Assembly (NCBI GenBank): GCA_017473745.1 | Contig: JAFUJP010000094.1 | Span: 1-45,286, forward strand | DNA: 45,286 bases | From: Oscillospiraceae bacterium | GTDB taxonomy: Bacteria; Bacillota; Clostridia; Oscillospirales; Ruminococcaceae | Reading direction: 5' to 3' | In this document: piece after piece, positions 1-45,286 of the stretch | How positions within the stretch are numbered: the stretch's first letter is position 1 | How the letters are laid out: every line of letters starts with the position of its first letter | Position numbers and translations under genes: made by a program | Notes under the pieces: generated by a model | The model's database searches: none | What the model was told of the DNA's origin: nothing | The model's input: only the letters and a program-made list of their open reading frames with translations

Positions 1-1
1 C

Positions 2-1057
2 GAGGAAGAGCTTGAGACCGCCATTATTGCCTTGAAGTGCGCCCTTTGCGACGAGTTCCCCGATTTCCCAAGAGAGGACTACGTTATCAAGGACGAGTAT
101 ACCAACCCGCCCGAAAAGAAGAAAAAGGGCTTCTTCCCCAATGCGAACAGGATCATCAGGAAAAAAAGAAAGCACAGATATTTTGCGACCGTCGGCGCGG
201 TGCTCATCGGACTTGCGATTATCGGCACCATTGCCCTTTGTTCCACGCTCATCAACCTCGGCACAAGGATACTTGATAACACTAGCCAGAAAGAGGCTTT
301 TGAATGGAAGATATATCCGCTTCTGATGTTTGACCCGGCTACCTTTGAAGAACCGAACCAGCTCGACGAAGTTTTCATCCTTAAAACTTCCCTCTGGTCA
401 ACGCTTCTTGAAAACCGCACGAAATATTCCTATGACGAAAACGGAATGCTGCTTGTTCCGGCTTCGGACCTTGACGTTGCGGCAAAAAGCCTTTACGGCG
501 AAAGCGTTACGCTTAAGCACCAGACTTTTTCCGAAGGATATGAATTCTTTTATCTTTTCAGCGAAGAGACGCACACCTATTCTGTGCCTATTTCGGGCCA
601 GACTGCTTCCTATGTTCCGAAGGTTGTTGAAATCAAAAAGAACGGGGATATTTATACCCTTATAGTCGGCTACGTTGCGCCGACAACACTTTGGAACGTA
701 AGCGAGGACGGTTCTTCCGAATCGGTTCCGGATAAATATCTCTATTATGATCTGGAAAAAATCGACGGCGGAAGCTATATTATAAAATCAGTAAGAAATA
801 TTCCGGCGGAGGAACTTCCCGAAGACCTCGAGGTTTCGGATATGCAGAGCCTTAACTCCACCCAGTATTTCGATTATGATGAAATTTATCAGGAATATCT
901 TGATGAACAGATGAACGAAGCCGAAAACGGAGCTGCCGAGGGCGAAAATACCGAGGGCGGCGAAGGAGCGGACGGCGAAGGAGCCGCTGAAGGCGAAAAT
1001 TCCGAAGATGCTTCTTCCGATGAAAGCGGCGAGGGTTCTTCCTCCGATGCAGAATAA
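2..1057 (+). CDS. Single-pass membrane protein of unknown function with an acidic low-complexity C-terminal tail (5' end probably outside the window)
   Basis: The reading frame is open from nt 2, and the ORF-track start at 32 is only a TTG. A Lys/Arg-rich stretch precedes a hydrophobic helix (YFATVGAVLIGLAIIGTIALC), then ~220 aa, then a Gly/Glu/Ser-rich tail. A terminator follows. Confidence 0.55.
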   Translation, partial: EEELETAIIALKCALCDEFPDFPREDYVIKDEYTNPPEKKKKGFFPNANRIIRKKRKHRYFATVGAVLIGLAIIGTIALCSTLINLGTRILDNTSQKEAFEWKIYPLLMFDPATFEEPNQLDEVFILKTSLWSTLLENRTKYSYDENGMLLVPASDLDVAAKSLYGESVTLKHQTFSEGYEFFYLFSEETHTYSVPISGQTASYVPKVVEIKKNGDIYTLIVGYVAPTTLWNVSEDGSSESVPDKYLYYDLEKIDGGSYIIKSVRNIPAEELPEDLEVSDMQSLNSTQYFDYDEIYQEYLDEQMNEAENGAAEGENTEGGEGADGEGAAEGENSEDASSDESGEGSSSDAE

Positions 1058-1072
1058 ACGAAACAATAACGA

Positions 1073-1103
1073 AATCCCGCAGGAAACTGCGGGATTCTTT
1101 TTT
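1073..1103 (+). terminator. Rho-independent terminator
   Basis: 10-bp stem aatcccgcag/ctgcgggatt with a gaaa loop, followed by a T-run. Confidence 0.75.
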
Positions 1104-1158
1104 ATTGCGCTTCGCAGGCCTTACCCTTTGGGAAGGCTGCCCTCCGGGAATCCTTTTT

Positions 1159-1189
1159 GCGGGCGAACACACAGGTTCGCCCCTACGAC
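1159..1189 (-). repeat. Dispersed hairpin repeat, family B (GTAGGG + GC-rich hairpin)
   Basis: The reverse complement reads gtcgtaggggcgaacctgtgtgttcgccc. It has the same architecture as the copies at 1731, 3816 and 37325. Confidence 0.6.
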
Positions 1190-1206
1190 GTGTTCTTAAA
1201 TAATCC

Positions 1207-1257
1207 CTCATCCACCGTGCCTACGGCAACGGTCCCCCTTCCCCACTGGGAAGGCTG
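1207..1257 (+). repeat. Dispersed intergenic repeat, family A variant (CTCATCC..hairpin..CCTTCCCC-N-GGGAAGGC)
   Basis: Sequence is ctcatccaccgtgcctacggcaacggtcccccttccccactgggaaggctg. A nearly identical copy lies 84 nt downstream. Confidence 0.75.
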
Positions 1258-1290
1258 TATTGCCCACAGGGCGCGTTTCGATGTTTTTGC

Positions 1291-1340
1291 CCATCCACCG
1301 TGCCTACGGCAACGGTCCCCCTTCCCCCAGGGGAAGGCAT
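1291..1340 (+). repeat. Dispersed intergenic repeat, family A variant (second tandem copy)
   Basis: Sequence is cccatccaccgtgcctacggcaacggtcccccttcccccaggggaaggcat. The 35-nt core is identical to the copy at 1207. Confidence 0.75.
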
Positions 1341-1424
1341 ATAAACAATAATTTATGGTTGACTTGTGAAAGCATCGGTGCTAAAATAAAGTTAGGTGAA
1401 ACTAACCGAAAAGGAGAGATAAAA

Positions 1425-1667
1425 ATGTTACAGATAACAGTTGAAGTCGAGGGCATGATGTGCCCCCACTGCGAAGCCCATGTCAACAGCGCAGTAAGCA
1501 AGGCGTTCAAGGTTGAAAAAGTCGCTTCAAGCCATGCAAAGAAACAGACTGTGATCCTTACCAAAGATGATATCGACGAAGCAAAGCTTCGCGAGGTCAT
1601 TGCCGGAACAGGCTATAAAGTCGGCGCAATACAGAAGAAAAAGAAGCTTCTTGCTTTTATAAAATGA
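1425..1667 (+). CDS. copZ: Heavy-metal-associated (HMA) domain protein, CopZ-like copper chaperone
   Basis: ATG at 1425 is preceded by aaggagag. The 80-aa product has the GMMCPHC (MxCxxC) metal-binding motif at the N-terminus of a ferredoxin-like fold. The longer ORF-track start at 1260 runs through the repeat elements. Confidence 0.8.
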   Translation: MLQITVEVEGMMCPHCEAHVNSAVSKAFKVEKVASSHAKKQTVILTKDDIDEAKLREVIAGTGYKVGAIQKKKKLLAFIK

Positions 1668-1669
1668 GA

Positions 1670-1699
1670 ACAGGGCGGAGAAATCCGCCCTGTTTTTTT
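1670..1699 (+). terminator. Rho-independent terminator
   Basis: Stem acagggcgga/tccgccctgt followed by TTTTTTT. Confidence 0.8.
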
Positions 1700-1730
1700 C
1701 GATTGACCGGCAGACATAAAAGGGACAGGG

Positions 1731-1764
1731 ATTTCGGAACGTCGGAGACGACGTTCCCATACAG
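1731..1764 (-). repeat. Dispersed hairpin repeat, family B
   Basis: The reverse complement reads ctgtatgggaacgtcgtctccgacgttccgaaat. Compare tgtagggaacggtcttgaccgttccg at 3816. Confidence 0.6.
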
Positions 1765-1792
1765 TTTGCACAGCAAAGGATATAAAAAATAA

Positions 1793-1821
1793 TTGACTAT
1801 TTATCATAAATAATATATAAT
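1793..1821 (+). promoter_or_regulatory. Sigma-70/SigA-type promoter upstream of prfB
   Basis: TTGACT (1793-1798), a 17-nt spacer, then TATAAT (1816-1821). A second TATAAT lies at 1831-1836. Confidence 0.55.
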
Positions 1822-1881
1822 AAACTGTTGTATAATGTAAAATTGCGCCCGAAAGGGCTTAACCGATTCGGAGGAACAGAA

Positions 1882-3018
1882 ATGCTTGAATTTGAAGAAC
1901 TGCGTTTAAGACTTACTTCCCTCAAACCCCAGATTGAAGACCTTAAAGACGCCCTTGGCCTTGAACAGTGCAAGGCAGAAGTCAGAAGACTTGAGGCACA
2001 GCAGGAAGACCCGGATTTTTGGAACGACGTTGAAACTTCCACCAAAGTCCAACGCAAGCTCAGCCAGCTTAACGGAAAAATTAATTCCCATAAAGACCTT
2101 GAAACCCGCTATGAAGACGCAATGACCCTTATCGAAATTGCTCTTGAAGAAAACGATCCCTCTCTTTATGACGAGGCTCTTCCCGAGGTTGAAAGCCTTG
2201 AAAAGGATATTGACGAAATAAAACTTACCACTCTTCTCACCGGCGAATATGACGAAGGCAACGCCATTATCACTTTTCATGCCGGCGCCGGCGGCACCGA
2301 AGCACAGGATTGGTGCCAGATGCTTTACCGCATGTACACCGCCTGGGCGACCAAACACGACCTTAAATATACCCTTGTTGACTGGCTTGACGGAGATGAA
2401 GCGGGTGTTAAATCCGCAACCATTATCGTTGAGGGCCCCAACGCATACGGCTTCCTCAAATCCGAAAACGGCGTTCACCGCCTTGTAAGGGTTTCGCCTT
2501 TCGATGCTTCCGGCAGACGCCAGACTTCGTTTGCTTCTCTCGAAGTTATGCCCGAGATCGAGGATGACAAATCCATCGAAATCAAAGAGGATGACATCAA
2601 AATGGAAGTTTACCGTGCATCCGGTGCGGGCGGCCAGAAGGTCAACAAAACTTCTTCCGCGGTACGTCTTATTCATATCCCCACCGGCATAACCGTATGT
2701 TCCCAGATCGAGCGTTCCCAGTATCAGAACCGCGAGGTATGTATGAATATGCTCCGTTCCAAACTAGTTGAGATCAAAGAGCGCGAGCATCTTGAAAAAA
2801 TCGAGGATATCAAGGGTGTTCAAAAAGAAATCACCTGGGGAAGCCAGATCCGTTCTTATGTATTTATGCCCTATACCATGGTAAAAGACCACCGCACCGG
2901 CTTTGAAACCGGCAACGTTCAGGCTGTTATGGACGGCGAAATCGACGGATTTATCAACGCCTATCTTAAACAGATGAACAAAGGCCAGTTTGAAGGCGAC
3001 GACGGCGAAATGGCATAA
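1882..3018 (+). CDS. prfB: Peptide chain release factor 2
   Basis: ATG at 1882 follows ggagga. The product has the SPF tripeptide (RVSPFD), the GGQ motif (SGAGGQKVN) and the RF2-type N-terminal coiled coil. The reading frame is continuous. Confidence 0.95.
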   Translation: MLEFEELRLRLTSLKPQIEDLKDALGLEQCKAEVRRLEAQQEDPDFWNDVETSTKVQRKLSQLNGKINSHKDLETRYEDAMTLIEIALEENDPSLYDEALPEVESLEKDIDEIKLTTLLTGEYDEGNAIITFHAGAGGTEAQDWCQMLYRMYTAWATKHDLKYTLVDWLDGDEAGVKSATIIVEGPNAYGFLKSENGVHRLVRVSPFDASGRRQTSFASLEVMPEIEDDKSIEIKEDDIKMEVYRASGAGGQKVNKTSSAVRLIHIPTGITVCSQIERSQYQNREVCMNMLRSKLVEIKEREHLEKIEDIKGVQKEITWGSQIRSYVFMPYTMVKDHRTGFETGNVQAVMDGEIDGFINAYLKQMNKGQFEGDDGEMA

Positions 3019-3020
3019 AA

Positions 3021-3070
3021 AGCCTTCCCATCGAGGGGAAGGTGTCAGCCGCAGGCTGACGGATGAGGTG
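3021..3070 (-). repeat. Dispersed intergenic repeat, family A
   Basis: The reverse complement reads cacctcatccgtcagcctgcggctgacaccttcccctcgatgggaaggct, which forms two adjacent short hairpins. Confidence 0.75.
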
Positions 3071-3100
3071 CAGGTTGCGAAGCAACCGTATAAAAATATT

Positions 3101-3126
3101 CGGGCAGCTTTTGCTGCCCGTTTCTT
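3101..3126 (+). terminator. Rho-independent terminator after prfB
   Basis: Stem cgggagc-type: cgggcagc, loop tttt, gctgcccg, followed by tttctt. Confidence 0.7.
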
Positions 3127-3138
3127 ATAGGTGACGTT

Positions 3139-3810
3139 ATGATTAAAGCGATTTTTATTGACATCGACGGAACGATTCTTGATTTTGAAGCCTGTGTTGA
3201 AGAATCCATGAGATGCGGACTTATCGAGCGCGGAATTGAATACAAAGATGAGATGCTTGTGACTTTTCACCGCATAAACGACGTTTTTTGGAAGGATCTT
3301 GAACAGGGAAAAATTACCTTTGAAGAGCTTCTCGAAAGGCGATGGGCAACGGTTTTCAAAGAGCTTGGCATTGACCTTGACGGGCCGGAATTTGAAAGCT
3401 ATTTTCGCAGGAGGCTTCACGAAAGCGCGATCCCCATGGAAGGTTCTTTTGAAATCCTTGAGTACCTCAAAGCAAAATACAGGCTTTTTGCCGCCAGCAA
3501 CGGCCCCCATGAACAGCAGGTGAACCGGCTTGAAAAAGCGGGTATGCTGAGATTTTTTGAGGAGGTTTTCACTTCACAGCTTATCGGAGCGGAAAAGCCG
3601 AGCAGTGATTTTTTCAGATACTGTTTTAACAAAGTCCGCGATATAAGACCAGAAGAGAGCGTTATGCTTGGGGATTCCCTCTCTTCCGATATGAAAGGCG
3701 GAAACGGCTTCGGAATGAAGACCGTCTGGCTGAATCTTAAAGGCGAAGAAAAGCCGGAATGGGTGGATTATGAGATAAAATCGCTTGGTGAAATAAAAAA
3801 TTATCTGTAA
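3139..3810 (+). CDS. HAD-superfamily hydrolase, subfamily IA (YjjG-like nucleotidase/phosphatase)
   Basis: N-terminal DxDxT motif (FIDIDGTIL), SNG motif II, K..(LGDSLSSD) motif III/IV; 223 aa. Confidence 0.8.
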   Translation: MIKAIFIDIDGTILDFEACVEESMRCGLIERGIEYKDEMLVTFHRINDVFWKDLEQGKITFEELLERRWATVFKELGIDLDGPEFESYFRRRLHESAIPMEGSFEILEYLKAKYRLFAASNGPHEQQVNRLEKAGMLRFFEEVFTSQLIGAEKPSSDFFRYCFNKVRDIRPEESVMLGDSLSSDMKGGNGFGMKTVWLNLKGEEKPEWVDYEIKSLGEIKNYL

Positions 3811-3815
3811 TTAAA

Positions 3816-3845
3816 TGTAGGGAACGGTCTTGACCGTTCCGTTCT
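3816..3845 (+). repeat. Dispersed hairpin repeat, family B
   Basis: Sequence is tgtagggaacggtcttgaccgttccgttct, with stem ggaacggtc/gaccgttcc. Confidence 0.6.
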
Positions 3846-3858
3846 ATAAAACCAGCAA

Positions 3859-3888
3859 TCCCTGCGGATTATCTGCAGGGAATTTTTT
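3859..3888 (+). terminator. Rho-independent terminator after the HAD gene
   Basis: Stem tccctgc/gcaggga followed by TTTTTT. Confidence 0.6.
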
Positions 3889-3890
3889 AC

Positions 3891-3937
3891 CCTCATCCGT
3901 CAGCCTTGCGGCTGACACCTTCCCCCGAGGGAAGGCT
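3891..3937 (+). repeat. Dispersed intergenic repeat, family A
   Basis: Sequence is cctcatccgtcagccttgcggctgacaccttcccccgagggaaggct. Confidence 0.75.
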
Positions 3938-3950
3938 TATAAGGAATAAA

Positions 3951-3988
3951 GCCCAAATCCCGTGCTCGAATGAGCACGGGATTTGGGC
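3951..3988. terminator. Bidirectional terminator hairpin (serves the minus-strand SDR gene)
   Basis: 17-bp stem gcccaaatcccgtgctc/gagcacgggatttgggc, flanked by an A-run on the left and a T-run on the right. Confidence 0.7.
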
Positions 3989-4019
3989 TTTTGTGGTTAT
4001 AGAAAAGAGCTGGGGGTAA

Positions 4020-4805
4020 TTATCTTACCATAACAAGGCCGCCGTTTACGCAGATGGTCTGGCCGTTGATGTAGCGGGAACCTTCGGAAGCGAGGAATAC
4101 CATAACGGGAACGAGGTCGGTATCAACTTCGCCCATATCGCCGTCGATGGGGAACATTGCTTTGAGTTTTGCAAGATAGGGTTCAACAACTTCGGGACCG
4201 GCGGTTTCGAGCCAATATTTATACATAGGAGTTTTGATGGAGGGGTTTACACAGTTGCAGCGGACGTTGGATTCTTTTGCCCATTCCATAGCAATGGTTC
4301 TGGTCCATGCAGCTACTGCGCCTTTGGATGCAGCATAAACGCCGCCGTTTTCCATACCGGTAAGACCGGTGTCGGAAGCATAGTTGATGATTGCGCCTTC
4401 AACACCGTTTTCTTTGAAGATTTTGTATGCTGCCTGGTTGGTCCAGACGGTACCGTTGAAGTTTACATTCATAATGAAAGCGATGTCTTCGGGTTCAAAA
4501 TCGGTTGCGGGTCTGTTTCTTTCAACACCGGCGATGTTTGCGAGAACATCGAGGCCGCCCATGATTTCAACAGCCTTTGCGAAAAATTCGTTTACTGCTG
4601 CTTTGTCGGTTATGTCGCAGTGGAAATAGGTTGCTTTTCCTGCTGCGCCCTGTGCGTTTGCTGCTGCTTCGGTTGCTTTGCCGCCTTCGTCGTTAACGTC
4701 GCAGAAAACGACCTGTGCGCCTTCGCGGACATATCCTCTTACACATCCTGCGGCAATACCGCTGCCGCCGCCGGTTACGATTATTTTTTTGCCTTCGAGT
4801 TGCAT
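4020..4805 (-). CDS. Short-chain dehydrogenase/reductase (SDR) family oxidoreductase
   Basis: TGGGSGIAAG cofactor-binding motif near the N-terminus, catalytic YAASKGAV (YxxxK) motif, 261 aa, GGAGG ribosome-binding site. Confidence 0.9.
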   Translation of the reverse strand: MQLEGKKIIVTGGGSGIAAGCVRGYVREGAQVVFCDVNDEGGKATEAAANAQGAAGKATYFHCDITDKAAVNEFFAKAVEIMGGLDVLANIAGVERNRPATDFEPEDIAFIMNVNFNGTVWTNQAAYKIFKENGVEGAIINYASDTGLTGMENGGVYAASKGAVAAWTRTIAMEWAKESNVRCNCVNPSIKTPMYKYWLETAGPEVVEPYLAKLKAMFPIDGDMGEVDTDLVPVMVFLASEGSRYINGQTICVNGGLVMVR

Positions 4806-4838
4806 TTACTTTTTCCTCCGTTTGCGCTATAATTTCAG

Positions 4839-4854
4839 TGACACATTTGTGTCA
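4839..4854. promoter_or_regulatory. Candidate TetR operator (perfect palindrome TGACACA-TT-TGTGTCA) next to a TATAAT box
   Basis: Located in the SDR/TetR divergent intergenic region. TATAAT lies at 4828-4833, immediately upstream. An extra TGTGTCA half-site at 4927-4933 overlaps the tetR start codon. Confidence 0.5.
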
Positions 4855-4932
4855 TAACTACATTGTAAAAAGTTTAACGCAAAAAGTAAACAAAATCAGA
4901 AGAAACTGAAACAAAGGAAACGGAATTGTGTC

Positions 4933-5487
4933 ATGAGCAAGGAAATCACCCTTAACGAAAGTGTAAAAGAAGCATTGGAAATCGCGCTTATAAAACTTTT
5001 GCAGAATAAGGATATCAACAAGATAAAAGTTACAGAACTTACGGAAGTTGCAGGAGTTGGAAGAAGCAGTTTTTACCGGAATTTTGAAAATCTCGAGGAT
5101 ATTGCCATAAGTTATGTAAACAGGATATACAGAGAATATTTCAGGGAAAAACCCGTGGATACGGATACCTATAAAAAAACAAATTTTTCTGCTTTTTTAC
5201 GGGAAAGAAATCAGTTTATAAAGGAGCATAAAGATGTTTTCACAGTGCTTTGCAGAAACGGTATCCTCTATAATGTTCTTCTAAAAATGGATCCTGATAT
5301 AAAAAAACAGTTTCTGGTTGCGGATATAAGCGAAAGCCGTTATTTTAACGCGATGATTATGGGGTTTTCTGCCGGAGTTATTGAGGAATGGGTTTCCGGC
5401 GGAATGAAAGAGAGTGCGGAGGAAATGGCGGAAATTACAAAAGCCTGCCTTCTTGGAACGGTAAAAAGTCTTAAAGATGCATTTTAA
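4933..5487 (+). CDS. TetR/AcrR family transcriptional regulator
   Basis: N-terminal HTH (ITELTEVAGVGRSSFYRNFENLEDI), 184 aa, divergent from the SDR gene. Confidence 0.85.
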   Translation: MSKEITLNESVKEALEIALIKLLQNKDINKIKVTELTEVAGVGRSSFYRNFENLEDIAISYVNRIYREYFREKPVDTDTYKKTNFSAFLRERNQFIKEHKDVFTVLCRNGILYNVLLKMDPDIKKQFLVADISESRYFNAMIMGFSAGVIEEWVSGGMKESAEEMAEITKACLLGTVKSLKDAF

Positions 5488-5498
5488 CAAAACAAAAA

Positions 5499-5528
5499 AT
5501 CCCTGCGGGTTTCCGCAGGGATTTTTTT
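5499..5528. terminator. Bidirectional Rho-independent terminator
   Basis: 10-bp stem atccctgcgg/ccgcagggat with an A-run before and a T-run after. Confidence 0.75.
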
Positions 5529-5531
5529 ATA

Positions 5532-5581
5532 CTTCATCCGTCGGCTTTACGGCCGACACCTTTACCTCAAGGGGAAAGGCT
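5532..5581 (+). repeat. Dispersed intergenic repeat, family A (diverged)
   Basis: Sequence is cttcatccgtcggctttacggccgacacctttacctcaaggggaaaggct. Confidence 0.7.
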
Positions 5582-6093
5582 TATAAGGAAAGAACCTTTT
5601 CGTAAGCAACTCTCGGGGCGCCGTTTTCAAGATGGATTATGCCGCATTTTTCAAAGCCGCATTTTTCAAGAAGCTTCTGCATGGAAATATTGGCTTCGTG
5701 GGTATCGACGCGGATGGAAGGGATTTTTTTGACTTCGCAGATTTTATCCGCAAGACCCATAAGGGCGGTGCCCATGCCCATGCCGTGCCAGTCGGGGTTG
5801 ATTCCGAGGCGGTGAACCACAAGGTAGTTTTCGCCGTCGGTTTTCCATGCGCCTTCAATTTCGGAATAGGTGGGGTCGCTTCCGGCGATGAATGAACCGA
5901 AGCCTATGAGAACTTCGCCCATGTGCATAACGTAAAGAGCCTTTTTTTCGACGTCGGCGGCAAAAATTTCGCGGGAAGGATAGCCTTCCTCCCATTGGTT
6001 GATGCCTTTTTCTTCAAAATATTCGCGTTTGATGCGACGAACACAGCCGAGGATATCGCCGATATCGGCTTTTGATGCAGGACGGACTTTCAT
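5581..6093 (-). CDS. GNAT family N-acetyltransferase
   Basis: 170 aa. Acetyl-CoA-binding-type segment (LGINPDWHGMGMGTALM) and the typical GNAT length and layout. Confidence 0.8.
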   Translation of the reverse strand: MKVRPASKADIGDILGCVRRIKREYFEEKGINQWEEGYPSREIFAADVEKKALYVMHMGEVLIGFGSFIAGSDPTYSEIEGAWKTDGENYLVVHRLGINPDWHGMGMGTALMGLADKICEVKKIPSIRVDTHEANISMQKLLEKCGFEKCGIIHLENGAPRVAYEKVLSL

Positions 6094-6111
6094 TTTATTA
6101 CTTCCTTTCGG

Positions 6112-7089
6112 TTAACGGTTTTTGAGAAAACGAATATCCTCGCCGACGAAATAGAGCTTTCTGTATTCGCCGAGGATGCGGCTTGCAGTTCTTTCGGAAT
6201 AACGTTCCGCAAGTTCCTTGCCGGTGAGGTTTGTGCTTATGATGGTCGGGCGGTTTTCGTAAAGGCGCTCGTTGATAAGATTGCCTATGGCAGAATTCGC
6301 AAAGCTGCTTTGGAATTCCGCGCCGAGGTCATCAATTATAAGCAGATCGCAGTTTGCGTATTTCCGCATAAAAGCATCGCTTGCGGAACCGGAAAAATGT
6401 TCGCGCTCGAGATTTGAAACGAGTTTCTGTGCGGGAACGTAAACAACGCCGAAACCGCCTTCGATAACAGTTTTTGCAATGGCGAGGGAAAGATGCGTTT
6501 TGCCCAGGCCGGTTTTTCCCATCATTACGATGCTCGGGGAATCGGCGGAAAATTCGTTTGCATATTTTATGCAGAAACCGGAATAATTTTGCATTTTTCT
6601 GCGGGGGTTCGTTCCGTCGTTTGCGCCGTTATCGGCATAATAGGAAAGGTCAAAATTATCGAATGAGCACGCGGCGGAACCGGAACTTGCAGCAAGCTCT
6701 TTCTGGGCTTCGCTGCGGCAGACTTCCTTGTAGCACGAGCACAGAATTCCGTTTTTGCGGCCGAGGTCGCTGCATTTTTTACAGGTGTACTGCGGTTCAA
6801 GGTAATTTTCAGGAAGGCCGTTTTCCACAAGGATTTCGGCACGTTTCTTTTCGATTTTCGCATTTTCGGATTTCATTTCCTCGAGGGCGGAATCAAGGTC
6901 TTTTCCGCCGCGAAGAATGAGCACCGAAAGTTCCGACATATTGCGCGAAAGTTCGGAATCCATTTTCTTGATTTCCGGGAATCTGGCATAAACATCGGCT
7001 TTTTTAAGGCTTGCAAGCCTTTCCGCATTGCGGCGGCGTTCTTCAAGAACGCGGCTTGCGGCGGAATAAACTTCGGAAGAATAGGCCAT
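6112..7089 (-). CDS. DnaC/DnaI-like replicative helicase loader ATPase
   Basis: Start at MAYSSEVY (ATG at 7089, aaggaag RBS). Walker A GKTGLGKTHL, Walker B LLIIDDLG, and an N-terminal Cys cluster (CKKCSDLG..CSCY..C) like a DnaI zinc module. The longer ORF-track start at 7410 overlaps the upstream gene and was rejected. Confidence 0.8.
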   Translation of the reverse strand: MAYSSEVYSAASRVLEERRRNAERLASLKKADVYARFPEIKKMDSELSRNMSELSVLILRGGKDLDSALEEMKSENAKIEKKRAEILVENGLPENYLEPQYTCKKCSDLGRKNGILCSCYKEVCRSEAQKELAASSGSAACSFDNFDLSYYADNGANDGTNPRRKMQNYSGFCIKYANEFSADSPSIVMMGKTGLGKTHLSLAIAKTVIEGGFGVVYVPAQKLVSNLEREHFSGSASDAFMRKYANCDLLIIDDLGAEFQSSFANSAIGNLINERLYENRPTIISTNLTGKELAERYSERTASRILGEYRKLYFVGEDIRFLKNR

Positions 7090-7160
7090 CGGCAAACTTC
7101 CTTTCTTCGGGATTTTTATAATAGAATAATTACATTTTATATATTGTGCTCGAACGGTGC

Positions 7161-8114
7161 TCAGATAACCGAATCTTCGAGCATCATGCGGCGCTCGAGC
7201 TCTTCCAGATCGAAGGAAGGCTTTTCGGTTTCGGCGCCGGGTTTGTTTTCTGCGGCAGCTTCGGCAGGGGTTTTGATACCTTTCTGATGCCAGCTGAGCA
7301 GGATTTTGTTTATGTAAGGGAAGGAGAGCTTTGCGGTTTTTTCTATACATTTTTCGTATGCAAAATGTATAAGCTCGGGGGATATTCCGTATAGACGCCA
7401 GCTTTCGCAAAACTCCTTTTCTTTGGTCACAAGGTTTCTGCCGTATATTTCGAGTACGCGCTTTACTTCGCCTTCCCAGCTTCTTGCGTCATTAAGAGCA
7501 CGGATGCGTTCTTCGGCGGCTTCGATGGTGTCTATGCCGGAATCCAGCCATTCAATGGCGGTTTTCTGAATATAGCGCAGATTGTTTTTGCCGATACCCG
7601 CGCAATAGGCGATAACGGTCACCAGAACCTCCGGAGGGATTCCCGCATAGGAGATGAGCCAGACGACGGCTTCCGTATCGGAAGTGGTGAAGGTCTTGCC
7701 CAAAAGGCGTTCCGCTTCGGAAAGAACGTGGGCGATGCCTGCATCCTCTTCTTTAAGGCGCTGGACTTCTTTCATCGTGAGCTTTGTTTCCGGCGGCTTC
7801 GGAAGAGGCTGTTTCTGCGCGGGAACTTCCGCGGCGGGAACAGATGCGGCGGAAGGGGTGATTGCCGCGGGTGCGGCGCCGTCACATTCAAGAATGCCCC
7901 GGGCGACCCAATAATCAAGATTATCTTTTGAATCCTCGGCGGACATTCCAAGCTCGGCGGAGATTATTTCCGGAGTTGCTTCGGCAAAGCCGCGGCTCAT
8001 AACAAGCAAAAGGACCCGAAGCTGGGCGGCGGTGCATAGTTTTAAATTTTCGGCGGCTTCGTTCGGAACAAAAAATGCTCCGCCGCCGCATTTTATAACG
8101 ACACGGTATGACAT
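7161..8114 (-). CDS. DnaD-domain replication initiation/primosome protein
   Basis: 317 aa with an N-terminal winged-helix-like region and a C-terminal DnaD/DnaB-2 type repeat (NLRYIQKTAIEW.., PYINKILLSW). It lies directly upstream of the loader gene, as in dnaB-dnaI type operons. Confidence 0.7.
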   Translation of the reverse strand: MSYRVVIKCGGGAFFVPNEAAENLKLCTAAQLRVLLLVMSRGFAEATPEIISAELGMSAEDSKDNLDYWVARGILECDGAAPAAITPSAASVPAAEVPAQKQPLPKPPETKLTMKEVQRLKEEDAGIAHVLSEAERLLGKTFTTSDTEAVVWLISYAGIPPEVLVTVIAYCAGIGKNNLRYIQKTAIEWLDSGIDTIEAAEERIRALNDARSWEGEVKRVLEIYGRNLVTKEKEFCESWRLYGISPELIHFAYEKCIEKTAKLSFPYINKILLSWHQKGIKTPAEAAAENKPGAETEKPSFDLEELERRMMLEDSVI

Positions 8115-8242
8115 GGGCTTCGGCTCCTTTCGATAAATTCAGTAAATCTTATTATAACACGGGCAAAATATTTTTGCACTATAAAATGACAAAATATTTC
8201 GGAAAATAAAAAACGGATCATATCAGCCTTTTTGATATAAAC

Positions 8243-8268
8243 AAAAAAGCCCATCCCGAAGGATGAGC
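8243..8268 (-). terminator. Terminator downstream of tRNA-Gly
   Basis: On the minus strand: gctcatcc ttcg ggatgggc followed by TTTTTTGTT. Confidence 0.65.
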
Positions 8269-8275
8269 TTTTTTC

Positions 8276-8351
8276 TGGAGCGGGTTACGAGGCTCGAACT
8301 CGCTACCTCGACCTTGGCAAGGTCGCGCTCTACCAGATGAGCTAAACCCGC
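8276..8351 (-). tRNA. tRNA-Gly (anticodon GCC), CCA encoded
   Basis: The reverse complement folds by hand into a cloverleaf: acceptor GCGGGTT/AACCCGC, D stem GCTC/GAGC, anticodon stem CGACC/GGTCG with loop TTGCCAA, T arm GCGAG-TTCGAGC-CTCGT, and 3' TCCA. Confidence 0.92.
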
Positions 8352-8374
8352 AAGTCATTTTTGACTGCTCGACT

Positions 8375-8403
8375 ATTATATCGAATCCGGACGGATTTGT
8401 CAA
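8375..8403 (-). promoter_or_regulatory. Consensus promoter for tRNA-Gly
   Basis: The minus strand reads TTGACA, a 17-nt spacer, then TATAAT, ending ~20 nt upstream of the tRNA 5' end. Confidence 0.65.
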
Positions 8404-8457
8404 TAGTATTTTGAAAAATTTTTTAAAATTTTTATCGGCTTTTTTGCGGCGGCGCTC

Positions 8458-8486
8458 TTGAATAAAAGACGTTGCGGGTGTATAAT
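8458..8486 (+). promoter_or_regulatory. Promoter for the PHP-domain gene
   Basis: TTGAAT (8458-8463), a 17-nt spacer, then TATAAT (8481-8486). Confidence 0.55.
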
Positions 8487-8524
8487 AACCATGTGAAAAT
8501 ACGCGAAAAGGGGGTTCCTGCATT

Positions 8525-9352
8525 ATGATAGGTGATATGCACTGCCATACTACTATGTCCGACGGTTCAACAACGCCCGAGATGCTCGTTCAGTATGCAC
8601 TTGATGCGGGGCTTGATTTTATCGCGGTGACCGACCACGACACTATGGCCGGGGTTCAGACTGCCGTCAACGTCGGCAAACGCAAAGGCCTTAAAGTGAT
8701 TCCGGGGGTCGAGGTTTCGACCTATGACGCCAAAACCGGAAGAAACGTTCATCTTCTCTGCTATATGCCGAGAAAGACAGAAAAGCTTGAAAAAATGATA
8801 AATAACACCCTTAAAAACCGCAACGAGGCTATAAAGGGCGTTATTGACGAGATTTCGAAAAAATATCCTATCACTTATGAGGACGTTCTTAAAGCTGCCG
8901 GCGGCGCGCAATGCATTTACCGCCAGCACGTTGCCCGCGCCCTTATGGAAAGGGGATATACCTATGCGGTTTTCTCTGACCTTAACGGAAGGGTTTTCGG
9001 GGATATTCCTTATGAAGTGAACTTCCCGGAAGTTCGTGAAGCGGCGGATATTATCAACCAGAGCGGCGGCGTTTGCTGCCTTGCCCACCCGGGAAGATAC
9101 GATTCCCTTGAACTTGCCTGGGAACTTGCCGAAGCGGGGAAGATCCAGGCTATCGAACTTTCTCATCCGGCAAACAGCGAAAGCGACAGGGAAGAAATAG
9201 AAAAAATCATCAAGAAGTATTGGCTTGTTCCCATGGGCGGAAGCGATTATCACGGCTATTATATCAGCTATCCGCATCCGCTTGGAACCTGCACCACTCC
9301 GGGCGAGGCTCTTGATGCTTTGCTGAAAGTAAGAGAAGAGCTGAATAAATGA
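8525..9352 (+). CDS. PHP-domain metal-dependent phosphoesterase (TrpH/YciV-like)
   Basis: N-terminal DMHCHTTMSDG His motif, VTDHD, and later HP/H motifs; 275 aa. Confidence 0.85.
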   Translation: MIGDMHCHTTMSDGSTTPEMLVQYALDAGLDFIAVTDHDTMAGVQTAVNVGKRKGLKVIPGVEVSTYDAKTGRNVHLLCYMPRKTEKLEKMINNTLKNRNEAIKGVIDEISKKYPITYEDVLKAAGGAQCIYRQHVARALMERGYTYAVFSDLNGRVFGDIPYEVNFPEVREAADIINQSGGVCCLAHPGRYDSLELAWELAEAGKIQAIELSHPANSESDREEIEKIIKKYWLVPMGGSDYHGYYISYPHPLGTCTTPGEALDALLKVREELNK

Positions 9353-9425
9353 TTTTTCCGGGATGAAGGTGCGAAAGCGCTTTTATCCCGTTTTGTTTAT
9401 TTTTCAAAAAAGGAGGCGAAGGATA

Positions 9426-9974
9426 ATGTACGGAACGGACGACAGCGATATGAAGATCGTCGGTAAAAGACTTCAGCCCATTGATGAAAGCGACGTTGAA
9501 GCGAAGCTTTATAACCACGAAAGAGAAAACGGAAACCTTGAAAAAGCCCATGATATCGGCAGATTTTTTGCCGAAGCCCTTATGAACAGCGAAGGCTTTG
9601 CATACGAGAAAAACCGTGCTTCTGATTTTGAGGCCCGCAACCGCAGTATTCTTTTTGCCTTCACTGCCGACAGGGTTTTGAGCACGTTTATGCCGAACCA
9701 CATCATTGCGCGTTCGGCCCAGAACGAATTCTTTGATGAAATACGCCGAAGAGATATCGGGCTTTATGAATCCATTTCGCGCTCGGGCGCTTTTTCGATG
9801 TATCTTCTTTGCAGAAGAAGAGGCGACGGCCGTTATGCCGGAATCGGAAGAGTATATGCCGGGGTTATCCGCCGGCCGGAAGATGACGCCATTGCTGCAG
9901 AAGGTGATGCGATTTATGAAAAATATTTCGATTATTGCATTGAGCACATCAAAAATATAGAGTTTGCTTTTTGA
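9426..9974 (+). CDS. Hypothetical protein
   Basis: ATG at 9426 follows aaaggaggcgaagg. 182 aa with no motif I recognise. A terminator follows. Confidence 0.5.
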   Translation: MYGTDDSDMKIVGKRLQPIDESDVEAKLYNHERENGNLEKAHDIGRFFAEALMNSEGFAYEKNRASDFEARNRSILFAFTADRVLSTFMPNHIIARSAQNEFFDEIRRRDIGLYESISRSGAFSMYLLCRRRGDGRYAGIGRVYAGVIRRPEDDAIAAEGDAIYEKYFDYCIEHIKNIEFAF

Positions 9975-10122
9975 GCACTGCATGAAAAATTGCAAAAAAT
10001 ATAAAGGGGAGCCGGAAGGCTCCTTTTTTTATACTCCTGAGTATATGGCGGTGCTCAAAAATTAACAAAAAGTTTACAAATTTTGGCATCGTGCTCACAA
10101 GCAGAACATTCGTGCTCAAAAA
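9968..10122. promoter_or_regulatory. Cluster of GTGCTCAAAAA motifs upstream of the eut promoter
   Basis: Perfect 11-mers at 10051-10061 and 10112-10122 (direct) and 9968-9978 (inverted, overlapping a stop codon). A near copy, cgtgctcacaa, lies at 10090-10100. Confidence 0.4.
10006..10030 (+). terminator. Rho-independent terminator
   Basis: Stem ggagcc, loop ggaa, ggctcc, followed by TTTTTTT. Confidence 0.7.
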
Positions 10123-10210
10123 CGGGCGTTCGCGCTTTAGTTAAGTAAAATGTCAATAGAAAAATGCAAAAAAAACTTTGCTTTATTTAATTATTTTTCA
10201 TCTAATGGAC

Positions 10211-10239
10211 TTTACAAATCGGGGCAATATCTGTATAAT
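10211..10239 (+). promoter_or_regulatory. Promoter of the eut operon
   Basis: TTTACA (10211-10216), a 17-nt spacer, then TATAAT (10234-10239), preceded by an A/T-rich tract. This leaves a ~75-nt leader before eutS. Confidence 0.6.
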
Positions 10240-10321
10240 AATAGATGTGTAAGACTTGAAGTGCGTCTATAGGTGCGCCCATGGATGAAACTTCGATTTT
10301 TGGAACAGGAGGAAGTATCAA

Positions 10322-10681
10322 ATGTCGCAGAACACTGAATACTCTTTACCGCCTCGCTCAATACAGGAGTACGTTCCCGGTAAGCAGGTCACTCTTGCCC
10401 ACAGAATTTCAAAGCCGGACAGAATGATCTACAAAAAACTCGGCCTCACCGATGAGTTCACCGAGGCAATCGGCATCATCACCATCACACCCTCCGAAAG
10501 CGCCATTATCGCTGCGGATATCTGCACCAAGGCAGCAAGAATCAAGCTTGGCTTTGTTGACCGTTTTTCCGGTGCGGTTGTTTTTGTCGGCGAGATCGGC
10601 GCAGTCGATTCGGCGCTCAACGCGGTAATCGATCGTTTCGAGGAAATGAAATATTCCACGGTTAAAATCACCAGAAGCTGA
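10322..10681 (+). CDS. eutS: Microcompartment shell protein EutS/PduU type (circularly permuted BMC domain)
   Basis: The segment [16 protein letters not shown]...ITLTP-like...[23 protein letters not shown] matches the EutS pattern. 119 aa, first gene of the operon. Confidence 0.85.
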
Positions 10682-11148
10682 TGGCCGAAGAACAGAAGAA
10701 ACCGCGAAAAATAATCCTTATGGGCCGCTCGAGGGTAGGGAAGACCACTTTGCTCCAGGCGATGCACAACGAGGTTATCGAATACAAAAAGACCCAGGAG
10801 ATTATCGTACATGATGATGCTATCGATACTCCCGGCGAATATATAGACCAGAGCGGTCTTTGGCGTGCATGCATAGTTGCGGCTTGTGATGCGGATATAG
10901 TCGTTCTTGTGCACGACGCCGGCAACACCATGGGAAGGCTTCCGCAGATGTTCAGCATGACCTTTGCAAAACCCACCATCGGCGTTGTTACAAAAATCGA
11001 CGGCAAGACGGAACAGGAAATTGAAATTGCGGAAAATTTCCTCAAAATGTCCGGTGCCAGCAAGATTGTAAGAACGAGTTCCTACGACCACGAAGGAATT
11101 CAGGAGCTCATCGAGCTCATCGAAAACTTGGATTTGACCGATTATTAA
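10681..11148 (+). CDS. eutP: EutP/PduV family GTPase
   Basis: P-loop GRSRVGKTTL and DTPGEY; 155 aa. The start overlaps the eutS stop (TGATG). Confidence 0.85.
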   Translation: MAEEQKKPRKIILMGRSRVGKTTLLQAMHNEVIEYKKTQEIIVHDDAIDTPGEYIDQSGLWRACIVAACDADIVVLVHDAGNTMGRLPQMFSMTFAKPTIGVVTKIDGKTEQEIEIAENFLKMSGASKIVRTSSYDHEGIQELIELIENLDLTDY

Positions 11149-11205
11149 TCAGTAAAATTTGAGCTTAGCATTTACATAGAATGACAAGTCAAAGGAGATT
11201 GAAGT

Positions 11206-12645
11206 ATGAAAGAGAAGATCCTCAGCGCAGGTATTGACATCGGTACTTCTACCACACAGGTAATTTTCAGCCGATTCACTATCGAAAACACTTCCGGCGA
11301 ATACATGGTCCCGAGAATCGAGATCACCAACAAGGAAATCGTTTACGAAAGCAAAATTTATACTACCCCTCTTCTTGATGAAAGAACCATCGACGAAGAG
11401 GCAGTACATAAAATCATCGTAGGTGAATATGCTGCCGCAGGTCTTAAAGCGGAGGATATTGATACCGGTGCGGTTATCATCACCGGCGAAACCGCAAGAA
11501 AAGAAAACGCAAGAAGCGTTCTTCATTTCATGTCCGGCCTTGCAGGCGACTTCGTAGTTGCAACCGCAGGCAACGACCTTGAAGGTGTTATCGCGGGACG
11601 CGGCGCAGGCACTGCTGCAATGTCCCTTAAAAAACACGTCGTAACCGCAAACTGCGATATCGGCGGCGGTACTTCCAACATTGCGGTTTTCAAAGAAAAA
11701 CGCCCCGTTGATACCGGATGTTTCGATATCGGCGGACGCCTTATTAAACTTGATAAAGACAAAAAAGTTCTTTATATATCCGACCATCTCGGAAAACTTT
11801 GTGCAAAGCACAACATCAACATCAAAGTCGGCGAAAAGATCCAGTATAAAGAGATCTATAAAGCCTGCGTGCTCATGGCACAGGTTCTTGCGACCACCCT
11901 CGGCTTCAAGACCTTTGACATGGATGACCTTGCAATCATGACCACCGACCATCCGCTTCATGATCTTGAGGAAATCAAGTACGTAACTTTCTCCGGCGGC
12001 GTCGGCAACCTCATCTATCATCCTTATGAAGGAACCGATGACTTCCCTTACAACGACATCGGCGTTGTTCTTGCAAGAGCGGTAAACGAAGTATTTGCTC
12101 CGTTTATGGACAGAGTTGTTGAACCGACCGAAACCATCCGTGCAACCGTTATCGGTGCAGGCACTCAGACCATGGAGATTTCCGGTTCCACCATTGCTTT
12201 CTCCAAGAACACCAAGCTTCCTATCAAAACCATTCCGGTCATCAAGCTTGATGAAGAAGCTGAAAAATTCAGCCCCAGCGATTTCGCGAAACATCTTGCA
12301 CCGATGCTTGACTGGTATAATGACCCCGATGAGGGTCAGGAGCTTGTAGCCCTTTCTCTTAAAGGCGCCAACTGCCCGCTGTTTGCTGAGATCGAACGTT
12401 ATGCAGACCTCATCATCGCAGGTATGCAGCCCATCATCAAATCCCAGCATCCTCTCATCGTTGTTCTTGAAGAGGATATGGGCAAGAGCCTTGGCCAGAA
12501 CCTGATGGTTAAACTTAACAGAAGCAAAGATATCATTTGCATCGACTCTATCGTAACCAATCAGGGCGACTATATCGACATCGGCGAACCGCTTATGAAC
12601 GGCCGTGTTCTTCCGGTTGTAGTAAAGACTCTTGTATTTAATTAA
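11206..12645 (+). CDS. eutA: Ethanolamine ammonia-lyase reactivating factor EutA
   Basis: 479 aa with repeated actin/ASKHA-like segments ([22 protein letters not shown]). It sits directly upstream of eutBC. Confidence 0.9.
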
Positions 12646-12755
12646 GGAATAAATAAGATTTATATATTTTAATAAGGTTTGGGAAAGGGGGAAACCTCGC
12701 AAACAATATATTTTCCACGCTTAGGCATCCAAATTTTACAAAGGAGTGAGAATTT

Positions 12756-14123
12756 TTGATTCTGAAAGCAAAATTATTTGGACAAGTCTATGAGTTCAAA
12801 GACGTAAAAGACGTACTTGCTAAAGCAAACGAACTCAAGTCCGGTGACCAGCTCGCTGGCATCGCTGCAGAAACCATGCAGGAGCGCATTGCTGCAAAAC
12901 AGTGCCTCGCAAACCTCACCATTAAGGATATCTACGAGAACCCCGTAGCTCCTTATGAAGAGGACTCTGTAACCCGTATCATCCAGGACGGCATCAACTT
13001 CACCATTTATGAAGAGATCAAAAACTGGACCATCGCTAAACTTCGTGAGTTCATCCTTGATGACCATGTAACCGGCGATCAGATCAACCACGTAGCAGCA
13101 GGCCTTTCTTCTGAGGTTGTTGCAGCTGTTACCAAACTCATGTCTTCTCTCGACCTTATGATCGGCGCAAGAAAACTTCCTATCTACAGAACCTGCGTTA
13201 CCACCTGCGGTGCACCTGACAGACTTTCTTTCCGTCTTCAGCCTAACCACACCACCGACGACGTAGAAGGTATGAAAGTTTCCTACTGCGAAGGTTTCTC
13301 CTACTGCACCGGTGACGCTCTCTTCGGTATGAACCCCGTTGACGACTCCCTCGGCGCTGTTGAAAGAACCATGAACAGCTATCAGGAATTCGTAGAGAGA
13401 TGGGAAATCCCGACCCAGTCTTGCTGCCTCTGCCATGTAACCACTGCTATGGAATGCATCAAGAACGGCGCTCGTGAAGCTCTCTGCTTCCAGTCCATCG
13501 CTGGTTCTCAGATCGCTAACGAAGCATTCGGTATCACCCCTGAAATGCTCGACGAAGCAGAAGACCTTATGCATCATTACGGTGTTGCTCATGGTCCCGA
13601 CGTACTCTATTTCGAGACTGGTGAAGGCGCAGAGCTTTCTTCCGACGGTCACTGGGGTGCTGACGAACTTACCATGGAAGCACGCTGCTATGGCTTCGCA
13701 AAGAGATATCATCCTTTCCTCAACGACTCCGTTGTTGGCTTCATCGGACCGGAATACCTCTATGACGCAAAACAGGTTGCTCGTGCAGGTATGGAAGATA
13801 TGTTCATGGGCAAACTTTCCGGCATCTCCATGGGATGCGACGCTTGCTACACCAACCACATGAAATGTGACCAGAACGACAACGAGAACCTCCAGATTCT
13901 CCTTGCTGCTGAAGGATGCAACTTCTTCATGGGCGTACCTTGCGCAGACGACTGCATGCTCATGTACCAGTCCACTGGTTACCATGACAACCACGCAACC
14001 CGCCAGGCTCTTGGCAAAAAACCTCTTGCTGAGTTCGAGAAATGGGCTCAGAAGATGGGCTTCCTTGAGGAAGACGGCCTCACCCTTGGCCCGAACGCCG
14101 GTGACGCTTCCGTACTTTTCTAA
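12756..14123 (+). CDS. eutB: Ethanolamine ammonia-lyase large subunit
   Basis: TTG start after aaggagtg. The N-terminus LFGQVYEFKDVKDVLAKANELKSGDQLAG is canonical EutB; 455 aa. Confidence 0.95.
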   Translation: MILKAKLFGQVYEFKDVKDVLAKANELKSGDQLAGIAAETMQERIAAKQCLANLTIKDIYENPVAPYEEDSVTRIIQDGINFTIYEEIKNWTIAKLREFILDDHVTGDQINHVAAGLSSEVVAAVTKLMSSLDLMIGARKLPIYRTCVTTCGAPDRLSFRLQPNHTTDDVEGMKVSYCEGFSYCTGDALFGMNPVDDSLGAVERTMNSYQEFVERWEIPTQSCCLCHVTTAMECIKNGAREALCFQSIAGSQIANEAFGITPEMLDEAEDLMHHYGVAHGPDVLYFETGEGAELSSDGHWGADELTMEARCYGFAKRYHPFLNDSVVGFIGPEYLYDAKQVARAGMEDMFMGKLSGISMGCDACYTNHMKCDQNDNENLQILLAAEGCNFFMGVPCADDCMLMYQSTGYHDNHATRQALGKKPLAEFEKWAQKMGFLEEDGLTLGPNAGDASVLF

Positions 14124-14171
14124 TTTAAGAAAAAGTGCGTAAAATATATTTGACGGGAGGATATACAAATA

Positions 14172-15050
14172 ATGGTATCTGATGACAAACTTAAAGAGAT
14201 TATCGCTCAGGTTGTCGGTGAAATGATGAAAGAAGCTCCCGCTGCAAAAGCTACCACCAAAGCTTGCTGCTGCGAGAATGTTTCTGATGATGATCTTGAA
14301 GATCTTACCGCATATGAGCTTAACGAGTGGTACCAGGTTCCTAACGCAAAAGATGAAGCAGAGTACAGAAGACTTAAAAAAGTTACCCCTGCACGTCTTG
14401 GCGTATGGCACTGCGGTCCTCGTGAAATGACTAACACCATGCTCCGTTTCCGTGCTGACCACGCTGCAGCACAGGACGCAGTATTCAATGAGTTCCCGAA
14501 AGAATTCCTCGAAGAACGCGGAATCCTCGAACTCCAGTCCCGTTGCGACAGCAAAGATACTTACCTTACCAGACCTGACCTTGGCAGAAGACTTTCCGAA
14601 GAGTCTGCACAGACCCTTAAAGGCTTCTACAAAAAGACTCCTCAGGTTGTTGTTTATGCAACCGACGGTCTTTCCGGTACTGCTATCGAAGCTAACTACG
14701 ACATCGTTATCCCCGCTATCATGAACGGTCTTAAAGCTCATGGTATCGAAGCAGGCGAACCCTTCTTCGTAAGATACGGTCGTGTTGCAACCCAGGACGA
14801 AGTTTCCGAAGTAACCGGTTGCGACGTTTGCGTATGCCTTGTTGGTGAAAGACCCGGTCTTGCAACTGCAAAATCCATGTCTGCATACCTCACTTACAAA
14901 GGCACCATCGGTATGTCCGAAGCAAGACGTACCGTTGTTTCCAACATTCACAATGCTGGTACTCCTGCAGCTGAAGCAGGTGCACACATTGCCGATATCG
15001 TAAAGCTTATGCTTGAAAACAAAGCTTCCGGTACCGACCTCAAGTTCTAA
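14172..15050 (+). CDS. eutC: Ethanolamine ammonia-lyase small subunit with an N-terminal encapsulation-peptide-like helix
   Basis: 292 aa with a conserved EutC core (TPARLGVWHCGPR.., VGERPGL). N-terminal amphipathic helix DDKLKEIIAQVVGEMMK followed by a linker. Confidence 0.9.
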   Translation: MVSDDKLKEIIAQVVGEMMKEAPAAKATTKACCCENVSDDDLEDLTAYELNEWYQVPNAKDEAEYRRLKKVTPARLGVWHCGPREMTNTMLRFRADHAAAQDAVFNEFPKEFLEERGILELQSRCDSKDTYLTRPDLGRRLSEESAQTLKGFYKKTPQVVVYATDGLSGTAIEANYDIVIPAIMNGLKAHGIEAGEPFFVRYGRVATQDEVSEVTGCDVCVCLVGERPGLATAKSMSAYLTYKGTIGMSEARRTVVSNIHNAGTPAAEAGAHIADIVKLMLENKASGTDLKF

Positions 15051-15142
15051 TAAATACTTGATTTTATAATTTATTATTTGCTTGATAATTGCGTAAAATA
15101 CGCAAATTTTATCTACCTTAAATTTTAAAGGAGGTACATATC

Positions 15143-15796
15143 GTGAAATACGATGAACTTAGAACTACTGTACTGATGATCAAGGTTATCCCGAGCGTAA
15201 GCCCTGACCTCCAGAAACAATGGAATATGCCCGAAGGCCACAGATCTGTTGGTTTCTTCTCTACTGACTGCGATGATGTCGGCTACACTGTAGTTGACGA
15301 AGCAACCAAAAAGGCTGACGTTAAAGTCGTACTTGCAAAATCCATGTACGGCGGCGCTGGCTGCGCACAGCAGAAATATGCTGGTGAATTCATCGGCATG
15401 CTTTCTGGCCCCAACCCTGCAGAAGTAAAAGCTGGCCTTGCTGCTGCTTTCGATCTTCTTAACGCTGACTGCACCTTCTATTCCGCAAACGAAGATGACA
15501 CTGTTGCATACTATGCATACACCATCTCCAGAACCGGTTCTTACCTTTCTGAATGCGGCGGCATTCCTGAAGGCAGCCCTATCGCATACCTCATCGCTCC
15601 TCCTGTAGAGTGCCAGTATGCAATCGATGCTGCTCTTAAAGCTGCTGACGTAAGAATGTGCGCATACTTCGAGCCTCCGTCTGAAACTAACTTCTCCGGT
15701 GCATATCTTACCGGCACCCAGTCTGCTTGCAAAGCTGCTTGCGATGCATTTGCAGATGCAGTTATTTTCTGCGTAGAGAACGCTCTCAAATACTAA
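15143..15796 (+). CDS. eutL: Microcompartment shell protein EutL (tandem-BMC trimer type)
   Basis: GTG start after aaaggagg. Contains VIPSVSPDL...STDCDDVGYTVVDEATKKADVKV; 217 aa. Confidence 0.9.
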   Translation: MKYDELRTTVLMIKVIPSVSPDLQKQWNMPEGHRSVGFFSTDCDDVGYTVVDEATKKADVKVVLAKSMYGGAGCAQQKYAGEFIGMLSGPNPAEVKAGLAAAFDLLNADCTFYSANEDDTVAYYAYTISRTGSYLSECGGIPEGSPIAYLIAPPVECQYAIDAALKAADVRMCAYFEPPSETNFSGAYLTGTQSACKAACDAFADAVIFCVENALKY

Positions 15797-15866
15797 TTTA
15801 AACCTTTTGACGTTGATTTAAGATACTCATTATATCTGAAATTTGAACGACAGGAGGTGACGGATT

Positions 15867-16430
15867 ATGAGTACTGGCGCACTGGGAATGCTGGAAACTT
15901 ATGGTCTGATCGCCGCTATCGAAGGTTTGGATGCTGCTGTTAAGGCAGCAAACGTAACCCTTTGCGGATTCAAATACGTCCAGGGCGGACTTGTTTGCTT
16001 TTTTGTAACCGGCGATGTCGGTGCAACCAAAGCAGCAATCGCCGCGGGCGAAATTGCCGCAGACAAAGTTGGCAAGGTCATTTCTTCCCATGTAATCCCG
16101 AGGCCCGCAGGAAGTACTTCTATTATTGCTTCCTATAAGGAAAAACCCGCCGGTAGACGCCGCGGAACCGGTATTCACAAACGTGAATTCCCTGCTAATA
16201 CTCCTGTGAAATCGGAACCGGCCGTAAAGCCCGAAGAACCGAAATCCGTCCCGGAAAGTGCAACTGAAACTGTCGGATACACCGAAGAAGCCCTCAGAGA
16301 GATGAAAACCACCGATCTGAGAAAGCTTGCTCGTGAAATTCCCGGCATCGGTCTCTCAAAGATCGAAATCAGAGACGCGAAAAAGGATCCGCTCGTAGAG
16401 GCGATTCTGAAAGCACAGAAAAATAATTAA
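15867..16430 (+). CDS. BMC-H shell protein with a ~95-aa C-terminal extension (EutK-like architecture)
   Basis: Residues 1-90 form a canonical BMC domain (ALGMLET.GL.AAIEGLDAAVKAANV...GDVGATKAA). These are followed by a basic stretch (KPAGRRRGTGIHKR), a Pro/Glu-rich linker and a Rho_N/SAP-like helix-extension-helix (LREMKTTDLRKLAREIPGIGLSK...LVEAILKAQ). Confidence 0.85.
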   Translation: MSTGALGMLETYGLIAAIEGLDAAVKAANVTLCGFKYVQGGLVCFFVTGDVGATKAAIAAGEIAADKVGKVISSHVIPRPAGSTSIIASYKEKPAGRRRGTGIHKREFPANTPVKSEPAVKPEEPKSVPESATETVGYTEEALREMKTTDLRKLAREIPGIGLSKIEIRDAKKDPLVEAILKAQKNN

Positions 16431-16444
16431 AGGAGCAATAAGAT

Positions 16445-17887
16445 ATGTTGCAAGATAGAGATTTGCTTTCTGTGCAAGAAGCTCGCGACATGATTAAAAA
16501 AGCTCGTATAGCTTTTGAAGCCGCAAAGCTTCTTAGTCAGGAGCAGATAGACAAAATCGTTAAAGCCATGTCTGAAGCTGCCTATGCTCATAAAGAAGAA
16601 CTTGCCAAAATGGCAGTTGAAGAAACCAGCATGGGTAAATATGAAGACAAGGTTATCAAGAACACTCTTGCTTCCAAAGCAGTTTATGAAGCAATCAAAG
16701 ACATGAAAACTGTCGGTATCGTTGCTGAATATCCTGAGCAGAAGATGTTCGAAGTTGCTGTGCCCGTAGGCGTAGTATGCGGTATCGTTCCCTGCACTAA
16801 CCCTACTTCCACTGCTATCTACAAATCCATGATTTGTATGAAAGCCGCTAACCCCGTTGTATTCAGCCCCCATCCTTCCGCAAAGAATTCCATCGCAAGA
16901 ACCTGCGAAATTCTTCGCGAGGCTGCTGAAAAGGCCGGTGCACCTGCAAATATGTTCCAGTGCCTTACTACCCTCAGCATGTCCGGAACTCATGAGCTTA
17001 TGACCAACGCCGGAGTCAACATGATCCTTGCGACCGGTGGCCCCGAAATGGTTAAAGCTGCATATTCTTCCGGTGTTCCTGCTCTCGGCGTAGGCGCAGG
17101 TAACGTTCCTGCATTCATCGATCACACTGCTGATGTCAAACTTGCTGTTAAGAGAATCTTTGCTTCCAAAACTTTCGATAACGGCGTAATTTGCGCATCT
17201 GAACAGTCCATCGTTGCAGAGAACTGCATTAAAGACCAGGTTCTCGAAGCTGTTAAAGCAGAAAAAGGCTATATCCTCAACGATGAAGAATACGCAAAAC
17301 TCTGCAAGATCTTTACCAGACGTCCCGGCAGCGTTAACCCCGCTATCGTTGGCCGTCCTGCAACCAAGATCGCTGCTATGGCCGGACTTGATGTTCCTGC
17401 TGATACCAGAGTTCTTTGCTATCCTGAAAAAGGCGTCGGCGACGAATATCCTTTCTCCATCGAGAAACTTTCTCCTTGCCTTGCTCTTTATTTTGAAGAG
17501 GATTGGCAGGCTTGCTGCGAACGCTGCATCCAGCTTCTCGAGTTTATCGGTATCGGACATTCTCTTTCCATGCATACCAACGACGAGAAAGTCGTCCGCG
17601 AGTTTGCTCTTAAGAAACCCGTATCCCGTATCCTCGTTAACACTTCTGCAGCACAGGGCGGCGTAGGCGCAACCACTAACCTTATGCCCGCACTCACTCT
17701 TGGATGCGGCGCTGTTGGCGGTTCTGCAACCAGCGACAACGTTTCTCCGCTTAACCTCATCAACCTCCGCCGTGTTGCTTATGGCGTAAAAGAGGCATGG
17801 GATCTTGCAGAGGCACCCGCTGAAGAGAAAGAACTCGATGCAGATGCCATTGCAAAAATGGTTATAGCTGCATTGAAAGAGCTTTAA
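16445..17887 (+). CDS. eutE: CoA-acylating acetaldehyde dehydrogenase
   Basis: 480 aa of the ALDH superfamily, with the catalytic Cys context [14 protein letters not shown]-terminal amphipathic helix [16 protein letters not shown] follows an AEAPAEEKE linker. Confidence 0.9.
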
Positions 17888-17955
17888 TCTCTTTCTAAAC
17901 TATATTTAGGTAGAACCAGGGGATTAGCCCCAATTTTTAAGGAGGTACTATCACA

Positions 17956-18240
17956 ATGACTGATAAACAAGCACTCGGCATGATCGAAACCAGAGGACTT
18001 GTCGGCGCTATCGAAGCAGCCGATGCCATGGTTAAAGCTGCTAACGTTACCCTCATCGGTAAAGTTCACGTCGGCGGCGGACTTGTAACCGTTTTCGTTC
18101 GCGGAGACGTTGGTGCAACCAAAGCTGCAACCGATGCAGGCGCTGCTGCTGCAGACCGCGTTGGCGAGCTTAAATCTGTACATGTAATTCCGAGACCCCA
18201 CGAGGAAGTTGAATACATCCTTCCTTCTCTCGAGAAATAA
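17956..18240 (+). CDS. eutM: BMC-H hexameric shell protein (EutM/PduA type)
   Basis: 94 aa: [30 protein letters not shown]...GDVGATKAA. Confidence 0.9.
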
Positions 18241-18267
18241 TTATTCACCTTTAAGGAGGAAGACACG

Positions 18268-18549
18268 ATGGCTGAGAAATTAGCACTTGGCATGATCGAG
18301 ACCAAAGGTCTTGTTGGAGCCATTGAGGCCGCTGATGCTATGGTTAAAGCCGCAAATGTCACCCTCGTTGGCAGAGTAATCGTTGGTGGCGCCCTCGTAA
18401 CCGTGTTCGTTCGCGGTGACGTCGGCGCTACCAAAGCCGCTGTTGACGCAGGTGCAGCTGCTGCAGACCGTGTTGGCGAGCTTATCTCCACTCATGTCAT
18501 CCCGAGCACCCATGAAGAGGTCGAGTATGTCCTCCCGTCCATCGAATAA
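18268..18549 (+). CDS. eutM: BMC-H hexameric shell protein (EutM/PduA type), tandem paralogue
   Basis: 93 aa, highly similar to the preceding gene. Confidence 0.9.
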
Positions 18550-18599
18550 TTCTGAATTTTAATTTGGAATTATAAGTATTATTAGATGGGGGTGATATT

Positions 18600-19367
18600 A
18601 TGAAAGTCATTACCGAGATGGTGCTCCGCAATGAGCTGAAAGGCGAATGCCCGCCCGTATATTATGTACCGAAGGACAAACTTCTTTCTCCCGCCGCGAA
18701 GGAATATCTGAACCAGCTTAAAATCAAAGTTGAATTCGGTGATCCGCCGGCAGCTCCTGCGCCTGCAGCATCCAATAATAAAGGTTCCGCCATCAGCGAT
18801 ACTCCCGTTGGAGCAAAATACGTTGATGAACTTACCGGAGCTTTTTATGTCAAAAAGCCGGAATATATGTGCCAGCTTTTCGGTAATAGATTGGTTTATA
18901 AAAATCATCCAAGGATTGCTTTCCGCGGTAAGCTTGACAGCATGAGTTCCACTGTGGTCCAGATCCAGGCAGAAATTGCCGCGACCAGCGGCCCCCAGAA
19001 ACTTATAGATGATCTTGGTGACATCAACAAGGTGCTTAACCAGATCATGTACTGTGAAGTTATGGATGAAGAAATGGGCGTTATGAACATTCTTGGGCTT
19101 ACCCCGGAAGAACTTCGCGCTCGTTCCCACAATCCGCAGAAGTATTTTAACATTAAGCAGATGCTTCTCCCTAACTATACCATGGGAGCTGATTATACTA
19201 AACTTAATGTGCTCCGTGCGAAAGTACGTGAGCTGGAGCTTGCTGCTCTCGATTGCTTTGTTGACGGCAAAAACGTTAAACAGCCCGAGATCATCAGGAC
19301 TCTCAACCGCCTTTCCAGTGCATTCCACATCATGATGTGTATGTATCTGGCAGGTGAATATAAATAA
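18600..19367 (+). CDS. eutT: EutT-type ATP:cob(I)alamin adenosyltransferase
   Basis: The N-terminus VITEMVLRNEL...LLSPAAKEYLNQLKIKVEF resembles the EutT N-terminus as I recall it. 255 aa, in the usual Firmicutes position between eutM and pduL. Assignment is from memory only. Confidence 0.65.
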   Translation: MKVITEMVLRNELKGECPPVYYVPKDKLLSPAAKEYLNQLKIKVEFGDPPAAPAPAASNNKGSAISDTPVGAKYVDELTGAFYVKKPEYMCQLFGNRLVYKNHPRIAFRGKLDSMSSTVVQIQAEIAATSGPQKLIDDLGDINKVLNQIMYCEVMDEEMGVMNILGLTPEELRARSHNPQKYFNIKQMLLPNYTMGADYTKLNVLRAKVRELELAALDCFVDGKNVKQPEIIRTLNRLSSAFHIMMCMYLAGEYK

Positions 19368-19382
19368 TTTAGGAGGAGACTC

Positions 19383-20000
19383 ATGGCTGTAGAAAAAGTC
19401 GTTGAAGCGGTTGTTGAAGAAATCAGATCCGCAGGACTTGTTCAATTAGAGGTCTCCGCCAGACACGTGCATCTGGATAAAGAGTGCGTAGAAGTACTCT
19501 TCGGCAAGGATTATAAGCTCACTCACGTAAGAGAGCTTAGCCAGCCCGGCCAGTATCTTGAACAGGAGAGAGTTGACGTTGTAGGCCCGAAAGGCACCTT
19601 CAAAAACGTTGCAGTTCTCGGCCCGGAAAGAAAGCACGTTCAGGTTGAGGTCTCGTTCAGCGATGCTTTCGCCCTTGGAATCAATCCCCCGATCAGACAG
19701 TCGGGAGACACCAAAGGTTCCGCAAGCGTAAAGCTTGTTGGCCCCAAAGGTGAAATTACTATTGACGAAGGCGCAATTGTCGCACTTCGCCATGTTCACA
19801 TGACTCCCGAAGATGCAGAAAGACTCGGCCTTGTTGATAACCAGGTCGTTTCCGTAGAAGCTCTTACCGACAGAAGAACTATCTTCCCGGATACCGTAAT
19901 CAGAGTTTCTCCGAATTTCCGCACTCGTATGCATGTTGACGTTGACGAAGCCGGCGCCGCACATATTGCTGGTTTTGCACTTGGCAGAATTATTAAATAA
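19383..20000 (+). CDS. pduL: PduL-type phosphotransacylase with an N-terminal encapsulation-peptide-like helix
   Basis: Two PduL repeats (SARHVHL.., LRHVHMTPEDAERLGL). The N-terminus VEKVVEAVVEEIRSAGL is amphipathic. Confidence 0.9.
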   Translation: MAVEKVVEAVVEEIRSAGLVQLEVSARHVHLDKECVEVLFGKDYKLTHVRELSQPGQYLEQERVDVVGPKGTFKNVAVLGPERKHVQVEVSFSDAFALGINPPIRQSGDTKGSASVKLVGPKGEITIDEGAIVALRHVHMTPEDAERLGLVDNQVVSVEALTDRRTIFPDTVIRVSPNFRTRMHVDVDEAGAAHIAGFALGRIIK

Positions 20001-20014
20001 GGATGTATAAATAA

Positions 20015-20836
20015 ATGGTCGATCTTGAAACAATAAACGCATACATGGCTCGTGTTACCGAGACTGAAACTATCGTACACAAGCCGTGTTCGAATAAGCT
20101 TAAGGTCGGAGTTGACCTTGGTACCGCTTATATCGTAATCGTTGTTCTCGATGAGGACAACAACCCCGTTGCCTGCGAAAAGCAGTTTGCACAGGTTGTC
20201 AAGGACGGTGTTCTTGTTGATTACGGCGGCGCCTGCAGAATCCTCAGGGAACTTAAAAAGAAACTTGAGGAGCGCCTTGGTGTTGAGCTTACCGAAGCTG
20301 CCATCGCTATGCCTGCGGGAACCGAATCCAGCGCCAAGACTCATAAATACTGCGTTGAGGGCGCGGGCTTTGACGTTGTCAATGTTCTTGATGAGCCCAC
20401 CGCAGCAAACTCCATCTATGGTATCAAAGACGGTGTCGTAGTTGACATCGGCGGCGGTACCACGGGCCTTGCGATCTTCAAAGACGGCGAAGTAGTTGAA
20501 GTCGATGACGAGCCGACCGGTGGTACCCATCTTTCTCTCGTTCTTGCCGGAAGCTATGGAATTCCTTTCGAGGACGCAGAGAAGATCAAAACCGATTACA
20601 CCCGTCACAGGGAAATTCTTCCCATAGTGAAACCGGTAATCGAGAAGATGGCCACTATCGTAAAAAAATATACATCCAGATATAACATCGACACCATCTA
20701 TCTTTGCGGAGGTACTTGCTGCCTTACCGGAATGGAGAAAGTGTTTGAAGATACAGTTGGCGTAAAGACTATTAAACCCGCAGACCCGTTCCTGGTTACA
20801 CCCACCGGTATAGCCATGAACTGTCTGGTTGATTGA
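20015..20836 (+). CDS. eutJ: EutJ, DnaK/actin-fold chaperone-like protein
   Basis: VGVDLGTAYIVIVV, VVDIGGGTTGLAIF, and EPTAAN-like motifs; 273 aa. Confidence 0.85.
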   Translation: MVDLETINAYMARVTETETIVHKPCSNKLKVGVDLGTAYIVIVVLDEDNNPVACEKQFAQVVKDGVLVDYGGACRILRELKKKLEERLGVELTEAAIAMPAGTESSAKTHKYCVEGAGFDVVNVLDEPTAANSIYGIKDGVVVDIGGGTTGLAIFKDGEVVEVDDEPTGGTHLSLVLAGSYGIPFEDAEKIKTDYTRHREILPIVKPVIEKMATIVKKYTSRYNIDTIYLCGGTCCLTGMEKVFEDTVGVKTIKPADPFLVTPTGIAMNCLVD

Positions 20837-20891
20837 TCAGACGCTACCATATCTTTTCCAATGAAAAGCATTGAAAAAGAAGGTGATAATT

Positions 20892-21632
20892 ATGGATATG
20901 GATTTGTTAATTGAGCTTGCAGTCCGTGCCGTAAAAGCTTATCTTGAAAAAGAGGGCGTTGTTGCGGCGGTTGCTCCTGTGGTGGAGCCCAGAAAGGCTC
21001 TTGTTCTTACCGAAGAACATTGCGGTGAAAACTGCTCCATTGAAGCATACGGAAGTGAGCTGTGCAAAGTTGATTGTGCTCTTGCACAGAATTACGAAGT
21101 TAATGTCAATGATTACGACGTTGTCGTGGTCCGCGACATGACAAACAGCAATTTGTTCAAGATCGCCAACGGCTGCACTGACAATAAGTTCCTTGCCCTT
21201 GCGGCCGAAGCGATCCTGAAGGGTAAACGCGTGGTTATGGTCAAAGAGTGCGTTGAAATTCTCAAATATGCAGAAACCGCACCCAAAGCACTGTATAATA
21301 ACATTTATAAAAATCTCCAGATCCTTCTCGACAGCGGCGTTGAGCTCGTTGAAGAGGAAAACGTAAAATCCGCCCTTACCGAGGGTATGGATGTTCCGGC
21401 AGAAGCACCTAAAGCAGAACCTGTTAAGGTCGAAAAAGAGGAAGCTCCGGCTCCCGCTGTCAAAGCGGAAAACGAAGATTCCGTTCTTGTGCTCACTAAA
21501 CGCGTTGTAACTGAGAGAGATATTAAAGAAGCTGCTGCAAAGCACTACAAAAAGGTACAGCTTCCCGAGAAGCCTGTTATCACTTATCTCGCTAAAGACA
21601 CCGCATTTGAGCTCGGCATCGAACTTCTCTGA
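20892..21632 (+). CDS. Uncharacterised eut-operon protein (EP-like N-terminus, central domain, PEAK-rich linker, C-terminal EutT-N-like module)
   Basis: ATG at 20892 follows gaaggtga (the ORF track uses a TTG at 20871). The coding frame is long and fits between eutJ and eutN. I recognise no catalytic motif. Confidence 0.6.
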   Translation: MDMDLLIELAVRAVKAYLEKEGVVAAVAPVVEPRKALVLTEEHCGENCSIEAYGSELCKVDCALAQNYEVNVNDYDVVVVRDMTNSNLFKIANGCTDNKFLALAAEAILKGKRVVMVKECVEILKYAETAPKALYNNIYKNLQILLDSGVELVEEENVKSALTEGMDVPAEAPKAEPVKVEKEEAPAPAVKAENEDSVLVLTKRVVTERDIKEAAAKHYKKVQLPEKPVITYLAKDTAFELGIELL

Positions 21633-21654
21633 TATTTAACGGAGGTATTACCTA

Positions 21655-21942
21655 ATGAGAATTGGTGTAGTAATAGGCAGTGTTTGGGCAACCAGAAAAG
21701 AACCCAAACTCGAAGGACTCAAGCTTCTCATCGTTGCTCCCCTTGACTACAAGATGAAGGGCAACACCACCCGAGAGCCGTATATCGCCGCCGACGTTGT
21801 TGACGCAGGTATCGGCGACAGAGTTCTTATCGTTAACGGTAACCCGGCAAGATATGCCGTCGGAACCAGTGTGCCTATCGATGCCGCAATAGTTGGTGTT
21901 ATCGATGATACTGTTCTTTCCAATCTTGAAAGTTTTCAGTGA
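21655..21942 (+). CDS. eutN: BMC-P pentameric vertex protein (EutN/CcmL family)
   Basis: 95 aa: MRIGVVIGSVWATRKEPKLEGLKLLIV...DAGIGDRVLIV. Confidence 0.85.
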   Translation: MRIGVVIGSVWATRKEPKLEGLKLLIVAPLDYKMKGNTTREPYIAADVVDAGIGDRVLIVNGNPARYAVGTSVPIDAAIVGVIDDTVLSNLESFQ

Positions 21943-22175
21943 TTGAATAAGAAAAGAACCTTGAAAAATCCTGTTTTCTGTTTCAAAAACAGGTATTAAC
22001 TGTCATTAGAGGAAAGTATGCACGCGAAAATAATACATATTTGCGCACGGATAAGCGGCCTTCGTTTTATCGGAGTATCCCGCGCAAGCTTTTCGTATTT
22101 GGTCTTTCGCAGGCATACGACCCTTTTATGAATATAGTTTGAGATATAAACTAATCTTTTTAGGAGGTCAATATT

Positions 22176-23405
22176 ATGTTCGATTTCTCTGAACTTGCTG
22201 CAGCATGGAATAGTTCCCTTCCTATGTTTGGCGAATCTCTTGCTGCTTGGGTTGATGGCCTTGCAATCAACTCTGTAGTTGTTATGGTTATGATGCTCTT
22301 CATGCTCTGGGGCGCAATTGACAAAATTATGGGTAACAAATTCGGCTACGGCGAACAGTTCGAAGAAGGCCTTAACTGCATGGGCCCTCTCGCTGTTTCC
22401 ATGGCTGGTGTTGTAGCAGTTGCTCCGCTTCTTGCTCTCGTTCTTAACCCCATCGTTGGACCTATCTACAACCTTGTTGGTGCAGACGCAGCAATGTTTG
22501 CTACTACTCTTCTCGCTTGCGACATGGGTGGTTATCCTCTCGCAATGTCCATGGCTGCTAACGAAGCAATCGGTAACTACGCTGGTCTTATCCTCGGCTC
22601 CATGATGGGCCCGACCATCGTTTTCACCATTCCTGTAGCTCTTGGTATCATCGATCCTGAAGATCGTCCTTACCTCGGCGCTGGTACCCTCGTTGGTATC
22701 GTTACCATCCCCGTAGGATGCATCGCTGGTGGTTTCGTCATGAACGCTATGACTTCTTACACCCTTTCCGTTGCTGACATCCTTCTCAACATGATCCCTG
22801 TTGTTATCATCGCAGGCGCTATCGCAGCTGGCCTTTGGTTCGCTCCTTCCGCTATGATGAAAGGCTTCGATAAATTCGGCACTGGCGTTACCATTTTCAT
22901 CACTGCTGTAACTGCTATCGCTATCTTCGAATACAACACCGGTATCGTATTCCCGCTCTTCAACCTCATGATGGATGACGGCACTGGCGTTAACGGCCTC
23001 GAATCCGGTCTTCTTACCTGCGGTATCATCGCAATCGTTCTTGCTGGTGCATATCCTATGGTTAAATTCGTTACCGACAAATTCGGCGGCGCTCTTGAAA
23101 AAGTTGGTTCCGCTCTCGGTATGAACGCTGCAGGTTCTGCAGGTCTTGTTGCAACCCTTGCTAACAACATCGCAATGTTCAACATCCTCAAAGACATGAA
23201 CCCGAAAGGTAAAGTTCTCAACTGCGCATTCGCTGTTTCCGCAGCATTCGTATTTGGTGACCACCTCGGCTTCTGCGCTGGTAACAATGCTGAAATGATC
23301 GTTCCTATGATCGTTGGTAAACTTGTTGCTGGTGTTCTCGCAGTAGTTCTCGGTAACTTCATGGCTCCTGCACTTCTCGCAAAAATCCCCGGCGCTGACA
23401 AATAA
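22176..23405 (+). CDS. eutH: Ethanolamine permease EutH
   Basis: 409 aa polytopic membrane protein. The N-terminal region (FMLWGAIDKIMGNKFGYGEQFEEG) is EutH-like. Strong AGGAGG ribosome-binding site. Confidence 0.9.
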   Translation: MFDFSELAAAWNSSLPMFGESLAAWVDGLAINSVVVMVMMLFMLWGAIDKIMGNKFGYGEQFEEGLNCMGPLAVSMAGVVAVAPLLALVLNPIVGPIYNLVGADAAMFATTLLACDMGGYPLAMSMAANEAIGNYAGLILGSMMGPTIVFTIPVALGIIDPEDRPYLGAGTLVGIVTIPVGCIAGGFVMNAMTSYTLSVADILLNMIPVVIIAGAIAAGLWFAPSAMMKGFDKFGTGVTIFITAVTAIAIFEYNTGIVFPLFNLMMDDGTGVNGLESGLLTCGIIAIVLAGAYPMVKFVTDKFGGALEKVGSALGMNAAGSAGLVATLANNIAMFNILKDMNPKGKVLNCAFAVSAAFVFGDHLGFCAGNNAEMIVPMIVGKLVAGVLAVVLGNFMAPALLAKIPGADK

Positions 23406-23444
23406 TTAATTAAATAATTAGTTGTTTTTCAATGCTACCTTTTG

Positions 23445-23473
23445 GGAGCGCCTATTGCCGCGATAGGCGCTCC
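23445..23473 (+). other. Strong intercistronic hairpin between eutH and eutQ
   Basis: 11-bp GC-rich stem ggagcgcctat/ataggcgctcc with a 7-nt loop and no T-run after it. Confidence 0.5.
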
Positions 23474-23536
23474 TCTTAAAGATATTTTCAAGGCTCCTTC
23501 GAGCCCTAATTCTTATACAGAAGGAGGCGCATATCA

Positions 23537-23992
23537 ATGAATATCAGTGAAGAACTGATTAAGGAGATTGTCGCCAAAGTCTGCGCTAATATGAAAAATG
23601 AAGACTCTATGCCTTTTGAAAGAAACGTTCTTTCCAACGGCATGATGTCCATCAAAACCGAAACCGTTAAATGCGAGCCCTTCCCCTTCGATGTTGGCGA
23701 TGCAAACGGCAAAGTAGATCTCATGGATGTTGTCACCCTTGAAGAATCTCCTAACCTCGGTATTGGTGTTATGGAACTTAGAGAAGGTGCAGAGTTCCCC
23801 TGGACTCTTAACTACGATGAAGTTGAATACATCATCGATGGTACCATCGTTCTCAAATCCGATGCTGGCAATGTTACTGCAAACGCAGGCGACATGACCT
23901 TTATTCCCAAAGGCACCAGCATTCATTTCTCCACTCCGGATTTTGTTAGATTTATCTACATTTCCTTCCCTGCAGACTGGGCAAATCAGTAA
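23537..23992 (+). CDS. eutQ: EutQ cupin-fold protein (acetate kinase-like accessory protein)
   Basis: Cupin core FPWTLNYDEVEYIIDG...AGDMTFIPKGTSIHFSTP..VRFIY. N-terminal amphipathic helix EELIKEIVAKVCANM. Confidence 0.85.
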   Translation: MNISEELIKEIVAKVCANMKNEDSMPFERNVLSNGMMSIKTETVKCEPFPFDVGDANGKVDLMDVVTLEESPNLGIGVMELREGAEFPWTLNYDEVEYIIDGTIVLKSDAGNVTANAGDMTFIPKGTSIHFSTPDFVRFIYISFPADWANQ

Positions 23993-24013
23993 TTTAATTA
24001 TTGATTTATAAAA

Positions 24014-24037
24014 ACACCGCTTCGGCGGTGTTTTTTT
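24014..24037 (+). terminator. Rho-independent terminator ending the eut operon
   Basis: Stem acaccgc, loop ttcg, gcggtgt, followed by TTTTTTT. Confidence 0.85.
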
Positions 24038-24121
24038 ATGCGTAAAATTTGAAAATTTGTTGTTACGTAAGTAAAATTGTGTTAAAATAAGCCTTAGATT
24101 TTATAAAGTGAGGCGAAAAGA

Positions 24122-24916
24122 ATGCCCGAATACAGAATTATCGACGTACATAACCACATCTATCCTGAAAAAATCGTTGGAAGAGCAACCGATGCCATCG
24201 GCGAATTTTACGACATTGATATGCAGCACCTTGGAACGGGCGACGAGCTTGTTGCGGCAGGGAAGAGAGCAGGCATAGAAAAATTTGTTGTCTGCTCCGC
24301 CGCAACGGTTCCGCAGCAGGTTCAGCGAATAAACGATTTTATTGCGGCAGAATGTGAAAAGCATCCGGAATTCATCGGTTTCGGCACGCTTCATTCCGGT
24401 TTTGACGACTGCGATTCAGAGATTAAAAGAATGCAGGGTATGGGCCTTACCGGCGTAAAGCTCCACCCGGATTTTCAGAAGTTTTATATTGACGACCCGG
24501 AAGCTTTGCCGATGTTCAGGGCGATCCGCGACAACGGGATGTGGCTTATCGTTCATCTCGGCGATGACAGATATGAATATTCACAGCCGGAAAGAATGGC
24601 AAAGGTTCTTGAAGAAGTGCCGGGGCTCAAGCTTATCGGCGCCCATTTCGGCGGATATCGCCGCTGGGAATCGGCACTTTCGGTTTATAAACCGGGCAGT
24701 CTTTGGTTCGATATTTCGAGTTCGATGCACTTTATGAGCAAGGAACTTATATTCAAATTTTTTGACCGCTACGGAATCGAAAGCTTCTTTTGGGGAACGG
24801 ACTTCCCCATGTGGGATCACAAAGAAGAGCTTGAACTTTTCTTCGGGCTCGGTCTTTCGGAAGAGCAGAACAGAATGATTCTTTATGACAATTTTGCAAA
24901 GGCCTATGGGCTTTGA
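24122..24916 (+). CDS. Amidohydrolase-2 family TIM-barrel metal-dependent hydrolase
   Basis: N-terminal IDVHNHIYP His-x-His motif, later HLGD.. and H.GG motifs, and a WGTDFP Asp near the C-terminus; 264 aa. Confidence 0.8.
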   Translation: MPEYRIIDVHNHIYPEKIVGRATDAIGEFYDIDMQHLGTGDELVAAGKRAGIEKFVVCSAATVPQQVQRINDFIAAECEKHPEFIGFGTLHSGFDDCDSEIKRMQGMGLTGVKLHPDFQKFYIDDPEALPMFRAIRDNGMWLIVHLGDDRYEYSQPERMAKVLEEVPGLKLIGAHFGGYRRWESALSVYKPGSLWFDISSSMHFMSKELIFKFFDRYGIESFFWGTDFPMWDHKEELELFFGLGLSEEQNRMILYDNFAKAYGL

Positions 24917-24928
24917 TGAATTAAAAAA

Positions 24929-24972
24929 AGGGCTTTTTTGAAAATGTTTTTTTATTTTCAAAAAAGCCTTTT
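24929..24972 (+). terminator. Rho-independent terminator
   Basis: 15-bp A/T-rich stem ggcttttttgaaaat/attttcaaaaaagcc followed by a T-run. Confidence 0.65.
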
Positions 24973-25042
24973 TATATTCCGAAACGGATTAAATCAACGC
25001 CAAATTCAGGGGCATATTATAGATATTTTTTCCATATATGAA

Positions 25043-25071
25043 TTGACAAACCTTGTAATTGGGGATATAAT
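25043..25071 (+). promoter_or_regulatory. Consensus promoter upstream of the cohesin gene cluster
   Basis: TTGACA (25043-25048), a 17-nt spacer, then TATAAT (25066-25071). Confidence 0.65.
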
Positions 25072-25110
25072 AAGATAGAATATTTATACAAATCAATTTT
25101 TAAATTTAAA

Positions 25111-25150
25111 CGGGAGCGCTCCCGTTTTCTCTGCCTTGAAAGGCAGAGAA
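25111..25150 (+). promoter_or_regulatory. Two adjacent leader hairpins between the promoter and the first cohesin gene
   Basis: cggga-gcgc-tcccg followed by TTTT, then a 10-bp stem ttctctgcct/aggcagagaa that shares part of that T-run. Confidence 0.35.
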
Positions 25151-25212
25151 AAAAGATTGTTTTTGCATAGGAACAAACAGGTTTTTAGTTTATTTTCATT
25201 TTGAGGCTTGGA

Positions 25213-26256
25213 ATGAAGAAAATTTTATCTTTTGTTTTATTCGCGGTTATTTTTGCTGCGTTCGGGGTTAGTTCCTTTGCGGCAGAAAGCGCCGAGATAT
25301 CTTTCAACACCGTCGGGCCGGATGAAAACGGAAAGGTTTTTGTTGACGTTGTTATTTCCGGAAGCAGCGAACCTTCGATGCTTCAGTTTTGCGTAGCTTA
25401 TGACAGCGAAAAGCTTGATTGTGTTTCTGTCAATGCGGGGAATGCCTTTTCCGGAAATCTTGCCCCGACCATAAACGCGGCCGAAGGCAAAATCTTTTTC
25501 GTATGGGATTCCCTTAACCCTATCAATGGGAGCGGAACGCTTTTGAGAATTGAGTTTGCTCCAAAGGCGGCGAGCCTTGAAACTTCGGTTTGGATAGACG
25601 AATCCGAGGATTTTATCGTTTCGGATGAGAGCTTTGAAAATATCGGTGTTATCGGAGCAAAAGCGGATATAAGCGTTTCTGAAAACGCAGAAGACTCATC
25701 TTCTGAAAGAAGCGAGGATACTTCGTATTCCGAAAGTTCGGAAGAAAATTCCGAAGGTTCTTCAAAATCCGAAAGTTCCGAAGATTCTGAAAATTCCGGG
25801 CAGGGTGGAGCACAAAGCTCGCCAGAGGCGGAAACCGGATACAGCAACGGTATTGAAATTGAAAAAACACAGCTTACGATAAACGTTGGCGAAGAAACTG
25901 CCATAGGTATCGGTGAAACCGATAAAAAGGTTTACTGGTACAGCAGCAACGAAAACATCGTGCGGGTCGAGGACGGGAAGATAATTGCCGTTGCACCCGG
26001 AACGGCAACCGTCACCGTTACAACCGAAGACGGGCTTGAGGAAGCGGCGTGTATCGTTCTCGTTATGGGCGAAGCGGTTTCGGATGATTCTTCCGAATCC
26101 GAAAGCGGCGTTATCGAGGTGGATTCACCCAGAAAGGAAAAGGAAGATTCCGTTCCGGTATGGGCGTGGATAGTTATTGCGGCCCTTGGGGGCGGCATCA
26201 TTTGCGTTTCTGTTATCCTTGTTAAAAAAGCAGGGGTTGCGAACAAAAAACAGTAA
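25213..26256 (+). CDS. Membrane-anchored surface protein: signal peptide, cohesin-type module, Ser/Glu-rich linker, Big_2-like Ig domain, C-terminal TM helix
   Basis: Signal peptide MKKILSFVLFAVIFAAFGVSSFA. Cohesin-like motifs SMLQFCVAYDSEKLD, GKIFFVWDS, LLRIEFAPKA. Ig-like segment VRVEDGKIIAVAPGTATVTVTTEDG. TM helix WAWIVIAALGGGIICVSVILV followed by KK. Confidence 0.75.
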   Translation: MKKILSFVLFAVIFAAFGVSSFAAESAEISFNTVGPDENGKVFVDVVISGSSEPSMLQFCVAYDSEKLDCVSVNAGNAFSGNLAPTINAAEGKIFFVWDSLNPINGSGTLLRIEFAPKAASLETSVWIDESEDFIVSDESFENIGVIGAKADISVSENAEDSSSERSEDTSYSESSEENSEGSSKSESSEDSENSGQGGAQSSPEAETGYSNGIEIEKTQLTINVGEETAIGIGETDKKVYWYSSNENIVRVEDGKIIAVAPGTATVTVTTEDGLEEAACIVLVMGEAVSDDSSESESGVIEVDSPRKEKEDSVPVWAWIVIAALGGGIICVSVILVKKAGVANKKQ

Positions 26257-26365
26257 TTCGGGGGGGAGTTTTCCCGAAAAAATGCTCCGCGGATATGCGG
26301 ATAAATAAGTCGACCGATTCCGGTGGAATATTATATACAGCAAATTTTTTTGCAGGAGGAAAGTT

Positions 26366-28126
26366 ATGAAAAAGTTTATTTCACTCATTCTTGCTGTGAT
26401 GATGGTTCTTTCATGTTCCGTCGTTTCTATGGCAGAAGAAACTGCACCCGCATTTAAGTTTGTTTCTGAACCTTTTACCGAAGAGGGACAGGAACAAACC
26501 GTTAAACTCGTTGCAGAAAATGTCGGCGGCATTACTATGCTTCAGTTCACCATCGAATATGATGCTGAAAAACTCGAGCTTGTAAGCTGCACTGCTGCTG
26601 ATTCAATCGCAGCCAACACCTTAGTGAATGCTGAAAAAGCAGGCAGAATTATCGTTGTTTATGACAGCACTGTTGCGGCTGTTATCGAAGACGCTGTTGT
26701 TACCATGGTTTTCAAAGCGGTTTCTGACGAACTTGGCGAAACTGTTATTGGATTCAACGACGAAGAAGATTTTATCGTATGTGACGATAAATTCTCTGAA
26801 ATTGTTTTCGAAGAAGAAAATAAAGCAGACCATGAAGTTGAAATCGACTACGTTCATGAACATGAATGGGGCGACTGGAAGGTAACTGCAGAGCCCGGCT
26901 GCACCACCGGCGGCCAGGAAACTCGTTACTGCATCTGCTACAACGGAACCTGCGATGAATTTGAAACCAGAGAAACTGAAGCTGCCGGCCATACTCCCGG
27001 TGAAGCAGTTGTTGAAAACGAAGTAGCACCTTCCTGCGAAACCGAAGGTTCCTATGATACCGTTGTTTACTGCGCAGTTTGCAAAGAAGAACTCAGCAGA
27101 GAGACTACCACTGTTCCTGCAACCGGCCACACTTGGGGCGACTGGGTTGTAACCAAAGAAGGTTCCTGTGAAGAATACGGTGAAGAAACCCGCACCTGCG
27201 CAATCTGCGGCGAAACCGAAACCAGAGCTACCGAACAGCTTGGTCATAAATTCGGGGAATGGGTCGTAACAAAAGAAGCAACCTGCGAAGAAGCCGGTGA
27301 AGAAACCAGCACCTGCAGCGCTTGCGGCGATGTAGTTACCAGAGAGATCCCTGCTCTTGGCCATTCCTATAACGAAGGCGTTGTAACCACCGAGCCTACC
27401 TGCGAAGGCAAAGGCGTTAAAACCTATACCTGCGCAACCTGCGGCGGAACCTATACCGAAGAAGTTCCTGCACTCGGTCATACTCCCGGCGAAGCTGTTG
27501 TTGAAAACGAAGTAGCACCTTCCTGCGAAACCGATGGTTCCTATGATACCGTTGTTTACTGCACCGTTTGCGAAGAAGAGATCAGCAGAGAAATTACCAC
27601 TGTTCCTGCACTCGGCCATTCCTATGACGAAGGCGTTGTAACCACCGAGCCTACCTGTGAAGGCAAAGGCGTTAAAACCTATACCTGCGCAACCTGCGGC
27701 GGAACCAAAACCGAAGATGTTCCCGAACTTGGTCACGATTATCAGTATGAAATCGTAAAAGAACCCGGCTGTGAAGAAGAAGGCGAAAGAAAGGTTACCT
27801 GCTCTCGCTGCGATTATGAGAAAATCGAAGCAATCGAAGCTCTCGGCCACGAATGGGGCGCATGGAAAGTCGTAAAACAGCCCAGCTACACTGAAGAAGG
27901 ACTTTCTCAGCGTGTTTGCGAAAAATGCGGCGAAATTGAAACCAAGGCTATTCCGAAACTTGTTGATAAAGATTACGTCAACCCCGGCGTAACCGTAATT
28001 ACTCCCGGCAATAAAAACGACGGCGAAGCCAACCCCAACACCGGTGCCGCTTCTGCAATCGGCGTTGCTGTTCTCGTAGCAGTTTGCGGTGCTGCAGCAG
28101 TTGTTTCCGGCAAAAAGAATAAATAA
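26366..28126 (+). CDS. Cell-wall-sorted surface protein: signal peptide, cohesin-type module, nine Cys-rich ~40-aa repeats, NPNTG sorting signal
   Basis: Signal peptide MKKFISLILAVMMVLSCSVVSMA. Cohesin motifs TMLQFTIEYDAEKLE, GRIIVVYDS. Repeats follow GH..(W/Y)..VVT.E.TCE..G..T.TC..CG...T..IPALGH. The C-terminus has NPNTG, a hydrophobic helix and KKNK. Confidence 0.8.
   Translation: MKKFISLILAVMMVLSCSVVSMAEETAPAFKFVSEPFTEEGQEQTVKLVAENVGGITMLQFTIEYDAEKLELVSCTAADSIAANTLVNAEKAGRIIVVYDSTVAAVIEDAVVTMVFKAVSDELGETVIGFNDEEDFIVCDDKFSEIVFEEENKADHEVEIDYVHEHEWGDWKVTAEPGCTTGGQETRYCICYNGTCDEFETRETEAAGHTPGEAVVENEVAPSCETEGSYDTVVYCAVCKEELSRETTTVPATGHTWGDWVVTKEGSCEEYGEETRTCAICGETETRATEQLGHKFGEWVVTKEATCEEAGEETSTCSACGDVVTREIPALGHSYNEGVVTTEPTCEGKGVKTYTCATCGGTYTEEVPALGHTPGEAVVENEVAPSCETDGSYDTVVYCTVCEEEISREITTVPALGHSYDEGVVTTEPTCEGKGVKTYTCATCGGTKTEDVPELGHDYQYEIVKEPGCEEEGERKVTCSRCDYEKIEAIEALGHEWGAWKVVKQPSYTEEGLSQRVCEKCGEIETKAIPKLVDKDYVNPGVTVITPGNKNDGEANPNTGAASAIGVAVLVAVCGAAAVVSGKKNK
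26855..27961 (+). repeat. Coding tandem array: nine copies of a Cys3-His ~36-46-aa repeat
   Basis: Repeats begin at HEWGDW, HTPGEA, HTWGDW, HKFGEW, HSYNEG, HTPGEA, HSYDEG, HDYQYE and HEWGAW. Two pairs (R2/R6 and R5/R7) are ~90% identical at the DNA level, counted by hand. Confidence 0.85.
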
Positions 28127-28150
28127 AAACTGTTTTTAACAGACCGACCA

Positions 28151-28192
28151 ATACAAACCTGCCTTTTTACCAAGGCAGGTTTGTATATTTTA
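28151..28192 (+). terminator. Rho-independent terminator
   Basis: 14-bp stem atacaaacctgcct/aggcaggtttgtat followed by attttat. Confidence 0.7.
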
Positions 28193-28221
28193 TAACCGAA
28201 AAACAGGAAAAAGGTGACACA

Positions 28222-31200
28222 ATGAAAAAGTTTTTTGCAATGCTTTTAGCGCTTTCAATGGTTTTTAATATGTCAATTTCTACCTTTGCATTGCACGAAG
28301 ACGAAACGAACATAGAAAACGTCAGCGGTATCATTGAAGATTCCGTTGTTTCTGTAAACCCTGTTTATGAAGGACTTGTCAGCGAAGAGGATTTGGTCGG
28401 CGAGGCAGAGGGAGTTTCTTCCTATGCGGCGGCGAATTATGTGGATTCGCTTGAAGAAGCAGGCGAGATTTTGCGTGAACAGCTTAAAGAACGAAAAAAT
28501 CCGGTTATTGTTTATTACATCGCCGATGAATATGATCAACAGCTTTTTACCGATTTGATTAATGCAGCATATGTCCATACCGGCGACCCGACCGAGGGTG
28601 ATTATATCAGATTTAACAATATCGGCTGGCATGGAAGCGTAAACGGTAAGAACAGCAACGGCGCTTATTACTTTACTTTCACTTATACCATGACCTATTG
28701 CGCAACGGCGGAGCAGGAAAAAGAAGTGGATAAAAAGGTGGATTCCGTTATAGCGGGCCTTAAGCTTGCGGGAAAAAACCAGTATGAAAAGGTTTGCGCA
28801 ATTTATGACTATATCTGCGAAAACGTAACCTATGACTATGAGAATCTCAACGATGATTCATATATTCTTAAATTCAGCACCTATGCGGCGCTTATAGATG
28901 AAACTGCGGTTTGCCAGGGGTATGCGACCCTTTTCTATCGCCTTGCGCTTGAAGCGGGGATAGATTCGAGGGTGATTACCGGAATCGGAAACGGCGGAAA
29001 CCACGCATGGAACGTCGTTGAGCTTTCAAAGCTTTATTATAATCTTGATTCAACCTGGGATGCCGGTTCTGAAAATTATCGTTACTTCCTCAGAAGCAAC
29101 GATAATTTCGACGACCATTACAGAGACAGTGAATATGAAACCAAGCAGTTCAACAAGAGCTACCCCATGGGTGAAACCGACTATGACCCCTCAAAGGCGG
29201 AATCTGATATTATTGATTCCGGTCATTGCGGCGGCGAAAGCGGCGGAACAAACATTATGTGGGAAATAGACAAGTACGGCGTTCTCACCTTGACGGGTGA
29301 GGGGGCAACTTCCAGTTTTGCTCCGAACGGCAACTCCCGCTGGCTCGAATATAAAGATATTATAACCGGGCTTGTTATCGGCGAGGGTATCACCCACATC
29401 GGCGATTGCGCATTTATGGGGCTCGAAAATCTTTCGGGAACAGTTGAACTTCCAAAATCGCTTGTTTCCATCGGAAACAGCGCATTCAGAGGATGCGATA
29501 AGCTCAGCGGCGGTCTTGTCATTCCGGAAAATGTTACCGAAATCGGGCATTTTGCTTTCTATGAATGCGAAAGCCTTGACGGAAAGCTTGTTCTTAACGA
29601 AGGATTAAACACCATCGGAAACTATTCTTTCAGCGGATGTACCGGATTTGAAGAGAGTCTTGACGTTCCGTCGAGCGTAACAAAAATCGGCGGCTATGCT
29701 TTTTATAACTGCAGCATAAATGAATATAATTTTGTCGGCGACGCGCCGGAGGTCGGTGCGGCATCTGGAGATATGCCTTCGTTTGATGAAGATGATACGA
29801 TACACTATCCTGCGGATAACGAAACATGGAACACCGCAGGCGGAAAATGGAACGGTTTTAACGCAAAAGGCTTCGGCGAAGTGAAAAACGCGACTCTTAC
29901 GATAGAATCAGCCGAGATTTCCGTTGGAAACAGCGAAACGGTTTCCGTAAGCATTTCCGAAGGTTCCAACGCTTCTATGATTCAGTTTGCACTGAAATAC
30001 GATTCCGATGTTCTTGAAGTCGCTGCCTGCAAGGGTGAAGGACTTTTTGAAGATGCGGCCATCAACACAAACGAGAAAGGTTTAATCATTTTTGCTTGGG
30101 ATTCCCTTGATGCGGTGGAAGAAGCGGGAAAGCTTATCAGCATCGAATTCAGGGTCAAAGACGGCGTCAAAGCAAAGGAAACGGCCATTGAAGTTGATAT
30201 GACCGAAACTTTCATTTTTGCGGATTCGGATTATAAGGATATCAACGTCGAAATAATCATCGGAAAAATAAGTATTATTGATATAATTTACGGCGATCTT
30301 AACGACGACGGAAAAATAAACGTTATTGACGCAAATATGGTGCGCCGCGCCGCCGCAAGACTTATCGAGCTTGATGAAACGCACGAAAAAGCCGCGGACG
30401 TCAGCGGTGACGGAAAAGTTAACGTCATTGATGCAAACGTGGTGCGCAGATATGCCGCCAAGCTGATAGACAGCTTCCCGGTGGGCTCGGGGCACACCCA
30501 CAGCTATTCGGAGGAAATTACGGAGAAAGAAGCTACCTGCGTTGAAGAAGGCATTGTTTCTTCCACCTGCACCGAATGCGGCGAAAAGGTCACAAAGACC
30601 ATACCGGCTCTCGGACATGATTATTCCGAAGAGGTTACGCTTAAAGCGACCTGTACCGATGGCGGAGTTATTACATATACTTGCACAAGATGTGATGACA
30701 GCTACACCGAAACGACAACCCCCACCGGACACAGCTGGAAAGAAGCGGACTGCGTTTCTCCCAGAAGTTGTGAGGAATGCGGTGAGCAGGAGGGCGAAGC
30801 CCTCGGGCATGATTACGTCGGCGGAAACTGCACTACACCCGGCGAATGCAGCAGATGCGGGGAAAAAGGAACCGAACCGGGACATAATTTTGAGGACGGT
30901 TTCTGCACCGAATGCGATGCTCTCGATCCGGATGTATGGCTCAGCGAAAGCGAGCTTTACAGCATTGCCAGCGAATTCAGCGATCTTGTTGATTATGCCA
31001 TAGCGGCAGAAGATTTTTCTTCGGAAGCAGTGGATTATTATGAAAGAGGCTATTCAAGCTCGGCGAAATCTTCGGCGGAGGATGCCCAGTATTATGGTCT
31101 TTACGTTCGGGAATACATTCTTTCGGTATATGAAATGCTCGGAGATTTTGATTGCAGCTATAATTTCGACGGAATGTGGCTTTCGCTTAAAGAATGCCTT

Positions 31201-31359
31201 GCGGAGGCATATTATTATTACGAAGATGCCATAGCGGTCGATCTCGGAACGGTTTCAAACGTATATGAAGTTGAAGAATATATTCTTTACGGAAATTCCT
31301 TCCTTGCGGGAGCACAGGAAATAATCTACTTTATGATTGAAAACGGAATATATGTTTAA
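28222..31359 (+). CDS. Secreted multidomain protein: transglutaminase-like cysteine protease core, BspA-type LRRs, cohesin-type module, dockerin, Cys-rich repeats, unknown C-terminal domain
   Basis: Signal peptide present. Cys-His-Asp triad context VCQGYATLF / NHAWNVV / LDSTWD. LRRs IGDCAF..L.G.V.LP.S..SIGN.AF..C repeated about 5 times. Cohesin motifs SMIQFALKYDSDVLE, GLIIFAWDS. Dockerin loops DLNDDGKINVID and DVSGDGKVNVID. 1045 aa. Confidence 0.8.
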   Translation: MKKFFAMLLALSMVFNMSISTFALHEDETNIENVSGIIEDSVVSVNPVYEGLVSEEDLVGEAEGVSSYAAANYVDSLEEAGEILREQLKERKNPVIVYYIADEYDQQLFTDLINAAYVHTGDPTEGDYIRFNNIGWHGSVNGKNSNGAYYFTFTYTMTYCATAEQEKEVDKKVDSVIAGLKLAGKNQYEKVCAIYDYICENVTYDYENLNDDSYILKFSTYAALIDETAVCQGYATLFYRLALEAGIDSRVITGIGNGGNHAWNVVELSKLYYNLDSTWDAGSENYRYFLRSNDNFDDHYRDSEYETKQFNKSYPMGETDYDPSKAESDIIDSGHCGGESGGTNIMWEIDKYGVLTLTGEGATSSFAPNGNSRWLEYKDIITGLVIGEGITHIGDCAFMGLENLSGTVELPKSLVSIGNSAFRGCDKLSGGLVIPENVTEIGHFAFYECESLDGKLVLNEGLNTIGNYSFSGCTGFEESLDVPSSVTKIGGYAFYNCSINEYNFVGDAPEVGAASGDMPSFDEDDTIHYPADNETWNTAGGKWNGFNAKGFGEVKNATLTIESAEISVGNSETVSVSISEGSNASMIQFALKYDSDVLEVAACKGEGLFEDAAINTNEKGLIIFAWDSLDAVEEAGKLISIEFRVKDGVKAKETAIEVDMTETFIFADSDYKDINVEIIIGKISIIDIIYGDLNDDGKINVIDANMVRRAAARLIELDETHEKAADVSGDGKVNVIDANVVRRYAAKLIDSFPVGSGHTHSYSEEITEKEATCVEEGIVSSTCTECGEKVTKTIPALGHDYSEEVTLKATCTDGGVITYTCTRCDDSYTETTTPTGHSWKEADCVSPRSCEECGEQEGEALGHDYVGGNCTTPGECSRCGEKGTEPGHNFEDGFCTECDALDPDVWLSESELYSIASEFSDLVDYAIAAEDFSSEAVDYYERGYSSSAKSSAEDAQYYGLYVREYILSVYEMLGDFDCSYNFDGMWLSLKECLAEAYYYYEDAIAVDLGTVSNVYEVEEYILYGNSFLAGAQEIIYFMIENGIYV
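30283..30477 (+). other. Dockerin module (two EF-hand-like Ca-binding repeats) inside CDS 28222..31359
   Basis: YGDLNDDGKINVIDANMVRRAAARL...AADVSGDGKVNVIDANVVRRYAAKL. Confidence 0.8.
30490..30930 (+). repeat. Coding tandem array: 4-5 copies of the same Cys-rich repeat as in the preceding gene
   Basis: GHTHSY..ATCVEEG..STCTECG..IPALGHDY..ATCTDGG..YTCTRCD..PTGHSW..C..SCEECG..ALGHDY..C..ECSRCG..PGHNF..FCTEC. Confidence 0.8.
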
Positions 31360-31371
31360 ATCATCGGGAAT

Positions 31372-31404
31372 GAGCACGGCTGAAAAAGCCGTGCTCAGTT
31401 TTTA
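31372..31404 (+). terminator. Rho-independent terminator
   Basis: Stem tgagcacggc/gccgtgctca followed by gTTTTT. Confidence 0.75.
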
Positions 31405-31460
31405 GTTTCGATAAAAATGCTTTGATTTCGTTTGTCGGAACCAAGCAGTTGAACGATAAT

Positions 31461-31504
31461 AAAAAAACGAAGGGCACAGCTTTTGCTGCGCCCTTCGTTT
31501 TTTT
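31461..31504. terminator. Bidirectional terminator (serves minus-strand gene 31517..31969)
   Basis: Stem cgaagggcacagc/gctgcgcccttcg, flanked by AAAAAAA and TTTTTTT. Confidence 0.75.
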
Positions 31505-31516
31505 AAGCTTGATTTA

Positions 31517-31969
31517 TCAAAAATCAAGAGAAGCAGAAATTATAAAATAAGTAATAATGGTTCCTGCGATACTGAGTATCCACCAGAGAATGGAATTTGA
31601 TACCATGTTGGAATTGAGTTGACTGGAAATTTGGGAAGCGCTGTCGACAAAAGTGTCGGTGCATTTCCACTGACCTTCAGTTTTTTCTATGTTGTAAGTG
31701 AAACTGCTTCTTATAGTCGCTCCGTAGCTGTTTTGAGAATCCACAAAACCGGAAACGCTGTAATGACCGTCACTTCCGTTGACTACCATTTCATCAAAAG
31801 AAGGGAAAACGGCACTTGCCGGCGCTTTGAGAACCTGAAGCTCGACACATTGTGCAAACAAAGCGGCCTCATCTCTTTCGGATAAAGTAATGTTTTTTTC
31901 TTGGTATTCTTCAATTTTTTTATTAAATTGAAGTTTCGCAAGCTCTGAAGTATTGGAATAATTATCCAT
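31517..31969 (-). CDS. Tail-anchored small protein of unknown function
   Basis: ATG at 31969 (MDNYSNTSEL..). 150 aa with a C-terminal hydrophobic helix ILWWILSIAGTIITYFIISA. AT-rich gene, divergent from the XRE regulator. Confidence 0.55.
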   Translation of the reverse strand: MDNYSNTSELAKLQFNKKIEEYQEKNITLSERDEAALFAQCVELQVLKAPASAVFPSFDEMVVNGSDGHYSVSGFVDSQNSYGATIRSSFTYNIEKTEGQWKCTDTFVDSASQISSQLNSNMVSNSILWWILSIAGTIITYFIISASLDF

Positions 31970-31997
31970 ATAAACACCCCACAATAAATTATTGATG

Positions 31998-32018
31998 TTG
32001 ACATTCAGTGAATGTCAA
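31998..32018. promoter_or_regulatory. Perfect 21-bp palindrome, candidate XRE operator overlapping a TTGACA box
   Basis: TTGACATTCA-G-TGAATGTCAA. Further ATGTCAA/TGACAAG half-site-like sequences lie at 32052-32072. Confidence 0.5.
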
Positions 32019-32084
32019 ATCTGATGAAATTATAGCATATAATTTCTAAAATGACAAGCACTAAATGTCAAAAAGAGGGATAAT

Positions 32085-32330
32085 ATGTTTATAAATAAAA
32101 CAGCCGAAGGATTTAATAATGTTTGCGGAAAAAATGTTGCAAAGTTTCGCAAGGATATGAAAATATCCCAAAGGGAGCTTGCAGACAGGCTTCAGCTTCA
32201 TGGGCTTGATATTGATAAAAACGCGGTTCAAAGAATTGAAGCGGGTAAACGGTTCGTTACGGATATAGAAATTATTGCACTTGCAAAGGTTTTGGGAATA
32301 AGTTTTTCCGAGATTTTGGAAGATCAATAA
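32085..32330 (+). CDS. XRE-family helix-turn-helix transcriptional regulator
   Basis: 81 aa. HTH_3-type segment ISQRELADRLQLHGLDIDKNAVQRIEAGKR. Confidence 0.85.
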   Translation: MFINKTAEGFNNVCGKNVAKFRKDMKISQRELADRLQLHGLDIDKNAVQRIEAGKRFVTDIEIIALAKVLGISFSEILEDQ

Positions 32331-32388
32331 AAATCTGTTTTTTTACTAAAATTTTATACTTTTATTTATAAAAAACGCCCAAAAATGC

Positions 32389-32417
32389 TTGACATACGGG
32401 CGTTTTTCCGTTATAAT
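32389..32417 (+). promoter_or_regulatory. Consensus promoter of the ylxM-ffh operon
   Basis: TTGACA (32389-32394), a 17-nt spacer, then TATAAT (32412-32417). Confidence 0.65.
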
Positions 32418-32468
32418 ATTAATGTTGTTGTAAAGCAAATCACTTTACAAAAGAAGGAGGTGGACAAT

Positions 32469-32831
32469 GTGCCGAAAGATATGAATATTTCGCTTCTTTT
32501 TGACTTTTACGGCGAGATTTTGACCGAAAAACAGCAGGACGTTATTGATTATTATTATAACGATGACCTTTCTCTTGCGGAAATTTCGGAGCATCTCGGC
32601 ATAACCCGCCAGGGGGTCCGCGACTCCATCAAAAGGGCGGAGGCAACTCTTCTTGATATGGAAGATAAGCTCGGCCTTGCAAAACGCTTCCGCGAGATCC
32701 AGCGCGGACTTGATACCATCATCAGCGAAGCCCACGCCATCGAGGACGACAGCATCCGCGGAGCGACTATCCGTGACATAACCCAGCATACGATGAAAAT
32801 CGTTGAAGTTGCGGGTCATCTTAACGATTAA
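32469..32831 (+). CDS. ylxM: YlxM/UPF0122 putative DNA-binding protein (SRP operon)
   Basis: LFDFYGEILTEKQQDVIDYYYNDDLSLAEISEHLGITRQGVRDSIKRAE is the YlxM signature. GTG at 32469 lies 8 nt after aggagg (an ATG at 32481 is an alternative). Confidence 0.85.
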   Translation: MPKDMNISLLFDFYGEILTEKQQDVIDYYYNDDLSLAEISEHLGITRQGVRDSIKRAEATLLDMEDKLGLAKRFREIQRGLDTIISEAHAIEDDSIRGATIRDITQHTMKIVEVAGHLND

Positions 32832-32843
32832 CGGAGAGAAAAT

Positions 32844-34226
32844 ATGGCATTTGAAGGATTATCCGACAAGCTTTCGGCTGTTTTCAAAAAATTAAGAAAC
32901 AAAGGAAAGCTTACCGAAAGCGACGTTAAAACCGCTATGCGCGAAGTTCGTCTTGCTCTTCTCGAGGCGGACGTCAACTATAAAGTGGCAAAGGATTTCG
33001 TCGCAAAAGTCAGCGAGCGCGCCGTTGGTGCAGAGGTTCTTGAAAGCCTTACCCCCGCGCAGCACGTTATTAAAATTGTAAATGAGGAACTCACCGCTTT
33101 GATGGGCGAATCCAACGCAAGGATTCAGTTCTCATCCAAAATTCCCACCATTATTATGATGGTCGGTTTGCAGGGTTCCGGTAAGACCACCCATTCGGGC
33201 AAGCTTGCCCTTCATTTCAAAAAAATGGGCAGAAGACCGCTTCTTGTTGCCTGTGACGTTTACCGCCCGGCGGCAATCGACCAGCTTAAAGTTGTCGGAA
33301 GCCAGATCGACGTTCCCGTTTTTGAAATGGGCCAGATAGAGCCTTTGACCATTGCCAAAAAGGCGGTTTCTCACGCAAAAGATTACGGCACTGATATAGT
33401 AATTCTGGATACTGCGGGCCGTCTTCACGTTGATACCGAGCTTATGGCTGAGCGTCAGGGCCTGAAATATGAATTCAAACCCGAAGAGATCCTGCTTGTA
33501 ATCGACTCCATGACCGGTCAGGATGCTGTTAACGTTGCTTCCGCTTTCAATGAAAAGCTTGGAATCACCGGCACCATTCTTACCAAGCTGGACGGCGATA
33601 CCCGAGGCGGTGCGGCACTTTCCGTAAGGGCGGTTACCGGTGCACCTATCAAGTTTATTGGTACGGGCGAAAAACTCACCGATCTTGAACCTTTCCATCC
33701 GAACCGAATGGCTTCGAGAATCCTCGGCATGGGCGACGTTCTCACCCTTATCGAGAGGGCAGAGGAACAGATGGACGCCAAAAAGGCTGAAGAAATGGCC
33801 AAAAAGATGGGTGAAAACACCTTTGACCTCAACGATTTGCTCGATCAGATGAAGCAGGTCAAAAAGATGGGTTCTCTCAGTTCCATAGTTTCCATGCTTC
33901 CGGGGGCAAAAAACAAGCTTACCGACGAACAGGAAGCCGAAGGAGAGAAACAGCTTCGCAGAACAGAAGCTATTATCAATTCCATGACAAAAAAAGAGAG
34001 GGCAAAGCCCTCGATCATTGATGCAAAACGCAAAAAAAGAATTGCAGCAGGTTCCGGAACGGAAGTTTCGGACGTAAACCGCCTTCTTAAGCAGTTCGAG
34101 CAGATGCAGAAAATGATGAAACAGCTTTCCGGCAACGGAAAACAGGGCAGAAAAATGCGCCAGATGCTCAGCCAGATGGAAAATCAGGGCGGAATGGGCG
34201 GCTTCGGCAGCGGAATGCCCTTTTAA
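32844..34226 (+). CDS. ffh: Signal recognition particle protein Ffh
   Basis: N/G domains with GLQGSGKTT, DTAGR, TKLDGD. Met-rich M domain at the C-terminus. 460 aa. Confidence 0.97.
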   Translation: MAFEGLSDKLSAVFKKLRNKGKLTESDVKTAMREVRLALLEADVNYKVAKDFVAKVSERAVGAEVLESLTPAQHVIKIVNEELTALMGESNARIQFSSKIPTIIMMVGLQGSGKTTHSGKLALHFKKMGRRPLLVACDVYRPAAIDQLKVVGSQIDVPVFEMGQIEPLTIAKKAVSHAKDYGTDIVILDTAGRLHVDTELMAERQGLKYEFKPEEILLVIDSMTGQDAVNVASAFNEKLGITGTILTKLDGDTRGGAALSVRAVTGAPIKFIGTGEKLTDLEPFHPNRMASRILGMGDVLTLIERAEEQMDAKKAEEMAKKMGENTFDLNDLLDQMKQVKKMGSLSSIVSMLPGAKNKLTDEQEAEGEKQLRRTEAIINSMTKKERAKPSIIDAKRKKRIAAGSGTEVSDVNRLLKQFEQMQKMMKQLSGNGKQGRKMRQMLSQMENQGGMGGFGSGMPF

Positions 34227-34299
34227 TCAAGGTCTTTAGGCGATAAGCCAAATGATAAACCAAGTCAAAATTTTTATTTAACCATAGGAGGAAAAAACC

Positions 34300-34542
34300 A
34301 TGTCCGTTAAAATCAGACTGCGCCGTATGGGCGCTAAAAAAGCTCCCTTTTACAGAATCGTAGTAGCAGATTCCCGTTATCCCAGAGATGGCCGTTTCAT
34401 CGAAGAAGTTGGCTACTATGATCCTACCAAAGAGCCTTCCGTAATCAAAGTTGACAAAGAAAAAGTTGAAAAATGGATCGCTTCCGGCGCACAGCCCACC
34501 GATACCGTTAAAGCACTTCTTAAAATCGAAGGCGTTCTCTAA
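34300..34542 (+). CDS. rpsP: 30S ribosomal protein S16
   Basis: [35 protein letters not shown]..; 80 aa. Confidence 0.97.
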
Positions 34543-34559
34543 TGCCGGAGGGTACCGCT

Positions 34560-34793
34560 ATGGAAGAACTGCTTGCTGTAATCGCACGCGGTCTTGTTGA
34601 AGATAAGGATGCAGTTTCTGTTACCGTTGACGAACCGGACGAAGAAGGTACCGTTGTTTACCATCTTCACGTTGCAGCTTCCGATATGGGCAGAGTTATC
34701 GGCCGCCAGGGCAAAATTGCCCGCGCCATCCGCACCCTTATGCGCACAGCCGCTAACCGTGCCGGCAAGAAAGTTGCTGTCACGATAGAATAA
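34560..34793 (+). CDS. KH-domain RNA-binding protein (YlqC/UPF0109)
   Basis: MEELLAVIARGLV...GRVIGRQGKIARAIRTL (GxxG KH motif). ATG at 34560 lies 6 nt after ggaggg; the ORF track starts at 34542. Confidence 0.85.
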   Translation: MEELLAVIARGLVEDKDAVSVTVDEPDEEGTVVYHLHVAASDMGRVIGRQGKIARAIRTLMRTAANRAGKKVAVTIE

Positions 34794-34864
34794 TCTTTGA
34801 AAAAATGATTCCCTCGTCAAAGCAATTTGACGGGGGAATTATGGAATTATGCGAGGTTTGATTT

Positions 34865-35377
34865 ATGAAAAAGCAATTTCTTGAAGTTGGCGAGATTGTA
34901 ACCGTTCATGGGCTTAGGGGCGATATGCGCCTTTATCCCTGGTGCGACCCGGGCGATATCGAACGCAGCGCAAGAATGTATATGGATGCAAACGGCGAGC
35001 AGGAATACCGCGTTATTTACGCAAAACCGCACAAAAACGTGTATCTCATAAAGCTCAAGGGCATTGATACCCCGGAGGAAGCGAGAAAATATATCGGTAA
35101 GATTCTCTATATGAACCGCGACGATATTCCTATGAAAGAGGGAGACTATTTCATTCAGGATATAATCGGTCTTAAAGTTGTTGATGCCGAGGGCAGGGTT
35201 TACGGCGAAGTCACCGATGTTGCTTCCACCGGCGCGAACGATATATACTGTGTTTGTGATGCGGAGAAAAAAGAAACCTGGATACCTGCAATTCCGCAGG
35301 TTATCGACAAAGTTGATATCGACGGCGGGATTCTGAGCATCACGCCAATGAAAGGACTTTTCGACGATGAGGATTGA
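34865..35377 (+). CDS. rimM: 16S rRNA processing protein RimM
   Basis: 170 aa: GEIVTVHGLRGDMRL.., with a PRC barrel C-terminus. Conserved position before trmD. Confidence 0.9.
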   Translation: MKKQFLEVGEIVTVHGLRGDMRLYPWCDPGDIERSARMYMDANGEQEYRVIYAKPHKNVYLIKLKGIDTPEEARKYIGKILYMNRDDIPMKEGDYFIQDIIGLKVVDAEGRVYGEVTDVASTGANDIYCVCDAEKKETWIPAIPQVIDKVDIDGGILSITPMKGLFDDED

Positions 35378-36056
35378 TATCGCAACTCTCTTTCCGGAAA
35401 TGTGTGAAGCGGTGCTCAGCACAAGTATCATCGGAAGAGCAAGAAGAGCGGGTTTTATCGAGATATACTGCCATAATATCCGGGATTTTTCCGAAGATAA
35501 GCATCAGCGGGTAGATGCGGCTCCTTACGGCGGCGGAAACGGCATGCTGATGCAGGCAGACCCCATTTATAAATGCTATGAGCACGTTTGTGAAGAAGCG
35601 TGCTCAAAACCTTTTGTTATTTATATGTCACCCCAGGGCACGGTGCTCAACCAACAGATGGCGGTGGATTTTGCTGAAAATTATGAGCACTTGCTGCTTA
35701 TCTGCGGGCATTATGAGGGCGTTGATGAACGCGTTATTGAAGAAATTGTCGATAAGGAAGTTTCCATCGGCGACTTTGTAATAACCGGCGGGGAGCTTGG
35801 AGCGCTTGTTCTTGCCGATGCGGTCGGCAGACTTTGCGACGGCGTTCTTTCGGAGGACGTTTGCTTCGAGGACGAAAGCCATTTTTCGGGTCTTTTGGAA
35901 TATCCACAGTACACAAGGCCCCAGGTATGGCACGGAAAAACCGTGCCGGAAGTGCTTCTTTCTGGCAATCATAAGCTGATTTCCGATTGGCGCCATGAAC
36001 AGGCTGTTTTGCGCACCATGCAAAAGCGCCCGGATATGCTCAAAAAAGAGGAATGA
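35367..36056 (+). CDS. trmD: tRNA (guanine37-N1)-methyltransferase
   Basis: MRIDIATLFPEM.., GGGNGMLM, LICGHYEGVDERV, GGELGALV; 229 aa. Overlaps rimM by 11 nt. Confidence 0.95.
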   Translation: MRIDIATLFPEMCEAVLSTSIIGRARRAGFIEIYCHNIRDFSEDKHQRVDAAPYGGGNGMLMQADPIYKCYEHVCEEACSKPFVIYMSPQGTVLNQQMAVDFAENYEHLLLICGHYEGVDERVIEEIVDKEVSIGDFVITGGELGALVLADAVGRLCDGVLSEDVCFEDESHFSGLLEYPQYTRPQVWHGKTVPEVLLSGNHKLISDWRHEQAVLRTMQKRPDMLKKEE

Positions 36057-36060
36057 TATT

Positions 36061-36783
36061 ATGTTCGGAACGATTGTAAACGTAATTGCCGTTGTTATAG
36101 GTGGCACCATCGGCCTTTTGCTGAAAAAAGGCATTAAAAGCGAGATAATGGATAACGTTATGAAGGCAGAGGGCGTTGCGGTGCTCATCATCGGTATGAA
36201 CGGCGTGCTCACGAATATGCTTTCTGTTGACGAAGGCGGAAAAATCACCGATAACGGCGGGATCATCCTGCTCATAAGTCTTGCTTTGGGCGCTCTTATC
36301 GGCGAGGTTGTTAAAATTGATGACAGAATAAACGGGCTTGGAAGCTGGGTCGAAAGCAAAATGAAATCCGACGGATTTTCAAAAGGCTTTGTTTCGGCAT
36401 TCATTATCTACTGCGTCGGTTCCATGAGCATTATCGGTTCCATCAACGATGGACTTTCCGGCGACAGCAGCGTGCTTCTGGTAAAGAGCACACTTGACTT
36501 TATAACCGCCATGGTGCTTTCTTCCACCATGGGTATAGGCGTTATTTTTGCTGCGGTTCCGCTTTTTGCATATCAGGGGCTTATCTCACTTTTTGCCTCC
36601 TACATAAAGCCGGTTCTCGAAGCTTCGCCGGATATAATGATCCAGCTTTCGATGGTTGGTTATGCCATAATCATGTGCATCGGCATAAACTTTATTGCAG
36701 GGCCGAAAATCAAAACCGCGAACCTTCTTCCTGCAATGCTTGTTCCGGTTATATATAATCTCGGGCTTTTGATATTTCAGTAA
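36061..36783 (+). CDS. DUF554-family (YqgA-like) membrane protein
   Basis: MFGTIVNVIAVVIGGTIGLLLKKGI.. polytopic membrane protein, 240 aa. The ORF-track start at 35995 lies inside trmD. Confidence 0.75.
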   Translation: MFGTIVNVIAVVIGGTIGLLLKKGIKSEIMDNVMKAEGVAVLIIGMNGVLTNMLSVDEGGKITDNGGIILLISLALGALIGEVVKIDDRINGLGSWVESKMKSDGFSKGFVSAFIIYCVGSMSIIGSINDGLSGDSSVLLVKSTLDFITAMVLSSTMGIGVIFAAVPLFAYQGLISLFASYIKPVLEASPDIMIQLSMVGYAIIMCIGINFIAGPKIKTANLLPAMLVPVIYNLGLLIFQ

Positions 36784-36896
36784 AAAACCGTTGTGTAACT
36801 TGTTTACAATGGTGGAAAAATTGTAGTGAAATTATACAAATAAGCTGAATAAATTCCCCGATGATATGGAGTTTTTATAGAAAATTACCGAATTCG

Positions 36897-36925
36897 TTGA
36901 ATTGGGAAAAATAAACTGTTATAAT
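36897..36925 (+). promoter_or_regulatory. Promoter of ptsH with an extended -10
   Basis: TTGAAT (36897-36902), a 17-nt spacer, then TGtTATAAT (36917-36925). Confidence 0.55.
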
Positions 36926-36968
36926 AAACACAACAATTAAAATATTGTTTTTTGAGGAGATTTATCAT

Positions 36969-37232
36969 ATGTATTCTAACGCTGTTAAAGTTCAGAACCA
37001 GGTTGGACTTCATGCCCGCCCCGCAACCTTCTTCATTCAGAAATCCAATGAATTCAAATCTTCCATTTGGGTTGAAAAAGATGAAAGAAGAGTTAACGCA
37101 AAAAGCCTTCTCGGCGTTCTTTCTCTCGGTATCGCAGGCGACACCGAAATCACTATTATCGCTGATGGCGTTGACGAAGAAGAAGCAGTCAACTCCCTCG
37201 TAAAACTTGTTGAATCCGGTTTTGCAGACTGA
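36969..37232 (+). CDS. ptsH: Phosphocarrier protein HPr
   Basis: His15 context VGLHARPA and Ser46 context NAKSLLGVLSLG; 87 aa. ATG follows tgaggag. Confidence 0.93.
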   Translation: MYSNAVKVQNQVGLHARPATFFIQKSNEFKSSIWVEKDERRVNAKSLLGVLSLGIAGDTEITIIADGVDEEEAVNSLVKLVESGFAD

Positions 37233-37255
37233 TTTATAAAAAAGCGAATTTTTTG

Positions 37256-37287
37256 CGCCGCAAGTAGTGATATTTGCGGCGTTTTTT
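37256..37287 (+). terminator. Rho-independent terminator after ptsH
   Basis: Stem cgccgcaa/ttgcggcg followed by TTTTTT. Confidence 0.75.
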
Positions 37288-37324
37288 GTTACAATAGAGG
37301 AAAGTATGCGCCCCTTAATGTATC

Positions 37325-37386
37325 CGTAGGGAACGCCCCAAGGGCACTTCTTCGCTGCGCTCGGGGGCGCAGGCGTTCCGTTTTAT
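37325..37386 (+). repeat. Dispersed hairpin repeat, family B (long variant)
   Basis: cgtagggaacgcc...ggcgttccgttttat, with a GC-rich insert in the loop. Confidence 0.55.
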
Positions 37387-37404
37387 AACACCGCTATGCG
37401 GCTG

Positions 37405-37455
37405 CACCTCATCCGTCATTTGCTTCGCGAATGCCACCTTCCCAACTGGGGAGCC
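37405..37455 (+). repeat. Dispersed intergenic repeat, family A (diverged)
   Basis: cacctcatccgtcatttgcttcgcgaatgccaccttcccaactggggagcc. Confidence 0.65.
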
Positions 37456-37478
37456 TTTTTTGAAAGGAGGCCGGAAAA

Positions 37479-39314
37479 TTGGATAACCCGAGATTGCCCT
37501 ATCTTCACGAAAAAACGCTGAGTCTTCCGATGGAACCCGGCGTCTATATAATGCATGACAAAATCGGAAAAGTTATCTACGTCGGCAAGGCGAAAAAGCT
37601 TAAAAACCGCGTGACAAGCTATTTTCGCAACGTTGAAAAGCATCTTCCGAAAGTTTATAAAATGGTGGAACACGTCCACGATTTTGAATATATCGTCACC
37701 GACAGCGAATTTGAGGCGCTTATTCTTGAATGCAGCCTTATCAAGCAGTATTCGCCGAAGTACAATATTTTACTTAAAGATGACAAAGGCTACAGCTACG
37801 TTCGCATTTCACCCGGGCCTTACAGCAGACTCAGCGGCGTTTTGCAAAAGAACGATGACGGCGCCGAATATCTCGGCCCGTATATCAGTTCCTATGTCGT
37901 GCGCCAGACAGTTGCGGAAGCGAACAAAGCGTTTATGCTGCCAACCTGTAACCGGAAATTTCCCCAGGAATTCGGAAAGGGAAGACCTTGCCTGAATTAT
38001 TACATCAAAAACTGCATGGGTGTTTGCCGGGGCAAAATTTCGGAACGGGATTACAATGAAACTCTTGAAGAAGCCATAGAATTTATCAAAGGCGGAAGCA
38101 CCGCTTCCGTTGAAAAGCTGACGGAAAGAATGTTCGCCGCGGCGGAAGCGGAAGAATTCGAGCGTGCCGCTGCCCTGCGCGACAGAATAAAGGCTATCGA
38201 GGGCATTGCCAGCCGCCAGAAGGTCGTTTTCTCAAAAGTGAAAGAGCAGGACGTTGTAGCGATAGCCAAAAGCGGCGAGAATTGCTGTGCAGTTGTCCTC
38301 AGCTTCAGAAACGGAAGACTTGTGGATAAGGATGAATATATCCTTAAAGATTTCGGCACCGAGCCGGCCTTTGTCACGGAATTTCTTCAGAGTTTCTATG
38401 CGGATAAGACGGAGATTCCAAAAGAGATAGCTCTTCACGAAAAATGCGAGGATGCGGAACTTATGGAGCGTTGGCTTTCGGAAAAATCCGGGCGGAAGGT
38501 AAACATAACCGTTCCGCAAAAGGGCGAGCGCAAGCAGGTTACGGATATGGCATATAACAACGCGGCGGAGCGGCTTTCGCATGAAAAACTGCGCACAAGC
38601 AAGGAAGTTGCCGTTCTTGACGAACTCGGGCGCATTCTTGGAATGGAAAAAGCGCCGGAAATCATCGAAGCGTACGATATATCCAACTTCGGTGCGGAAA
38701 CCGTTGTGGGCGGAATGGTCGTTTATGAAAATGCACGTCCGAAGCGCAGTGACTACAAGAAATTCTCTATCAAAAACGCTGTGGCGCCGGATGACTATGC
38801 CTGTATGTGCGAGATGCTCGAACGCCGTTTCAACCATTATTTTGAGGAAAAAGATAAGGGAACGGGTTTCGGAAGACTTCCCGACCTGATACTTCTCGAC
38901 GGCGGCAAGGGCCATGTTGCGGCGGTGCAGGAACTTTTTGACCGAATGGGAGTAACGGTGCCGCTTTTTGGCATGGTGAAGGATGACCGCCACAGAACCC
39001 GCGCCATCGCCAAAAACGGCGGCGAAATAGCAATTTCACCCGTCAGAGAGGTTTTTAATTTTGTAACGGCGGTTCAGGATGAAGTTCACCGTTTTACCAT
39101 CGGTTACAGCCGCCGGAAGCACGCTAAAACCAATTTTGAGATGCTTATAACAAAGGCGGAGGGCATCGGGCCGAAACGCGCCGCAGGGCTTATGAAGCAC
39201 TTCAAAACCATGAAAGCCATCAAAGCCGCAACGGAAGAAGAGCTTGCCGAAGCACCGGGAATGACCGCCGCCGCGGCGAAATCACTGAGGGAATTCCTCG
39301 ACAGCGAAGAATAA
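37479..39314 (+). CDS. uvrC: Excinuclease ABC subunit C
   Basis: TTG start 8 nt after aaggagg. GIY-YIG domain (PGVYIMHD..VIYVGKAKKLKNRV), UVR domain, and a C-terminal HhH; 611 aa. Confidence 0.95.
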   Translation: MDNPRLPYLHEKTLSLPMEPGVYIMHDKIGKVIYVGKAKKLKNRVTSYFRNVEKHLPKVYKMVEHVHDFEYIVTDSEFEALILECSLIKQYSPKYNILLKDDKGYSYVRISPGPYSRLSGVLQKNDDGAEYLGPYISSYVVRQTVAEANKAFMLPTCNRKFPQEFGKGRPCLNYYIKNCMGVCRGKISERDYNETLEEAIEFIKGGSTASVEKLTERMFAAAEAEEFERAAALRDRIKAIEGIASRQKVVFSKVKEQDVVAIAKSGENCCAVVLSFRNGRLVDKDEYILKDFGTEPAFVTEFLQSFYADKTEIPKEIALHEKCEDAELMERWLSEKSGRKVNITVPQKGERKQVTDMAYNNAAERLSHEKLRTSKEVAVLDELGRILGMEKAPEIIEAYDISNFGAETVVGGMVVYENARPKRSDYKKFSIKNAVAPDDYACMCEMLERRFNHYFEEKDKGTGFGRLPDLILLDGGKGHVAAVQELFDRMGVTVPLFGMVKDDRHRTRAIAKNGGEIAISPVREVFNFVTAVQDEVHRFTIGYSRRKHAKTNFEMLITKAEGIGPKRAAGLMKHFKTMKAIKAATEEELAEAPGMTAAAAKSLREFLDSEE

Positions 39315-39372
39315 CATTGACATTTAAATAGAAAAATAGGATAATAGAACTATCTCAAACGGAGGTAATTTT

Positions 39373-39918
39373 ATGAGAGTTATTACCGGAAACGCGAAGG
39401 GAAAACGCCTTGTAACGCCGGAGGGCAGGGAAGTTACCCGCCCCACCGGAGAAAAAGTTAAGGAAGGCATTTTTTCTTCCATTCAGTTTCTTATAGAGGG
39501 CGCGGATGTGCTCGATTTGTTTGCGGGCAGCGGCCAGCTTGGAATCGAGGCGCTTTCACGCGGGGCAAGATCCGCTGTTTTTGTTGACAGTGCAAAAGTT
39601 GCCCAGAAATGTATAGTCGAAAACCTTAAAAACTGCGGTTTTATGGATATTGCGAAGCTTAAAACCGGCGACGCGCTTATGTATCTTTCGAGTGCGTTCG
39701 AGAAATTCGATATCGCGTTTCTTGATCCGCCCTATGCGGCGGAACAGCTTCCGGTGGTGCTTCCGGCGGTATCAAGGGTTATGCGCCCGGGCGGCGTAGT
39801 CCTTTGTGAAACTTCAAAGACCATCGATCTGCCCGATGAAATCGGAAAACTTGTTAAAGCGAAAGAATACCGCTATGGAAGCACCAAGGTGCTTATGTAT
39901 AAACGCGGCGAGGATTGA
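39373..39918 (+). CDS. rsmD: 16S rRNA (guanine966-N2)-methyltransferase RsmD
   Basis: RVITGNAKGKRL..TRPT.EKVKEGIFS, DLFAGSG, and DPPY motifs; 181 aa. Confidence 0.9.
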   Translation: MRVITGNAKGKRLVTPEGREVTRPTGEKVKEGIFSSIQFLIEGADVLDLFAGSGQLGIEALSRGARSAVFVDSAKVAQKCIVENLKNCGFMDIAKLKTGDALMYLSSAFEKFDIAFLDPPYAAEQLPVVLPAVSRVMRPGGVVLCETSKTIDLPDEIGKLVKAKEYRYGSTKVLMYKRGED

Positions 39919-39919
39919 T

Positions 39920-40396
39920 ATGAAAAAAGCAGTTTGCCCCGGGAGCTTTGACCCCATAACGAACGGGCATATCGACATTATAAAAAGGGCGGCGGAGCTT
40001 TTTGACGAAGTGACCGTTCTTGTTGTGACAAATCCGGATAAGCGCTGTGTTTTTTCTCCGGAAGAGCGTTGTGAGCTTATTGCAAAGGCTGTCGATGACA
40101 TTCCGGGAGTTAAAGTGGATCGTTTCAGCGGGCTTTTGGCGGATTACGTTAAGAAAAATGAAATCAGCGCCATAGTCAAAGGTATCCGTTCTTCTTCGGA
40201 TTTTGAATATGAGTTCCAGATGGCTCTTGCCAACCGGAGCCTTGCGCCAGGCGCCGAAACGGTTTTTATAACCGCCGACCCGCAGAATATGTACGTCAGC
40301 TCGAGCCTTATCAGGCAGATAGCCGGTTTTGGCGGCGACGTTTCGGATTTTGTTCCGAAGGTAATTGTTGAGGAAATTGAAAAAAGACTTAAATAA
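39920..40396 (+). CDS. coaD: Phosphopantetheine adenylyltransferase
   Basis: MKKAVCPGSFDPITNGHIDII.. (the T/HxGH motif); 158 aa. The ORF-track start at 39806 lies inside rsmD. Confidence 0.93.
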   Translation: MKKAVCPGSFDPITNGHIDIIKRAAELFDEVTVLVVTNPDKRCVFSPEERCELIAKAVDDIPGVKVDRFSGLLADYVKKNEISAIVKGIRSSSDFEYEFQMALANRSLAPGAETVFITADPQNMYVSSSLIRQIAGFGGDVSDFVPKVIVEEIEKRLK

Positions 40397-40416
40397 ACAG
40401 GGGAGGACATAAAACT

Positions 40417-40905
40417 ATGCCTATTGAAGAGATTCTTGACCAGCTTGATGAACTTATTGACCGTTCGTGGTCCCTTCCGCTTACCGGCGGACGCTGTGTT
40501 GTTGATGCGGATAAGGTTCGCGAACTTCTTGATGACGTTCGCCTCAATCTGCCCACCGAAATAAGACAGGCCCAGTCCATCGTCGCGGACCGCACCGCCA
40601 TTGTTGACGAAGCAAAAAAAGAGGCCGAAGCCATAATTGCCCGTGCCGAAAAACGCGCGGCCGCTCTTGTTGAGGAACAGGAAATTGTTCGCCAGAGCAA
40701 GAACAAAGCCGCCGAAATCACCCAGCAGGCACAGCAGCAAAGCCGTGAAATGCGTCAATCCGCAAAGGATTTTGTTGACGGAATACTTAAAAACACCGAA
40801 GAAACCCTTGCGGCTTCTCTTACCGAAGTAAGAGGTACCCGTTCCGCTTTCAACCAGCAGCAGAAGGTTGCGCAGAACGCAATGCAGCCCAATCAGAAAC
40901 AGTAA
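40417..40905 (+). CDS. Coiled-coil protein of unknown function
   Basis: 162 aa, Ala/Glu/Gln/Lys-rich predicted long helix. Good RBS (ggggagga) and a terminator after it. Confidence 0.6.
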   Translation: MPIEEILDQLDELIDRSWSLPLTGGRCVVDADKVRELLDDVRLNLPTEIRQAQSIVADRTAIVDEAKKEAEAIIARAEKRAAALVEEQEIVRQSKNKAAEITQQAQQQSREMRQSAKDFVDGILKNTEETLAASLTEVRGTRSAFNQQQKVAQNAMQPNQKQ

Positions 40906-40909
40906 AAAA

Positions 40910-40960
40910 TAACACCCTTGCCGTGCCTTTATGAAATCGGGCGCCGCAGGGGTGTTTTTT
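40910..40960 (+). terminator. Rho-independent terminator
   Basis: 11-bp stem aacacccttgc/gcaggggtgtt followed by TTTTTTT. Confidence 0.6.
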
Positions 40961-41036
40961 TAATCATAATGTTGATAATTATGGGGCGCGGTTTTGGGCC
41001 GCGCCGTTTTTTTGTGATTTTTTGCGGGTGGGTGGC

Positions 41037-41717
41037 TTAACGTTTTTTGAAAAGTTTTGATTCTTTCCAGTAATCTTTATACAGAACTATCTCAGCAAAA
41101 AGGCAAACCGGCAGTGCGGCGAAAAAATCCACAGCGGAATGCTGTTTCAAAAACATGGTAGAAAGGCATATCATCGCAACAAAAAATATAATAAGTGCCT
41201 TGAACCATCTTGCGGCGGGTTTGTATTTAAGCCATACGGAAGCTATGCCAATGGAATACGCCACATGAAGTGAGGGGCATACGCCGGTGTTTGTATCAAG
41301 GGAATAAAGCATACCGGTGAGGGCAGTGAAGATGTTCTCTCTTTCAAAAAATTCCGGGCGGAGATCCTGCCTTGTGGGGAAAAGGATATACGCAGCCATT
41401 GCCAGCCCCTGAGTTATCATTATGAATATCTGAAGCTTTTTGAAGCTTTCAACGTCATATAAAAGAAAATAACCGAGAGAAAAAACAATAAGCAGATACC
41501 AACCGAAATAGGGGATTATAAAATATTCGCAGAAAGGTATTATATCGTCAAGAAAGCAATGGACCGGGTAACAGCTTTCCGCGGGGATGAGGTTTTCTGT
41601 AAGAAAATAAAGCGCAAAATAAACGATCCATCCCGAAAGCAAAAGAAGATGGGAATATTCGGGAGAAGTTATTTTTGAAAAGCGAAAGTTTCTGTAATCC
41701 ACAACGGGCTTTTTCAT
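41037..41717 (-). CDS. PAP2_C / sphingomyelin-synthase-like phosphotransferase-family membrane protein
   Basis: ATG at 41717 (MKKPVVDY..). About 6 TM helices. C-terminal CPSLHVAY and KQHSAVD motifs (SxH ... HxxD). Confidence 0.65.
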   Translation of the reverse strand: MKKPVVDYRNFRFSKITSPEYSHLLLLSGWIVYFALYFLTENLIPAESCYPVHCFLDDIIPFCEYFIIPYFGWYLLIVFSLGYFLLYDVESFKKLQIFIMITQGLAMAAYILFPTRQDLRPEFFERENIFTALTGMLYSLDTNTGVCPSLHVAYSIGIASVWLKYKPAARWFKALIIFFVAMICLSTMFLKQHSAVDFFAALPVCLFAEIVLYKDYWKESKLFKKR

Positions 41718-41733
41718 AAACGACCTTCTTTGT

Positions 41734-42462
41734 TCAGATATTTGTAACGTAATCCTTTTTCGGAATATTGTTATACGGAACAACTTTATGTTTAGGCAGA
41801 GAACGCGCGATTTCGGTTATTTCCCGCATGAGATATTCACATATTCTGCGGCGTTCTTCGTCGATAGGATTTTCGGCACAGAAACGGATGGGCTTTCCCA
41901 AATAAAATTCTTTGAGCGCGGGCGCGATATACATGGGAACAAAACAAAGCTCCTTTTTGGTGCGCTTGTAATAAAGCTTTGCGATATCGATGAATCTATC
42001 CTGAAAATCACAGATTATATTATTATACGGAATGTCGTGTTCCGGAAAAATTACAACGCTTGAACCTTCATTCAGTTTTGTTACGGTTTCTTTGAAAGTG
42101 GTTATTATGCGCTGGTCGCGATAAACTCCGATCGTGTTTGCGCTGTTGAAAATGCATACGGAAAGAGGCGCGATTATGTATGAAAGTATTTTATAGAACC
42201 AGCGAATTTTTTTCGGTTTCTTTGACCAGAAATCGGCAAAAGCATAGGAGGGAACTTCTTTAAGATGCATCATTTCTCCGTTGCACCAGGTATAGCGCTT
42301 TTTGGGGAAATAGAGTTCGCATACTATCGGCCCATGAAGCTGGGTATGATTGCCCACTATGATACAGGCTTCTTCGGGAAGGTTTTCTGTTCCGACTGCT
42401 TTTGTTTTGGGGTAAAACAGTTTTACAAACCATTTTATAACAAGATAAACAGCTTTTTTCAT
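41734..42462 (-). CDS. PlsC/LPLAT-family acyltransferase (lysophospholipid acyltransferase-like)
   Basis: VGNHTQLHGP (an NHxxxx block whose usual Asp is replaced by Gly) and VVIFPEH (FPEG-like) blocks; 242 aa. Lies 16 nt upstream of the PAP2-like gene. Confidence 0.65.
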   Translation of the reverse strand: MKKAVYLVIKWFVKLFYPKTKAVGTENLPEEACIIVGNHTQLHGPIVCELYFPKKRYTWCNGEMMHLKEVPSYAFADFWSKKPKKIRWFYKILSYIIAPLSVCIFNSANTIGVYRDQRIITTFKETVTKLNEGSSVVIFPEHDIPYNNIICDFQDRFIDIAKLYYKRTKKELCFVPMYIAPALKEFYLGKPIRFCAENPIDEERRRICEYLMREITEIARSLPKHKVVPYNNIPKKDYVTNI

Positions 42463-42499
42463 TTTTTCATCCCCTTTTGTTTAATCATATCTCAGAATT

Positions 42500-42577
42500 A
42501 TCAACTGAAAATCAACTGAAATGTAAAAAAGGCAAAAAATATTAATTATTCAATATAAAAGTTGATTTTCAGTTGAT
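42500..42577. promoter_or_regulatory. 18-bp perfect inverted repeat pair in the divergent promoter region
   Basis: atcaactgaaaatcaact (42500-42517) and agttgattttcagttgat (42560-42577), 42 nt apart. Each arm holds two TCAACT hexamers 11 nt apart. Confidence 0.5.
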
Positions 42578-42645
42578 TTTTTTGTAATATAATCTATATG
42601 AATATCGTCTATTGCCGAAAAACGGCAAATTGGAGGGGAAAAACC

Positions 42646-43509
42646 TTGGGTAAAAAATTTGGTGACAGAAAAGACGGCACACTGATCCGCAACACTGATT
42701 CGATGCATGTCATAATGCCGTTGATGTATCCTGACAGATGCGATAACGAGGCATTTTTAAGCGAGTGTATAGATCTTACGGCCATAAACGAATATCTCGA
42801 ACGCAAAAATTCGGTAAATCCGGAATATAAATACAATCTTTTTCAGGTTATGGTTACAGCGATGCTTAAAACCATAACTCTTCGCCCGAAGATGAACCGC
42901 TTTATTGCCAATAAAAATATGTATCAGCGCAATGAAGTAACGGCCTCTTTTACCGTTAAAAAGATTTTTTCGGATAAAGGCGGCGAAGCTCTTGCCAAGA
43001 TACATTCTAAAGAAAGCGATACCATCGATACTATCCATGAAGAAATGTTCCGACAGGTTTCTTTCTGCAAAAGCGATGACAAGGATCCTTCAACCGCAAG
43101 CATGGATATTGTAAATCAACTTCCACGCTTCCTTATCAAAATGGTTGGAGCGGGGGCAAGGTTCCTCGACCGCCACGGCTGGATGCCATCCGGCGTTATT
43201 GCAACGGATCCTTTTTATTCTTCCGTTGTTTTAAGCAACCTTGGTTCCATAGGCCTTCATGCCGGGTATCATCACCTTACGAACTGGGGAACCACTTCTG
43301 TTTTCTGCGTTATCGGTGAAAAGAAAAAACGTCCTTTCTATGACGAAAACGGGAATGCCGAAATGCGCGAAAGCGTTGATATCACCCTTACGATAGACGA
43401 ACGCGTTGCGGACGGATATTATTATTCAAAAACCATTAAACTTCTCAAAAAGCTTCTGGAAAATCCGGAACTTCTTGAAAAACCTCTCGGAGAGAAAGTA
43501 GAGTATTGA
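42646..43509 (+). CDS. 2-oxoacid dehydrogenase E2-type (CAT-fold) acyltransferase catalytic-domain protein, no lipoyl domain, His->Glu in the catalytic motif
   Basis: The C-terminal DERVADGYYYSKTIKLLKKLLENPELL aligns to the E2 motif DHRxxDG....FL..LK.LLE.P..LL. TTG at 42646 lies 7 nt after ggagggg (the ORF track uses ATG at 42598). Confidence 0.65.
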   Translation: MGKKFGDRKDGTLIRNTDSMHVIMPLMYPDRCDNEAFLSECIDLTAINEYLERKNSVNPEYKYNLFQVMVTAMLKTITLRPKMNRFIANKNMYQRNEVTASFTVKKIFSDKGGEALAKIHSKESDTIDTIHEEMFRQVSFCKSDDKDPSTASMDIVNQLPRFLIKMVGAGARFLDRHGWMPSGVIATDPFYSSVVLSNLGSIGLHAGYHHLTNWGTTSVFCVIGEKKKRPFYDENGNAEMRESVDITLTIDERVADGYYYSKTIKLLKKLLENPELLEKPLGEKVEY

Positions 43510-43511
43510 AA

Positions 43512-45230
43512 ATGACAGAAATCACGGCAAAAACCCCCTGGAAAGACTTTATGGGCGATGTTCCCATGCACCTTGATTATTTTGAAGGAACCATGTTCGA
43601 AGCGGCGGAAAAAATTGCGGAGCAATATCCGGATTACGTCGCCTTTGACTTTATGGGCAAATCTACTACATACAAACAGCTTATCAAAAACATCATAAAA
43701 TGTGCCAAGGCGCTGAAGGCTATAGGTATCGGTGAGGGCGATAAAGTTACCATAGCACTTCCGAACTGCCCCCAGGCGATTTATATGTTTTACGGCGTAA
43801 ACCTTGCGGGCGGCATTGCAAATATGATCCATCCGCTTTCGGCGGAAAAAGAAATTGAATTTTATCTCAATGAATCCGATTCCGTCGCAGCAATAACTCT
43901 CGATCAGTTTTATCAGAAATTTGCCAATATCCGCGGCAATACGAAGATAAAAAATCTTATCATAGCAAGAATAAAAGATGAGCTTCCGCCCCTTCTTAAA
44001 ATCGGATATTCCCTTACAGAAGGCAGAAAAATCCCCAAACTTCCGGAAAACGCGCCGGTAATCGTATGGAACGATTTTATAAAAAACGGAAGCGGCGTTG
44101 CTGATTATAAGGCCGCCCATAAAGGCGAAGACCCGGCGGTTATTCTTTATTCCGGCGGCACGACCGGCACCACAAAGGGCATTATTCTTACAAATAAAAA
44201 CTTCAATGCCCTTGGAAAACAGGTCGTTGCGGCAAACAAAATGTTTGCGCCCGGGGATAAAATGCTTGCGGCGATGCCCGTTTTCCATGGATTCGGCCTT
44301 GGCGTTTGCATACATACCATGCTTGTCAACGGCGGGCGCTGCATTCTTGTTCCGCGTTTTACGCCCGAAAGCTACGCAAAGCTTATCACAAAACATCGCT
44401 GCAACTTTATTGCGGGAGTTCCGACCCTTTACGAAGCGCTTTTGCGCCTTGACACCATGAACGGAGCGGATCTCAGTTGTCTTAAAGGAGTTTTCTCCGG
44501 CGGGGATTCTCTTTCGGTCGAGCTTAAAAAGAAACTCGACAGGTTCCTTGAGGAACACAACGCTTCCATAAAAGTGCGCGAAGGTTACGGCACCACAGAA
44601 ACGGTAACCGCCTGCTGCCTTACGCCTTCTCATATCTATAAAGAGGGCAGTATCGGTCTTCCGTTCCCGGATACCTATATTAAAATCGTTGAGCCCGGAA
44701 CCGAAAATGAGCTTCCTTACGGAAAAGAAGGAGAGATCCTTCTTTCCGGCCCGACTGTTATGAAGGAATATATGCACCACCCGGAAGAAACCGCAAAGAC
44801 GCTTCGCGCCCATTCCGACGGCCTTACATGGGTTTATACCGGCGACCTTGGAATGATGGATGAACAGGGCTTCGTTTATTTCAAAGGCCGCGCAAAACGC
44901 ATGATAGTCACTTCCGGATATAACGTATATCCCGCGCAGATGGAAAACATTCTTGATGCCCACGAATTTGTTCAGATGAGCTGTGTCATCGGTGTTCCGG
45001 ATCCGCTTAAAATGCAGAAGGTAAAGGCTTTTGTAAAGCTTGTTCCCGGGGTCGAAAAAGATGAAGCCGCCAAAAACGCCATAATGGAGCACTGCCGCAA
45101 ATACGTTGCGAAATATGCAATGCCCTATGATATCGAATTCCGCGACGAAATGCCAAAGACCCTTGTGGGAAAAGTTGCTTACCGTGTTCTTGAAGAAGAG
45201 GAAATGGCAAAAATTAATTCTGCTGAATAA
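43512..45230 (+). CDS. AMP-dependent acyl-CoA synthetase/ligase (long-chain-fatty-acid--CoA ligase-like)
   Basis: AMP-binding motif ILYSGGTTGTTKGI, plus EGYGTTE, YTGDLG and PKTLVGKV. About 572 aa. The start is ATG 43512 or TTG 43506. Confidence 0.88.
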   Translation: MTEITAKTPWKDFMGDVPMHLDYFEGTMFEAAEKIAEQYPDYVAFDFMGKSTTYKQLIKNIIKCAKALKAIGIGEGDKVTIALPNCPQAIYMFYGVNLAGGIANMIHPLSAEKEIEFYLNESDSVAAITLDQFYQKFANIRGNTKIKNLIIARIKDELPPLLKIGYSLTEGRKIPKLPENAPVIVWNDFIKNGSGVADYKAAHKGEDPAVILYSGGTTGTTKGIILTNKNFNALGKQVVAANKMFAPGDKMLAAMPVFHGFGLGVCIHTMLVNGGRCILVPRFTPESYAKLITKHRCNFIAGVPTLYEALLRLDTMNGADLSCLKGVFSGGDSLSVELKKKLDRFLEEHNASIKVREGYGTTETVTACCLTPSHIYKEGSIGLPFPDTYIKIVEPGTENELPYGKEGEILLSGPTVMKEYMHHPEETAKTLRAHSDGLTWVYTGDLGMMDEQGFVYFKGRAKRMIVTSGYNVYPAQMENILDAHEFVQMSCVIGVPDPLKMQKVKAFVKLVPGVEKDEAAKNAIMEHCRKYVAKYAMPYDIEFRDEMPKTLVGKVAYRVLEEEEMAKINSAE

Positions 45231-45286
45231 TCGAAGAAAAAACAGGCGCAAAGCCGCTGTAATAAGGAGGTTTTGATATGAACGCA

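Follow-up and report, generated by a model that had tools for sequence, protein, structure and literature searches.

The closest described relatives of the locus reported here come from gut ruminococci. Ruminococcus bromii belongs to the same broad group as the present host (gut Oscillospiraceae/ruminococci), and its anchor Sca2 experimentally binds LRR and peptidase dockerins, while the Coh-Doc protein Amy4 self-associates (PMC4611034). Amy4/Sca1 carries a functional head, then a cohesin, then a dockerin in one polypeptide, as does protein 3 of our locus, and Sca2, a general surface anchor, resembles protein 2 in combining a single cohesin with a sortase signal (PMC4611034). The likeness to Amy4 is one of architecture: the head of Amy4 is a GH13 amylase, whereas that of protein 3 is a transglutaminase (TGase)-like domain plus leucine-rich repeats (LRR), and the cohesin-dockerin dyad of protein 3 is internal, with Cys3His repeats and then a four-helix bundle on its C-terminal side. 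In contrast to the R. bromii amylosome, a second, transmembrane (TM)-anchored cohesin stands alongside, and all parts lie in one compact hypervariable island.

In R. flavefaciens FD-1, ORF01263-01267 encode four SIGN-TGase-like-Doc proteins and one SIGN-LRR-Doc protein with group 4b dockerins, and group 4 dockerins, the class found on this operon, bind the sortase-anchored ScaE (PMC2930009, PMC5301203). In this species, no partner was found among the tested cohesins for most dockerins of LRR proteins (PMC5301203). Our locus shares with FD-1 a head-to-tail cluster encoding secreted dockerin proteins of TGase-like and LRR type (PMC2930009, PMC5301203) as well as symmetric dockerins, of a class that in FD-1 binds a sortase-anchored single cohesin. 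ScaC, ScaF, ScaH and ScaI of FD-1 are monovalent Coh-Doc adaptors like protein 3, and the ScaC cohesin is type-I-like, as here. However, FD-1 encodes the TGase-like modules and the LRR module as distinct proteins that lack a cohesin and lie away from their anchor, whereas here protein 3 unites both with a cohesin and a dockerin, beside two anchors. The cellulosome of FD-1 is also very large, comprising at least 222 dockerin proteins, and ScaE of FD-1 uses LPXTG where NPNTG is found here.

Scaffoldins that, like protein 1, have a single cohesin between a signal peptide and a C-terminal TM segment are described for R. difficilis, R. sp. HUN007, JE7B6 and zg921/924 (PMC13463774), and a TM-anchored single cohesin for Lachnoclostridium sp. 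MSJ-17, a "scaffoldin-containing" and presumably non-cellulolytic bacterium (PMC11557425). The anchor in these bacteria too is of a non-SLH, non-sortase type, LRR or Ig-like adhesion domains occur on the scaffoldins, and lignocellulose-active dockerin enzymes are few or absent, all features shared with our locus (PMC13463774, PMC11557425). Both are genome-wide inventories whose accessible parts report no conserved hypervariable island with TGase-LRR cargo; their cohesin groups 4 and 7 are defined by structure, and the likeness to protein 1 is by architecture. Finally, Oscillospiraceae and Lachnospiraceae have TGase-like + LRR_5 surface proteins with the same N-terminal head as protein 3 (34-50 % local identity, with the Cys-His-Asp triad), in which SLH or cell-wall-binding repeats replace the dockerin and a cohesin is absent. 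The first-pass annotation of this DNA had implied novelty, but TGase-like/LRR dockerin operons, Coh-Doc adaptors and sortase- or TM-anchored single cohesins are already in the literature. The three-gene set is a small, fast-evolving surface-display kit of an already known type.

Gene organization and module content

The locus was analyzed within a 45,286-nucleotide (45-kb) stretch of DNA, referred to below as the window. Its three ORFs are separated by gaps of 109 bp (proteins 1/2) and 95 bp (proteins 2/3), and all coordinates are collected in Table 1. The promoter-like site sits inside a 296-bp gap 3' of the amidohydrolase gene. The perfect promoter, the short gaps and the terminator after protein 3 are consistent with one transcription unit for the three genes. 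The hairpin between the genes of proteins 2 and 3, judged from its sequence, could uncouple their expression. An Rfam scan of the locus found no regulatory RNA. Two other metagenome assemblies contain an identical protein 3 with the gene order unchanged, so the three-gene locus is not an assembly artefact. The host belongs to an uncultured lineage of the ruminant hindgut (sheep/ruminant gut) that is apparently common there.

In a profile HMM check, every module assigned initially (Cohesin, Dockerin_1, Transglut_core, LRR_5 and Big_2) scored over its Pfam gathering cut-off. The three modes of anchoring described at that stage, a C-terminal TM helix in protein 1, an NPNTG signal in protein 2 and a dockerin in protein 3, were likewise recovered.

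Table 1. Coordinates of genes, modules and signals at the locus, numbered from the first position of the window
Feature	Position	Strand	Remarks
Terminator-like hairpin of amidohydrolase gene	24931-24968		
Sigma-70-type promoter-like site	25043..25071	+	TTGACA-17-TATAAT (12/12); upstream of protein 1
Protein 1, membrane-anchored single-cohesin scaffoldin	25213..26256	+	347 aa
Cohesin module, protein 1 (TM-type class)	25279..25692	+	Pfam PF00963 E=4.8e-8; local profile envelope aa 23-160
Protein 2, sortase-type wall-anchored single-cohesin scaffoldin	26366..28126	+	586 aa
Cohesin module, protein 2 (NPXTG-type class)	26432..26860	+	aa 23-165; Pfam PF00963 E=2.7e-6, 28.1 bits
Stalk, protein 2	26858..27955	+	~nine Cys3His repeats, GH-x10-12-C-x9-10-C-x2-C, 38-46 aa each
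Cell-wall sorting signal, protein 2	28031..28123	+	NPNTG motif, hydrophobic segment, KKNK tail
Hairpin with weak T tail between proteins 2 and 3	28151..28186	+	possible partial terminator or attenuator
Protein 3, secreted multidomain adaptor/cargo protein	28222..31359	+	1045 aa
TGase-like/papain-like head, protein 3	28294..29211	+	aa ~25-330; Pfam Transglut_core E=6e-12
Catalytic residues (predicted), protein 3	28912-28914; 29002-29004; 29047-29049	+	Cys231; His261; Asp276
BspA-type LRR, protein 3	29269..29763	+	aa ~350-514; Pfam LRR_5 E=7e-25
Cohesin module, protein 3 (CohDoc-type class)	29884..30288	+	aa 555-689; Pfam E=3e-11; type-I-like fold (predicted)
Dockerin, protein 3	30289..30492	+	two Ca-binding loops, DLNDDGKINVID and DVSGDGKVNVID, near-symmetric halves; Pfam Dockerin_1 E=1.3e-12
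Five Cys3His repeats, protein 3	30490..30921	+	aa 757-900; two full-length, three short
C-terminal four-helix bundle with beta-hairpin, protein 3	30925..31356	+	AF2 block pLDDT 89-97
Intrinsic-terminator-like hairpin and T run, 3' of protein 3	31371..31407	+	11 bp, 7 GC

Three paralogous cohesins on proteins with different predicted anchors

Against a Pfam gathering cut-off of 24.1 bits for Cohesin (PF00963), the modules of proteins 1, 2 and 3 scored 33.7, 28.1 and 44.0 bits, respectively. They are paralogous, with 27-38 % identity and pairwise BLASTP E-values of 5e-9 to 6e-19, and the six-frame translation contains their MLQF/MIQF..YD blocks at exactly three places. A profile built from the three cohesins matched type I cohesins in the PDB (E~1e-5), and classical scaffoldins were matched in a profile search. 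The word-indexed search with this profile returned 1 protein, and an exhaustive representative search was used instead. For protein 3, whose cohesin was the one modeled, AF2 predicted a nine-stranded beta-sandwich (jelly-roll) fold at a pLDDT of 91.8. Foldseek placed the model at TM 0.77-0.84 and rmsd 1.8-2.3 Å from type I cohesins (best match C. acetobutylicum CohA2, TM 0.84, rmsd 1.8 Å), compared with TM 0.5-0.6 for type II/III cohesins. By profile similarity the three cohesins are type-I-like, and the predicted fold of the protein 3 module agrees with this.

Across assemblies, cohesin identity within an anchor class was 50-54 % for the TM class (protein 1 orthologs in the related assemblies L082, L081, L165 and L164), 45 % for the NPXTG class (protein 2 ortholog in L082_g3) and 32-40 % for the CohDoc class. 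Between classes it was 16-31 %, with the exception of one CohDoc-type / Doc-LRR-Coh pair at 36 %. Since the cohesins cluster by anchor type, the three classes are old and maintained.

Protein 1 consists of a signal peptide (aa 1-24), the cohesin, a Ser/Glu-rich linker (aa ~150-205), a Big_2 domain (aa 235-282; 31.2 bits, cut-off 22.8), a TM helix (aa ~317-337) and a basic tail. About 40 SP-cohesin-TM entries were present among the fetched cohesin-family sequences. In many of the ~40 TM-anchored relatives listed, a proline immediately precedes the TM segment; a hidden sorting motif at this place was ruled out, as nothing longer than proline was common to them.

Protein 2 has a signal peptide, the cohesin, nine Cys3His repeats that fill most of the protein (aa ~165-530) and, at its extreme C-terminus, a tripartite sorting signal (motif, hydrophobic segment, basic tail) ending ...EANPNTGAASAIGVAVLVAVCGAAAVVSGKKNK. 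The NCBIfam model Rumino_NPXTG (NF033846) scored 22.7 bits at aa 556-585, 0.8 bits under its cut-off of 23.5. Close relatives (P0211, P0292) are named "NPXTG-anchored protein" by NCBI, and the same signal was found in six related assemblies (L082, L081, L165, L164, L163 and L011). No sortase gene was seen among the ORFs scanned in the 45-kb window. The DNA of the stalk repeats with a period of 117 nt and a higher-order period of 489 nt. The Cys3His repeats, which matched no Pfam or NCBIfam model, are probably zinc-binding. Their presence in proteins 2 and 3 was not mentioned in the first-pass annotation.

Protein 3 and its cohesin-dockerin dyad

In protein 3, the signal peptide is followed by the TGase-like head, the LRR_5 region, the Coh-Doc dyad, the Cys3His repeats and the four-helix bundle. 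Transglut_core (PF01841) scored 46.2 bits (cut-off 23) and LRR_5 (PF13306) 87.7 bits (cut-off 27.7). The head matched PDB 9crn (E=1.6e-8), and its N-terminal extension accompanies the core in homologs. Cys231, His261 and Asp276 are conserved in 99-100 % of 101 homologs; the head appears catalytically intact, and activity is predicted. No characterized close relative of the head was found, and a literature search yielded no characterized TGase-like + LRR fusion and nothing relevant on PDB 9CRN. The LRR region matched PDB 4fs7 and 4gt6 with E=1e-25 to 1e-27 (4fs7, E=6e-27). Elsewhere, the TGase+LRR head is joined to SLH, CW_binding_2, Fn3 or Big_2 instead of a dockerin, which identifies the dockerin as one of several interchangeable surface-attachment modules. 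The C-terminal domain had been listed as unassigned. Its fold is now confidently predicted to be a four-helix bundle, but as to function it stays unassigned: Foldseek with the model of the domain (best E 0.014) and a PDB sequence search with the C-terminal 293 aa returned generic helical bundles only. One homolog, P0016, is 41 % identical to this domain.

Dockerin_1 (PF00404) scored 48.2 bits (cut-off 22.9). The two 12-residue loops, at 30295-30330 (from aa 692) and 30397-30432, lie 34 residues apart, and the pair occurs once in the six-frame translation. AF2 predicted three helices for the dockerin, with the cohesin and dockerin folds at the pLDDT given above. Protein 3 combines a single cohesin with a single dockerin in one secreted chain, the hallmark of an adaptor scaffoldin, and the adaptor logic proposed at the outset, a dockerin next to a free cohesin, is supported. 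The dockerin begins 2-3 residues past the cohesin, presumably too close for binding in cis. Among 45 Coh-Doc dyads, the junction measured 0-7 residues, and 2-4 residues in 41 of them. The pair is a conserved tight dyad, a feature overlooked in the first-pass annotation. In the 32 dyad proteins scanned for modules, LRR_5 was present in 15, other modules were Flg_new, Big_2, M23 and TGase, and a CAZyme module was found in none.

All but one of the 13 dockerins extracted from islands form one close family, 43-66 % identical to the protein 3 dockerin, and its members share the helix residues VID-AN-x-x-RR in each half. On GH9, GH18, GH53 and pectate-lyase proteins of other organisms, dockerins were found that have 35-53 % identity to this family, so the family as such is not limited to non-CAZyme cargo. 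A dockerin-profile search for co-travelling domains returned mostly fragments under 120 aa and no architectures. A metagenome scan with the profile gave matches of 32-53 % identity, mostly on human-gut and other metagenome contigs, and in a Pfam scan of ten dockerin-bearing ORFs the cargo ranged from GH9-CBM3 to LRR; with matches so distant and cargo so mixed, the scan was uninformative on this lineage.

A hypervariable island in related assemblies

In at least six related assemblies of uncultured Oscillospiraceae (the six named above), the corresponding site between eutQ-amidohydrolase and ylxM-ffh is occupied by the same core, in the order TM-cohesin, NPNTG-anchored protein, TGase-LRR-dockerin protein. 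Flanking proteins are 81-97 % identical between related assemblies, island proteins just 25-50 %. The island is absent from more distant relatives, and the site is empty where Ffh identity is 80-82 %. The three genes are a hypervariable island, which had been overlooked previously. Cohesin number rises with dockerin number among islands (six and six in L082).

A small unrelated insertion (orf155 and an XRE-type gene) adjoins the island in this window only.

Such a site might be an insertion hot spot for fast-evolving surface-protein genes, where the protein 3 dockerin would ignore the local cohesins and each protein would act independently. Hypervariability, the empty site in relatives and the window-specific neighboring insertion fit this account, and in R. 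flavefaciens the dockerins of LRR proteins were often partnerless in screens (PMC5301203). However, the three-part core and its order survive 50-75 % divergence in at least six assemblies, all three cohesin classes are maintained and dockerin-richer islands are also cohesin-richer, so that we consider independence of the three proteins very improbable. The retention of the triad at one site despite its low sequence identity upholds the functional linkage claimed for the three genes from the start.

Absence of CAZymes and the scope of the system

Glycoside hydrolase, CBM, esterase and lyase families were all absent from the scanned ORFs of the 45-kb window, which agrees with the initial claim that no CAZymes lie nearby, and no CAZyme modules were seen in the islands of related assemblies. 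Dockerin-bearing CAZymes on scaffoldins, as expected of a cellulosome or amylosome, were found neither in the window nor in these islands. Two wider claims went too far. The system had been called self-contained, but the window holds three cohesins versus one dockerin, so at least some of the sockets must either self-associate or find partners among proteins from other loci. It had also been called not amylosomal, from 45 kb of genome; R. bromii Sca2 takes amylase, peptidase and LRR dockerins alike (PMC4611034), and because anchors of this type mix their cargo, one window cannot establish such a label. The rest of the host genome may hold CAZyme-dockerins.

The island could be part of an amylosome- or cellulosome-like network that spans the genome, with proteins 1 and 2 as general anchors that also, or mainly, hold CAZyme-dockerins from other loci and protein 3 as an accessory passenger. 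The excess of cohesins over dockerins, the mixed binding by Sca2, the type-I-like cohesins with their matches to classical scaffoldins and the related dockerins on CAZymes of other organisms are consistent with this, as is the host Ffh, with 65-70 % identity to its counterparts in Ruminococcus, Ruminococcoides and Acutalibacteraceae genomes. TM-anchored single cohesins occur together with dockerin-amylases, encoded at other places in the genome, in R. difficilis, JE7B6 and zg921, which also have scaffoldins with LRR or Ig-like domains (PMC13463774). Against it stands the lack of CAZymes in the window ORFs, the related islands and the scanned dyad proteins. In addition, the anchors have stayed next to TGase/LRR cargo in the related assemblies, which suggests that TGase/LRR proteins are their primary partners. 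On balance we hold a network of this kind to be possible but rather unlikely.

Proposed function

The explanation that we favor, with moderate confidence in it as a whole, is that the three genes form one transcription unit in which two anchored scaffoldins display protein 3, an adhesin/protease-like protein with a non-polysaccharide role. They would constitute the minimal version of a hypervariable surface-display island that is carried by a clade of uncultured Oscillospiraceae from the ruminant gut. Proteins 1 and 2 would serve as anchoring scaffoldins with one type-I-like cohesin each, protein 1 held in the membrane by its C-terminal TM helix behind the Big_2 domain and an acidic linker, and protein 2 presumably joined to peptidoglycan by a covalent bond that a sortase makes at NPNTG, with its Cys3His stalk lifting the cohesin from the wall. 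Protein 3 would be secreted, with its TGase-like/papain-like head and a BspA-type LRR binding surface, and its near-symmetric, putatively calcium-dependent dockerin would plug non-covalently into the cohesin of protein 1 and/or 2. Its own cohesin would stay free and take the dockerin of another protein 3 copy or of proteins encoded elsewhere. This adaptor role is suggested by the synteny and by ruminococcal precedent (PMC4611034, PMC5301203). The likely output would be a displayed adhesin/protease-like activity on a protein or glycoprotein ligand, rather than polysaccharide breakdown, and island content would be replaced quickly from strain to strain.

A further proposal, which we put forward as speculative and think unlikely, is that the island is a self-sufficient "Lego" system, a non-enzymatic scaffold for variable adhesin arrays in which Coh-Doc dyads daisy-chain in trans. 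The dyad would be a conserved supermodule (at least 45 proteins, most of them LRR proteins) whose dockerin recognizes own-family cohesins in trans, and protein 3-like proteins would form non-covalent fibers or brushes with the TM- and sortase-anchored cohesins as their base. Rapid turnover of content would diversify the LRR/TGase-like heads, driven by host immunity, phages or the ligand. If this were true, the cohesin-dockerin system would serve primarily adhesion or protein processing, not carbohydrate degradation, and the long-missing cognate cohesins of LRR dockerins would have been identified.

Ruminococcal genomes encode many LRR and TGase-like proteins with a dockerin, 28 and 10 in R. 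flavefaciens FD-1, and these have no known function. The island sets a TGase/LRR dockerin protein beside two anchored cohesins, its likely sockets. Conserved despite deep divergence and CAZyme-free, this three-protein system is small enough to express and test, and it could show which cohesins are used by LRR/TGase dockerins and which molecules the displayed head recognizes or cuts. It also draws attention to a Cys3His repeat stalk and a C-terminal four-helix bundle, both undescribed as modules, and provides an example of a fast-evolving surface locus from an uncultured lineage of the ruminant hindgut.

Results

The first-pass annotation had described three neighboring genes on one strand, each encoding a signal peptide and one cohesin. 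In Pfam searches, the Cohesin domain scored 33.7 bits in protein 1 (the membrane-anchored protein), 28.1 bits in protein 2 (the NPNTG protein), and 44.0 bits in protein 3 (the secreted transglutaminase-like protein); the gathering cut-off, 24.1 bits, was exceeded in each case. Protein 1 also contained Big_2, and protein 3 contained Transglut_core, LRR_5, and Dockerin_1, so that all modules named earlier were recovered. By eye, all three N termini start with an n-region rich in lysine, followed by a hydrophobic core and a cleavage site of the Ala-x-Ala type. The cohesins are paralogs, as claimed, with pairwise identities of 27–38%; a six-frame motif scan of the 45-kb window matched the cohesin signature blocks at just three places and the dockerin loop pair at just one. 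The proposed anchors were found as a 21-residue hydrophobic helix with a basic tail at the C terminus of protein 1 and as NPNTG, a hydrophobic segment, and KKNK in protein 2. The latter ending scored 0.8 bits below the cut-off of the NCBIfam model Rumino_NPXTG, and relatives of protein 2 carry the NCBI name "NPXTG-anchored protein." The Cys-His-Asp core of protein 3 (Cys231, His261, and Asp276) was 99–100% conserved in 101 homologs. Because two independent metagenome assemblies contain an identical protein 3 in unchanged gene order, the earlier observation was confirmed.

Features of the window and of related loci
Feature	Position	Strand	Size	Remarks
Ethanolamine-utilisation/microcompartment-type operon	11206-23992			directly upstream
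Putative sigma-70 promoter	25043-25071			perfect 12/12 consensus, upstream of protein 1
5' leader of protein 1	25072-25212			GC-rich hairpins next to each other at about 25108-25125 and 25125-25152
Protein 1 ORF	25213-26256	+	347 aa	
Protein 2 ORF	26366-28126	+	586 aa	
Antisense ORF	26621-27850	-	409 aa	overlaps protein 2 repeat region
Cys3His repeats, protein 2	26858-27955		nine copies	sequence pattern
Protein 3 ORF	28222-31359	+	1045 aa	
Cys3His repeats, protein 3	30490-30921		five copies	sequence pattern
C-terminal domain, protein 3	30925-31356			four-helix bundle with hairpin (AF2, single sequence)
Low-GC stretch (about 0.40)	31517-32330			155-aa minus-strand ORF with C-terminal hydrophobic helix; 81-aa HTH_3/XRE-type regulator
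Reversed adaptor, L082	9351-10940			N-terminal dockerin, LRR_5, C-terminal cohesin (529 aa)
Reversed adaptor, L001	2902-4488			as in L082
Locus of P0110, a TGase-LRR-dockerin homolog, L166	7741-17777			distant MAG

The consensus promoter, the intergenic gaps of 95–109 bp, and a strong terminator 3' of protein 3 indicate that the three genes are transcribed as a single unit, with a weak hairpin located ahead of protein 3. The protein 1 leader with its two hairpins matched no Rfam family.

All three cohesins were type-I-like by sequence profile. The predicted fold of the protein 3 cohesin matched CohA2 of C. acetobutylicum with a TM score of 0.84 (root mean square deviation 1.8 Å), and type II and III cohesins were clearly poorer matches. 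The type-I-like assignment is therefore based on profile and predicted fold for protein 3 and on profile for proteins 1 and 2. Only 2–3 residues separate the protein 3 cohesin from its dockerin. This tight arrangement was found in 45 proteins including protein 3, and all 44 others have their dockerin at the C terminus or a few residues from it; protein 3 alone extends further, by 289 residues. The modules detected by Pfam on 32 Coh-Doc proteins were LRR_5 (15), Flg_new (5), Big_2, LRR_8, M23, transglutaminase, Big_3, or Fn3, with no GH, CBM, CE, or PL family among them. The protein 3 dockerin is near-symmetric (16 of 24 positions identical between its halves), a symmetry that would allow a dual-binding mode.

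The original module list had overlooked Cys3His repeats in proteins 2 and 3. The unit comprises 38–46 residues with the pattern GH-x10-12-C-x9-10-C-x2-C, makes up roughly 365 residues in protein 2 and 145 in protein 3, and appears at the DNA level as 117-nt and 489-nt repeats. It matched no Pfam or NCBIfam model and occurred, in up to 22 copies, in 30 of 120 transglutaminase/LRR homologs. The three Cys and the single His of each unit suggest a zinc knuckle, and the extracellular repeat is probably a zinc-knuckle stalk module, which in protein 2 would most plausibly raise the cohesin above the wall. An antisense ORF overlaps these repeats, and a similar "gene" of 690 aa was called in the related locus L164; both are likely artefacts of repeat composition. 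The protein 3 C-terminal domain, earlier called Tyr/Glu-rich, is now predicted to be a four-helix bundle with a hairpin (block pLDDT 89–97 for the bundle). Foldseek returned generic bundles and no specific structural relative; among homologs, only the metagenomic P0016 (TGase-Doc-...-bundle) has a counterpart, which is 41% identical.

The genes lie downstream of an amidohydrolase gene and upstream of ylxM-ffh-rimM-trmD-uvrC. In the sister group (L003 and L004), ylxM directly follows the amidohydrolase gene, so the island is absent there. In close MAGs, it occupies the same site with its core parts and order unchanged: a TM-anchored cohesin, sometimes accompanied by Big_2, an NPNTG-anchored protein, and a transglutaminase-LRR-dockerin protein, which is last before ylxM except in L082 and L001. 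Extra inserted genes vary among assemblies. The island has four genes in L165, four before the contig end in L081, and eight in L082, where six dockerins and six cohesins were counted and four proteins, including a Doc-LRR-Coh protein, carry both; it is partial in L164, L163, L011, and L001. The cohesin of the reversed adaptors in L082 and L001 was not called by Pfam and was found by a local profile (E about 1e-14).

Flanking proteins are 81–97% identical to those of the window, whereas island proteins are only 25–50% identical. Across assemblies, cohesins sort by anchor type, with identities of 50–54% within the TM type, 45% within the NPXTG type, and 32–40% within the CohDoc type, compared with 16–31% between classes (36% for one CohDoc-type/Doc-LRR-Coh pair). 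The three classes are thus old and separately maintained. Twelve of 13 extracted island dockerins belong to a single close family, in which the helix residues of the two halves are near-identical. That the neighborhood has been kept while the sequences diverged deeply argues most strongly for a joint function of the three genes.

The upstream ethanolamine operon is complete (EutA, EutB, EutC, aldehyde dehydrogenase, PduO-type adenosyltransferase, PduL, EutJ-like, EutH, and EutQ) and is kept in related MAGs. Both genes of the low-GC stretch are missing from all related islands, which points to a small strain-specific insertion between island and ylxM. No carbohydrate-active enzymes were found among the scanned ORFs of the window, in agreement with the earlier description. 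Ffh is 94–97% identical to that of several MAGs, e.g. RGIG6405 from sheep rectum, 80–82% to the sister group, and 65–70% to Ruminococcus, Ruminococcoides, and Acutalibacteraceae genomes; by this marker the host is classified as an uncultured ruminant-gut Oscillospiraceae bacterium.

The transglutaminase-like plus LRR_5 head gave 2340 matches, widespread in Oscillospiraceae and Lachnospiraceae, the closest with only 42–49% local identity. It is paired interchangeably with dockerin, SLH, CW_binding_2, Fn3, or Big_2, which argues that the protein 3 dockerin serves as a device for surface attachment. In L166, the homolog P0110 is surrounded by genes for GH3, CBM4_9-esterase, GH5-SH3, and esterase proteins, so members of the head family can also occur within CAZyme loci. 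An exhaustive search with a profile of the three cohesins gave 2263 cluster representatives, in which small SP-cohesin-TM, SP-cohesin-Cys repeats-NPNTG, and X-Coh-Doc architectures recurred alongside classical multi-cohesin scaffoldins.

Discussion

Proteins 1 and 2 would act as anchoring scaffoldins in membrane and wall, respectively, and protein 3 would be secreted and dock through its near-symmetric dockerin. Judged from the short junction, binding of this dockerin to its own cohesin in cis seems sterically implausible, leaving the cohesin available in trans for a second copy of protein 3 or for other dockerin proteins. The displayed head, with its intact papain-like/transglutaminase-like triad and LRR surface, suggests that a ligand, either protein or glycoprotein, would be bound and processed. 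Within this scheme we infer which modules bind each other, that a sortase anchors protein 2, that the Cys3His repeats bind zinc, and that the head is enzymatically active.

There is precedent for each element of the first-pass model. R. bromii Amy4/Sca1 (GH13-Coh-Doc) binds its own cohesin through its dockerin experimentally (PMC4611034) and provides a model for copy-to-copy binding of protein 3; the sortase-anchored single cohesin Sca2 binds amylase, peptidase, and LRR dockerins (PMC4611034). R. flavefaciens FD-1 encodes four TGase-like-Doc and one LRR-Doc protein with symmetric group 4b dockerins in a probable operon, ORF01263-67 (PMC2930009). Group 4 dockerins bind sortase-anchored ScaE; ScaF, ScaH, and ScaI are Coh-Doc adaptors, and the ScaC cohesin is type-I-like (PMC5301203). 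TM-anchored single cohesins, and scaffoldins bearing LRR, Ig-like, or mucin-binding domains, were recently reported from R. difficilis and from rumen isolates, which have dockerin-amylases as well (PMC13463774); further cases come from presumably non-cellulolytic "scaffoldin-containing" bacteria (PMC11557425).

The hierarchical assembly proposed in the first-pass annotation was partly supported, with the three genes linked by their conserved neighborhood. Given three cohesins versus one dockerin, and the mixed cargo of R. bromii, the terms "self-contained" and "not amylosomal" are not established from 45 kb. New are the TGase-LRR-Coh-Doc-(repeats)-bundle fusion, the clustering of cargo and both kinds of anchor in one compact locus, and an island of conserved site and hypervariable content. 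The system is probably a non-cellulolytic or accessory cohesin-dockerin surface display. For most LRR dockerins of R. flavefaciens no partner was found (PMC5301203); the island offers a minimal, testable pair of an LRR/transglutaminase-like dockerin protein and its candidate cognate cohesins.

Follow-up and report, generated by a model that had tools for sequence, protein, structure and literature searches.

The repeat unit analysed here has its closest described counterpart in the ZBD1 and ZBD2 domains, also called CTD2 and CTD4, of the Thomasclavelia ramosa IgA protease (IgAse or ThomasA, UniProt Q9AES2; PMC12237041; PMC12415215). In 2025 these domains were predicted to adopt a novel zinc-binding rod or "periscope" fold, on the basis of models only, in which zinc sites of His and Cys are predicted where three-stranded sheets meet (PMC12237041; PMC12415215). 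SAXS data of CTD2 fit a fully extended rod, and a comparison with periscope stalks was made for the protease (PMC12415215). Moreover, the ZBDs were found to resemble TFIIS distantly, and in the protease no disulfides were seen and reducing agent was needed for monodispersity (PMC12237041). The ZBD structures are predictions, and the ZBD part of PDB entry 9QA6 is not described as resolved.

How does the present locus compare with these domains? The window, i.e. the whole analysed stretch of 45,286 nucleotides from an Oscillospiraceae bacterium (GCA_017473745.1, contig JAFUJP010000094.1), encodes arrays of the unit in two neighbouring genes, called gene 2 and gene 3 in the following. A profile built from 127 units matches the T. 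ramosa IgA protease chain 9qa6_A with E 6.2e-14 at residues 852-881, 938-979 and 1102-1133, and judged by this sequence match the module and ZBD1/ZBD2 are homologous. The module already came to notice in 2025, in an IgA protease, and so is not entirely new. Besides the sequence homology, both share three-stranded sheets that are modelled as an end-to-end series, Cys/His sites that are predicted to be tetrahedral and to lie at the interfaces, and a proposed function as rod-like spacer directly upstream of a sortase anchor; for units of the type found in the window the interface position of the sites is indicated indirectly, by Cys14 retention, H-x-H compensation and covariation (see below). However, the IgA protease has two to three sheets per domain, interrupted by other domains, while the gene 2 protein carries an uninterrupted nine and bears a cohesin. 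Furthermore, the predicted sites of the IgA protease are mostly His2Cys2, since its units have lost Cys14 ('ATATTAG'), whereas the predicted sites of the window are of the majority Cys3His form. The size of the family, its sequence model and the ligand-swap rules are in neither of the two 2025 papers, and a literature search on cohesins, Cys-rich repeats, zinc ribbons, stalks and periscope proteins found the family described nowhere beyond them; a 2026 preprint on the ruminococcal cellulosome does not mention the module.

Three further systems resemble the unit in part. The G5/E repeats of SasG and Aap, which are periscope stalks, likewise form elongated flat beta-sheet arrays without a normal hydrophobic core and likewise project a functional head from the Gram-positive wall (PMC9704523). 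These repeats do not match the unit in sequence or fold, and in Aap zinc bridges two molecules through His, Asp and Glu, whereas here the predicted metal would bridge successive units of one chain through Cys and His. Classical zinc ribbons, such as the C-terminal domain of TFIIS, RPA12/Rpb9 and the N-terminus of NrdR, share the three-stranded antiparallel sheet and the C-x2-C-G knuckle at a hairpin tip. In contrast to them, the unit has one knuckle per sheet instead of two, is extracellular and arranged in tandem, and its remaining ligands are predicted to be a lone His and a Cys of the neighbouring unit. Membership in the classical zinc ribbons was rejected, given the one knuckle per unit, Pfam zinc-ribbon matches that all stay below the cut-off and Foldseek E values of at least 0.6. 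Finally, the stretch T-E-x-G-E-x-T-R/Y-T-C-x2-C-G locally resembles the 'TGEKPYKCPECGK' linker and hairpin of C2H2 fingers, and summed HMM matches to designed poly-zinc-finger proteins cover profile positions 19-34 only. The C2H2 finger was also discarded, as the AF2 model contains no helix and the unit no H-x3-5-H pair; the knuckle motif is shared, which does not amount to membership.

Organization of the gene 2 and gene 3 proteins

Gene 2 (26366..28126; all features of the window given here lie on the + strand) is a predicted open reading frame for a surface protein of 586 residues, in which a signal peptide is followed by a cohesin, an array of nine Cys/His units and an NPxTG anchor. The exact protein is also carried by a metagenome contig in ENA. 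The cohesin (residues 41-132, 26486..26761) matches Pfam PF00963 with E 2.7e-6 and 28.1 bits against a cut-off of 24.1 and would be the functional head on the stalk. The C-terminal sorting signal (residues 556-585, 28031..28120) was recognized in the translation by its NPNTG motif, hydrophobic stretch and basic tail, and its score of 22.7 bits lies just under the cut-off of 23.5 of the NCBIfam model Rumino_NPXTG (NF033846). With its cohesin, this borderline sortase signal and a dockerin (48.2 bits) in the next gene, gene 2 fits a wall-anchored cohesin scaffoldin. Its domain order, a tandem array between a functional head and the wall anchor, is that of a periscope protein and bears out the spacer position between cohesin and anchor that the first-pass annotation had assigned to the repeats.

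The array itself was confirmed as nine tandem units of 38-46 residues each that follow the cohesin (nt 26861-27964). The start proposed earlier, 26855, falls on the codon for H164 in 'HEHEW', an extra His that is a predicted ligand. Three Cys per unit, as stated in the first-pass annotation, hold in general; unit 1 has four (C-x9-C-x-C-x4-C) and unit 9 two. Unit 1, taken with the extra His in front of it (H164, H166; 26855..26989), scores 28.8 bits with the unit profile, and its knuckle, C189-x-C191-x4-C196, is atypical. Since no Cys is available upstream, its H-x-H start represents the compensating form, and the first site would be His2Cys2-like. The eight units that follow would each contribute a His and two Cys to a site completed by a Cys of the preceding unit. 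For unit 2 (26990..27127), a long variant of 46 residues whose profile score is weak (11 bits) because of insertions, the predicted ligands are H209, C236 and C239 with C179 of unit 1. Those of unit 3 (27128..27244, W/R subtype, 47.9 bits) are H255, C278 and C281 with C224 of unit 2, and those of unit 4 (27245..27361, W subtype, 63.6 bits, also modelled with AF2) H294, C317 and C320 with C268 of unit 3. Unit 5 (27362..27478, G/Y subtype, 56.2 bits) would use H333, C356 and C359 with C307 of unit 4, unit 6 (27479..27616, again a 46-residue long variant, 14.1 bits) H372, C399 and C402 with C346 of unit 5, and unit 7 (27617..27733, G/Y subtype, 50.9 bits) H418, C441 and C444 with C387 of unit 6. 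For unit 8 (27734..27847, 45.3 bits) H457, C479 and C482 with C431 of unit 7 are predicted, and for the terminal unit 9 (27848..27964, 47.7 bits) H495, C518 and C521 with C469 of unit 8. Position 14 of unit 9 is Tyr508 and no unit comes after it. The first-pass annotation was correct in that unit 9 is without the first Cys, but this is not decay, as the absence is expected where an array ends.

Compared as DNA, the units show 62-92% identity, differ in length and record one recent block duplication; unit 2 is a near-copy of unit 6 in the unit-to-unit comparison, and units 5 and 7 share 92% identity. Tandem Repeats Finder did not report the array, because of this range of identity and the differing lengths, and returned only an 18-nt repeat. 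The repeat therefore consists of protein units and not of DNA copies.

Gene 3 (28222..31359) encodes a protein of 1045 residues with Pfam matches to Transglut_core, LRR_5, Cohesin and Dockerin_1. It combines a transglutaminase-like core, BspA-type LRR, a cohesin, a dockerin, an array of five Cys/His units with five predicted sites after the dockerin, and a C-terminal region without family assignment. The module recurs in this gene (nt 30493-30930) as two full-length units followed by three shortened ones. At the start of the array stands 'HTH' (H758, H760); for the full-length units 1 and 2 (30493..30729; 44.9 and 38.0 bits) the predicted sites are H758/H760/C783/C786 and C773/H799/C821/C824. 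Units 3-5 (30730..30930) are variants with a shortened hairpin, which the full-length unit profile does not detect; their predicted sites are C811/H837/C850/C853, C844/H863/C876/C879 and C870/H888/C895/C898. The short form follows the pattern H-x6-7-C-x5-C-x2-C and the final unit of gene 3 the pattern H-x6-C-x2-C. Among 404 related proteins, 27 contain such short units, 69 in all; shuffled copies contain none.

Ligand conservation and a probable site between units

Across 150 unrelated giant proteins with 2,466 full units, conservation is 99% for His1, 87% for Cys14, 100% each for Gly18 and Cys24, and 93% for Cys27 (positions are those within the unit), while the unit alignment shows that surface positions vary freely apart from the ligands and Gly18. 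The replacements follow rules. If Cys27 is Asp, a His is found at position 30 in 93 of 108 units, and if it is Asn, in 28 of 35; where Cys27 is present, the five commonest residues at this position do not include His. The commonest substitute for Cys14 is Glu. Thr, Tyr and Ala, which are not ligands, occupy position 14 in a few percent of the units, and therefore some junctions may lack a full site.

Moreover, the fate of Cys14 depends on the neighbour. It is kept in 96.1% of units with a following unit versus 66% of terminal units (odds ratio 12.4, p = 1e-114), where following units were found by a motif-based detector; one third of the units scored as terminal keep Cys14, in part because this detector misses short-variant neighbours. 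Conversely, an H-x-H start is found in 48% of units after a predecessor without Cys14 versus 0.3% after a predecessor with Cys14. Covariation within the unit reproduces the pairings of beta2 with beta3 and of beta1 with beta2 and puts residues 2-3 beside the knuckle. Between neighbours, the best non-trivial covariation connects residues 14, 15 and 38 in unit n to residues 2, 25 and 26 in unit n+1, and is modest, with an APC-corrected mutual information of 0.06-0.26 versus 0.4-0.7 within a sheet.

Taken with the strand topology and the published models, this covariation suggests that the site is probably made up of the first Cys of unit n and the His and CxxC of unit n+1. The idea of a Cys3-His metal site put forward in the first-pass annotation thus stands in so far as a metal-type Cys/His module is predicted, but the covariation indicates that the ligands within one unit probably belong to different sites. 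In the proposed arrangement the ion would be held tetrahedrally by Cys14 in the beta1-beta2 loop of unit n and by His1, Cys24 and Cys27 of unit n+1. At the start of an array, where no upstream Cys exists, the first unit would supply a further His two positions ahead of its own, giving H-x-H, and in the last unit, which has no downstream partner, the Cys at position 14 could be lost. Gene 2 would contain nine sites, one His2Cys2 and eight Cys3His. This scheme explains every Cys and His of both arrays in the window except one extra Cys in unit 1. 'HEHEW', 'HTHSY', Tyr508, the final short unit of gene 3 and the odd number of Cys would all follow from a site that spans two units.

Predicted fold and alternative readings of the array

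The AF2 model of units 3-5 has a pLDDT of 96.9 and a pTM of 0.64, and that of a single unit a pLDDT of 91.1. Each unit is confidently predicted as three strands, at positions 7-10, 19-24 and 30-34, without helix. Together with the covariation the model describes a three-stranded antiparallel up-and-down sheet, as in the ZBDs of the IgA protease; since the pTM is only 0.64, the orientation of the sheets relative to each other is less certain than each sheet. It is likely that the array is a stiff stalk of such small sheets set end to end, one per approximately 39 residues, in which every junction is locked by a metal ion. Most likely this would be one structural ion per junction, most probably Zn2+. 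In the gene 2 protein we infer that the stalk is thin and keeps the cohesin at the N-terminus at a distance from the C-terminus with its sortase anchor, with a length of about 30 nm when extrapolated from the approximately 110 A of the three-sheet ZBD1 model.

Alternatively, the array could be more than a spacer and provide a surface that binds ligands or cells, a zinc store or buffer, or a stiffness switch sensitive to zinc or redox state. Up to 91 units per protein, the presence of the module in adhesin-like proteins with LRR, CAP and SLH partners, and a possible zinc regulation raised for the IgA protease (PMC12415215) would agree with such activities. However, freely varying surface positions are what would be expected of a spacer, full coordination of the predicted sites leaves no position free (PMC12415215) and the IgA protease does not need its C-terminal domains for catalysis (PMC12237041), so that an active array is unlikely. 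It could also be imagined that each unit of about 39 residues is a self-contained domain similar to a zinc knuckle or ribbon, which binds metal with its own three Cys and its own His. In favour of this, conservation within the unit extends to all four residues, covariation ties residues 2-3 to the unit's own knuckle, and the nearest, albeit non-significant, Foldseek matches are the zinc ribbons of NrdR and RPA12 (TMq 0.49-0.57). Yet the AF2 strand topology places the loop with Cys14 at one end of the sheet and His1 and the beta2-beta3 knuckle at the other, retention of Cys14 depends on the next unit, where its loss is compensated, and the published models put the sites at interfaces (PMC12237041), which makes a self-contained unit quite unlikely.

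Extracellular Cys-rich repeats are usually disulfide-bonded. The proteins are extracellular, but disulfides within or between units in the style of EGF-like domains, with a structural His and no metal, are very improbable in view of the three Cys per unit, the replacement of Cys27 by Asp or Asn with a new His at +3 and of Cys14 by Glu or a His of the next unit, which means that ligands and not disulfides are conserved, the strictly anaerobic gut hosts and the behaviour of the IgA-protease homologue, which lacked disulfides and needed reducing agent (PMC12237041). The case against simple disulfides made in the first-pass annotation from the odd number of Cys is strengthened by these ligand-type replacements, which point to a metal-type module. 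The reading preferred here remains the stalk of sheets that are probably joined by metal.

Distribution and significance of the family

A scan with the unit profile found 69,845 protein clusters at 50% identity, with up to 91 copies of the unit per protein. The module occurs together with cohesin, SLH, CAP, LRR_5, Big_2 and dockerin domains and sortase signals. From these partners and the sortase signals it follows that the module is always extracellular. The scan with the single protein gave repeat-bearing relatives; an orthologue for a comparison of copy numbers was not found. Pfam-A and NCBIfam contain no model for the unit, as judged from the window proteins and 13 multi-copy relatives. 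The DUF6400 and zf-BED labels carried by some relatives were rejected as spurious, being sums of partial matches without a significant stretch. A single-sequence search of the PDB gave no match, the IgA protease being reached by the profile search only, and solved structures do not model the unit; Foldseek found no significant match in the PDB for either the three-unit or the one-unit model, and its rows for Ig-like, titin and S-layer structures, with TM under 0.3, are noise. The view that the unit cannot be assigned to a named family holds with respect to Pfam, NCBIfam and solved structures and has to be amended for the homologues described in 2025. A described family with a known structure did not emerge, as these descriptions rest on predicted models only.

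What would such arrays mean for the bacteria? The module may be one of the largest unannotated extracellular families in gut Bacillota, built from mini-sheets that are joined by metal in place of hydrophobic cores or disulfides, although at present this has to be called doubtful. If true, the stiffness and length of the stalk would depend on zinc supply and redox state, the display of cohesin complexes, adhesins and proteases would be coupled to zinc withholding or oxidative bursts of the host, and the arrays could hold a substantial extracellular pool of zinc. The unit appears to be a small and economical stalk element used at huge scale by gut Clostridia and their relatives, as one sheet takes about 39 residues for roughly 3.5 nm, while an Ig-like domain needs about 100. 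The cargo of the unit includes cohesins, LRR and CAP domains of the adhesin-like kind, S-layer anchors and an IgA protease; databases call these proteins "hypothetical" or give them spurious zf-BED or DUF6400 matches. A sequence model combined with the ligand rules, i.e. Cys14(n) with His1/Cys24/Cys27(n+1), H-x-H in the first unit, the C-x2-[DN]-x2-H knuckle and the short hairpin variant, would permit systematic annotation and allow the number of metal sites in a given protein to be predicted. Such an annotation would be relevant to a possible control of surface display by zinc or redox state in anaerobes, which are generally without disulfide machinery.

The repeat arrays and their genes

Three consecutive genes on the + strand encode surface proteins, each containing a cohesin: gene 1 (25201-26256) also carries a Big_2 domain and, at its C-terminus, a membrane helix; gene 2 (26366-28126, 586 aa) encodes a signal peptide, the cohesin (Pfam PF00963, aa 41-132), a nine-unit array and a C-terminal sorting signal, NPNTG (22.7 bits with NCBIfam Rumino_NPXTG, whose cut-off is 23.5); and gene 3 (28222-31359, 1045 aa) combines a transglutaminase-like core, BspA-type LRRs, cohesin and dockerin, followed by a shorter array. 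The region 25201-31359 resembles a small locus for cellulosome-like or adhesin assembly. In gene 3, aa 904-1045 (30931-31359; about 140 residues), which follow the last short unit, are acidic, with many Tyr, Glu and Ser residues, and show neither a family match nor an anchor motif. Immediately upstream of the surface-protein genes lies a complete-looking ethanolamine utilisation cluster (11206-23405) with EutA, EutB, EutC, aldehyde dehydrogenase, cobalamin adenosyltransferase, EutH and an actin-fold ATPase (FtsA/MreB/PilM-type Pfam matches); EutQ and an amidohydrolase are present on the matching metagenome contig. Unrelated to the array, an ORF at 6112-7410 (- strand) with IstB/DnaA-type AAA+ ATPase matches may encode a helicase loader of the DnaC type or an IS21 helper.

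Cutting the gene 2 array at each His yields nine units of 38-46 aa (aa 166-533, nt 26861-27964), seven of them of 38-43 aa, units 2 and 6 being 46-aa variants with two insertions. The array recognized in the first-pass annotation, with further units in gene 3, is thereby confirmed, albeit position 26855, given as its start, falls on the codon of an additional His (H164), and the count of three Cys per unit fails for unit 1, which has four. The array escapes Tandem Repeats Finder because the units have diverged at the DNA level (62-92% identity); the 92% between units 5 and 7 reflects one recent block duplication. An antisense Gly/Phe/Ala-rich 409-aa ORF (26621-27850, - strand), which spans the whole array and matches no family, is almost certainly no gene but a side effect of the repetitive sense strand with its codon bias. 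The gene 3 array ends in three shortened units, and this short form (H-x5-8-C-x4-6-C-x2-C-x5-10-G-H) was found 69 times in 27 of 404 related proteins and never in shuffled copies of them.

A widespread module absent from domain databases

Neither Pfam-A nor NCBIfam holds a model of the unit, even when proteins with 18-25 copies are scanned, and weak matches to many zinc-knuckle families are restricted to 'T-C-x2-C-G'. Precomputed Pfam labels on four relatives (DUF6400 and zf-BED on P0287, P0291, P0293 and P0295) were rejected as summed partial matches with zero significant stretches; that such labels reach the whole-protein cut-off by summation alone is an annotation pitfall for this family. 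The unit also gives summed HMM matches to the designed poly-zinc-finger proteins 2i13 and 1mey. The linker and hairpin of C2H2 zinc fingers, 'TGEKPYKCPECGK', do resemble the unit's 'T-E-x-G-E-x-T-R/Y-T-C-x2-C-G' (positions 19-34; for example 27299-27346), but this likeness, which accounts for those matches, is probably one of knuckle motif and not of descent.

The module is nevertheless not, as had been claimed, unrecognised: in one IgA protease it has already been described as a predicted novel fold. Searching PDB sequences with a single sequence gave no match, and a profile of 127 units matches chain 9qa6_A ('IgA protease'), the IgA protease of Thomasclavelia ramosa, at aa 852-881, 938-979 and 1102-1133 (E = 6.2e-14). 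The matched regions are treated in two papers from 2025, in which both the domains and their interface metal sites are predictions (PMC12237041; PMC12415215). No other description of the unit was found in the literature.

How widespread is the unit? The first-pass annotation had proposed a profile scan, and an exhaustive search of 1.84 billion representative proteins with a 39-position profile of the unit matched 69,845 proteins at E <= 1e-3, 39,181 at E <= 1e-10 and 11,907 at E <= 1e-30, the top proteins having 850-7,583 aa and 15-91 matched stretches each. Relatives come from genomes and metagenome-assembled genomes of groups including Lachnospiraceae, Oscillospiraceae, Acutalibacteraceae, Ruminococcaceae and Christensenellales, with further carriers among Bacilli, Atopobiaceae, Monoglobus, Butyrivibrio and one Treponema genome. 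The partner domains are all extracellular (cohesin, dockerin, SLH, CAP, LRR_5, Big_2, transglutaminase), and the relatives, where named in their sources, are almost always 'hypothetical protein'. One of these, P0376 (810 aa), occurs with identical sequence on about 400 contigs (NCBI, MGnify, JGI, Logan, ENA), so that at least one very common gut species must possess the module. No orthologue of gene 2 was found in the collections searched, and its best non-self match (43% identity) is confined to the repeats; the source species is absent from the genome representatives. The unit also turns up beside SLH or LRR domains on a small number of contigs from gut phages or viromes (MT835476.1, PV036458.1, MT835477.1, MT838068.1), and the virome proteins A0A8S5QLF9 and A0A8S5SUG5 in BFVD contain the same repeat; these may be genuine phage proteins or bacterial sequence binned with viromes.

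Predicted fold of the unit and proposed placement of a metal site

Structure prediction gave models for units 3-5 (65-row alignment; pLDDT 96.9, pTM 0.64) and for one unit (127-row alignment; pLDDT 91.1). Each unit has three strands (positions 7-10, 19-24 and 30-34) and lacks a helix. Within-unit covariation recovers the register of β2/β3 (pairs 20-33, 22-31, 23-30, 19-34) and of β1/β2 (6-22, 9-19, 9-21) and places residues 2-3 next to the knuckle, the C-x2-C at positions 24 and 27 (2-25, 2-26, 3-29). Foldseek found no significant PDB match for either model; the single unit comes closest, without significance, to the zinc ribbons NrdR and RPA12 (RPA12 TMq 0.49-0.57). When compared with viral structure predictions, the three-unit model hits two virome proteins with the same repeat (E 1e-10 and 2e-7; TMq 0.56 over 90 columns).

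Among 2,466 full units of the 150 top proteins, Gly18 and Cys24 are found in 100%, His1 in 99%, Cys27 in 93% (Asp 4%) and Cys14 in 87% (Glu 5%), and the remaining surface positions vary freely. Position 30 is His in 93 of 108 units with Asp27 and in 28 of 35 with Asn27, whereas in Cys27 units His is outside the five commonest residues there; an alternative knuckle, C-x2-D-G-C, also occurs. Replacing Cys by His or Asp in this way is characteristic of metal ligands, not of disulfides.

Where would the metal be bound? The first-pass annotation had placed a Cys3-His site within one unit, and it is this part of its interpretation that probably does not hold, while the metal-type Cys/His module is supported by the ligand swaps. 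Among units with a successor, 96.1% have Cys14, against 66% of terminal units (odds ratio 12.4, p = 1e-114). His1 is preceded, two positions earlier, by a further His (H-x-H) in 0.3% of units if the predecessor has Cys14 and in 48% if it does not. In 988 consecutive pairs the best non-trivial covariation signals run from positions 38, 14 and 15 in unit n to positions 26, 25 and 2 in unit n+1. If the strands run up and down as predicted, His1 and the β2-β3 knuckle would lie at one end of the sheet and the Cys14-bearing β1-β2 loop at the opposite end, toward the next unit. Ligand compensation, covariation and strand topology taken together point to a site between units, in which Cys14 of one unit would join His1, Cys24 and Cys27 of the following unit, with His(-2) standing in for the absent upstream Cys in the first unit of an array. 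The 'interface' sites in the published IgA protease models agree with this placement.

In gene 2 nine sites are predicted, the first from H164 as substitute, H166 and two of C189, C191 and C196, and the others from the Cys of the preceding unit and three residues of the next: C179 with H209, C236 and C239; C224 with H255, C278 and C281; C268 with H294, C317 and C320; C307 with H333, C356 and C359; C346 with H372, C399 and C402; C387 with H418, C441 and C444; C431 with H457, C479 and C482; and C469 with H495, C518 and C521. The five sites predicted in gene 3 would combine H758 as substitute with H760, C783 and C786; C773 with H799, C821 and C824; C811 with H837, C850 and C853; C844 with H863, C876 and C879; and C870 with H888, C895 and C898. 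All Cys of both arrays are used but one, in unit 1 (26861-26989), whose atypical knuckle, C189-x-C191-x4-C196, has one Cys beyond need; possibly all three bind with H166 alone. The between-unit scheme explains the odd Cys count and the shortened C-terminal units as well as the seemingly 'decayed' ninth unit: with Tyr508 at position 14 and no unit after it, the missing Cys is what the scheme predicts.

A probable metal-stapled stalk

The gene 2 array is placed between the cohesin head and the sortase anchor and is best read as a thin, metal-stapled stalk; the first-pass annotation, too, had suggested a rigid stalk. In the IgA protease, the three sheets of the modelled ZBD1 (CTD2) span 110 Å, i.e. 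about 37 Å per sheet (PMC12237041), and SAXS of the isolated, homologous CTD2 is consistent with a fully extended rod (PMC12415215). By extrapolation, nine units would span about 30 nm. Zinc would be the most likely metal, given the analogy to structural sites of the Cys3His and Cys2His2 types, and metal ions may take the place of a hydrophobic core and disulfides in these strictly anaerobic hosts. The module, here in its canonical form, belongs to a barely characterised kind for which metal binding is predicted, and to what was known of it the present analysis adds the very large extent of the family, the rules of ligand swapping and the short variant.
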